A stretch of 58,133 bases of DNA, counting the filler, from Basidiobolus ranarum (Eukaryota), in the NCBI GenBank assembly GCA_040143965.1. It is 6 parts of 6 records of this genome, joined end to end, with 100 filler letters (N's around TTAATTAATTAA, not from the genome) between each part and the next. Parts side by side here need not be neighbours in the genome. Positions count along the whole stretch, not along the records: positions 1 to 9,625 come from JASJQH010000799.1; 5 more parts are not named here. One strand, written 5' to 3'. Positions 1 to 58,133 of this stretch are shown one piece after another. Each line of letters starts with the position of its first letter. Within the stretch, counting starts at the first letter, position 1. Made by a program: the position numbers and the translations under genes. The notes below the pieces were generated by a model. It worked only from the letters and a program-made list of their open reading frames with translations, was not told the origin of the DNA and made no database searches.

Positions 1-414
1 ATAGGCACCGGCCTCGTTACCACCATTGCCACTATCGCCATTACCATCACCGTTACCGCCTTTGCCATCATCACCACCACCATTACCAGCGCCGCCATTA
101 CCACCACCGTTTCCACCATTGCCGGAGTCGTAGGCACCAGCTCCATTACCGCCATTATCGTTATCACTACCACCATTTCCACCGTTGCCAGAGTCATAGA
201 CACCAGCTCCGTTACCGCCCTTTTCAGAGTGGTAGGCACCAGCTCTATTGCCGCCATTGCCATTATCTCCTGCATCTCCAGCACCGCCGTTAAAGAGATC
301 CTTAATGTCGTATGCTTCATTCCCTCTTGCTTGTAATCTTGGGTTTAGTGCAGCTGCATTAATAACGGCAATTCCAGAAAGAAGGCATAGTAATTTAGGA
401 GCGGAAAATTTCAT
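1..414 (-). CDS. Secreted Gly/Asn/Asp-rich repeat protein, 3' end cut off by window/contig start
   Basis: Manual translation from ATG at 414: MKFSAPKLLCLLSGIAVINAAALNPRLQARGNEAYDIKDLFNGGAG..., open to position 1. Signal-peptide-like N-terminus followed by repeats such as GNGAGAYDSGNGG and GNGAGVYDSGNGG. TATAAATA on the minus strand at 508-515. Absent from the ORF track because it has no stop. Confidence 0.85.
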   Translation of the reverse strand, partial: MKFSAPKLLCLLSGIAVINAAALNPRLQARGNEAYDIKDLFNGGAGDAGDNGNGGNRAGAYHSEKGGNGAGVYDSGNGGNGGSDNDNGGNGAGAYDSGNGGNGGGNGGAGNGGGDDGKGGNGDGNGDSGNGGNEAGAY

Positions 415-1537
415 TTTAGGAGTTGTAGTGGTGTAGAGAGTATCAAGTGGGTTCTATAAAATCTAAAGAAAACTTATGGATAATTTTTTGCATCGACTGA
501 TGGTCTCTATTTATATTCTTGTATTTCTATGATCTATCACTTTCTTTACCCCTTACTGACAGAATTATCATTTCTCCTATATCTGAGATGCGTATGCATG
601 GGGGCAAGGCACAAATGTTTATAATTGATATTCCCTCACCCCACATTCACCGCTTCACCCTATATTTCTACTCTCTACTTGAAAATATAGGTATCTAACT
701 GATGAAGAGTCTCAAACAATTTGACCAAGGGGCCTTGTGCGGGCTTAGGCCAACTAATTAGTTTACCCATCTGGTGTGGTTTGAAAGTTCTTCGTTGTAT
801 CGAGTTAGCGCCACAAGTGAATTTTACGCATGAATATACGACAAAACTTCAATCAATGCATGACAGGGTCGGATCAACGATTTAACAATTCTCAGCAAAT
901 AGCTACAGTTTCTGTTAGAGGAGATATGTACTAGCAATAAGTTAGATATCTTGGCTCTTTTTGTGAATAACATATTCATATATATAGATACCCACTACTC
1001 CATCCTATCTAGTGTAGATAGGTTAGGGCCACCGGAGATGTGCCACTCTATATATTGATCGTTCTTGCTTCCTTGGATTCTCTCATAAAACCTGGCAAGA
1101 GAAGTATTTTCCTAGGGACATTTCTGATATCATTCTCCTTTGTATCATCAACGTGCTTAAGAGTAAGTAAGGATATAATAAGGAAGTTGATATTCCTCTT
1201 CCCCTCTAGCACAACTCTAAAAAAGTGCTAATTACATATTTCTTTGTATTATCCTATTCACAATTGCTTATGCTGTTACCATTGTCACTAATTTATCCTC
1301 CTTCACTAACGCTGTTCTTCACAGTAGCATTTCATCCAATATACGTATGCTGTATACACCCAAGCCGTTGTTGCCAAGGAGAGCTTTTACCAGACAAATT
1401 TTCATCTGATCAAAACTTTATTTAGTTGCCAGTGAGAAAATGAGATTCGAGAAAATAACATTTATCTATGCTTGAATGGAATGAGGAGCATTAATCGTTG
1501 TCAAACCCCATTGCAGCAATGGGTCAGTCTTCAAAAC

Positions 1538-1929
1538 CTATCTACATTGAGCAACAAAATTTACTGCAATTTGACCATGGCTAATGTCATTATTACCTGG
1601 AAAACCACAAGCCACATTACTACATATATTGCAACCATGACTTTGCAACTGATGAAGTACCAAACAATTACTAGAACCAGCAATAGGGTTTGCTGTATTC
1701 TGCATAAAGGTGGCAATCCCTCCAAGTATGTGGCAGCTAGATGCAAACATAGCTCCGGGGCCATATATGCTCCCACCTGGAAGATTACATACAGTACTGA
1801 CTGACTGATTGAAACTGTTTCCTCTCATTGAATGCTGACTACTTGTTAGGCAGCTGATACTAAGGACATTCACTTGGTATAGAAGCTCATAGATGGTGAC
1901 AATGGAACAGGTCTGCTAATATATTTCAT
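1538..1929 (-). pseudogene. KP4 killer-toxin family homologue, frameshifted in the signal peptide
   Basis: ORF 1538-1873 aligns by eye to Ustilago KP4: LSISCLTSSQ~LGINCRGSSQ, GIATFMQNT~SISAYVQST, HGCNIC~HGCRVC, GNNDISHGQIAVNFVAQC~GNDVSRGQLTVNYVNSC. The likely ATG at 1929 (MKYISR) is out of frame (56 nt from the GTG), and the toxin frame has an upstream TAG. Confidence 0.8.
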
Positions 1930-1949
1930 ATTGAAAATTAATATGGATT

Positions 1950-3960
1950 GTGCTGTATTGCATCAGAATGTATGTTGTATATGTAGCCACATGCACTAAG
2001 AGTTGTGCTAAGCCTAGTAAACTTTAAAGCATGGCTAATTCTCTTATCTTCAATGAAGTATAAAAGAGCTTGCCAAACCTTTTGGCTTGGTGTCTATCTC
2101 AAAAAATAGTAGCTTCTTACTACCTGCCCAGTGTATCTCAAGCATTTCACATTCTATGGCTAGTTTTCATTCTGAAGCCTACTATTCTCCAGCATCCACA
2201 TAGCAGAAAGCCTTGCTGTCTAGAAGACCTACTCTTTGCTGCTAACTAGCAAATCATTGTGTTTCTCAAAACTCATATTAGTTAGACCTACTCACCTAAT
2301 ATCTCCTGCTTGAACTGTTCTAAGATTCTTCACTTAGCTCTGACCTTGGTTCAGTAAAGCTCAAGAATTGTTATTATGTTTCTTTAGGATACAATATCTA
2401 GCTTACTGGGAAACTCTGCTTTGTCAATCTTTTAACTTCAGCTTTGAATACTATGTTTCAGCTTGGTTTTTTTTAATATGTGGAATTCTTTTAATAAGCA
2501 AATATTTATCAGGTGCTTTGCATCTCCCTAACCCTAACTCAAATTCTAGAAGATTAATGTTGATGTCAGAATATACTATCATACAGATGAGACAAACCTA
2601 GTTTTGTTATTTTTATATGTAGATTGTTGTGTCATAGCCACTCATAACCTGTAGAATTTGGATAGAATCATGTGCTAATATCTTTAAAAGCATGATTCCA
2701 CTCAAATTAAACCTGTCAGGCAGGTTTTCAGGCATTTGAAGGGAAATATGGATCTGTGCTTAAAATACACTCATTCTGAATCAAGCATTGATTTGATAGG
2801 TTTCTCTGATACAAAGTGTGATATTGAAGCCAGGTGATCTGTAATAGGAAATATGTTTCTCTGCTGAAATGTGGTTATTTCTTGTAATTTAAGGTAGCAA
2901 CCTGGCTTAGCACTTCAAACAACAGAGGGAGAATATATGGCAGATTACAAAATACTCTAAGTGGAAATATGGCAGGGAAAGAGCTTAATAGATTTGAGCT
3001 ATTTCCAAAATTGACCAACTACTATATCTCAGTCAAATCAAAGCTGTATCAAATTAGCTTGAAAGCCCACTTTTTACACTTGAATCAAATATATAGATAT
3101 TAGACTTTGTATTTTTAGAGAGACTATAGAAAATATGCTCAATAACTCAACTCATTGTTCTACAGCAGATGTGATTGCTGAGATAATAACCAAACCATCA
3201 GCTAGGCAGAAACTCGAGAAATACAAACCTTTCTTAGAATTGGTTCAAATAGCTATATAGTTTAGGGACAATGTTGAAAATTACATAGCAGAAACATCTA
3301 TGTTGTCATACATAGGTTAGCATTTAGTAGTTCCATACTCCACTAATACAACATCTACTGTTCCCAATTGGAAATTACTTGATGTATTTTGTCATCTAAA
3401 GTGTTCTTTGATGTATACACTTTGTTAAACCTGTTGTAGAAGGTGCAAACTTTGAAGAAATGGGCACCAGGTACTATGTATTTCTTGTGAACCTGTCAAA
3501 TGTCCCAAGTATGTTGATTTGAATTAATCCTCATTCAAGCAGAGGACCATGCCTAAGTTCTCTGTCAAGCTCCACAACAATCTTGACAATTGCAAGCTCT
3601 CCAAGTTATAAATATTTCATTACATATAAGATGCCATGAATGCCAGTCTCTTGGTACCTCTTCATATACTGACAACCTTCAGGAAATAATATCCATCAGA
3701 AAAATTATATGCTACAATATTAGATTACTTGAATAACAACAATAGTTTCTCTACATATTCAGAAAGTAGTTTGCCTTTATTGTCCAATTCTTGGCAAGGT
3801 TTACGAATACAATAAAATAACCCTACCCTTTGGGGTCACTTCTAAACCACTAACCATTCTATTAACAAGCAATCTTCTCAGGGAATATCAAAGTCACAAA
3901 CTGTATCAACTAAAGCTAAATGATGAATCTTGGCCTATTTTATGAAGATCACTGACTGAA
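1950..3960. mobile_element. Nest of decayed Ty1/copia LTR-retrotransposon fragments
   Basis: Plus strand ~2790-3250 gives an interrupted copia RNase H (GFSD..., ALQTTEGEYMA, KYIDIR, ADVIAEIITKP), followed by a purine-rich tract and a TGTTGAAA LTR-like start at 3272. Integrase-like YKYFITY near 3610. PBS-like GGTTATGAG on the minus strand at 2641-2649. Many stops, strong CpG depletion. Confidence 0.75.
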
Positions 3961-4810
3961 TCTTTAAGCCAGTGTAATATTAATAATAAAAATCCATGGG
4001 CGCCAACAGCATTCATCTGTTAGGAAATTAGTACGTCATCTTTGTTTACAAGTTTCGAATTAATCACACTCCCAAATCCGGCAGGAATGTCACTCTACTT
4101 TCCCCTGATCAACCCTATAAAAATAGCACAATCGAAATAAAGCTGATTAGTCAACTTATCAGTGAATCAAGTCCCAAATTGCACTCACCTCAGGAACCAG
4201 CCTCAATATATTAATACCAATAGAATAAAATGGTAGCCCAGCAGTTTATTAGTAATGATTTCAATAGAATGCTAGAGACCAAAGTTAATCAATAGGTGGA
4301 CTTATGTGTTGGTACTGTCATGCAATGGCTCACTTACTACCATCCAAATGTCATGGAGATAGAGAAGGTTCTCTGCAGGGTTTAATACTAATTCCCATTC
4401 AATATAGCTCGTAAACAATTGAATTCAACGGCAAACGAATCCAATTCCTAGGACTTGGATGATCTTGTTCGAGCTTGAATCACAAACGAGTGTTTAAAAA
4501 TCACTTTTTCATACGAAGCTTATCTAGATAGCGATACAATTCTCTAGGCAACCTCATCATAACAGATGTGACGATGATTAACGTTGTGTTCTCTGAATGA
4601 CGAGGAGGAAAATCCTATATTAGCGATTTTATGATTTTAAAAATACCGGATTCTATGGAAAGTGGAATAGGAAAGTGGGATCAGGAAAGCGGTTGACAAC
4701 AAACTTTAGTACCGATTATCATGGAAAATCTGTAGTGTGCCCGAATCTATAAAATCAATCCATGGTACTCTTGCAATGTTCGTCGATCACTTGACTAAAC
4801 AACACACAAT

Positions 4811-5323
4811 ATGAAATTCCAAACATCCGTGATTATTCTCGCTTTCCTTGTCCTGTATTCTATGCAGATTGCTGCACAACACAGCGCCTCTGGAGAAAGT
4901 GATGTGTCGATTCCGACTGCTACTGATAGTATCGATCCTGATGTATCCACCACTGTTGCCGAGCCTGATTCTGTTTTACCCTCAACTGACGATAGCCCTG
5001 TGGAACCAACTGACTCGAGTGACGATAGCGTTCCCACAGGTGATTCTAGTGATAGCGTACCAAACCCGGGTGAAGTAGACCCAACGGACGGTTTACCTGA
5101 TTCTACAGACTCAGATAGCCAACCTGGCCCAAGTTCCGCTTCTTCGGGTGGAGAGTGTCAAGACGGGCAGTACCAATGTTCTGGGTCTAATTCCCCTGAT
5201 TTTCAGTGGTGTGTAGATGGTGCATGGGTGTCAAACACCTGCTCCGAGGGTACCATCTGTAAACCTGTTGAAGGAGATAGCATCGCTTGTGATTGGCAAG
5301 ATGGTGGAGAAGCTGAAGCGTAA
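4811..5323 (+). CDS. Secreted Ser/Asp/Pro-rich protein with a C-terminal CBM19-like chitin-binding module
   Basis: Signal peptide MKFQTSVIILAFLVLYSMQIAA, acidic low-complexity stalk, then CQDGQYQC...FQWCVDGAWVSNTCSEGTIC, matching the CBM19 pattern C-x2-G-x3-C...F-x2-C-x2-G-x-W-x4-C-x2-GT-x-C. TATAAAA at 4748. Confidence 0.85.
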   Translation: MKFQTSVIILAFLVLYSMQIAAQHSASGESDVSIPTATDSIDPDVSTTVAEPDSVLPSTDDSPVEPTDSSDDSVPTGDSSDSVPNPGEVDPTDGLPDSTDSDSQPGPSSASSGGECQDGQYQCSGSNSPDFQWCVDGAWVSNTCSEGTICKPVEGDSIACDWQDGGEAEA

Positions 5324-5718
5324 AGAACTTCTCCACACCCGAATACAAACATACAATTAGAGCAAAATGGTTCACTTCAAATGTAGCCTAGGTCCTCATA
5401 TGGATCCAAAGGAACTTTTTCTAAATTTGCTATTAAACAACTTCAAAGCAGAATACTCTCTTGATATTCTACCCATTATATTATTCCTATTAACATGGCT
5501 TTGGGTTGATGTATAATGGTGATAAACAAATCGAAAGAAACCATATGTCAAGGCGCTAAGCATGTAAAATAATTGTTGTAAGCAGAAAACTATCCTAAAT
5601 ATCTTATATAGATTACTATTTTATCATGTAGGCAATGATGAATCAATAATACGTTTATTACTCACTGAGAGGATCCCATGAATAAATATGCTTCAGGATA
5701 CAGAAATCTCTTGTGCAA

Positions 5719-6825
5719 CTATATTATAATACTATAAGCCCGGCCCCAATTTGAAATAACCTCTTTTACTGAGCATCGAGGTTTGATCAGAGGCCCTAAA
5801 TATACTCTTTGTGACACAGATTCCCGCAAGAAGAGCATATTCTCCAGCATGCTGTCGGCAACTTCTTCATCCTCAGGTATCATTCGAGGCACAGCATATT
5901 CCGGGGGTGGTGAGTGGCACATCTTAACGTCGTTTGCATTACATTGTGCATCTACATGGAATTGCCTATCAATGTTATCATCACGCTCTTTACTATGTGC
6001 CCAGTATCTGCGACTAGTGTAGTTCATCAAAATTGCACATCCTGCAAAGAGAGATGTAATAGAGGATATATCAGGGTCATCGCAACAATCACTTAACTCC
6101 AGCAGCATGCTTGCCGCTCTTAAACGCACTTCACCCACAGCCTCATGGCTAGTAATGTCGATAAAATGAGATAAACTCATCAGATCGTTTTCTTTGTCAT
6201 GCCTAGCCATGCTGTGAATATCGAAATTCAAGATACAGGCTTCTACACACATGTTTAGTACCCCAGGAGGCAGTTGCTCCAATTTTACACCTTTGAAGAC
6301 GATGAAACCCAAGGCACAAGCCAAAAATGCTCCTTCATCACTTCTATAACGTATGAATTCAAGATAGTCGTTCTGCATTATATTAATAAGCTCTTTCATA
6401 CATAAAAAGGACGTTTTTACTCGACACGCTGCCCACTGTAAGGCCAATAGATCACCAAATAGAGAGCCCAAGCTGGCATCACCATCAACAAATATGTCGA
6501 TCCATCTCCGCACACTGCGGCCGTTCGAGCTCAATACATCGAGGTTAAACTCCTGGGTAGACATTGGGGCTATACTATCTATAATGGCAGTTGCGGCAAC
6601 ATACATCCCTAACGCCCAGCCACGCTCAGTTCTGCCGGATGGCCCAAGAATATGTAGCACCGAATTTATACCCAACTCAGCTGCCTGAGTTTCAATTTTT
6701 CCGTAAACTTTCGCATTGACACCAAGAACGTCAACAGCATCGACAATTATATGCTCACCATTCCAGTTGATGGCGGAATAATCAAGTTGTTTAGTGCTCT
6801 GTTTTGAGAAGTGGTCACGCTTCAT
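5719..6825 (-). CDS. Non-canonical class I terpene synthase-like protein, resembling the ABA3 (alpha-ionylideneethane synthase) type
   Basis: Intronless 368-aa ORF. Motifs sit at terpene-synthase spacing: D83 in AIIDSI (degenerate Asp-rich site), YLEFIRYRSDEGA (R161 effector region), FDIHSMARHDKEND (201-214, NSE/DTE position), RRY (272-274). TATTTAAA upstream at ~6892-6899 on the minus strand. The CDS is near certain; the function is less so. Confidence 0.65.
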   Translation of the reverse strand: MKRDHFSKQSTKQLDYSAINWNGEHIIVDAVDVLGVNAKVYGKIETQAAELGINSVLHILGPSGRTERGWALGMYVAATAIIDSIAPMSTQEFNLDVLSSNGRSVRRWIDIFVDGDASLGSLFGDLLALQWAACRVKTSFLCMKELINIMQNDYLEFIRYRSDEGAFLACALGFIVFKGVKLEQLPPGVLNMCVEACILNFDIHSMARHDKENDLMSLSHFIDITSHEAVGEVRLRAASMLLELSDCCDDPDISSITSLFAGCAILMNYTSRRYWAHSKERDDNIDRQFHVDAQCNANDVKMCHSPPPEYAVPRMIPEDEEVADSMLENMLFLRESVSQRVYLGPLIKPRCSVKEVISNWGRAYSIII

Positions 6826-9484
6826 TGGTGCTGCAGTGGTAGTCTAACGGATAAGATTGAAGAAAATAGCAACCTTCTAAGCTCCATAACCTTTAAATAG
6901 TGGACAGCTCCGGAAGTAGTACTGGGGATGGATGAAGATAAGAATAGCACCGGGGATGAGTGAAGGAAGCTTATCAAATTATTAGAGACTGTATCACCCA
7001 TCTTCTCTGTGTGGCCATTTGCCACAACAAAGACCAACGCACATGTCTCACCTAGGTTGTGGTATTCTGCTTCAATACTAAATCAATCACCTAGATATAG
7101 GGCGTAATAGCACATTTCTAGTAATAATTTGATGAGTGTGTAATGGCCTATAGCAAGCAAAGCAATTAAGTAAAGGAATAACAAAATGGGAATGTCGTAC
7201 ATACGTTGATTCAATAGATAATGGTCAAAAGAAGATTAACTTTGTGCTTGTTTTCGGCGCAACCCCAAAGCTTAATATCTGAGTGCTTGGTTTAAAAGTG
7301 ACTCTGCTCAAGCCTATTATCATGTCCCTGCAGGCGTAGCTTATGCCATTGATGTATATCTGAACAAGCCAGGTTTAGATATCCAAGACGAATAATTGAC
7401 ATTCGAGACCGACACCTTGCTCCTGCGACTCCTTCTATATCCTTTCAGGATTTTTTTTGTATGGCACACTTGATTGTTGCCATCTATTTAGCACGGCAAA
7501 AAGCAGATTTGTCAGATTTTCATAATTGTCTATTGATATTCTTCGAAGAAAATTATATATTGTGTGTCTGATATATTGTGTGCCTGTAGGATTGCCCTGT
7601 GGTGCCCATTGACGGAAGGTACTGATACGATTCAGTGGTAGTGGATATGCCAGTAGTATTCCAACTCTAGCCCAGGCACTCAATTAGAGTATCCATAAGT
7701 GGAATTCTAACAAAAGAATGAACAAACAACTCAGATAAAGCGGCGAATTTGCTATCAATGGAAAGGCAATGTTCAACATACCTTGTTTGTTCCACAACCT
7801 AGGTATTTTCGGATTATGTAGGGTATAAAAAAGGAACACCTGAACACACAATAAGGGTATCAGATACAAATAGGAAAAGAAGAGTTTCTAAGCATTCTCA
7901 CACAGTTAATAAAGATGGGCAGTCAAGGGCCAATATAGGTATGTATTGTATTACTTTGTCTCTTCGTGCTCTGCAGTTATTAAATAGCCTAAGGGCTGTT
8001 TGTTACTCCACTTATTTGTTTCTGTATAACCTCTAGTGGTACTACTACGCTCAAGTGATACGAGAATAACCAGGGCAATATTAGAGTAAGCATCCTAGTA
8101 TATATGTAAAAAAAATTCTATGTTTAAGATAAAAGTAGTAATGATCTACATGAATCCTTCATATGATGGGGTCACTAGTAGCAGTGTCCGAAGAAATTAG
8201 GCTCTTGATGTACTGACTCGATGATATATTGTAATGGTTAGGTGTCCATATTGAATTTATAATCGGTCAATTGATTCCCTATTATATTTTCCATACAAGT
8301 CGGAGAGGCTGACTACATATCAAATTGAGTTTGGCACAGTTGATCCATAACCTCAAGGCCAAATAAATATATCCCCGGCCTTATGATAGCCAAGTGATAG
8401 ATATTCAAGATTCGTTGCGTGATATTACTTGTCTAACATAGTCATATAACTTTGGTTACATATATTAGTGATATATACTTTTAATAGCAATAATATATCT
8501 CAATTACACAATATGTTAGATCTGGAATACCACTCAACCAAATAAGAATAGCTGAGGTTTAGTGACTATAAATATTGATGCACCATAGCACTAATATTAG
8601 ACTGTGATAATGAATGCTGCTTCTTGACAACTCAGTCATGTAGGAATGGCAAAATCTTTGTTAAACAACTATACTTCAACCTTTAAGGCCCAAGTTTGTA
8701 GTTAACTGAAAATATCGATTATCTGTTGCTTCGAAACTTCCTATGCCTGGAATGCTATGCAACTCCGATACGAAGGAATTCATCTGTCTTTATGCCATGA
8801 AATATCTCCTTTAGTACATGGTGCGCTTCATACTTGGTACAGCATGATAGAGCCTTAGCAGAACAGCAGTTAGCGCTTCAAATAATACTTAGGTGGCAAA
8901 TTGTGCAGTCAAAGTTAGTGCAATATAACCCGATTAATACTTCAATATTACTCATTCTGTCCAACAGTGAAGGAAGTAGATTAACTGCCATAGAGGAAGA
9001 GTTTCTTTGTGAGAGATGCATTGCAAACATCTTGACATTCATCTTAGGTTGCAACAATGGTTTGCACTTTTTGAGGCCGTAGCTTCCATTCCTACAGTCT
9101 GAGCTGTGCATTTATCATCATTGTGTGACAAGTTAACACCACTCTAGAGATTATTAGATTTGACTTGTTTGGCTAGCCAGCTATTACTGAAAATTACTTT
9201 AGACTTATTTCGTACACATTAACCATATAACTTTCTTGGAAATGTCAAATGCTAGTTGCAAGTGGCTTGTGTACCATGACCATTCAAATCTCCAGCTCCT
9301 CTGAATGGAACTAGTGGGAACACTGGATTGGCCTTTAGACATTTGTGGACAATATAAACACTAATATCAAGGACATAAACATCTACATCCTCTCTGGTGC
9401 TAGTTGGACAAATGTATGAAGCACTAAATTCAATATTCGCAGAAAATAGATGGTTGAATCTCACAAAAGTTTGCTTGATGTATA

Positions 9485-9555
9485 GGGACCATTGTGCTAG
9501 CATATGAGATATTTATATGTATGAGGACCATTGTGCTTGAATATGAGATATCTAA
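9485..9555 (+). repeat. Imperfect ~39-bp tandem duplication
   Basis: GGACCATTGTGCT...ATATGAGATAT occurs twice in tandem. Confidence 0.8.
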
Positions 9556-9625
9556 ATTCAAATGTGCACAGTTATACCTCACTCTTTCCCTATTAATACG
9601 AATTATAGCACTGGTGAATCAACTT

Positions 9626-9725
9626 NNNNNNNNNNNNNNNNNNNNNNNNNNNNNNNNNNNNNNNNNNNNTTAATTAATTAANNNNNNNNNNNNNNNNNNN
9701 NNNNNNNNNNNNNNNNNNNNNNNNN
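9626..9725. other. Artificial contig spacer (N44-TTAATTAATTAA-N44)
   Basis: 100-nt gap containing a palindromic linker with stop codons in all six frames. Confidence 0.98.
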
Positions 9726-10292
9726 CAAGTAGTAATTGTGTAAAATTTGAGTTATGTTTTTTGCACATGTGTTGATCCATAGTTCTCTGAGATTGTAGCC
9801 AATCATGTGCAACTATTTTGCAAGATCTTGAAATTTCACTCCTGAAATTGAAAAAATTGATCAAAATCAAATCTAACTTGACAATTTTATGACATTAAGT
9901 AAATAGTCAATCCCAAATGGATTAAAATTGTGATGATTTTCCTACAATAACAATCTTCAAATTTCTGTTTGGGATCTGAGAACTTCTAAGTTTGTAAAAA
10001 TATTCCAAATTACCCCAAAGATAGCTCATTTTACTCCCGCAGATGTTCTGAACACAACCCCAGTGTTAGTTTTCTATATTTCCACCAAAAATGTATAAAT
10101 ACTTTATTTCTGGACAATAAATGATTATCTCACAAAGCTATTCACAACTCCACTTTTCTAAAGTTCCTCCAAACTGCCCATATTTTCCCACTAACTGTAA
10201 CTGTCAACTGATTACTCAATTAATCATCATGTGAAAACCATCAACTTCTCTAATTCTCCAAACCATATCCAACAGATTCCCAATACTCTAAC
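9726..10292. repeat. Dispersed repeat; inverted copy at 18387-19070
   Basis: 9726-9975 is the reverse complement of ~18820-19070, and ~10002-10190 of ~18387-18576. 10200-10292 resembles 48770-48856 and, in reverse, the start of 21338-21503. Confidence 0.9.
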
Positions 10293-11659
10293 AACTACAT
10301 CTTATTTTAATATATTGCACCTCCTCAAACTTATTCCTTCTCTATAACTTCTCAAAGTCCTATTTATAAAATTATTAGCAGCTTTTAAAGTATGCAGACA
10401 GACATGTTTTGCTATCCCTATTAATGTCAGTCAATCTGGAAACCAATGTGAATCAATCAGCAAAATTACAATGAAGGAATTTGAGCTGATTGCAACTGGG
10501 AAAAATATTATAAAATCCATTCATCATGTCATGAACCCAAGAACATTGTTTTCACAAATCTAACCTAAAAAATCACTAAAACAAGCAAAACTAAGCCATA
10601 TGAACTATGAATTAGCACATATTTTGGTTTTGCCCTAGATGGATCAAGATGACCAGGACTGATGATCTGCCATGAAGCAAGAACTCTGAGTGGAAACATA
10701 ACATGCTCAATGATTGCATTGGTTATAGCAATACTTTATTCATTACAGTAAGTACATCTCAATGTGATGTTTTATTTTTTTCATCCAAAATATGTTATGA
10801 TTGAGTTTGATAAGCAAATAGTGGAAAGTCAAAGATGTGAGGATTTAAAGCAAAATTGATCCGCTGGATTAAGATATTGAAGACTAAATGTAAATAGCTG
10901 CTAACCAATAGAGCCACTGATACTAATCATATGTAGATAATAAGCATAACTAGTTTGATGTTGGCAAAGTTAACACACTGTTTGAGTACAAAGATAACAT
11001 TGAAGAGGTGACCATATAAGAAGACACACTGGAATATTGCTACACTAGCTGGACTTTTTAATATTTTTAATATACGAGCATAGTTAAAACCAGATAAAAG
11101 CAACAAAACAAAAAAATGAACAGAACTTACTTTATCTTCAATTTGTGCCTCCATTTACTGAGATTAGGAAAGACTGAGATTCTATATAATTACAAATAGC
11201 TTTTAACTAGTCCCTCTTTATTTTACCAAGATATATTTCCCCATACCCAATTAGAGTATACTTGCAATACTTTTGATAACTTTGAAGTACTCAGATGTAT
11301 GATTATTTTGACCTTGTCCTAAAAGCCCTCAACCAAACACATATTTCATGGTCACTTCATTAAAAAATTTATTGAATTTGTATGCTTGAAGTCAATAAAG
11401 CCTCAATTGTCAACTTTCTACTCAATATATCAAAAAATGAATAAAAACAATTCTTATAGTACTCCCAAACACTGCCAACAAACTCCCAAAATACATCAAC
11501 ATATTGAAAAGACATATTTTTAATAGTGAAAAAGAAGCTATTGAATTGCAAAATATTAAATTTTAGCAGGAATATATTTTAGAAGGCAAAAAGTAAATTT
11601 CCTTAATGTTTTGACAGAAGAAAACCCTCATAAACAGACAACCAACTCCAACCATAACT

Positions 11660-11854
11660 TCACAGAGAAGTTAACACTATGCTACTAAAACAAGAAATCA
11701 CAACATTTGAACGATCAACATGAACCAAGTTGTACTCCTGAGGGTAGCAGACAAACACCATGCAACCATTGGAGCCATTGTTGCATTGTCTACCAGCCTC
11801 AATGAGACCAACCCCAATCACCATGGAAAGAACAGCAAAGTAGGTGAAGTGCAT
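11660..11854 (-). CDS. Possible small secreted Cys-containing peptide (64 aa) or decayed gene
   Basis: From ATG 11854: MHFTYFAVLSMVIGVGLIEA-GRQCNNGSNGCMVFVCYPQ... Signal-peptide-like start and a TATATA ~70 nt upstream. Lies in CpG-poor DNA. Confidence 0.35.
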   Translation of the reverse strand: MHFTYFAVLSMVIGVGLIEAGRQCNNGSNGCMVFVCYPQEYNLVHVDRSNVVISCFSSIVLTSL

Positions 11855-13851
11855 TCTAGAAGAGCAGTAGTGTAGTAACAAAAAAGTGTGAAGTGTAGTA
11901 AGATGGATTTCCATATGAGCCATATATAATATCAACGCTGCTCCAAATATGAGTGAGACTGCCCCAGTGTATTCACATTGCATCAAGGCTGTATGTAAGC
12001 TTGCTGTTGATCTATATATCCATTTGGTTGCTCAATTGAATATAATTCCTTTGTCAATTTCAGGTTGGATATGCTACCAACTTGGAGCAGCAATTTATCA
12101 GGTAATTCACTCATCAACGTTCAACTTTTTAGTAAGCAAATGATTTCTCCTACGCACAGATTCAGTATTAAATGTTAATTTGGATCAAATCTTGCTACTT
12201 AAATGTGATAAAGCTGAGATTAGAGTAGTAACGAGGATGGTTGCTCCATTGTTTAGTGCCCGTATCAATTCTCTCACATACTCTTCCAGAATAAACAATG
12301 ACCTTCCTATAGCGTGCACACAGTAGAGGTGAGTAATGGAATTATAATTCTGATATTATTATAATTTGGAAGGGTATTTACCATCAAGAGACCTTGAATA
12401 CATGATCCTTTCGCAACAAATAGTCTTCGTAACAAATAATTGACTGAGGTGCTCAAAGTATTGAACTTAATCTATAGCTCCATTAACTTAGCTCTCAGTA
12501 ACATGCGTACCTAGAACTTGTGATATTTATAAATTGTTGAAGAACAATATATAGAGCATCATTTTTAAATGAATACTAATAACTGGTGTCGATGTAGATT
12601 TATTGTTAATACAGTAAGCCAAGTAATTATTTAATAGAATCTTCAATCGAATCTTCTCTAGTGGAAGGCCATGTAAGCGTTTAGTATGCGCTAGTAATGC
12701 TTGTAAATAAGATAACATGATTTGGTTTATTTATCCAATTCCGATTCTTCGTGCTTCTTTCTCAGTAATAACTATTAGCTTGAATATATATAACGCTCTG
12801 CTATATATGCCTCTCCCAGTATAGAGTATATTATGAAAATGCCAGGACAAGAGATCACTCTAGAAATCACTTTCAATGCATAAATTGCTAAAACAACATC
12901 TTTATTATTTATGCAAAGTTTTAATTTTTATAGTTGGTTTGAATTCTGATAATATGGTAAACCCCTATTCATTATATTATATTATATATTGATTGAGAAT
13001 GGCACACACAATTAATGTGAAGCACGCATTGATAATGGTTGAAAGTATACCGTAAACAGCTTGGCACTTATAAAGTATGGTATTTGGAAATATTCGACAC
13101 TGCATGGAACGTTGAGCTTTAACCGTAGCTAATTATATTCTATGTCCTTGATGAGCAAAAAATCCTATGCTTACTGTTTGTGGTAATTTCAGCGGAATAT
13201 GCGTAACTGCCAACCCTAACCCTAGCTGAATTATATCAAGAAATGGCGAGATTATTGATATACTAACCAAGAGTTTTTACAGATTGTAGTCAATTTTGTT
13301 CTTGAACTGGGTGGCGTTACGTATGGCTAATCCTACCTGCTATTCATAACAACAATCTCAAGTACAATTATAATCACAGTCAATGGATTATAGATCTAAA
13401 TTATCTTAAATGGTGGTGCCTGTAAAAATGAATACTAGCCCCGTTGTGAAGATCTAACTGAAGATCGATGTAACAAAGGAGTAATTCTGTTAAAGCCAAG
13501 AATATTACAACCATGCATGGAGCACTTGTTTTACTCACGCCTCGATTATGTTAACGTGTCAGTTGCAGTTACAAGGGTTGATATTTAAGCAAATGAAATA
13601 TATTCCATTCATTTACTACTTCATTAATTCAAGCAACAACTAGCCGTTAATATTAACAATAGCCAACTGATGCTAAAAGGTACTCCTCAGCGTAAAACAA
13701 TCAGTGTCTGGCTTTTCAAATTTCTATCTATCCTCTCGGTCCTGAATACACTTCATGGTTATTACGCTAGCATTAACATGTGATGGCAAACTGAACTTTA
13801 TTCCTGAGAGAAAATCTTAGATTCAGTACAATGTCCACTAAATTTGGCTCA

Positions 13852-14289
13852 CTAAGCTTCGGGCCACCAATCACTTTTATAGGTGGTGACTCTGCAGTAT
13901 TGCGCACCGCCAGGTTCTTTTGGATCGCAATCTTTTTCTCCACGGTCGGAATGTCTTCCGGTAAATTCATACTGACCAACTTCATCCACAATATGAATAC
14001 TTGCTGATGAGGCGATTCCTCCTATGCACTCAGTAATCCTGAACTTAAAGTTGCCCCAATCACTTCTGACAAACGCCGTGTCACATTGAGCTCCACCTCC
14101 TCCAATATTGGAGTTAGAGCTGCAATGAGCACGAGCTTTCTCACCGGTAGCACTGGTGATCGTAACTGCACAAGTAAGAAATGACCATAGCGGATTCATG
14201 GTTAGGAGTGCCTCGAAAGCTACTTGCTTCCCTTTTGCGGAAACCAAAGAGCAGAAAACAAATACTGGTAGAGCCTTCAGAAGATACAT
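13852..14289 (-). CDS. Small secreted Cys-containing protein, copy 1 (145 aa)
   Basis: Signal peptide ending VSA; six Cys in the mature part (C40, C56, C69, C88, C121, C132); intronless; TATAAAAA ~50 nt upstream; near-identical copy 1987 nt away. Confidence 0.9.
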   Translation of the reverse strand: MYLLKALPVFVFCSLVSAKGKQVAFEALLTMNPLWSFLTCAVTITSATGEKARAHCSSNSNIGGGGAQCDTAFVRSDWGNFKFRITECIGGIASSASIHIVDEVGQYEFTGRHSDRGEKDCDPKEPGGAQYCRVTTYKSDWWPEA

Positions 14290-15838
14290 GGCGGAAATGA
14301 AACCTTGGATGTGGGCTCTTTACTTTTGTCCCCTACTTTTATATCCTCTCACATTGCAATTTTCATTAATCAATACCCTTGTTGCTCGTACTTTGCATGG
14401 ATAGGTTCTTGGGAATATATCGTTGCTTGACTGAGGGCCCTAGTACTACTGAAGAAAATGAATACATGTCCGGAAATTACAGCCAATAAAAGTTCCACTT
14501 TTCTCACTAACAGCGCAACTAATGGGTGATTTAATGGTGTACAACATCCACAGTACTAGCTAAGACAACTCTTTGGAAAGAATACATGCACTATTGAGAG
14601 TAGTACAATCTATCAACTGTTCAATGCCATTAGTTAGTAACGATGTTCCAAATCATCCAAGTTTTCTAGCATAAAATGATCTAGTTGGGAGTGCTAACCT
14701 AAGCTCCTCAACGCCTCTCCATTTCAGTAAAATAAACCCATACCAAGTATCAGGTTACACTAGCCTTCACTCTATTTAAAAAAAGGGTGGATTGCACGTG
14801 TACAGCACATCACCAATCAACTATTTCTCCCAGTTACCTGTGGTATGTCCTGAAGAAGATAAACAAATTAGTATCTGTAATTAGTATCTGGGCTGAGTTT
14901 ACCAAAAGCGTAGTTCATCAAGTTTGGAGTAAATGAGTTGGTCAAATCTATCCACCTCATTGGTAGTCCAAATGACTGAATGTATATTTAGAGGGTATAG
15001 TAAACGCTCATATTTCAACCTAATGTTTACTGTTTATCTACGATAAAAAACGTGTATCAATCAGGATTTTCATTAGTGCATCAGGAACTCAGTTACCAAA
15101 ATAGCAACTATTGGTCAATGGGAGAACCATATTATATGATAAGTTCAATTGATTTATTATTTATTCCCAACATTTACTTTTGATTCCCAAGACATATGGC
15201 TCAGCAGTAGCAGGTAGTTCGAGGGCAGCATGCAGTTAGAGAGTAGCAGGTAGTTACAGAGTACTAGATCTGGTAGAGATACGAGAGTGGTGTGAAGCTA
15301 TTGTTTGGCTATCCGGTATGGGATTTCCCTTGAAGTTGCCAAAGAGACCTCCATGAATACTGGAATAAAAGCCTCACAAATAGGCCATGGTACAAAAATC
15401 TCCTGAATCAGAAAAGGGTGGCCAGATTTAGCTCGCCTACAATATTCATGACAATAGATCCGAACAATCAGATGATAAAGCAAAAGTATTAACCCAATGG
15501 TACGTCCAATGATGGATTATCATAGAAATGTAATGCCATCATTGGCTAAGAATAAACTTCTGCTATTCACGCGTTGAATCACTAATAAACACAGTATCTA
15601 CTATTGTAAGCAGAAACCAAAAGTAGAAACCGTAACCAGTATACGGGATCTAAGGATGTTGCACAAGGATAGATAACACTGTTACTACATACTGTTAATC
15701 AGTATCCGTAATCCTGCGAAGCAACTCCGCTCTGTAAAAAATATTTTGTAACGCTAACATTATCACATGGTGGCAAACTGATCTTTATTCCTGAGAGAAA
15801 ATCTTGGATTCAGAACAATGTCCACTAAATTTGGCCCA

Positions 15839-16276
15839 CTAAGCTTCGGGCCACCAATCCCTCTTATAGGTGGTGACTCTGCAGTATTGCGCACCGCCAG
15901 GTTCTTTTGGATCGCAATCTTTTTCTCCACGGTCGGAATGTCTTCCGGTAAATTCATACTGACCAACTTCATCCACAATATGAATACTTGCTGATGAGGC
16001 GATTCCTCCTATGCACTCAGTAATCCTGAACTTAAAGTTGCCCCAATCACTTCTGACAAACGCCGTGTCACATTGAGCTCCACCTCCTCCAATATTGGAG
16101 TTAGAGCTGCAATGAGCACGAGCTTTCTCACCGGTAGCACTGGTGATCGTAACTGCACAAGTAAGAAATGACCATAGCGGATTCATGGTTAGGAGTGCCT
16201 CGAAAGCTACTTGCTTCCCTTTTGCGGAAACCAAAGAGCAGAAAACAAATACTGGTAGAGCCTTCAGAAGATACAT
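15839..16276 (-). CDS. Small secreted Cys-containing protein, copy 2 (145 aa)
   Basis: Identical to copy 1 except S139R. Confidence 0.9.
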   Translation of the reverse strand: MYLLKALPVFVFCSLVSAKGKQVAFEALLTMNPLWSFLTCAVTITSATGEKARAHCSSNSNIGGGGAQCDTAFVRSDWGNFKFRITECIGGIASSASIHIVDEVGQYEFTGRHSDRGEKDCDPKEPGGAQYCRVTTYKRDWWPEA

Positions 16277-18386
16277 GGCGGAAATGAAACCTTGGATGTG
16301 GGCTCTTTACTTTTGTCCCCTACTTTTATATCCTCTCACACTGCAATTTTCATTAATCAATACCCTTGTTGCTCGTACTTTGCATGGATAGGTTCTTGTG
16401 AATATATCGTTGCTTGACTGAGGGCCCTAGTACTACTGAAGAAAATGAATACATGTCCAGAAATTACAGCCAATACAAGTTCCACATTCCATGTTAGCGG
16501 CACAGCTAATGGGTGAATATATGGTGTACAACATCTAGAACATAAACTAAGACGACGCATTTGAAAAAATCCCTTCACTCTTGGGGGTAGTACAATCTAT
16601 CAATTCTTCATTGATGTGACATCTCATCCAGGTTTTCTGCCATGAAATAAACTAGTTTGGAATACTAACAAGCTCCTCATCGCATTACTATTTTAGTAAA
16701 ATAAACCCATACCATAGCATCAGGTTACACTGACCCGATGTTACTCACCGTATTTAAAAAAGGGGGTGGATTAACGGTTCGCATGTGTGTAACATGCACC
16801 AATCAATTATTTCTCCCTGTCACCTGCGGTATTTGTCGTGATGGGATTATGTAATTAGTATCTGGGCTGAATTTGCCAGAAGTGAAGTTCGCCAAGTTTA
16901 GAGTGAATGAGTCAGTTGAACTCATCTAAATCCTTGGTACTCCAAATCATTCAAAAACTTGTAGTTACCACATATACTTTATTAATAGCAAAACACTAAA
17001 GCCATTGCTACTCCCCACGTTATAATTGATTTGTGATATGAGTACTTGTTTAAAGCATAACGAAGTTGACAACATTGTCTTGTAAGGCTAACAATAAATA
17101 TTTTACTAAAGTTTAGTCTACTATTGCAGAAACAGGTTAGGCTTACTCTACAATGAGACAAGCAGGGGTATAACAAGGGATCAGATGCCAAGCAAAGATG
17201 CGTTGGTTTATCTGGAAAAAAGTATGTCAGTGCGCGATGCTTTCTTCGGTGTATTGGGATCGGTATCAATGGGAATGGTGGTGTCCACGACCAAGTTATA
17301 CAAAGGACATTAATTAGTGGGGAAATTGGAATCATGTGGAGCATATACTTTTACATCGGCACCTGAGTCATGTTCTAATGCTAAAAGAAAATTCACAGAA
17401 CTACTGACTATTTTGATTACGACAAGTGCTATTTCCTGCTTGTGGTGTAGACTCATCAAAGCTGTGGTTGACTTTTTGCTTTCTAAACTTGTTGTAAAAG
17501 CCAGATACATATTGAGATACTTCTAAAATAGCAAAGAGTCTCATTTACCTGAAAACACACATTTCTTCAGTATGGGGAGTTTAGAAGTTAACATGCATTA
17601 AACAAAATATCATATGTCTGTTGAAGCAAGCATTTGTTCTCTTACTCAACTCCCTTTGACATTCAGGTGTGATGTTATTTCATATTTATCAGCATCTATG
17701 GTACTGTTGAGGCATTTTGCCAGTTTGTTGAAAGTGGCTTAGAGAACTAGAAGAATTGGTGCATTTCACCTATTAATTGGTTCAGTAGAAACTTCACATG
17801 TATACTTTTAGCAAGAGATAAACAAAGTAATTAAGCAAATATGTTAAGGTATGGTCTAGGAACAGGTGTGTAGAGCTTTAGGCTTCTACAACTGGTTTGA
17901 AAAAATATTTGTCAAGAACTCTTAAGTAGGTAAAATATGCTGATTAAATTCCCATTCAGATTAAAAGGAGCTCTGCTGTATCCAAGAGAACATAAATCAA
18001 AAGTCTTGTATTAGGGTATAAATATTCTGGTAAGCGTAAGGGAGGGTAGGGATGAAAAGAGGGGGTCTAGTGCATGCAGTCCTTTCAGTATAAAAAGAAA
18101 GCAGGGGGTATGAGCGAAGCAATCCCACATGTAAAAAAAGAAAGCAGTGGGTTTGGGAGATGCAATCCCCCATGTATTCCCTTGTGTCACAATATACTCA
18201 AGTTACTGGTATATGGGAAGAATTGGGCATGCTCAAGTTTTACAAAGGTCAGATCTCCAAACTTTCACACATCTGAGAAAGAGACACTGTTTCCGATATA
18301 TTACACAACCTTTTCTGGATTTTATAATTTTTACAAATTATGAGAAATTTCTCAGATATTTGATACTTTTTAATTTATTATCAATA

Positions 18387-19070
18387 TGGGGAAAAAATGG
18401 GCTATTTGGAGGTACTTTAGAAAAGTGGAGTTCTGAATAGCTTTTTGTGAGATAATTATATATTGTCCAGAAGGAAAGCATTTATATATTTGGATGGAAA
18501 TACAGAAAACTAACACTAAGGTTGTGTTCAGAACATCTGTGGGAGTAAAATGAGTTATCTTTGGGGCAATTTGGATGAGTTTGAAATTTCCAATATCAAA
18601 TTGCTAATTTTCATGTTATTCACATATATATATAATATATGTGTTACAATTCTCAGCTAAGTGATATTTGACTAAGTAATGTTAACTAACTTCTATGTGA
18701 TATATGAAATAGTTAGGTGTATAAAGATAGAGATAACTAATATGATAAAGAAAACAAACTTCAACAATTAATTTGTTAATATACTAGAGTGCTGGAAACT
18801 GTTGAAGTTTATTGTCTTTATCCCCTAACAGAAATTGGAGGATTGTTATTGTAGGAAAACTGTCACAATTTCAATCCATTTGGGATTGACTTTTTGCTTA
18901 CTGTCATATCATTGTCAAGTTAGATTTGATTTTAATCAATTTTTTCAATTTCAGGTGTGAAATTTCAAGATCTCACATAATAGTTGCACATGATTGGCTA
19001 CAATCTCAGAGAGCTATGGATCAAAACTTGTGCAAAAAATGTAACTTAAATTTTACACATTTACCACTTG
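18387..19070. repeat. Dispersed repeat, inverted relative to 9726-10190, with an extra ~240-nt internal segment
   Basis: Direct reverse-complement comparison. The internal segment has a 23-bp inverted repeat (~18744-18766 / 18800-18822). Confidence 0.9.
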
Positions 19071-19341
19071 AATGCTAATTTGGGTTAGGGGGGAGACAGT
19101 CACCAACAGGTGAAATCTTTTTTTCAAACAAAACAAAGAAGCCATAACTACTTTTGTAGTTTCTTAACTAATGTATGGAGATCAGGAGTATTTGTATGAA
19201 TGTTGCAAAGCAGAAAAGTTAAGTCAGTAGAATCTAAGACACTGTTAAGTGGAGTGGGAGGGAGTAACAAAGGTAAAAATGGTTTGTCAACAATGGAAAT
19301 TAGTGGAATGAGACTAGGATTAACATAAAGCATAAAGGGAG

Positions 19342-19441
19342 NNNNNNNNNNNNNNNNNNNNNNNNNNNNNNNNNNNNNNNNNNNNTTAATTAATTAANNN
19401 NNNNNNNNNNNNNNNNNNNNNNNNNNNNNNNNNNNNNNNNN
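19342..19441. other. Artificial contig spacer
   Basis: N44-TTAATTAATTAA-N44. Confidence 0.98.
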
Positions 19442-20402
19442 GAGGGTGCACGTAGTAAATGATAGTCCAGATCGTCCCATTGATATCAACAGGTGCCATG
19501 GGTGGATTCTCGGTCATTTCGGAGTCGGAACCATTTCCCCACCTTTGCATTTGGCCAAGGATTACAAACAAGAGCAAACACGTCAATGACCCTACAACTC
19601 TTTCAATAGAATATCTTATATGTATTTCTCTCGCAACTGACTCCTTAGTATTCGAGACTTTTTCTTTAGTAAAATGATCGGGTATCGTATTCCTCTCTGC
19701 TACCAAGACGAAGTCCTTCTTCAGGAAAAGTTCATCTGACTCTAAGGATACAAACACCGGAGCAACAGATTTCTCAAAGGTGTACAACAATGGAGCGACG
19801 ATACTTATTATTTCAAAATAATGAGAGTTGAAGGGAAACCATCCCGTAGTCCACAAAGCATACGCGTATGATGATATAGCACAAAGCCAATGTAAGATTA
19901 AGATAGTATAGCATACTTTTGTGACAATAGTAGTGTCCCTTGTAACTCGACTCTGGGTGACTGTGAATTTGTGTTGCAAAAGGAGAGGAATATCTTCTTT
20001 ACTGATCTTGGTTATGGCCTCGCACTCTATAGGAAGTTGAATGGTATGTTTGTGAAAGGGGCGCAAAATGGAATTCTTCAATCCTGAGCCATATCCTACA
20101 ATTAGGTCCTTGTCAATGCATGGGGGCTTTCTGGCTCTGGGAATGGCATTAATCCAATATCCTGTTCCATCAAAAGTAGACCTGAGAGCTGACTCGACCT
20201 GGCTGTCCTGATTCCTAGCAAACTTTATCTCTACAAACTGAGTGATGAGATTCCGGATTGGAATGATAGGGAACCAGATGATTTGCGCATATTCTAGGAT
20301 CAGTCCGGATACTGTTGGCTCAGTAGGGATAATTTGCATTCTTGTTAGCAGCACATTTCCCAGATAATATATCCATGTATCTCGTTGGAATATTGTATGC
20401 AT
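19442..20402 (-). CDS. Unknown multi-pass membrane protein, 3'-truncated at the contig end
   Basis: Open frame of about 320 codons in AT-rich DNA with several hydrophobic segments (VCYTILILHWLCAISSYAYALW, YFEIISIVAPLLY, VVGSLTCLLLFVILG). No family recognised; true start uncertain. Confidence 0.75.
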
Positions 20403-21337
20403 ACCGAGTCGGTAATAGTGTGAGGTTTTGTGATGGTCTAAGTATATTATATATAATCGTTGGATTTAGACAATATTTCCATATTATATCATGTGATACG
20501 AGCCTGTAGATTAACATTACTTGATATGTAGAATTGTGATACTATCAGTTCCTGGCTGTGTAAGTATATATATAACTCTTTTAACAGTAACTTATATATA
20601 TACTTCTCAATTAAGCTCTTTTTGCTAATAACATGGCTGTTTTCACAAAATAATCCAAATCTCAAAGATATTATATTATCCAGAAGTAATGCATATTGTC
20701 ACAAGGTAGAGTCACTTCCAGGAGAACATCAGTCAAACACTTTATACTCTGCAACCTAGTCTTGAGCATTGGAATATAATATGGATGTTGGTTAAGCGTA
20801 TGCAAAAACTTACTCGTTGATGACGATACAGGGCGTATACCCCACCCCACAGTAATTAACCAATTCTGGATAGAACTAACCGAAATAAGTAAGAACAAGT
20901 GTAGTAATGGACCTATGGTTCATTCAATATTATATTAGCTGACTTAGAGTTTAATCTTACCAATCCAATTGAAGGCTGTATAATATTATTGGTGAAAGAG
21001 TATTTAATTATACTACATTTCTGAGGGATTCTTATCTACAGTATACAGTCGTCCCTGCCAAACAATGAAGATTTATTATTCAGGAAAGGGGATTTTTGTT
21101 CAAATATACAAAATTGCATGGGAAAGCCAAAGTGTCTGTAGGACTAGAAGTTTGCTTTAGATAAGCGCTACAGAGATACGAACTAAAATATAGATAACTG
21201 ATACAAGATAACTCCATAATCTCAACACTCTTAACACTTGCTTGTTGGTGAAATAAACTTGTCCAAGATCCGTCAAATTCTTAATGCAATATAATCCAGC
21301 CTCAACTAACCAATTGTACATATATACTTGACCCAAA

Positions 21338-21642
21338 TGTTAAAGTATTTGGGAGCCTGTTGGAAGTGGTTTGGAGAATTAGAGAAATTGGTGGTTTTCA
21401 CTTATTGAGTTGACATTTATAGTTTTGTCAAGATGTAAACAAACTAATGTGTAGAATGTGTTAAGGAAGGTCCCAGGAATATGTGTGCAAAGTTTGGGGC
21501 TTCTTTGAAAAATCTATATATCTGAGAACTTCTTAGTAAATTCCTCATGAGAATAATGAGTACTATCTTAGTTCAATATAAGATAACTAAATACTAAGCT
21601 ATATGTGACTATATAGGTGCTTAGGCAATGCTAATTTCAACA
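21338..21642. mobile_element. Two-module LTR/MITE-like repeat (module A 21338-21503, module B 21504-21642)
   Basis: A starts TGTTAAAG. B is bounded by TTGAAA...TTTCAACA. Both recur at 48551-48856 and, more diverged, at ~32700-32902. Confidence 0.75.
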
Positions 21643-23190
21643 ATTTTAGAGTAAATTGCTCGTTTGGTTTTAACAATCCACCTTCAATAACAGGAGACAA
21701 CATAAAATTTCTTCCAGCAAAAAGTAGCTTATATAAGTTGCAGCATGGAACCAACGAAGAGACGTTGTCATCTTGAAAATGCACGAAAAAGTTGATGAGC
21801 ACCAGTAGATATTACAAAACTTCAATGATTACATCTATTCCATTTGAATAAAGACCATCAAATTTTGGTCAAGTGGTATTTGTAAACTACTTGACAGACC
21901 AGCCCAGACTGAGCTAAAATCAGCGCCAATGAGTATATGCTGCTTAGTTGGCCACATATATACTACAATATCTGGCTACTACAATGGAACATCAGCAATG
22001 TTGATATGAAAATAGTGAGCCTAGTGATGTGTACCTTGAAGCAGTTCTAAGTATATATGGCATAATACAATATATGAGCTTTGATGTTCACTATTGTAGC
22101 CACATATAAAGTTCCTGTTGTAGTCAGAATATGGCGAATAAAGATATATTATTTGGATAAAATTCCAATAATCATGTATAGAACTGAGTAATACAAACAA
22201 ATTGATAAAATTCAAGCGTAGAATAAAAACTTCATAATCCCATCATTTGTGCTTTTCTCATCTAAGTGCTTTCTTTTCCTTGGTCAATCAATGCAAAAAA
22301 GCCTTCCAAATGCTCCATATCACTCGCAAGTCTACACCATGAGGTGCAGGCCAGTTGAACATGTATGAGCGAAGATTCACAACCATATAGTACTTGTTAC
22401 ATTTTTAACCACCGGCGGTGCAATTATTTGGATAGACTACAAGTTTCTAACCACTCTGCATGTAACATCAAGACCTGGTAAAAATGGTGAGGCAAAAGTT
22501 AAAGGATTAAAACTAAAAATGCTTCAACCATGGAAATAAGCATTTGGCATGCATGCACAAAAATACTTCAATCTTGATGTTTTGTTGTTTGGCACTCAAT
22601 AACTAGTGTGGAATAGCAGATTTATGTATTTCACTCTAAGCGACTTACTGAAAATGGGCTCATTACTCTTGCCTTCGACGTCGCGTATCAAGGATAAGTG
22701 CTGGTGACTAGAAGGTCTCTCTCAATGTACAGGGGATATGAAAAGCGCGGTAATCTCTAAGCGAAGTAGCTCTTGATGGCATTTTTACTGTTATCATGGT
22801 TAGTACAGTCTGCACAGGGGAAATGATTCGGATTCTCTACTTTTAATCTGAAAGTTGATTAGTACAAAACTCATCGCAGCCAGAATCCTAGAAGTACTAA
22901 CACATATGCAACTATGAGTACTGATCTCTTGGAGAAATACTCTACATTCGCAACTTGATTTCGCCGATGCGTGGGCGATTGGAGTAACGGAAGCAGTCAC
23001 TTGTTACCTTTGCGAGGGTGTAGTCTAGCTTTCCAAGAAGCCAAAAGAACTCTGCCCTACTGAATGAAAAATACACACGCCCCTTAATGAGGAATCGATT
23101 TCCAAGCTGGTAAACCTCATCCAGTAGTACTTCTGTTAAACAAGATTTTTACGGAGCAAATTTGTAGTAATGTAGATTGAAATTTTTCCC

Positions 23191-23288
23191 AAGTGGAATC
23201 ATTCAAAGCTTCACTGCCTTCTGAAGTATACTGTTACAAAAGTGGAATCATTCAAAGCTTCACTGCCTTCTGAAGTATACTGTTACAA
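23191..23288 (+). repeat. Perfect 49-bp tandem duplication
   Basis: AAGTGGAATCATTCAAAGCTTCACTGCCTTCTGAAGTATACTGTTACAA at 23191-23239 and 23240-23288. Confidence 0.95.
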
Positions 23289-23680
23289 AATTGTATAAAA
23301 CCCCAATGTATACGTACCTCCTATATGGAGATCAACCCATATCAAGATCAGATTCTACTCCGTCACTTATTAACAAATACACTAAATTCACAAACATTGT
23401 CTTGACCCAATCTATTTACTATTCTTACAGAGTGAGAAGAAATTGACTTGGAATACCAAAAACTAGTTGATAAGCTTTCAAATTCCCTGAATCATCAACT
23501 GTTTGAAATCTTCTCATCACTCTTAATGTCCTAATGCTGAGCCACTGCTTGGATCATTGCTATTCACTAGAGTATTTGCGCTACTCCTTGCAAGTCTCCA
23601 GGATCGAAGTAAGAAACTACAAATATATTATTATCTTTCCCGGATTATAAACAAAACATGAGCTCAATTTGGATGTAGTA

Positions 23681-23752
23681 ATTTTGGTTATGACGAGTCG
23701 ATGTCCTGGATTTCATACCATATTTGGTTATGATAAACCAATGTCCTGGATT
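23681..23752 (+). repeat. Imperfect 40-bp tandem duplication
   Basis: ATTTGGTTATGA...ATGTCCTGGATTT occurs twice. Confidence 0.85.
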
Positions 23753-24196
23753 TGAAATTACATGTTTAGTTACTCCACAGTTCTACACTGCAGAATCTTA
23801 GCGATTTGATTGGTCAAAGTGGGTTAGGGTTGAGGCCATTCCGGTAAGCGCGCATACGGTAAGAGTGCACTTTTCCTACTGCTTATACTACTCACTCGAA
23901 ATGACCCTAAGTATCCGATATTGTTATTTTACTTATTGTCAAAGCGGTTTGCACAACTGTATATGCAATTGCTGTATGCGATTGATGCTTCCTAAGTGAG
24001 GTTTGAATAGATGTCCATTCAATAGATACATTTCTGAATATGCCCATTAGACTATAGTTGTTTGTTAATAAACCTATTTAATAACTTCATTTAACCCTTT
24101 TTATAATAACCACTTACTCAATCTTGCTTTCTTTTAGTATCCAGTGGATGTGCCGTTTTTGTATAGATACTAATAGATTAACTGACATTCACTGTA

Positions 24197-24424
24197 TTGT
24201 TCATGTGCTTCATCTGGTTTTGGCGAAGTTTCGACAAGTCCCCTAGATGGCCTCGTGGACATGCACTTAGATTCTATCGCCTTCATGTGGATCGTATCTA
24301 TTGGATTGGTGGCTTTGGTGAATACCATTATATTGAGCTCATTAAATCTGAGGTATATCCTGAAATCGTCAAATTTGTTCAACAAAATGTTGCGAAGGAA
24401 CCCACTTATCTTAGCTCTCGTTAA
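24197..24424 (+). pseudogene. C-terminal fragment or exon of a CREG-like / pyridoxamine 5'-phosphate oxidase-like split-barrel protein
   Basis: WPRGHALRFYRLHVDRIYWIGGFGEYHYI resembles the W...H..FYRL.V..IYWIGGFG...YI motif of fungal CREG-like proteins. I could not build an intact N-terminal part. Confidence 0.5.
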
Positions 24425-24827
24425 AAGATCATCCAAAAATCAGAACAATTAGGTGGATTCATCATATTAAAGTAATCCACTGAGTTTATCAAGAAATGCT
24501 GGTAATACTTGAATAAAAAACATTTCCCTTAATACATCTGCTCAAATTGCTCTGATTAGAAATGATAGAGAATTGGATAATAATAAATACCGCTGAATTA
24601 ACTAGAACACGACTTTTTTTTGAATGCGGTTGGTTTCATAATTTATATATATATATACATATAGTGTATAACTTCAAATGAAAAATTATCTCAATTCAAA
24701 TTATTAGTGATGTTTATTGATATTCATCGGGAATTTAATTCCTTCTAAAATATTGATTAATGCAAATATAGTATTAAGGCTTCTATATGTCTGTATGACC
24801 GAATTTAAACTTAATCAATTCTAGTTA

Positions 24828-25499
24828 TCAATAGAAAGAGATTAAGCTGAGGGCAGCTCCACCAAGGACCATCAAAGTGCTGTACCCTAATCCAGAGGCA
24901 GAAGACGATGGAGTTTTGGAGGCAGCTGGGCTGGATGATACACCGGTAGTTCCTGTAGCGGTAGGCTTGGAGCTGGAGGGTACAGGTGAAGCACTAGCGT
25001 TGGCAGAAGTAGCAGAGGTAGCGACGCTCGAAGGAGCTGATGCACTGGCTGAGGTGGCACTGGATACCTCAGAAGCAACAGTAGAAGAAGCATTAGGGGT
25101 AGCTACATCCTTGTTGGCGGTGTACCATTCGCAGGCCTGAGTATGATAAGCATTGAAAGCAGTTGCTTCTTCGCTGGTGCAAGCGGCCATACACATACCG
25201 GCAGCTGCCATATACCTTCCGTAGTTAGCTCCCTTCTTATCGCACATCAATCCTAGAGAAGCGATGAAGTTAGGGCTTTTTGGATCGGAAGTGAAGTTGT
25301 CAAGAAAGCCATCAGCGCCTTTCTAAAGGAAGAGAGAAAACCGATTAAATGAGATTTGATTAAACTATTGGCAACCACTGCAACATACCTGGTTACAGTT
25401 GTCGATACATGCACCGGCACTGGGGATATTGAACTCAGATTGAGCCAAAGTGGCGGCAACAGCGCTGATGAGGATTAAAGTAGAGGAAGTGAAATGCAT
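24828..25499 (-). CDS. Secreted Cys-rich, Ser/Thr/Ala-rich, probably GPI-anchored surface protein (2 exons)
   Basis: Exon 25499-25389 (MHFTSSTLILISAVAATLAQ...CIDNCNQ), GT-AG intron 25388-25323, exon 25322-24828 in frame (KGADGFLDNFTSDPKSPNFIASLGLMC...). S/T stalk and hydrophobic C-tail (SSASGLGYSTLMVLGGAALSLISFY). Confidence 0.9.
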
Positions 25500-26095
25500 G
25501 TTGGAAAAACTTGATGTGCATTGATAATCAGATTCTTCCCTTTTTATAGGATATCCCAATAATCTCATGGGAAAACGGAAGTATTTAGGGAGTTAATCCA
25601 TCAAAAACTCATCAAAAGCCGGCAGAAAATCAGATAAATTGTGACTAACATGAATTCGATGGGGATTGCATAAGAATACTCGACTAAAGTGCTTTCGCGT
25701 AAACTTTGGTGTAATGGAAATGTTACAGGTGTAATGGTTAAACTGTTCCACAAGCTGAGATACATCCTTAGTTTAGAAAATGTTACTTATCAGATTACTA
25801 TTATCTGATTCAAATCCATATGTCTCCTACCAAGAGCCTAGCCAATCTCTACTCTTGTTTTACACCGTCGAGTCACTTATTAGTACTTTCAAATCTCAAT
25901 GTGTATGCTAGACTCGCCAAGATGCATTCCTGTTTAGATTTCAATTCAGCGGAAAAATTGGATTTTGCATGACTAAAAAGTCATATTTTACTTAGAGAAA
26001 AAAAGTATTTGCTCATGTCGCACACAAAACCAAAAATATATACTTATCTCCAATCAAGTGCAAATACAGTAATTGGAGTGGAGTAAGAATACGAA

Positions 26096-26139
26096 GCAAA
26101 GATACAGAGCAAAGATACAGAGCAAAGATACAGAGCAAA
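26096..26139 (+). repeat. 13-bp minisatellite (GCAAAGATACAGA x3)
   Basis: Directly visible. Confidence 0.85.
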
Positions 26140-27682
26140 TACTCCATTGTTGAATGAAAAGAGCCAGAATACACCCTAAGAAAAGAACCCGAATACATCA
26201 CCTAGCCCTAATATATTCGTATATTTAACCCCAAGAAGAATCCATGTAAGAACTTGTCATAAGAACATAATTTAGTTAGGGTTAGGTTGTTATCTGGTGT
26301 AGCTAAAGATTTGTTGTGAGTTAGGTAGGTCACTCTGGCAAATATGAGACAAATAAGCTTGCCCAAAGAAAAACCTTGGCTCATTTCACAAGCAAAATAA
26401 CTAGAACAAGAGATATTGCTCCTAACATTCATATAAATCAATTCCTATGAAATTGCTCCAAACATTCAAACAAGTTTATCAGCCATATACTATCTTCATG
26501 AGGAATTACGCTCAATATTGAGACCAACTTAGAAGTTGGTTATGCGATTTTTTCAGACTTTGTACTCTACATGTTGGTTCATCTACTTCTTGACAAAAGT
26601 ATATATATCAACTTGCACTCCACAAGTCAGTAAGTAGAAGCCATCAATTCTTCTAGTTCTCCATATCACCTCCAAAAACTTTCAAAACACATCAACATAT
26701 TCTACTTGAGCCTATCATGTATAGCCAAAAAGACAGTTCCAAGAGAAATAGGACTAGAGACTAGTATACCACATGTATAGGTTTTAAACACAAATATCGT
26801 CGATTTACAGTTATACCTAGTTTTGTTATGAAATATCCACATTTTAAAGAGTGGGAAGGAGATGCCCTAATCCAGCTTAACTTGAACAAGTCAAATGTAA
26901 ATAGAGAGAAATCAAAAGTCATCATACATTGTTGACAAACTTCAATAGACAACTACGATGCCAATTTTGGTGATCGCAGCCTAACCCTAAGTTTAATTCT
27001 CAGATAGATCTTGACAAAAATTCAGAGGAGATACTAGAAAATCAGGTATCCTTAGTTATGCTAAGTTAGCCATTAACTTACCTAACCCTAAGAGGTAAAC
27101 AGCACCTTGAATAGACATATCAGAGCTAATGTTTTTTGTTGTCTTGCCTGAAAAAATAACTGTAACCTTTTTTCCAGCAGGGAGAGACCAGGGATAGGAG
27201 ATATCACCCCAATCTCGTTACTCAGATTAACTAATATATATAAAGTTATGCTCAATCCAGCTAGTGTCCCGCAGTCCCAATCACATAATTACATCATGGT
27301 CTTAGCATCAAATATCCACAAGCCATATTGGCATTTCAAGCAATTTTGCACATCAACCATTGTTAAACACTTTACTGTAGCAGTAGTGGGACTATTATGT
27401 ACGTCACACCAAGTAGATTGTTCTGCTGTGAGAGTAAGGTTATCCCTATCAGCGAAGCTGGTCAATCTAAAACAAAATAAGCGAGTCACTCGGACGAAGG
27501 GATTTGGCCACGAGAGTACAAGAAAATTGAATTACCTAATCCGATAGAGGGAAATGGGTTAGAACCAGTGATTGAAATGATTCATACCATGCAGCTACAG
27601 ATGGACACGCTATAAAACCTTCCGAGTGCAATGTAATTCACTAAGAGTTTATTCAGTATTGTACTAACATACATTCACCAGA

Positions 27683-29054
27683 ATGTACATTCATGATTGC
27701 ACTTCGCTCTTTGTAGTTGGCTTATTATTCTCCATGCTCGATGCTTATGGCATTGGCACTAATGATGTAGCTAACTCGCTCTCTACTTCCGTTGCCTCCA
27801 AATCCTTGACACTAGCTCAGGCCTGCTGTATCGCTGTATTCACTGAGTTCTTTGGTGCTCTCTTACTTGGTTCACAAACTTCTGAGACTATCCGTGGAAA
27901 GATCATCTCTTTGGAGAATTTTGCTGGACAACCAGAACTTCTCATGGTATGTGAATATCTGACTATTAATATTGCGTCTTCTTTTTCCACTGATATCTAT
28001 AATCCTTCCTTCAATCTGTGCACTTACATGATTTATTCATAAACTTTTACAGCTTGCTATGGTCTGTGCTGTTGTCGGATCATCTCTGTGGGTAATCTTT
28101 GGAACACGTAACGGTTGGCCTGTCTCTACTACACATTCAATTGTCAGTGCCATTATCGGTGTGGGTATATCTGCTTTCGGAGTTGACAGCGTTGATTGGA
28201 GTTACAATGGAGTCGCTAAGATCGTGACTTCCTGGTTTATCTCTCCTGTAGCTGCCGGAATCATTGCTAGTATTATCTATATGGTAACCAAGATCTTTGT
28301 ACTGGCAAGATCCGATTCTTTCGAGCGTGGTCTTCGTGCCATTCCCTTCTACTTCGGATTGACCATTTTCATCTGCTTGGTCTATCTTTTCTACAAGGCT
28401 CCAGGATTCAAGGAACTCACTGAAAATAATATTGGCCTTGTTTGGGGCCTCACATGTGGAATCACCGTACTGGTCATGGCCTTCTGTTGGTTCTTTATAG
28501 CTCCCTGGTTCCGCCGTACCATTCGCGACCATGAGAACCTTCGGTGGTACCATGTATTTGTCACTCCCATGATTAGCCCACGTCCCCCAAAAACCGAAAT
28601 GACTCTGGAGTTGAATGATGATACGAGTAAGAAAATCAATGATCATGAACTCAATGAGCAGGAGCAGCCACCAACCGGGTTCTTCGGAAAATTCAAAAGG
28701 TTGGTCCTCAATGGTGTCCGCCAAGATGTGGTTAACTGCAAAGAAGAAAGACTTCAAAAGATTCATGAGGCTGCCGATAGATATGATGATGATACCGAGT
28801 ATATGTATAGTTTCATTCAAATTATCACTGCAAGTATGGCTAGTTTTGCTCATGGTTCCAATGATGTTGCCAATGCCGTTGGGCCTCTATCCACGATCTA
28901 CTATGTGTGGAGTACGGCTACTGTTGATGTCAGTGGGAAAACCGCAGTGCCTTTGTGGATCCTTGCAATGGGAGGTGTCTTCATTGATATCGGTCTTTTA
29001 ACCTATGGATATAACATTATGCGTACTCTGGGCAACAAGATCACTTACCATTCT
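27683..29054 (+). CDS. PHO89: PiT/PHO4-family inorganic phosphate transporter (Pho89-like), 3'-truncated
   Basis: PiT signatures GIGTNDVANS, PVSTTHSIV and FAHGSNDVANAVGP. Intron 27947-28052 (GTATGT...ACAG) joins the two ORFs in frame. Ends at the spacer. Confidence 0.93.
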
Positions 29055-29154
29055 NNNNNNNNNNNNNNNNNNNNNNNNNNNNNNNNNNNNNNNNNNNNTT
29101 AATTAATTAANNNNNNNNNNNNNNNNNNNNNNNNNNNNNNNNNNNNNNNNNNNN
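29055..29154. other. Artificial contig spacer
   Basis: N44-TTAATTAATTAA-N44. Confidence 0.98.
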
Positions 29155-30450
29155 ATAGTGCATCCAGCCTTACTGAACACGAAATTTAATCCTTGAGTTG
29201 TTGCTTGGCTTACTGAGAGTAGATTCTTGGCTATATTTGGTACATAGAGTACATCATCTAATTTTAGTGTATAGTCATCACCTGTGTAGACTTTCCTTGT
29301 TTGGATTGGTTTTGAGCTGGAAAATCAATCTTTTTTGTTTGACATATACTGGGAAGCTCTTGTACCACATTTCTGAGTCTTCTTTATTGGTAACTGATAG
29401 GGCAGACACAAATAGATGATCCCTAACCATGTTTACTTGACTTGTTTCTTCTGATTTTAGCTTTTTGATGAAAATCCTTTACTGGAATCTTCAATTCAAT
29501 GTCCTGCTTTCCTGCAATACTTGCAGATGATTGATTTCCTATGAGTGGCACATTATGGAAGCCTGTTGGACATTTTACAGCTCCAAAAAATGCCTGTTCT
29601 GCATTATTTTGCTGAAAATTAGATCTTCTAAATTCCTCATCCAAAAGCCTAGCACCAACATATTGAATTTTCAATGGCTTTGATCTTGCTTTGAGAGCAG
29701 TTATGAGTTTCTCAAACTCCTCTGGCAGACTCCCAAGTAGTTTCATGACTAGGTCATCTTCATTTAGAGGTACTCCAATGTATGAGTGCTGATCTGCCAT
29801 AGTTTTTATCCAATTTTTATGATTAAGCATAGAATCATTAGAATTCATATGAATTCAGAATAATTTTCATCTCAGATATAGCCTATTGGCCAGACTTTTA
29901 ATCTCATTCAGTCCCTCAAGTATTCCCCAAGTATATTGGATGTTATTGGCTGATTGTATATGCCTCAATTGAGAGTCTCTGAAATGCAGACACAGTGTAG
30001 AAAGTGCTTTCCTCTGCTTGTTGTGAAAGGCAAGGATAGCTTCTGGTGGTCCCTTTGGCTCTCTTTCTTCTCCTGTAACAGATCCCCAAAGGTCCTTGTC
30101 TTTTAGCCCCATTTGCATCTGGAACTTAAAAAGATGAAAGTCTTCACATCATACTTCTCTGTGGATACAACAATATTGGTAATAGTTTTAGTAGATATTC
30201 CTTTGACAGCTAGCTTGGGGCTCATAACCAGACAAAACTGTTTAGGGGATTTGAAAGTGTTTTGGACAAGATTTATATTAGTGAATTAGATACTTAAGTT
30301 ATATTGAATTGAATATGTGCTATTTATAATATATTTTAAGTAGGACTATTGGATGTGCTTAGATCATAACAAACATGCCTGACTGTAACATTCTCATAAT
30401 GGTTGATGACCAATATAAATGACACATATGAAAATCACTACAATAATCTG
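29155..30450 (-). mobile_element. Ty1/copia 5' part: LTR-like sequence, PBS and decayed gag(-protease)
   Basis: Gag-like MQMGLKDKDLWGSVTGEE and DDLVMKLLGSLPEEFEKLITAL (UBN2-type). PBS TGGTTATGAGCCC at 30218-30230. Sequence 30260-30370 recurs at ~37840-37950. Frameshifts present. Confidence 0.88.
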
Positions 30451-30899
30451 GCAGATTATAAAGGGTGTGCAACAATCAGCCTCCACAGTAACCAGAGATT
30501 GATTTGGCATACAAAGTAGAAAACCCATATGGAAACCTGAGGAGTTTCTTTAGCAAATAACCAACAACTCTACCTATAATATCTTATGGTTATTGCAAGA
30601 AGTCCTCAGGTTGCAACAACTATAGTTGTAAAACTATGGGATGTACTGTAATATGGGTCTGCTTCTTGACTCTGTTTTTTTTGGTAGCTTTGAATTGTGA
30701 TTGGGTTTGGTTTGTAAGATACTTTTTGAGTCATATTTGGCAGAAGTGATTTTGGGGATACATATAATCTTGAAGTAGTAGATTCTTTTACCATCTTCTT
30801 CAGAGCAATTGAGTTGAACAGCCCCCCAAGTTGTAAGTGTTTTAGAGTGTAAGCAGCAACTATGACAGCAAAATCTCAAGGGTTTGTGTGGTATTGAAA

Positions 30900-32400
30900 A
30901 GGTTTAGTAACCATGGTTGAACTATTTTGAAATGTGTTGTAATAGTAGTTTGCCTCTTGCCACTTGGGTCTTTGTGAAAAGGGAAACAAGCCTCTAGAAA
31001 AGTCTAGGGACTGATCAGCCATAGTGCAATGTTGAGCTTTCTGTTGCAATATACTAGAACCTGACTGAAGTGTCCTTTGATAATGATCTGATGAAAGAGT
31101 TTATGCAATTTGAAACAACTATAAACTCAGCCAGCAGGCTCTTAAACAAGGATACACCAAAACTAATCTCTCCAAAGACAAAAAGAAGTTCCTTGCCTGG
31201 GCAGAACAAGCTAGTGAAAGATATATAGAGTATCAAAAATACAACACCTACCTGTCAGTACTTCCTTTGAGCCAGGCAAGTTCTTTGGAGTCAGACAGTA
31301 GCCCAAAACTGTCTCTAGTAGTCTCCCTCAAGCTTTCTCTTCAAAGGTCTTGTAAGCTGTTATGAAAACAGGAGGTGATCACAACTCAAGGCAGGATTTT
31401 TGCTAATGAGAATTTGTGTAAGTCCTGGTGAATTCTATTGGTGGGATCTGGGATAACAGTCCATTGTATATCATGTAATTAGTAAGTGATATATTGTTGT
31501 GGAAAGTAGAAAAATAGTCCAGTAATTTGTAGAAAATTCTGTTAGAGTCAAATTTTGATTGGTCAGAGTTCAATTTATTGTCAAATACTCCAAGAATATT
31601 GTGGAATGTTCTGGAAGATTGTTCAGGTTTTGACAAAATAACACAGCAAATGTGGGTTAATACTGATGAAACATGAATGATAGGTGCTTTTACTAATAGT
31701 ATGATATGATTAGCCATGAAATTTGGATGGGTCATATATAGTTACAAAACAGAAAGGTGGATTGCTAATAATATGAGCTATGGATGGTAGTAAGTTAACC
31801 TGCCAGTAAGCTTCAATGCTGCTCCCTTATATCAATAAGCCAAAAGACTTCAAATTTTTAGAGCTGTTGTCACTGGCACAAATGACAAATGCTATACAAT
31901 GGCAAAAACTGCAAGGTTTTGAAACAATTCAGGAGAAATCAGAAGCAGTTAATTACTTGAAAAGCTCTTCCCTTGTTTTATTATTTTTATGCTAGCATTT
32001 TACAAACATAGTCTTACTCACATCCCAAAAAACTAGGGCTAACAGTTCTTCAATTTCTAACTCAATGTTCATAGTGTTTAAGCATAACTCAGTACAAGTG
32101 TAGGCAAGAGGTGCTCAAAAAATCATCATTCACAGTGAGTAGCATCAAACAATAAGGGCATACAAAACTAATGGGAATACTTGAAGAATAGCACACAAAC
32201 CTTGTCAGGAAGTATTCAGAGCAAATATAATGCAGTCTGCTTTTTTAGAATCAGAATATACTCCCAGGTTCAGCACAAAGATATATGGGAAGAACTTAAT
32301 GGAAAATGGCAGCAGATTTTTTGAACATCATTTATGTGCTTAGTACATTGACCAATAGCTGTTTGTCAGCTATTGGCCAAGAGAAACTATGGCAAGAAAT
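30900..32400 (-). mobile_element. Decayed Ty3/gypsy pol (RNase H then integrase)
   Basis: EIEELLALVF near 32030-32060 resembles the RNase H EKELLAIV motif. LNSDQSKF...NGLLSQ in ORF 31403-31735 resembles the integrase core SDxGxxF...NGxxE. The RH-before-IN order is the gypsy arrangement. Confidence 0.6.
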
Positions 32401-32999
32401 CAGAAAATTGTGCTTGATGACTTTATAGCTACAAGATTCTGCACTTTGCAGCCTTTTTTAATCCATGCTACCTCTGGCATTACTTCTGAATACTTCCTTG
32501 ATATTCACCAACTTGTCATCAGAATTTCCAACCCTCTCTCTGATGTGGATGATTCTTTAATATCATATTCTTCAAAGGGTGATTTGTTAAAGAATTTTGG
32601 GAGCCTCTAAAAGTGACTTACAGAATTAGAGCAATAGTTGATTAATACATTGCCTCTTTACTGATTACAAGCTATATATAGATAGCTGTCAATATGTATG
32701 CAAACTAATGTTTAGAAAGTGCAAAGTTCAGGGCTACTTGCACAAGTGTGTAAAATCTCTATATCTGAGTATAGTTATGTAGCAAAAATAATCTATGATA
32801 TATCCAAATAGGAACAATAGTAATACCTTTGTGAAATATGAAATAACTAAGTACTAATCAATATAAAGTTATATTGCAGCTTAGGCAATGCAAATTTTGG
32901 CACTTTCCCTAATCTAAATAGTCACATAAACTAATCCCAAGAAGAATCTCAATTTGTAAGATTTCTGTTTAGCTTACAGTTTAGTTAACATAACAGCAA

Positions 33000-33900
33000 C
33001 TATATTTGTGTAGAGCAAGAAGTTGGACAAAGAACCATATTTTATATGGTCACTCTGATAAATGATTTCTAGGATTTTATATTTGCTTCTATGAAGAAAT
33101 GGGAGATTTAGAGTTATTGGACACAGATTTTATAACTAAAAATATTGTTGTAGGTAAGTTAAGGGAATATCCCAAACTTGTTGAGAGTTTTCTTAATCTC
33201 ATCCCTTTTTTTGTGGCTTCAAAAGTAGCAATGTGGACTTCTTTTGTTGGAAATATTAAGGTAGGTTTTATTTTCAATTCAAGAGATGGTTCAATTACAG
33301 CTCCTATGAAAAATGTAAGTGGAAGTATATCTCACTGAGAAAACATCTAAAATTTGACTTGCTTTTAATTTGCCATAAGTAGCACAAAAACTGATTTCCA
33401 ACAATGCAAAGTCATCTTCTGATGTATTCAATTCATCACTCTAACAAATTGTTAAGCAATGTTTGGTTATTTCCCCTTGTAAAAACTTCTCACTTGCGGC
33501 AAGATTATCTTCAGAGTACACAATACAATTGTTTGGTATTATTTGTTATATTCTGACCCAGTTTATTAGCTCCTCTACAATATATAGAATCATAGTGTAC
33601 CAAACAATATCTCCCTTGTTTTATTATAATTGCATCTTAAAAAGAATGCAATAATCATTCTGCATACTTCCTCTGAATTTATCTTTATCAAGCAAAGGGA
33701 TTCTTTATCAATGTACCATTGCTATATCCATTTCTCTTGTGATTTCTGTGCATCATCCACATGTGGCATAAATCTCACCAGTTTCCAAAAGGTAGAAGTC
33801 TAGTCTAATAGCCAAAGGCTTTGTTTCAACATGTAGACTGGAATTTTCAGAAACATTTTCTCCTTTAGCAAGATTCATTGTTATTGGGCTGATTTTGGCA
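33000..33900 (-). mobile_element. Decayed copia RT/RNase H
   Basis: KEVHIATFEATKKGMRLRKLSTSLGYSLNLPTTIF resembles EAEYIA..EA.KE..WLR.L...LG....PTTI. Confidence 0.75.
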
Positions 33901-34049
33901 ATGATTAATAACATCATTATTAAACATCAACTGCATTCTCAACAATGCACTTCCAAAGCAGTTCTATATGTGCAAGCCAGATGAGCTTGTGGACTCATAA
34001 AACCCTAAAAAAGTTGGATTACTCCACAAAACACTTATGCATATGATCA

Positions 34050-34560
34050 TCTTCACACAGTTCGAACAACCCATATGTTTTTGAAAAACTGATACATAAA
34101 AAGAGTCATGTTGCCATAAATATCTATTTTGTGCGAGATAAGATAAGGTTGTTTTTGCTAGCCATCAATTGTATGTTTTTTTGGGAGGGCCAACAATGTA
34201 AAGATTTGGAGAAGATCAAATCTGGCTTTTTATTACTTGGATGCTTTTTAAAGAGGAGGTATGGAAGCCAGGGTTTTACATCATGAAAGTTGTTTCTTTA
34301 TTGCAATAGAGCTCTTTCTTACAACATAGCAAAGTAGGCCACTATATACCTTTATCATTAGAGGCAGAATGTATTGCTGCTTGTGAAGGAACCAAACAGA
34401 AAGAAGGTTAGGAAAACTCCCAACCATTTTGGGCTCTGTTGCAAATTTATCTGCTACTATATTGCCAGATCAAAGTTGTATCAAATTAGTTAGAATTCTG
34501 ACCTTTGGTATGCAAGAAAAGCAACTGTATATATAGAGAAACTTTGAAAAATAGGCTAGT
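34050..34560 (+). mobile_element. Decayed copia RNase H fragment, opposite orientation
   Basis: LEAECIAACEGTK at ~34358-34398 and a DQSCIKL motif downstream. Confidence 0.6.
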
Positions 34561-34586
34561 ATGGGCATGTTGCATAACTGGAAGCA

Positions 34587-35760
34587 TTATTGCAAACATG
34601 TTATTGGGGATACCAGCCCAGAAGGCATTGTGTGAATATTCTGCTTGTATGAGTTTTGAATCATAAACCTATTACCTAACTGGATGGCTTTTTGATCAGT
34701 GAAGAGGCATCCATTCCTGCTGAACATGCTATTTAGTCCTTGTACTGTTACTTGACTTACTGATAGCAGCTTTTTTGTTATATGTAGTACAAACAATGTG
34801 TGGTCCAATTTTGAAGATGTTGTAGCTGAAACATAGTCCAAATCAAGCACCACCATACCCTGACCAGCTCCATCAAGTGCTTAGTCATCTCCAAGCATAC
34901 CTTCCCTGTTTGGATTGGTTATAAGTAAGATGGTCAAACTTTATCATTAACAATACATGGGCAAGTTCCTAATGATGTGTCAGGTTTCAGTGCTTATATA
35001 TCAATTGCTGATAGGCCAATACATATATCCAAACCTGGTCACTGCATAATTGCTTTACTCTTTTTGAATGGTTGCTTGCAATATTTGTAAAAGCAAATCT
35101 TCCCATGAGAGTGCCAGTAATTCAGTCTGTAAGATATTTTACAGCTTTTAGAAAAGCTTGATATGTAGTACGTTAGCAGTTAGATCCTCTTAATTCCTCA
35201 CTGATAAACTTAGCCAGAACATCTACTATTGTTAGTACTGTTAAGCTTGTTTTAACAGCTATATGAAGTTTCTAAATACATTTGCAGGCTCCAAAGAACT
35301 ATCTTGATTATGTCTTCTTCATTTTGAGATTCTCCAAAGAAAGAGAACTGATTAGCCATATTTAAGATACAATTTATCAAATTAGCTACAAAATACTCAG
35401 CTTTCTTTTATGTTGACATTCTAACTTGGGCACAATGAAGCATTTATGATCAAGTCAAAGTCTCATATAGTCTCTCAGATGTCCTCCAATTATTCTGTAT
35501 AAGCCTTCAAGTACCATTTACTTGAATTTTCATGTATGATAATTCTAATTGTTTTACATCTGCCATTTGGAAATATATCAACAATAGTACCAATAGACAT
35601 TGCTTTGACAGCTAGCTTTGGGCTTATAAGCTGACAAAGCCACATAGGGATTTGGAAGTTTTTGCCTCAAGTAGTGGAGTTACAAATAAAATACTTTACA
35701 TTGAGTTGACTAACTGCTTCCTATTTATATAGGCTATGAAACAATACTAATCAACTGTTC
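34587..35760 (-). mobile_element. Second decayed copia 5' part, related to 29155-30450
   Basis: LFVLHITKKLLSVSQVTVQGLNSMFSRNGCLFTD matches the copia post-protease motif. 35603-35660 (CTTTGACAGCTAGCTT..GGGCT.ATAA) matches the PBS region at 30201-30258. Confidence 0.75.
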
Positions 35761-36399
35761 AGAGCAGACCAACAGTGATTATAAAGTGTTGGTAGCATCT
35801 GAGATGACTCAGAGTAGATTTGAGAAAAGAGTTAAGATTCTTGTGGGTATTCCGGTCATATCTCTCCATTAGAGAAAGAAACAAAAATTTTAAATATTCT
35901 AATTGAATACTAAGTACTCAGGATCTAACTAAACCAACTACCTAATCATGAACCATGGTTTACTTAATTTCAATATATACATAGGTGCTACCTGCAACTC
36001 TAGTATTACTGATTCTATTTGTTCCTATTCATTCTGACTAAGTCAGATATTGCCTAAGCTGCTCCATTTAGTTAGATTAAAAGCAATAAACACAATCTTG
36101 TCATTTTTTTAGCACGGTTGATTGGAGTGTATCACTCAGTGGTGTTGTTTGAGATGGTTACCTATTTTGGTTAATATTACAAATATGAGGGGATTCCTGG
36201 AAATTTGGCACAGCAAAATTTCATCATACCAGCTAATACCTAATTTATGCTGCAATAAGAATATATATTTCTTACAACTTCTCATCATGTTCTTTGTTGT
36301 TTATTGATGCATATGTTATAAAAAATTAAAGCAGTCTCCAAAGGCATATCCTGTTCTCAGTATTAGTCAAATTAACTCCACTAAGGAATTTAAATTCTG

Positions 36400-38200
36400 T
36401 TATCTGTCAAGCTGGGTGATACAATATGAAGGGCTGCATCATTGGAAACAAAAAATCTGTGCTCCTTGCATTGGAAGTTATTTGGCATGAGGCATGTATA
36501 TTGATAGAGCCATGCTGAGAAGTAGAAAAAGGATGGTGAATAAAGAAGGTGGCTACAGCAGGAAACTATACTATATTCACTCCACCTGCTACCACAGTAG
36601 TAATTCTGGTTGATCCTGTATATATTGAGCTCAACAATGTTTCATCTTATGCTACTCCCCTAAAATTTCCCATTGGTGTAGAACCTAATAAGCTATTACA
36701 GTGGTACAAGTAAAAGGAGTGAGTGGTTGACTCATATGTGGGCACAAATGCTGTTAATGGCAAAGAAGCTGATGCACTCTAGAAAAGGCCAGCTATTCCT
36801 GGAGTGAGTAAGAGTATTAATGAAGCATCATTTTTTATTTAAAGGTACAGAACTGCTTCAAACCTAATCTGTCAAGACTGGGATGAATCTGTGTGGATTT
36901 TGCAAATGCCTATGACTAGATGTAGACTCCCACAGACATGGCTCAAGTTAGAGGCTTTAGTATGGTAATCTATAAAATATCCCACCATTATTCTTGCACC
37001 ATCTTGTTAAAACAAATGGATTGCTTTTACTAGAGATATGCAGCATATATCTGAGTGCAGCAGCTGCAAAAAGGTTTGCATTGCTATGAGTGTCACATAC
37101 ATTAGTAAGCTTGACTTGCTCTTACATTTCCTGCTAGTCCTAGTGCAAGCAGGAGTGTTAAAGAAGATTCTTTGGCCATTGTATGATGAATGACTAAATC
37201 CAACCTAAGTAAAGCAGCATTAGATATGTGTCTGGAAATATTACCATATATATCACTTGGTGTAGACTACTGCTGACATGGTTAAAGTAAAAAGCTGTGG
37301 TAGATAGCTGCTGATGTGATCCAACCACTATGTCTTTAACATCATAGGTAATATGGTGATTTGCATTCATCAATCATCATATGCTTTTTGTTTAGCAGCT
37401 TTGAAGGTTTTTTTTGGGCCAAGGTTGTCAGTACCATTTCTGCTCCTCTCCAGTTGTTACCTGCAGCCATTGAGCTTGATAAACCCAAGATAGGTGACTT
37501 GAAAGCAGTCTCTTAAAGACTATGTAGATCCTGGACACTGCTCATGGCAAATATTTCTGTTCAATGCTATTTTTGGCATGCTTTCTGAAGGCAATGTGAT
37601 ATTCACATGCTTGATATCTGAACACTCAACTTTGTCTCTGACTTCCACCATTTGTTTGTCAAAGTAGACTTAGTTGGCTGATTAATTAGTTACTTCACTT
37701 AGTATTATTGCTCACCAAGCCTAATTAAGTAGATCAACCAAGCATCAGGATCTTTTGAGAATTAGTTATCAATTCACTCAAGATCCAACTCAATACTGGA
37801 TGCGGGAAGTGATAAGAGTGTTCATGGGACTTGGAAATGTTTGAGACAAAATTTCAGCTTGTGGATTAGATACTTAAGTTTTATGGAAAAGCATGTGTCC
37901 TATTTTTAGCTTACTACAGAGTAGGACTACTGGATGTGCTTATATCATAGGAAGTACATAACTAAAGCATGGAGGAAATTTGGAGATGAGTTGGAAAAGT
38001 TCTGAGAAAATAGTGAAAATTGGTAAGAGCAATCTGATTAATATTTCTATCAATTAGAGCTATAAACACATATTTTTGAATAGCAAGATAAGTGCTGAAT
38101 AATCAGAACATGTACAAAATTAGTGCTAAATAATGAGTTGCTATTTACCTAATTTCAACAGTAACATCCCTAACAGAAATTTAAGGATTGTTATCAAGGT
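36400..38200. mobile_element. Highly decayed retroelement sequence and LTR-like repeat
   Basis: CVDF (RT-like) near 36890; 37840-37950 repeats 30260-30370; TTTCAACA terminus at ~38153-38160; extreme CpG depletion. Confidence 0.5.
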
Positions 38201-38760
38201 TTAGCCCACACCAAACACAAGTTTGTATCAATATCTCCATCAAAGCCCACTATTGTATTAACATTGCTGAATCAACATTCTTTCAGCTATCTTGTGGATA
38301 TCCTGCAATATTGTGCCACTCTGTATTAAGTTCTTCCCAGATATCTGCACATTCAACACCAGACTGAATGTCAAGTTGAATGTTCTTCTTCTGAAGCCAC
38401 TTTCTGCATACTTGCACTGCATTTTTCCCTTCGTACTTTTGACAATACTCCTCAAGAATTTCAACTATTTTGGTACATCCTTGTAGTGTGACACTACTGA
38501 GGGTGCTTTGTGGTGTTTATGTGGCTTTGTGCTAGCTTTTACCTTTGGGGCTAATTTCAGCACTTTGAAAAGTACCAGTTGAGGTTGGAGAGCTGTGAGT
38601 ACTATTTGCTGGTGTTTTGGCTTGTTGGGAGGTACCAGGTGTTGGATAAACTTCTGAATTTAGCACTCTTCCAACTAGTGTACCCAGTTTCATGGTGAAA
38701 TTAAGCTTTTTTGCCAGTATATCTGACTCTGGAAATGCAGTCTTTATAATGGTGTGAAGA

Positions 38761-38860
38761 NNNNNNNNNNNNNNNNNNNNNNNNNNNNNNNNNNNNNNNN
38801 NNNNTTAATTAATTAANNNNNNNNNNNNNNNNNNNNNNNNNNNNNNNNNNNNNNNNNNNN
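38761..38860. other. Artificial contig spacer
   Basis: N44-TTAATTAATTAA-N44. Confidence 0.98.
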
Positions 38861-40351
38861 AGAATCAAAAAATACAAGAATCTCGTTGTGTTTAGTCTCT
38901 ACATATGCACATATTTGACTGATTAGACATAACTCAACAACATCAATATGCTTTACCAGCAAACTAACGGATCCAATTCATGAGAAAGGTAGTAGTGCGT
39001 ACAAAATAGTTGGGGAATTAATCTGGTTCCTAAATTGATCTTCTGAAAATACAAATTCAGTTCAAACCCAAGTACAAATATGACTATGGTTCTTCAACAT
39101 TATCTCCTGATTCTTCCGAGACTTTGATTAGCACCCTGGGACATTGCACCATATGACTTTGTCAAACTTCTCTAAATAGGGCTGTCAATGTTTCTAACTG
39201 CCTGTAAAGTAATATTTCTTTGAACATGGGTACGAGATACACACTCTTTGGTTACACAAAGAAAACAGTGAGCGTACCGGGACGCAGTATCAGTGCCACG
39301 AGTTCCAAGGAGCACTATCATTATATTATATGACTACTACACTATTATGATTACTACTTTTCAGGGTACCTTTAAAATATTCTTACCAAGCAATTTTTGG
39401 CTCTGATACCAGTCAACTTTAGGATACTTATACTATAGATTAGCACCCGGTGGAGCCCCTATCCCCAATGCAGTGCTTGGCTCTGCCACCATTTTCTATT
39501 GATCCTAGACTACCTCTGAGAGGTATCCCTGCATTACTATAGCTCCGCTAAATAATATATCAATATCCTGCCACGATTCGAATATGCATATTATTCTACA
39601 TTGACTACTTATATTTAAGCCTATTTGCCTGCCAAGGAGTAACATGTATCTTAGACTGGTATTACTGACTGATTATCAAGCTTTATTCTATACAACGCTG
39701 ATTTGTTATTTCCATACGGATTTATAACTACTTACCATCAAATCGAACGTGGATACTTCAACTCCAAATTATTATATGAATAAGTGTGAAGATAATTTCA
39801 ATTCTATATAAACAAGAATATAGCAAATATTCAAACACATATGAACCTTGCATTTCTGTTTCATTGTCTCAACTAAGTACTGAATATACCCGACCTAAAG
39901 AGAAGGTAATTCTGAGGTCCACACTAGAGATTCTATTTCAATCTTCAACCTGTCTTATTTGAAAAGCAAAAAAACTCCTGAATAACTATCCTCTCCACCA
40001 TATATACCCACAGAAAAGATGTCTTCAATTTTACAAATTATTACTCTGTTGGTAATGATGTTAAGAACATAAATCAGGTTTCTTAGCTCCATGGTGCTCA
40101 GTGATCCAAAGCCTCAGATTTCATAATGACTTTGGCTAATAGATAATCACCACTAACGTTCACAACTACAGATAATGTTGCAGCAGGGAAGTCAAAATTA
40201 TTGCTAGTGTAGAGAGCAGGTGATATAAAATAAATGTTTATATGAATACACAACGTGAATATGAAAAATTACTGATCTTGGAATGAATTGTAATTATAAT
40301 CTATAAGTAGATATTTCAAGTGCTTAATCTACTTTACTACTATTGTTTATG

Positions 40352-41985
40352 TTACCACTCATCTTCGTCCTTTGTACCTCCAATCATGTTACTTGCAAAG
40401 ACGACCAAATAGCTACTAAATCTCATGCCGAATCCGCGGTATAAACCGCCTACGCCCCAACTCTGCCACCAGCTTTTGTTTGACTGATCACTGGCAAGAT
40501 GATCAGGAGACTTCTTGCGCCTTTGTGAGCGCTCGGTTTTGACTTTTCTGCTACGTCTGTTTCGGACTCCTCCCTCTTCAGCAATGATTCGATATGCACA
40601 ATCTACAGCACCATAGTAAGGAACTGAACGAGTTTCAACTACAGTCTCTAATCGTGAGGCGGATGGATTCTGGATCTGACATTGAAGACGCTTACGAATG
40701 GTATCTACAGGCATGGTGACTATAAGTTGTAGCGTACGTAACCCTAACTCAGCTAAGCTATAAGAAAACGGAGAGTCAGAAGGAGATAGATTGAGGAATC
40801 GATCAATTACTAGTGGGATGGTGTTTCCAATTAAAGGGTTCAAGGCATGGTAAAGGATTGTAGGGAAGAGGTTATAAGACCAGTAAAAGGCTACTAGGCC
40901 TTCTTCTTGGATTATGGTTTTTAAAGCATGAAAGAATCCGCGATACTTTTTATAGTGTGGGGAGGAGCTTTGCACAATTAGTCTAAAAAAGGAATGGATA
41001 TTTAGCAAATTTCTAAGAGCTCTGATTCAAAATAATATGTATGCACAATACCTAGTTCGAATGATCTCTAAAGGGCTTAAAATTATGCCAGTGACAACAT
41101 GGCTACCTACCATTGTCATAACATTAGGAAGTGCCTTTTCCAAATGAACTAAAGGTATAGTATCATCGTAAAGGTCAAAAGAATCATTGAATACAGTTTC
41201 AATGGAAGGCTGGAGGAGCACTTCACCCAGATCATGGAGCCAGTTAGTAAATTGCCCTGAAAAATGATAAAACGTAATATTAACCTGGTGACCAATTTTG
41301 GAAGGTGACATGTTATAAAACCTTTCCAGAGTGACTGCCATCCCTCCATGGGATGTCCAGATAAAGTTTGGATGGTGTTCCAGACTCCATAATCAAGAGG
41401 AGGTAGCATATGTGCGGGTCTAAGATTACCCTCAGAGTTATGCTTAGCTTGGGCATTATGACCAAGACTCACATTATAGAATTCAGGCTCGTCGGAATCA
41501 TCCGTCTACAGGCAAAAAATTATGAGTAAATAAAGTATGAAAATGTAGTTTATCCTATATTTTCTGGATCCCTATAGGCACGAGTAAAGAGGAGTGTATA
41601 CGAAAAAATGCTAGTAATGATTATAGAGCCGATATTTTACCTCATGTCGCTTTCCATCCTCCACCGTAGTATCAATAATATGTCCGTCGTTGGGTAAATA
41701 TTGGACTTGAAGCAGAGTTTCACTAACAATGAAAGGGAAGACAAGTCCAGTGGTTAAATAACGAATTCCGGCATAAGTAGCAAGCTCCTTGGTGGTAAGC
41801 TTATCATCGAGATCTAGGGTTTTCAAATCAGTTAAATTGCCTAGATACGTTTTGTTTACTTGTGCTGAGTTGAAAGTTTCGTTTGGAGAATCCAGAGGAT
41901 GCCTGTGTGCATATGGGCGGTATTTATTCTCTGAAGAAGGCATATAAGAATGATACGGAGAAAAATTGGAAAATTGAGAAGACAT
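40352..41985 (-). CDS. UGO1: Mitochondrial outer-membrane fusion protein Ugo1 (mitochondrial carrier superfamily), 4 exons
   Basis: Exons ~41985-41641, 41505-41322, 41256-41052 and 40982-40352, with GT-AG introns. Motifs ETLLQVQY, EGWQSLWKGQ, SPLEIIRTRLIVQS, MPVDTIRKRL and LYRGF are typical of Ugo1/SLC25A46. Confidence 0.85.
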
Positions 41986-42488
41986 GATATTTCAAACTAC
42001 TGAGGGGTCAGTAGTAAAATATAGAGTCAAGTCTCGTTGACGTGACCGATCTTTGTGGGGGATCGAAGGAATTATAATTATACTGAAGGAAACAATTTTG
42101 ATGTAACATTACTTTTACCCCGAAATAAATGAGCTTCGGCAAATTCCGTACAGACGAAATCTACGAATTTCCTGAATTTGCGTCAATGCAAACAGAGAAT
42201 TGGATTTCTAGAGTTATCTGTGATATTTTGTAGATCACGCATACCTATAAAAACGTTTGACGACAGGATGAGGTAATTCCACAGGATCAAAGTGGTATGG
42301 ACCAAGTAACAATGATATAGATTTCATTTAGGGATCCGTTAGATCAATATTATGAATGATTAACTCGATACGCTATTCTGAACAATATTCTCTTTTGTAC
42401 GAAACTTCGTTTCATTCAATACGCTTCATTTGCTTTAACTTTTTGTAACTGTTATTCATACTTTTTACAATAATTACTTTTGCAAAAG
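41986..42488. promoter_or_regulatory. Shared divergent promoter region between UGO1 and the PP4R1-like gene
   Basis: 503 nt between head-to-head start codons; CpG retained. Confidence 0.5.
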
Positions 42489-45400
42489 ATGGCAGGCAAG
42501 TTTCTTTATATTTCGTTTCTCTATTAGATAATTTCAATTGGATTCGCAGTTGTCAAAAGTAATACAATTATACTAAACATGTTTGGCTATAGATCTTGGC
42601 CTGGCATATGATGTTTTGGATCAGCAATTCGATTCTGAGATGCTCACTGAACAACTTGGATCCCCAGAGGGTTAGTTTTCTCTAACTCTGGTTCTATCTA
42701 ATGCAAGCTTTAAACTTCAAAAAACTAGGCTCTGAAGACGAATTAAGTGATAATTCTGAACCAAAATATTCACCTCTCGAAAAAGTATTTTTGTATTCGA
42801 AAAGTGATCTTACTGCACATCGGTAACTGTCAACAATCCATATTTATCGCATATATCCAGTCGGCTCATTTACTTTATTTTAAATGAAAGGATTTGGGTA
42901 GCAAAAGAGCTTCCCAACCTAATTCACGATATAGATATTCCGGAAGCACTTGAATACGTTATTCCACTACTATATGAACTTGGAAGCGATAATGGTACAC
43001 TTCTGTCTAATTATACTTGTTGGAAACATTCCTTAACAACTTTTTATTAATTTGGAACTTGTAGAAGATAAAGTTCGCGAAATTTTCGCTGAAAATTTGG
43101 ATCAAGTTTTGTTGTATTTCTATAAGGTTGACTTTCAATGATAGAATCAGTTAAATGAAAATATTATAGGTAGTTACACTAACCATTGAAAATGCAATTA
43201 CTTGAATTAGGCCTGTCCACCCAATATTTCTGAAGGGTCCGCCAACGTACATCAATTGATGCCAAATGCATTCTCTCTTCTTTTGCGAACCTTAATATTG
43301 GAATGGAACAATGTTATAGCTACTGCTGCTCAAAATTGCCTTCTTTCTGTCGCAAAACAACTCCCTAAAGATCTTGTTGAACAAGAAATTATCTATGGGG
43401 TACTGATCCAACTTGGAAATGGAGAAGGATGTTTACGACCAGAGGAGAAGGACCAAGGCAAAACTGTCATGCTCAAGGTACATTTGGCCTCCAGAGTTGC
43501 AAGATGATATTATTGACTTATGATTTTGATATCCGTGTAGATAATAGCAATGCTGGTTGGGTTTGTGGATCTCGACTCCATCATTAACGTATTTGTACCC
43601 ACGTTAGCACAAGTAGTTCATGATACCACTTTTGGTGTTCGCAAAGTATACACTCTAGCGTTTAGTCAATTCCATAATTAACTCTATTAAGCAAGTCTCG
43701 CCATTATTAGGAGATACCAGCCGCAATCGGTGCAATCATTAAAGTTGTCACTGATGAACTTGCCGTCGAGGTCTTGGTATGATTTCTTCATATTAATCGT
43801 CGTTTTATTGTACATTATGTATTAAAGTAAAAATAGCTTCCACTGTTTGAACAACTAGCCAGTGATGATATATGGCAGGTGCGGAAGTCCTGCGCCCTTG
43901 TTTTACCAGATATATGTGCTTCTGTTCCAATATCTGCGCAGCTAGAAAAATGCTTACCTATATTTGAGACAATGGTCGGCGACGTGAGCCGATGGGTACA
44001 AACATGTGTTGAAGACGGAATAGGGAGAATGATTGCCATCTTCGAAGGCCGCGAGGTTGTAGCTCAATCAGATTCACTTCGGCTACCTCTTAAATGTGTA
44101 TTAACCATGAAAACGATGCCATCAATTATATCAATTTTTAGGTTCCCGAAGCTCTTATTGATAAATATATGTCCTTGTTTCCGAATAAAAATTCTATTCG
44201 TGATCCCGATAGGACACTTAGATGTGCCTACAACTTTCCTGGTACCAAAAACCTTAAACCTGCCACGTTCCTTATACCTGTCTAATAGTTTTTTCTCAAA
44301 CAGCTGTTTTAATGACGCTAGGTCCCAATAGATGGTCAGAATTTGCAGAAGATTATGTTGCTCTCTGTAGAGATACACAAGTAAGTTGGCCTGTATAATC
44401 ATGTATCATTGTTTAAAACCTAACATGTTGAGTAACTTCAATAGATGAGCGTGCGACGGACGCTGGCTTATTCACTTCACGAGGTAGCTAAGCTATTAAA
44501 GGATAGCTCAGACATTTGTGACAGACAATTAGCCCCTCTATTTGGTTTTTTTATGATGGACACTGATGAAGTAGTTACAAACTTATCTACTTTTGCTACT
44601 GCAATTCACTGATCATTTACATCCTTTAAAGATACGAATTGGAGTTTTGCAGAATGCAGCCGCTTTTCTTGAATGTTTAAGTCCATCTGCACGGGAAATG
44701 TATCTACCAGTTTTAGAAGATATCTGGGAAGCTGAATCTAAAAACTGGAGAGTCCGTGAATCCGTAGCACAGTATGACATATAGTATTGACATTGTTTAA
44801 CAGTCATCTGACATCCTAATTATTAGACAATTGCCCGCTCTTTGTGATATTTACCAGAAAACAACCGTCGTAGACACCATCTTGCCTATTGCTGTTAAAT
44901 GCTTGAATGATTCAGTCTCTCGCGTTAGGGAAACCGCCGTCTTTGCTGTAAGAATTGGTTTAACCTATATCAATAACGTATATCCAGATGGTATTAACTT
45001 TTCTTCAGATACCCATCATCTACAAACAGTCCAAGGATGATCCAGACCTTTCATCGAAGGTTTTTGAAACCATCCTTCAATTTGGACTCGCTTCTTCGTT
45101 CCGTGATCGAATGATGTAAGTAGCACTTTATAGCTACAATGCAAGTAATGCCTTCTAACTGAAATTATTTCTGGTATCTATCAGATTTGTTCAAATTTGT
45201 CAAGCCCTGCTCAAAATTGGTGAAATGGACATAAACAAGTTTGGAGAAGTATTAATGTCAGTTCTCAACCAGCTCGGTAACGATAAAGTAGTCAATGTCA
45301 GACTTTCGGTTGCCAGAGCTGCTGGAACATTGATCACCAACATTTACGGTATGTATTTGTTTGCTTTTTATCCGTTCATGTTGATTCTAATTAACTACCT

Positions 45401-45965
45401 CAATACAGAAAATAAACAGCCGCAGTGCTCACCCAAGCTTAAAGAGCAACTCGAAAGCTTAGTTAGGCGTCTAAGAAAAGACGCCGATACTGAGGTCAAA
45501 ATGATGTTGTCTGACGCTTTCCTTCGTGAAACCGAATTCGTCATTACGGATTCACCCTCCCCCTTAATCAAAGAAGCCTATAAAGGCTCTCCTTCTCAGT
45601 CTGCTGCTCAGCCTAATGGACACGACTTTGATCACGTAGCAACCAATAATACAACCCATCAAAATGGATCATGTGAGGTAGATGGGAGCTCAGAAGCACC
45701 AAGCAATGCTACGGAGGAACAAATAAAGAACGTGGTAAAACAAACCGAAACCATGAGAGTTACGGAGCCTATGAAAATCACACGCGTAGTCTCCGCATCA
45801 AGCGACTCAAAGCCCTTGGATTTAGTGGATTCTTCGCAACCTCAGTCTTACAGTGATAACAATTGTGAACAAAATTCGAAGATCAATGGCGATCTCAGCG
45901 ATTATTCATCTGAACCTGTTCGAATTTTACCAAAAGGCATTTCTCAAGTGAATTTGGAATATTGA
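42489..45965 (+). CDS. Protein phosphatase 4 regulatory subunit 1-like HEAT-repeat protein, many exons
   Basis: Spliced N-terminus MADLGLAYD...SPLEKVFLYSKS resembles PPP4R1 (MADL...TPL.R...Y..S). HEAT motifs FGVRK, SDDIWQVRKSCA, DVSRWV, SVRRTLAYSLHEVA, NWRVRESVA, DSVSRVR and DKVVNVRLSVAR. Numerous short introns. Confidence 0.88.
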
Positions 45966-47924
45966 TTTTCCAGATTGACGAACACTTCATCTACGCTAAA
46001 CAGTAATTCATGATGTAAAACACCCACTACATATTTAGCTTTTCCCATCTCTCTCCCTTTTGTTTGCTCCTTTTTCTGTCATTTGTATTAGACTTCTTGT
46101 AGAATATCAAAAAATTGACCCACTAAAAGAAGGCACACAACCCCAGGGTGGAACCACTTGACTGTATTCTTATCTTTTTCGTCATAAATTTTGTTCACAT
46201 ACCATTCTATCTCTTCCCTTCATCTTTGTTAGATCCAGATCAATAAAAAGACTCAATCCACACGTGATGCGAAATCGTACTAGTAGACCACCAACCCATC
46301 CTGGTAGCTCCTGGTTGCACACACTTACAGTAATACCCGACACAGCGGCGTAAAAATCGGCAGTCTCCTGTTTAGCATGTAGTTGTGTACCCAGTACAGA
46401 CACACTGCACTTGATTATCCATACTAAGGAACACTACTGTTGATTAGGAGTGGATGCATCAAATCCTAGTGTTGATGAAATGGATCTGAACCAATGCAAC
46501 ATTCCGTTCACCACTATAATAATATGGATAGTACCGAATGGCAGAGACTAGATTGGCCAATGAGTCATGCAATTCTGTACCCTAGGCTCTACTAGAAATG
46601 GGTAGCACCTACTGGGTCGGTACAAAAGAACCGGTGGTTGTTTACTAAACGGGCGATTTTAGAAACAAAGATGTATAAATCAAGGTCTTTGCATATTATG
46701 TGTAACATTAGGATGGTCTCATTAGTGATCAGAGCAGTTAAATAACCAGTGGATCCGGTGAGTAATTGGTATTTATTGTAGTCGGCCTTGCAGGTAGAAC
46801 GTGAGTTTCAAATGAATGAACAGATGCACGATCTATGGTGCACCTTAAAGGAGTATTGTAGAAATCAGTCTTTACAGAGTCTTCGTTGATGATCACCCAG
46901 GCCTCATTAAACTACATTAAGCAGCAGCTCCTTGACCTGCCGGGCTCTGAGCCACATGATATGCCTTGAGGTCCATTGAAGAGTTGTCTGCGATCGCCAG
47001 CTTCTACAAAGGAAAAGTAAACTTTAAATCGAACTCAAACTATACTTTGAGAATATCGTTGTTGAAAAACCAACTTGTTCATAACAACGTGAAATAAACA
47101 TCCCACTAATTCACTTCTGTATTGGGAGATCTAAGTTGATACAGATTGGTCGGTTTATATTAAACAACAAATGGAAGGCTAGGTAGAAGATCCAAATATA
47201 GTCCTTAGAAATCACTAGATCGGCAAAAGAGATTAAAAGATGGAAATTTAAATCCATTTAAACTATCGCGTTGGTCATCTTCATTTTTGTATGGAGTTTG
47301 AAAGCGCTTACGCCTGGAAAAGTACATCAAAAAGTCAATCTCGTAAATAGCATCACCGTTGGAAAAAGCTCCAGTGACAGCCGAATCCTTAGACTATGGG
47401 AGATGCTAGTCAAATACTTAAATATTAAAGTAGGATACAAAGTAAAATTCCCTGGTGCACTCGACTGGGTTTGTTGATTTGAGTACTTCACCCTCAAGCG
47501 GTGTAGCAATAATAAGCATTCTCTTCCAATTAGTGTATACTATTTTCCAGTTGAGTGGACCTGTTATCCTCCAAATATGGACATCAACCAATATTTGTGA
47601 AATATGTGTAACATCACAATTATTTAGAAATCAAAGCGACCAAGGAGCTTCAAAGAGTGATGTGATACGTAGCACAGAGGTTTCTCTCAATTATCAATGG
47701 AAAAGAACAAAAACTAATTCTTATTGCTCGAACCTAGCTGCTTATCGAGTAAGAAGTAGGTTGATCGATATTTCCAAAGGTGGCGTAATGGCTCTGTGGA
47801 ACTGTTTTGAGATTGCTTATGAAAATACTATTAAAAAAGGTATTTTCTGTAATGAGGATTGGGGTTGGGTGGCATATATATTGGAGACATCCTTGACTCT
47901 GAAAAATTGTATTCGTCCTCCAAT

Positions 47925-48450
47925 ATGAACCGTTTCCTTCAAATCTTAAGCATTGCTTTGGCTTTCACTCTTGTCTCAGCCGACGTCAGCGTTACTCATC
48001 CAGTCGAAGAGGTATGGCGTGCTGGAACACAAAATGCTATCACTTGGTTAGTAGTAGTTACGGACTCTTTTTTATACATGAAGCTATTTATTCATTCGTT
48101 TTGGTAATATAGGATTGAGTCCAGTGGTGGTGCCGCTACTCCTGCCAAATTCAACATCTACCTTATGTATGGAGATGCAACTCATCTTGAGGAAGTTGCC
48201 ACCATTGCTACTAATGTTGCTTCTACTGCTGCCAGTTACAATTGGTTTATTGCTGCTGTCACCAAGCCTGGTCCCGAGTATGCCATTCGTATTGGTGAGG
48301 GTGCCAATGCCAAATACAGTCACTACTTCACTATTGACAACCCCGCTCTTCCTTCTATGGCCAAAAAGGCTGGTATTCCAGCCCCCACTGGCTCCACTCG
48401 TGGATCTTCAGTTAATGGAACATCCTCTGCTAAAGGAAGCACCGAGACTG
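47925..48450 (+). CDS. Secreted Kre9/Knh1-like N-terminal domain, Ser/Thr-rich cell-wall protein, 3'-truncated
   Basis: Signal peptide MNRFLQILSIALAFTLVSA; VTHP..W.AG....ITW; intron 48047-48112; IYLMYGD...SYNW...YAIRIG...YSHYFTI; then a S/T-rich tail running into the spacer. Confidence 0.88.
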
Positions 48451-48550
48451 NNNNNNNNNNNNNNNNNNNNNNNNNNNNNNNNNNNNNNNNNNNNTTAATT
48501 AATTAANNNNNNNNNNNNNNNNNNNNNNNNNNNNNNNNNNNNNNNNNNNN
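48451..48550. other. Artificial contig spacer
   Basis: N44-TTAATTAATTAA-N44. Confidence 0.98.
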
Positions 48551-48856
48551 TATCTGAGAACTTCTAAGTAAATCCCTCATGAGAATAATTGATAATATCT
48601 TAGTGAATTATAAGATAACTAAGTACTAAGCTATATATGACTATATAGGTGTTTAGGCAATACTAATTTCAACAGAAGCCCCAAACTCTGCACACTTGTT
48701 CCTGGGATCTTCCTTAACACATTCTATACATTGGTTTGCTTACATTTTGACAAAACTGTAAATGTGAACTTTCAACTCAATAAATCAATAAGTGAAAACC
48801 ACCAATTTCTTTGGTTCTCCAAACAACTCCCAACAGGCTCCCAAAATACTTTAACA
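48551..48856. mobile_element. Repeat: module B (48551-48674) followed by inverted module A (48675-48856)
   Basis: Direct match to 21519-21642, then reverse-complement match to 21338-21503. Confidence 0.85.
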
Positions 48857-49703
48857 ACAATGACACTTCCAACTGCAGGTAGGGAATATATTGCAACTCT
48901 GTGGTCAATAGATAATATAGTGCAACAATTTAAACCAACTTCAATGGCCTTGAAATTAACATAGCTATACATATGATCCTTAGGCTAATCTAGGTTAGTA
49001 AAATACAGTTGTACGTGAAGAGAATCATTAGTCTAGCTTCCAACCAGCGAACTACCTGGTAAGCACGAGTTTGAGGCAAATAACTGGTGATTAAGTTATG
49101 AGGATTATATGGATTCTCACAAAGATCCATTAGAGCATGTATATTAAAATTCTTGACTTATCTTCCAAATCAACTTTGAAATCAGATCACTTAATGTCCA
49201 AATCTGTAAGATAATTGCTTAATCGCACCTCCATTCGATCGGAAACGTTTATGTTTGGGTGTAGCTATTGGTGATTACTACTTCCTATCTCAATTACCGA
49301 TACTTACTCGGATACTATGTGACGATTTTACAAGGATTAAGGGAGTGAACAAGTGTGAGGAAGCTAAAACTCTTAGAGCTTTTACTTGATCACTACCAAC
49401 CATACAATGACTACCACCATAACAATAATCACTGTTAAGCATGTCCAAGCATATCGAATTTAGTTAACTTCACCATAAACAGAACTGTCAGCATGTTCAT
49501 AATAGGGAAACAAACAAATGCGACCCAAATTCAACCTCCATTCTTGATCTTAATTTCGATGCAAAAAAAGTGGGAATTTTATTTGGAGATCTATTAGTGA
49601 TATATTAGTCATATCTCATCCATAGATTATGATCAGTGTAACCTCTCACCTCTTGGCTTTATAACACATCCAATCCGCCGCCAAACACACAAGAATCGAA
49701 GAC

Positions 49704-50591
49704 ATGCCTTTCCCTAGATCTCTACCAAAGCTTCTCATCTGTGATGTAGATGGCACACTTCTGAATCCCTCAGAGAAAGTATCTTATCGTACTTCATTAG
49801 CGCTTGCTAAAGCCCAAGCTGCCGGTATTATCATTATGATAGGTAGTGGCCGTTCACCCAGATCTATTCAAAAAGTGATAGATCAATTCGAAGGACTTCT
49901 TGTTCCTGATGACGTGATCTGTTGCAATGGCGCATTGAGTTACAACCCAACCACAAAACTCGTTAGCTTTCCAATTCTCTTGAAGAGCTCCGACGCCAAA
50001 GAGGTAGTCCAGCAACTTCGCCGCCACATAGGTGAAGAATTAGGAGGTCGACCTGGCTTTGCCTGTGAAGTCTTATCGGATTCATTATCCAAGGAAGGTA
50101 CCTCTTTTATCTGTGATAAAGTATGGGAAGCTCAAAGAAAGCACACTATTTATTATAACTATACCGTTGTCGATAGTATGGAGGACTTTTTGAGTTCCGA
50201 AGCAACTGATGAAAGAGTTGCTCAAGGAGTAGTCAAGTTGCTAGCCTTGGATCGGGATAGAAATACTACAGTACTCTACGAGTCACTACCTACTGAATTA
50301 GCCCACTCGGAGAAGGCCACCTTAACCTTGAGTGGCCCATACTTCTTGGAGATTTCTTGCTTAGGAGTCAATAAAGGAAGGGGCTTGGAAGCTTACTGCA
50401 ATGGCCATGGGATCGACGCAAAGGATGTGGTAGCGTTTGGTGATATGTTGAATGATCTTGAGATGCTGTCCTGGGCTGGAAGAGGTTTCTGCATGGGTAA
50501 CGGTCACCCTGATGTCAAAAAGATAGCTTATCGAGTCATTGGAACGAATGCTGAGGATGGTGTCGCCAAAGAAATCGAGGACTGGTTCTAG
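49704..50591 (+). CDS. Cof-type HAD-IIB family hydrolase (phosphatase)
   Basis: Motif I DVDGTLL, motif II SGRS, ICCNGA, LEISCLGVNKG (motif III Lys), FGDMLNDLEML (motif IV), NAEDGVA. Intronless. Confidence 0.93.
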   Translation: MPFPRSLPKLLICDVDGTLLNPSEKVSYRTSLALAKAQAAGIIIMIGSGRSPRSIQKVIDQFEGLLVPDDVICCNGALSYNPTTKLVSFPILLKSSDAKEVVQQLRRHIGEELGGRPGFACEVLSDSLSKEGTSFICDKVWEAQRKHTIYYNYTVVDSMEDFLSSEATDERVAQGVVKLLALDRDRNTTVLYESLPTELAHSEKATLTLSGPYFLEISCLGVNKGRGLEAYCNGHGIDAKDVVAFGDMLNDLEMLSWAGRGFCMGNGHPDVKKIAYRVIGTNAEDGVAKEIEDWF

Positions 50592-50897
50592 CCAGCGCGC
50601 TGTTGGATTATTTAGATATATCATAATTTTTTAGACCTTTTAGATACTTAGTCATAGATAAATAAACACCTATTGTTCCATCAATTTCAATATGTTTACT
50701 TCACTTGAGTTAGAAAACATATACGTACGTACTACTACACATGAGTGGTATTAACCATGTTTAATACACCAAGAGGCATTTATAGCAACAAAAAAGAAAG
50801 TGTAGACAAAATGGATTGTTTATGAATTCATTAGTGGGTACATTATTGAGTAAGAAGACATTGTATGTGAACGTAACAAAACAGTGTATGGTGTGTA

Positions 50898-51359
50898 TCA
50901 AATGCTAGCTACTATACCGGCTAGAACCATCGATAGAATGGCCATTTGACTGGGATTGAGACTACCAGCAGCGTTGAGAATATTGTTTGGATTAGTTTGA
51001 CCAGTAGAACCACCTGACTGTGCACTGGAAGTCGTGGTGGTAGGCTGCATGGTCAAAAGTGAAGTGGGCACAAGTAGACACCATTTCTCTACCTCCTGGT
51101 TTTGACGCGGCAGATTAGAATACACTGAGGGGTCACTAGCACAGTAGGTAATACATGTAGCCAAATTCTGAGCCTGTCGACAATTGCAAAAGTCGTCTGT
51201 TGAAAGACAGAGAACTCCCAGAGCGTTAGAGCGACACTTATTGTACATTCCTGCATATTGGGCTGTACATGTGCTATTAACAGGAAGGTCTGGGGCAAAA
51301 TTTTGTGCGGCGTGAGATACACTGACAATAGTAGCGATGAAAAGAGATACAAGCATCAT
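50898..51359 (-). CDS. Secreted 8-Cys, probably GPI-anchored surface protein
   Basis: MMLVSLFIATIVSVSHA signal; eight Cys including CNC and C-x3-C; T/S stalk; omega-like NAAG and hydrophobic tail. Confidence 0.85.
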   Translation of the reverse strand: MMLVSLFIATIVSVSHAAQNFAPDLPVNSTCTAQYAGMYNKCRSNALGVLCLSTDDFCNCRQAQNLATCITYCASDPSVYSNLPRQNQEVEKWCLLVPTSLLTMQPTTTTSSAQSGGSTGQTNPNNILNAAGSLNPSQMAILSMVLAGIVASI

Positions 51360-51797
51360 GCTAATTAGTAGTGTGGAAGGAAGGAGAGAAGGAAATGGAT
51401 TGTGGACAAATGTGAACAAGTCGGAGGTCACCCTAATAAATAGCACCTTCCATGCACAAGCTTTATAATGAAGAGCTCACACTACAATGAAGCCTTTGAA
51501 GACATAATGAATTGACCAATCATGACTACTGGACTGTTGATCCCGTCTACATTATTAGAGTCACGGTGATTATCAAGTGAATAATGAAGCACTCGCGCTT
51601 GCAATTTACGCTTATACTTGATGCACCATCACGCAAGATGAAATTAGGAATCTTCTCCCTCCCCTCTCGTACATTGCGAGTAGTTAAGATGATCACGGTA
51701 ACATTGACACAGAATAGAGGATGCGAGTAAAATGGGCCACTGATAGAATAGAGTATTGAGAGTAGAATAGAGCATTATGAATAGAGGAGAATACAGC

Positions 51798-51840
51798 CTT
51801 GTAAGTCGACATTAACAGTCTTGTAAGTCCACATTAACAG
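51798..51840 (+). repeat. 22-bp tandem duplication next to GAATAGAG repeats
   Basis: CTTGTAAGTC(G/C)ACATTAACAG occurs twice; GAATAGAG recurs at 51712-51787. Confidence 0.8.
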
Positions 51841-53686
51841 CGTTTAATAGAAACAATTCATTCGCAGCAAAAGCGAACATCAAACCACCCTGTATGTAGC
51901 TCCTTATTAAAGGAGGCAATAAAGCTTACTTTTTCCCTGATTGATAGACAAATCGACAGAAACATCTATACTCATGTGAAGGGTATACGCGATGCTCCAA
52001 CGTAGACACTCTAATTTACAATGATGATGCAGGGATTGTATATATCTATACATACATTAACTTCACTTCATTACTACAAAAACTACTGGTTCGTGATTTG
52101 CCTAAAAGAATGCGTTTGCCTCGACTAGCCATCCCAAACTGCTACTTTACCCTTTGATATGAATTTTTGACTGAGTGGCATTTGGGACACTCCGACTCTA
52201 TCCACCATGTTGCAAGTCAACAATACCAACCAAGAGAGTGCTATATATTTGTATTTACTGAGCAATAAGCTGACAGCCCAAAAAGTATGTTTCTTATATC
52301 AAATCAAATTTCTAATATGGTAGAGCTTCAACTAGCGTTCGAATTCAATATCCGTATAGGTTCAACTAGAAAACTAATATAAAGAGATTACAGTATTGAG
52401 ATAGAGTTATGATCTAAGCCTAACATTAATAATAAAGATTAGTCTATCTCACATACGAAAAAAACTGATAGAGTATATTGGCATTGGAGACTCAGAGCTT
52501 GCATGGTCTTGATGAACGCTCAAACGGGAAACATTTGTAAAGATCTGGTGATTTAAAGATATTTAATCTCATTATCCCAAGCAATATTCTTAGACGCGAA
52601 GAAAATGGTTGAGATAGAGCTTACGAATCGAAATAGAAGACATGGAATGTGCTAAGTATCCAGTTTTTATTTCTCAAAAGAAAGTATTCTTATAGTTTCC
52701 TTAATTTTTAAAGATATAAATTCCAAGGATGGACTGGTTTCGGTGATTGACAGTCATTGTCTCGAAGTTATTTGTATTCAAGAACTAATTCCCTTAATAT
52801 ATGGTAGTGAAAGTATGAATGCCACTGAATAAGAAATGAAGCATATTCGTAATGAAACGAAAGCCTCGAGTTATTGAAAATCACTAGTCACATTCGCTAG
52901 GGAATCCTCTTTTACTTTCAAGCCTACCTGTCTTAAATCACCACTTGCCTTGAACACGGTTTAATTCTTTCTTGACTCGTGTCTTGATATGAAAAGTGGA
53001 CTATTATATGTGGGACATCCAAATCTATAATCGTAACCGTTATTTAAGAATTATTATTCCCAAGTACTGAACTATAGTATATTGGTTGTTCTAGACCTGG
53101 AAATATGGATATAAAAGTGATATTTAGTCCCAATTTGAACGTATCTAGTCTCATAATATCAATAGGAGATTCTTGGACTCTCACCAGATTGTGTCAAAAT
53201 CGGATATTTACATGGTCAGTATTTTCTTTACCAGTTGTCAATCGCATTCCGATCACATGTAACCAATCCTCATGACATCAAGAGCAATTATGCATGTACG
53301 CATTACATGGAAGAACATCAAACTACACCGACAAATTACACCCAAATTACACTCGCTTTATATAGTGGGATGATGGAAATTAGGTAGTTTCAGGAATGCT
53401 TCATTGATATGATTGCGAGGATTTTCGATCCCTCTAAGACAGTTCTAGATTCGTTCAAATTGTGTGGATTTCTTTGGAATTTTTTGCTAGCATTTATTTA
53501 TCCTATGTCATTTTCCAAAATCATTTGATCTTCTAATACTACTTCTCTATCACAACACCCGCACCCGTACCCGTACCCACACCCACAGCACTTTAGCAAA
53601 TCCCTATTTTGTATAGTTCCTTTTTACCGTTTGGTTTTTCAACCCATTTTCCAGAAGCGTGATTAGAGTAGAAAGTAACTGAGAGA

Positions 53687-55492
<1,806 letters not shown>

Positions 55493-56213
55493 AGCATCCA
55501 CGCAATCTTAGTTTTTTTACTATTCAGGATGAACCCTTGGTTAGGGTTTCAGGAATGATTTATTTATATATATCTATATATATATGTATATTTGGCTCAT
55601 CCCCAAGTCAATCTTTATTTCTCAGAGTACCATAAACATGCGATACGATTTTTTTGATCCCCACCAATCAATGAGCGAATACATCTTGACTTAGCGCTAT
55701 TTTGTCACTGGATTTTGGTGTGAATAAAGTGGTACGATTTTTCTTTTTGTATATCAGGCTTGTAGTTGATTTTGACATGATGACCTCATGATCTTCGATT
55801 ACAAACAAATCGGAATATACTGCACAAATATGACACTTGGATATGTAGTTGAATGGAATCCACAGAAATCTAATTTTAGTTGCGACTTTGGAAATAGGGA
55901 CAGATCATTTCCAAGAGACATGGTGATTCCATTGGTACGGTTTTATTACCAGCTCAATAAATTCAAGCCTTGCTAGTTTCATCAATAGTAACCGTCAACG
56001 ATAGTACAATATTTTGGGTCATCACCAACTGGATTGCCTGGAATGCTAACCCACACTTTTCAGATTGCTCCAATCAAAACTAGCCAAGCTTGGATCTATG
56101 TTATATAATGGATTCCAAATGATCAGACACGTCTGTAGAACCTCCATAACCTGAATTTCGACGGATTATTTCAGTATTACCTGCTTCCCAAACACAACCA
56201 TTGTACAGACATC

Positions 56214-57270
56214 ATGGAGCGCAAACGTTCAATGTTTCAAAGCGATTATCCACCAGGACATTTACGAAAGCTCACTCTCTCTTACCTGAAGGATTGGATC
56301 GTTGTTATTGTGCTCACCGTGGGATTCTTTCTAATAGACAAAATTCCCCCTTTTCATAGAGATTTCTCTCTACAAAACAAGTCGATTAGCTACCCGTTTA
56401 AAGAGAAAGAAATCGTCCCCATATGGCTAGGCGCGATATTCGCCTTTGTGGTCCCTTTGGTGGTACTAGTATTTATAGCTTTAGCAATCAAACGTAGTCC
56501 TTATGACTGTCATAATGCTCTACTAGGGCTATGTTTGTCGCTATCGCTAGCGCTCATGTTTACCGATGTATTGAAAATCACAGTCGGACGTCAACGCCCT
56601 GATTTCATAGCACGGTGTCAAGTTCGTTACGAAAATGGACAACCTCCTCAAGATCCACTCCTTGGCTTATCCACTACCTCTATTTGTACACAAACAGATG
56701 AATACATATTCAAGGACGGTATTAAGAGTTTTCCCAGTGCACATACTTCTTGTGAGTAATCCAATGATTTCTTGTTAGCATTTTCAACATCACTAACTTC
56801 ATTACTATGCAGTGGGATTTGGTGGTTTAGGATTTCTCAGTCTTTACTTAGCGGGGAAATTACATCTATTTGATGAACGTGGACATACGTATAAAAGCTT
56901 TCTAGTTGCTTTACCATTGATAGGTGCTTTATTGATTGGTATCTCGCGCATATGTGACTATAGACACCATTGGTCTGATGTGTTCATCGGAGCAATCATT
57001 GGGCTATCTACGGCTACCTTTTCCTATCGACAGTATTATCCATCATTAGGAATCAATAGATGTGACAAACCATTCTCACCGCGTATACCGCGACCTATTT
57101 CAAAGGTGGTAGATACAGTTAGTGAAAATGATTCACTGGAAAACCCGGAACAATTTAGCTTACCTCAATTTAGTGCATCCAATACCAAAAGCAGTCAGCT
57201 GCATAATGTCGTGATAAATCATCAGCAAACACCAGAGCCCAATTCTCACTATCCGACCACTCCATTATGA
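56214..57270 (+). CDS. DPP1: PAP2-family lipid phosphate phosphatase (Dpp1/Lpp1-like), 2 exons
   Basis: C1 KITVGRQRP, C2 SFPSAH, C3 SRICDYRHHWSDV; intron 56752-56812 (GTGAGT...GCAG); several transmembrane segments. Confidence 0.9.
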
Positions 57271-57497
57271 ATTAGTTAATAAGCTGGTTGGTCTTAGTTT
57301 CCAAGTGTTTATATCAATAAATCATATAACAAAGAACCGGAAATTGTGTGGAAATTCATTCAATTTCTTCCTACTATATAGCAATCACGCAACTTATTCT
57401 TATTCGATGATAACGTTCAAGGTAATATGGTCATTGTTCAGTCTTCATATCGAACAACTCTAAATACTCTCGTTTGAGTTTCAACGCAGTGACTTGA

Positions 57498-57775
57498 TTA
57501 CGTGTGAGGGAATATTACATTAGCTCTGGCTAGTTTGCGAAGAATGTGTTTGTTTAGTAAACTATAGTTACCTCGAATGTTCAAGAATTTTTCTTTGGAC
57601 TCTTTCAGAATAACTTCCATTTGTTCTACATCATTTAACACGCTAGAGTTGGCCAAGTTCAACATTTCCAGTTCATCTTGAATATGTAGAATTGCTCTAT
57701 CTATTTTCACTTTTCTGTTGGAAAGTTGTTCAGAAGGGGTGTTTTCCACTTCCATTGTTAAGTTTGAATTCATTC
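57498..57775 (-). CDS. Possible short coiled-coil protein or last exon
   Basis: Heptad-like IDRAILHIQDELEMLNLANSSVLNDVEQMEVILKESKEKF; possible acceptor TTGCAG just upstream; no family recognised. Confidence 0.4.
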
Positions 57776-58133
57776 TGCAAGAATATGTGAGAGTTACAAT
57801 ATACATTCCCACGCTGAGGTTGGTATCCTTATTAGTGTATAGCATTTAATGAATGCGATGGTGAGGCAGCGTTAGTCAATATTTCAATGCTATTCCAAAA
57901 TGAGGGCGAAAAATGCTTCCGCAGTCAAGTATGAAATATCCAATATCCTAGCATGTGGAAATGACCCAAATCAACATGACTCATATTGGAGAAGGGTAAC
58001 AGTAAATCTGGTTCCAATCCCAAATAAGGTAAATTTTCACTCAGAATTAAATCCTATTTAAAGGAAGGATGTGAATTATAACTGACTTAAGAATAAAATG
58101 ACCAAAACACATAGTGTCACGTTCGAAGATGTC

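Follow-up and report, generated by a model that had tools for sequence, protein, structure and literature searches.

A probable terpene cyclase of a remote ABA3-like subfamily in the fungus Basidiobolus ranarum

Does a 368-residue protein of Basidiobolus ranarum, in which the canonical terpene-synthase motifs are missing from the catalytic positions, belong among the terpene cyclases, and if so, to which class? The protein (P0001) came to attention as a candidate ABA3-like terpene cyclase and is encoded by a complete ATG-to-stop coding sequence, 368 amino acids plus stop, at 5719..6825 on the minus strand. The window, by which we mean the whole stretch of DNA analysed (58,133 nucleotides), consists of six pieces of ~9.6 kb separated by N44-TTAATTAATTAA-N44 spacers, as shown by the positions of the N runs and the letters of one spacer, so that the gene context of P0001 is one contig of 9625 bases, positions 1–9625. 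The frame runs for 374 codons from stop to stop, whereas 200 mononucleotide-shuffled versions of the window gave longest ORFs with a mean of 135 codons and a maximum of 213; together with the existence of homologues, this rules out a spurious ORF. A preliminary description of the locus had called the gene intronless, and both the uninterrupted frame and the homology to relatives, which spans residues ~21 to ~276, agree with this, so far as can be judged from the DNA alone. A possible polyadenylation signal, AATAAA (5654..5659, minus strand; weak evidence), follows the stop codon at a distance of 60 bases. The GC content of the gene is 0.435 and its GC3 is 0.417, compared with GC3 values of 0.31–0.44 for nine further ORFs in the window. 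Genes are sparse around P0001.

No Pfam or NCBIfam model matched P0001 (0 families at E up to 10), and the earlier expectation that such a protein would be missed by standard terpene HMMs was borne out for the wider family, with 0 of 12 members matching terpene-synthase Pfam models at the same cut-off. Word-indexed searches returned either the query alone or the query plus P0006; no close orthologue was present in 5.8 billion clusters, among which P0001 is a singleton, and no orthologue above ~30% identity was found anywhere searched. An exhaustive phmmer search of 1.84 billion representatives did recover five relatives (E 5.8e-7 to 3.1e-4), the named ones being Streptomyces ‘hypothetical proteins’ (P0004/P0007, P0008 and P0005), of which P0005 is a natural fusion of a SAM methyltransferase and a P0001 relative. 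A literature search for a prior description of this subfamily gave ABA3 proper only, the comparison covering sources other than the bacterial homologues in Supplementary Table 5 of PMC11695735.

Single-sequence searches with P0001 gave no link to ABA3 or to any terpene synthase, and phmmer of P0001 alone against the PDB returned chance-level GlmU matches only (E 0.9). A link did emerge with a five-sequence family profile (alignment A2), for which the sole PDB matches below E 1 were 8zaf_A/8zag_A, the chains of SkABA3 from Shimazuella kribbensis (E 1.4e-3 over 194 positions); neither this profile nor phmmer of P0001 reported a match to the BcABA3 or RuABA3 chains. The gap between the P0001 family and SkABA3 was spanned by a bridging clade of Streptomycetaceae and Pseudomonas proteins (P0009–P0013), which aligned to the family with an hhalign probability of 95.7% in local mode and 97.4% (E 3.9e-11) in global mode, and to SkABA3 with E 7.5e-8 over 220 positions, the RY pair included. 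The Streptomyces and bridging relatives are 21–25% identical to P0001 in the family alignment and are true homologues that share every invariant residue with it but, unlike the fungal protein, are bacterial and operonic. On these alignments, the connection of P0001 to ABA3 is remote, at the superfamily level only.

ABA3-type proteins were recognised as terpene cyclases in 2018, and their structures followed in 2025, as described in PMC11695735. According to that report, BcABA3 and RuABA3 are fungal (2Z,4E)-alpha-ionylideneethane synthases of abscisic-acid clusters, the assayed ABA3 types ionise FPP, with BcABA3 also cyclising it, and one bacterial member has been tested, its product still to be identified (PMC11695735). 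The class is further marked by a homodimeric state and by the Mg2+ dependence with which FPP is ionised or cyclised.

Structure prediction led to the same group of proteins. AF2 applied to the single sequence of P0001 was unusable (pLDDT 34.3), but a model built from a 12-sequence alignment reached pLDDT 64 and pTM 0.67, which is middling overall. The better-modelled part is a helical catalytic core, residues 42–276 (5998..6702, minus strand), which aligns to the relatives and to the ABA3 structures and in which 10-residue blocks had mean pLDDT values of 61–89; residues 270–317 fell below 50. With this model, Foldseek placed ABA3 chains at ranks 1–9 of 350,542 chains, and VIA-align against 48,161 PDB representatives placed SkABA3 first (Z 17.9, rmsd 4.0, 282 residues aligned) and BcABA3 second (Z 16.9). 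All of the best 50 of these 48,161 representatives have the terpene-synthase fold. For P0001, ESM-Atlas features independently pointed towards terpene-synthase clusters (0.95, 212/256 features), its neighbours there being TRI5 and Terpene_syn_C_2, while a structure search with ESM-Atlas’s own model was uninformative, yielding unrelated folds only (TM 0.21–0.31). The model thus has the alpha-helical fold of class I terpenoid cyclases, as the preliminary description had anticipated, and its best matches are the ABA3 crystal structures. The fold and sequence evidence are not fully independent, because the ABA3-like bridging clade was in the folding alignment.

The canonical class I synthases came next, with VenA (7Y9G) at Z 16.6–16.7 and LrdC (6OH6) at 16.2 among 48 canonical entries listed at Z 13–16.7, so that the lead of ABA3 over them is only ~1 Z unit, which VIA-align treats as a tie. 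These enzymes, selinadiene synthase (4OKM) and aristolochene synthase included (Z 15–16.7), have in common with P0001 the cyclase fold, the RY pair and an expected ionisation-initiated mechanism. Such closeness, with the TRI5 and Terpene_syn_C_2 neighbours in ESM-Atlas, is what would be seen if P0001 were a degenerate canonical synthase that had lost its Asp-rich motifs independently and had come to resemble ABA3 by convergence. We regard this as highly improbable, given that the significant sequence match is towards ABA3 only, that no family member is recognised by the terpene-synthase models (P0001 itself, unlike the canonical enzymes, matching none of PF19086, PF06330 and PF03936), and that the motif replacing NSE/DTE aligns gap-free, residue for residue, with that of SkABA3.

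Are the residues expected of an ABA3-type active site present? The four elements picked out in the preliminary description, namely D83, RYRSD (159–163), FDIHSMARHDKENDLMSLSHF (201–221) and RRY (272–274), all lie at exactly the positions given there. Its accompanying claim that P0001 has no DDxxD or NSE/DTE motif held for NSE/DTE, but a literal DDNID is present at residues 282–286 and a DDPD at 249–252. Neither coincides with the place of the canonical Asp-rich helix, and DDNID falls after the RY pair, in a region of pLDDT <50 where the relatives are unaligned. At the catalytic positions themselves P0001 carries I-I-D-S-I and F-D-x6-R-H-x2-E and thus, unlike canonical class I synthases, has neither DDxxD/E on the equivalent of helix D nor NSE/DTE.

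This arrangement is that of SkABA3 (PDB 8ZAF, apo; 8ZAG, with PPi and Mg2+), which is the best match of P0001 in both sequence and structure. Both proteins are without canonical Asp-rich motifs in the core, have an Arg after a Y-x-R-x-R-type stretch, carry D-x6-[KR]-H-x2-E in place of NSE/DTE, and have RRY ~63–64 residues past the His; their lengths are close, at 368 residues for P0001 and 403 for the deposited SkABA3 chain. They differ in that identity is ~13% over the structural alignment, in the replacement of SkABA3 E80 by Asp and of Tyr200 by Phe in P0001, in the lack of a P0001 counterpart to the Cys3Ser Zn site, in C-terminal thirds that are unrelated in sequence, and in that SkABA3 was shown to ionise FPP (PMC11695735) whereas P0001 is known as a sequence and a model. 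BcABA3 and RuABA3 (PDB 8ZAC, 8ZAD and 8ZAE) share the fold (Z 16.9, 16.7 and 17.2) and the diphosphate-ligand set with P0001, and like it are products of fungal genes outside the canonical terpene-synthase families, but are ~7–8% identical to it in the structural alignment; in BcABA3 there are in addition a Cys4 Zn site and an N-terminus that is long and variable.

In ABA3 proteins the pyrophosphate is bound, in BcABA3 numbering, by R202, K249, H250, R312, Y242 and Y313 (PMC11695735). The basic members of this set are kept in P0001. In the family-profile alignment, R161 of RYRSD (6337..6351, minus strand), R208 and H209 pair with SkABA3 R161, K207 and H208, and R273 of RRY (6004..6012, minus strand) is assigned by motif and spacing, there being no residue-level alignment at that point; R273 comes 64 residues after H209, where SkABA3 has 63 between H208 and R271. 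R161 is invariant and corresponds to BcABA3 R202, a pyrophosphate ligand whose Ala mutant gives no product; more broadly, the BcABA3 equivalents of R161, R208 and H209 are reported as needed for activity, H250 partly (PMC11695735). The named P0001 residues thus fall on pyrophosphate ligands described there for SkABA3 and BcABA3. Of the two Tyr ligands, P0001 keeps Y274, which relatives have as Tyr or Trp; the place of Y242 is taken by F201, a position that is Phe or His in relatives and Phe in the Streptomyces clade. The motif that contains it (201–221; 6163..6225, minus strand) contributes F201, D202, R208, H209 and E212. The form of this motif given for ABA3 proteins in the preliminary description is that of SkABA3, the ABA3 protein whose letters were compared.

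The metal-binding side is less direct. A strictly conserved Glu of ABA3 (BcABA3 E124, SkABA3 E80) coordinates the Mg2+ cluster (PMC11695735), and P0001 instead has an acidic Asp, D83 (6577..6579, minus strand). D83 pairs with E106 of P0009 in both a MAFFT alignment (A5) and the global hhalign, and this P0009 Glu falls, by HMMER, on E93 of chain 8zaf_A, which is native SkABA3 E80. We infer by this transitive route that D83 is the likely equivalent of the ABA3 Glu, an equivalence placed no higher because the direct alignment of the family profile to SkABA3 is shifted by 3–4 residues around D83. Members of the Streptomyces clade also have Asp at this position; P0006 and the bridging clade have Glu.

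Beyond the RY pair the proteins part company. The ABA3 Zn2+ site sits in the loop between helices alpha13 and alpha14 and is Cys4, or Cys3Ser in SkABA3 (PMC11695735). By sequence pattern P0001 has no Cys4 counterpart, its post-RY Cys residues being at 295, 303 and 351 only, with no CxxC; its C-terminal extension (residues 277–368; 5722..5997, minus strand) is lineage-specific and poorly modelled, with two predicted helices (320–340 and 353–367). The bacterial relatives stop 30–60 residues past the RY pair and so are without the region of the Zn2+ site altogether.

Of the residues singled out for mutagenesis in the preliminary description, R161, D202, H209, E212 and R273 do not vary in either of two six-sequence alignments (A1 and A4); the first four of these, together with E195, Y154 and G165, are invariant in 12 of 12 sequences once the bridging clade is added (A5). 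Aligned to the liganded crystal structures, the conserved residues would line one cavity.

Taken with the predicted fold and the remote homology, this conservation supports the original proposal of a very divergent ABA3-like cyclase. We consider it likely, though well short of certain, that the product of the ORF is a functional but highly divergent cyclase of the class I terpenoid type in a small unnamed family, a remote sister of ABA3 (BcABA3, RuABA3 and SkABA3); P0001 is probably a terpene cyclase and would represent a new, remote subfamily of ABA3-like enzymes. If the ABA3 crystal structures are a guide, a prenyl diphosphate, most likely FPP, would bind in the central cavity of the all-alpha bundle, its diphosphate gripped by R161, R208, H209 and the R273–Y274 pair, with a water-rich Mg2+ cluster held by the single acidic residue D83 where ABA3 has Glu. 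Ionisation would then give an allylic cation, which a hydrophobic lower pocket may fold into a hydrocarbon or alcohol. The role of D83 in metal binding, the substrate, the cyclisation and activity in the fungus are all to be read in this conditional sense.

The bacterial relatives sit in terpene-type neighbourhoods. Their loci were sought with a bacterial sub-alignment (A3), and neighbouring genes were typed by Pfam and NCBIfam. Three loci belong to the closest clade. One Streptomyces locus (L002) has, in this order, a polyprenyl synthase, the relative, a P450 and a geranylgeranyl-reductase-family enzyme, with no methyltransferase. In two others (L001 and L009) the relative is accompanied by a SAM methyltransferase and an amine-oxidase/CrtI-like FAD enzyme, L009 also having a polyprenyl synthase, and the bridging-clade gene for P0009 adjoins a P450. 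The family is rare. In genome sampling, at least 1 of 401 genomes of the seed genome’s phylum (the seed genome) and at least 2 of 401 of its family carried a member, these counts being lower bounds as at most 5 first-look candidates were scored per genome. Two further matches in the phylum sample (E 0.003 and 0.009 over 29–44 positions) were taken to be chance matches.

The nearest bacterial homologues come with a SAM methyltransferase, coupled or fused, so the ancestral substrate may be methylated. An alternative is that P0001 has a terpene-synthase fold and binds a prenyl diphosphate but is no cyclase. It might then act as a prenyltransferase, make an acyclic olefin or alcohol, or be specific for a methylated, non-canonical prenyl diphosphate. 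The fold does house other chemistries, the N-prenyltransferase DabA being among our structural matches (Z 13.8). We nevertheless judge a non-cyclase to be unlikely: of the two ABA3 types assayed, both ionise FPP and one, BcABA3, also cyclises it (PMC11695735), locus L002 manages without a methyltransferase, and the methyltransferases of the relatives’ loci match generic class I models only, scoring 39–44 bits with the GPP-methyltransferase model against a cut-off of 400. On the fungal contig, the ORFs of at least 100 amino acids that were scanned include no methyltransferase.

The surroundings of the fungal gene differ from those of BcABA3, which adjoins two P450s and an SDR. No P450, SDR or prenyl synthase was found among ORFs of at least 100 amino acids within 1–9625, and no terpenoid-pathway gene was found on the 9.6-kb contig. 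The earlier remark that no P450 or SDR lies nearby therefore stands within the contig and reaches no further, since the pieces of the window are joined by spacers.

In a tree whose root on the P0009 clade is an assumption, P0001 is a long-branched sister of the Streptomyces clade (1.56 changes per column), not nested within it; P0006 also has a long branch. Recent horizontal transfer or contamination is unsupported, as P0001 is not within the Streptomyces clade and its GC3 resembles that of other window ORFs. An ancient transfer, in either direction, may have occurred.

Alternatively, the gene could be a pseudo-enzyme or relic, an orphaned copy, perhaps of ancient descent from another domain, in which the fold was kept while catalysis was lost or the gene fell silent. 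The singleton status and long branch of P0001, its gene-poor surroundings with no pathway partners on the contig, the Glu-to-Asp and Tyr-to-Phe replacements and the unique C-terminus would all fit, yet we find this reading quite unlikely. The frame of 368 codons is unbroken; P0001 keeps all the columns that do not vary among the five relatives, as purifying selection would predict; F201 and D83 are common to the Streptomyces clade, whose genes sit in operons; and in GC and GC3 the gene does not differ from ORFs on other pieces of the window. A functional ABA3-like cyclase remains our preferred interpretation.

A broader scenario is possible, although we hold it only tentatively and with more doubt than belief. 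P0001, the Streptomyces proteins and P0006 would form a third, undescribed ABA3-like branch, with Asp for Glu and no Zn domain, whose bacterial members make methylated non-canonical terpenoids with, or fused to, a SAM methyltransferase and with a dedicated short-chain prenyl synthase; the fungal copy, acquired or retained long ago by an early-diverging gut-associated fungus, would make a terpene scaffold new to fungi.

The range and chemistry of ABA3-type cyclases have barely been explored. With P0001 and its relatives, the class would come to include proteins that neither Pfam nor NCBIfam recognises, and would gain a variant metal-binding solution in which Asp stands for Glu, Phe for Tyr, and the Zn site is absent. 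New terpenoid scaffolds, some of them perhaps methylated, could be sought directly through the bacterial operons and the methyltransferase fusion, and the conserved residue set provides a search pattern for mining more hidden cyclases. For the fungus, P0001 would bring the ABA3-like class into an early-diverging lineage.

The gene of interest is a 368-codon ATG-to-stop open reading frame (ORF) at 5719–6825 on the minus strand (374 codons from stop to stop), which far exceeds every other frame nearby in length; across 200 shuffled versions of the window, the longest frame had a mean length of 135 codons and a maximum of 213. Its composition (GC 0.435, GC3 0.417) is like that of nine other window ORFs (GC3 0.31–0.44), and an AATAAA is found 60 bases past its stop. 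The positions given in the preliminary description for D83, RYRSD (159–163), a 21-residue stretch (201–221) and RRY (272–274) were exact, and a pattern search likewise found no NSE/DTE motif in the protein. The claim that DDxxD is missing was wrong in letter, as DDNID is present at 282–286, but right in substance, because DDNID lies beyond the RY pair, in a region that is poorly predicted in the structural model and where the relatives’ sequences are not aligned with it.

N runs spaced about every 9.7 kb correspond to five artificial spacers (9626–9725, 19342–19441, 29055–29154, 38761–38860 and 48451–48550), each an all-frame stop linker of the form N44-TTAATTAATTAA-N44 (read in one spacer and inferred for the other four from identical N-run geometry), between six pieces that become steadily shorter, from 9625 bases down to 9583. 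In the protein database, the contig given for the encoded protein is likewise 9625 bases long. As the window is made of joined pieces, the real neighbourhood of the cyclase-like gene is restricted to 1–9625, and genes on separate pieces are not adjacent in the genome. The 2.8 kb upstream of the gene holds no ORF above 93 codons. Convergent with its 3′ end is a 170-amino-acid ORF (4811–5323, plus strand) for which there was no Pfam match; it begins like a signal peptide, continues as a long acidic stretch rich in Ser, Asp and Pro, and ends in a Cys-rich module. The same contig piece carries, on the minus strand, a 125-codon frame with a Kp4 domain of fungal killer-toxin-like fold (1538–1915; Pfam E 1.4e-9, 38.5 bits against a cut-off of 27.8) and an ORF with Gly/Asn-rich (GNGG-type) repeats and a signal-peptide-like start, open at the contig end (1–453). 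Among the scanned ORFs of 1–9625 (100 amino acids or more), none encodes a P450, an SDR, a methyltransferase or a prenyl synthase; the earlier remark that no P450 or SDR lies nearby is thus correct for this piece, although such absence says little about a cluster.

Other pieces held features of separate interest. Two near-identical, secreted-looking, Cys-containing frames of 155 codons, without a Pfam match, form a tandem duplication (13759–14319 and 15746–16306, minus strand; spacing ~1987 bases, 96% identity over a 300-nt repeat core). A copia-type LTR retrotransposon gag fragment lies at 29423–29854 on the minus strand (Pfam Retrotran_gag_2, E 1.7e-13), and an uninterrupted 308-codon Cof-type HAD phosphatase at 49665–50591 on the plus strand (Hydrolase_3, E 1.2e-49), intronless and bacterial-looking, might reflect inter-domain transfer. 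A 6PF2K exon on another piece gives a weak pointer to Zoopagomycota, the most frequent phylum among the seven members of known phylum in its best ESM-Atlas cluster.

The 368-residue protein, hereafter the window protein, matched nothing in Pfam (E up to 10) or NCBIfam, and a word-indexed search of 5.8 billion clusters recovered the protein alone. An exhaustive phmmer search of 1.84 billion representatives revealed five relatives (E 5.8e-7 to 3.1e-4, 25–29% identity), of which those with a name are Streptomyces ‘hypothetical proteins’, while P0006 and two others carry none. P0005 (Streptomyces, 641 amino acids) owes its label of SAM-dependent methyltransferase to a class I methyltransferase domain fused to the N-terminal side of its homologous domain. 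Residues W21, G102, R135, Y154, R161, G165, L172, G179, E195, D202, H204, R208, H209, E212, Y269 and R273 were invariant in six-sequence alignments. The expectation that such proteins are probably missed by standard terpene HMMs was borne out, with none of 12 sequences matching terpene-synthase Pfam models (E up to 10).

When all PDB sequences were searched with a profile built from five members of the family (A2), three matched at E up to 10. The best, 8zaf_A and 8zag_A (E 1.4e-3, 194 positions), are SkABA3, a bacterial ABA3-type cyclase from Shimazuella kribbensis (PMC11695735); the third was a haem protein at chance level (E 1.4). In the alignment with 8zaf (chain numbering is native + 13, as deduced from residues named in PMC11695735), R161, F201, R208 and H209 of the window protein pair with R161, Y200, K207 and H208 of SkABA3 and with R202, Y242, K249 and H250 of BcABA3, and E195, D202 and E212 pair with SkABA3 E194, D201 and E211, whose BcABA3 counterparts are not named in the available text of that paper.

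A profile search of 401 Streptomyces-family genomes added one further protein, P0009 (353 amino acids, E 2.3e-9), whose own relatives (42–47% identity to it) are from Pseudomonas wherever named. P0009, a Streptomycetaceae protein annotated merely as hypothetical, is ABA3-like with Glu at the metal position. Alone it matched 8zaf at E 8.8e-5 and the window protein at a pairwise BLASTP E of 3e-6. A profile built from this bridging clade (A6) matched 8zaf across 220 positions, RY pair included, with an E of 7.5e-8, and hhalign joined it to the window protein’s family profile (A4) both locally (95.7%, E 9.3e-9, 105 columns) and globally (97.4%, E 3.9e-11, 292 columns). MAFFT and global hhalign agree in placing D83 on the Glu of a bridging-clade C-E-S-R-G motif, which HMMER places on E80 of SkABA3, a Mg2+-coordinating Glu (PMC11695735). 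We infer through this bridge, the direct A2–8zaf alignment being off by 3–4 residues around D83, that D83 is the counterpart of the ABA3 metal-binding Glu.

AlphaFold2 (AF2) gave a useless model from the sequence alone (pLDDT 34), but with a 12-sequence alignment that included the bridging clade, and without templates, it reached pLDDT 64 and pTM 0.67, with 10-residue block means of 61 to 89 across residues 41–270 and below 50 at 1–41 and 270–317. Foldseek against 350,542 PDB chains placed ABA3 chains at ranks 1–9 (E 4.5e-3 to 0.17, TM 0.41–0.55), followed by canonical class I synthases, so that the structural check proposed in the preliminary description returned the alpha-helical terpene-synthase fold with ABA3 foremost. 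Independently of Foldseek, VIA-align over 48,161 representatives ranked SkABA3 (Z 17.9, rmsd 4.0, 282 aligned) and BcABA3 (Z 16.9) ahead of VenA (16.6), Copu9 (16.5) and LrdC (16.2), with the terpene-synthase fold in all of the best 50 rows. ABA3 leads the canonical synthases by about one Z unit, a tie by VIA-align’s standard; the fold assignment itself is firm, but our preference for ABA3 over a canonical synthase is drawn mainly from the sequence comparisons. The ABA3 entries date from December 2024, later than the AF2 weights, and no templates were used, so the ABA3 match does not stem from AF2 having been trained on those structures, although the bridging clade was in its input alignment. 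ESM-Atlas features of the window protein also fell in terpene-synthase clusters (0.95, 212/256 features).

The functional argument of greatest weight comes from the relatives’ gene neighbours and the natural methyltransferase fusion. Isoprenoid-type or tailoring partners were present at all three closest-clade bacterial loci and at the one bridging-clade locus. At Streptomyces locus L002, a polyprenyl synthase gene, whose 3′ end overlaps the start of the relative’s gene, is followed by the relative, a P450 and an enzyme of the geranylgeranyl-reductase family, which scores 237.7 bits on TIGR02032 (cut-off 158.8). At L001 (Streptomyces, 7899–11216), the relative overlaps start/stop with a SAM methyltransferase, beside an amine-oxidase/CrtI/HpnE-like FAD enzyme; metagenomic L009 (5728–10387) has the same three genes and then a polyprenyl synthase. 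At L008 (9715–12028, minus strand), the P0009 gene abuts a P450 and adjoins a TrmB/LuxR-type regulator. The L001 and L009 operons and the P0005 fusion are candidates for a methylated-terpenoid pathway. The locus methyltransferases match generic models only (39–44 bits for the GPP C-methyltransferase model, against a cut-off of 400), and prenyl-diphosphate methylation is therefore offered as a hypothesis.

By analogy with RuABA3/FSPP and SkABA3/PPi (PMC11695735), the window protein would bind a prenyl diphosphate whose diphosphate group is anchored by R161, R208, H209, R273 and Y274, and a water-rich Mg2+ cluster would be held by one acidic side chain, D83; ionisation would then start a carbocation cascade in a hydrophobic lower pocket. 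FPP may serve as a first guess for the substrate, since both assayed ABA3 types use it (PMC11695735) and the bacterial operons’ prenyl synthases get their highest scores from models of short-chain FPP/GPP synthases, yet under the model cut-offs. Compared with ABA3, the window protein has Asp in place of Glu and Phe in place of BcABA3 Tyr242, is without the Zn(Cys) motif and has a unique 92-residue tail.

In a tree of 12 sequences (371 columns), rooted by assumption on the bridging clade, the window protein was sister to a five-member Streptomyces-type clade (support 81/83) on a long branch of its own (1.56), with P0006 outside both. Recent transfer of the gene is not supported, as the tree does not nest the protein within the bacterial sequences and its gene resembles other window ORFs in composition; base composition fails to separate candidate horizontally acquired from fungal-origin genes of Basidiobolus, according to the available text of PMC7466969. 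Ancient transfer, in either direction, is possible. The same source reports that introns are absent from 61% of the candidate acquired genes versus 36% of fungal-origin genes, so an intronless gene fits either origin, in keeping with the earlier caution that it is compatible with, but not proof of, horizontal origin.

Taken together, the window protein is very likely a homologue of ABA3 with the terpene-cyclase fold, and it is probably an active terpene synthase or cyclase, as predicted. The ‘divergent ABA3-like cyclase’ of the preliminary description holds for fold and remote homology; three ABA3 hallmarks failed and the link is at superfamily level only, which places the family as an unnamed sister family outside ABA3 proper. 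A literature search, whose scope stopped short of the list of bacterial homologues that supplements PMC11695735, found no description of the subfamily. ABA3-type cyclases are already known, and the new element is this subfamily beside them: for natural-product enzymology, a cyclase family that has stayed hidden but can be tested, in which the metal-binding site is a variant one, bacterial members are coupled to methyltransferases and only one member is eukaryotic.
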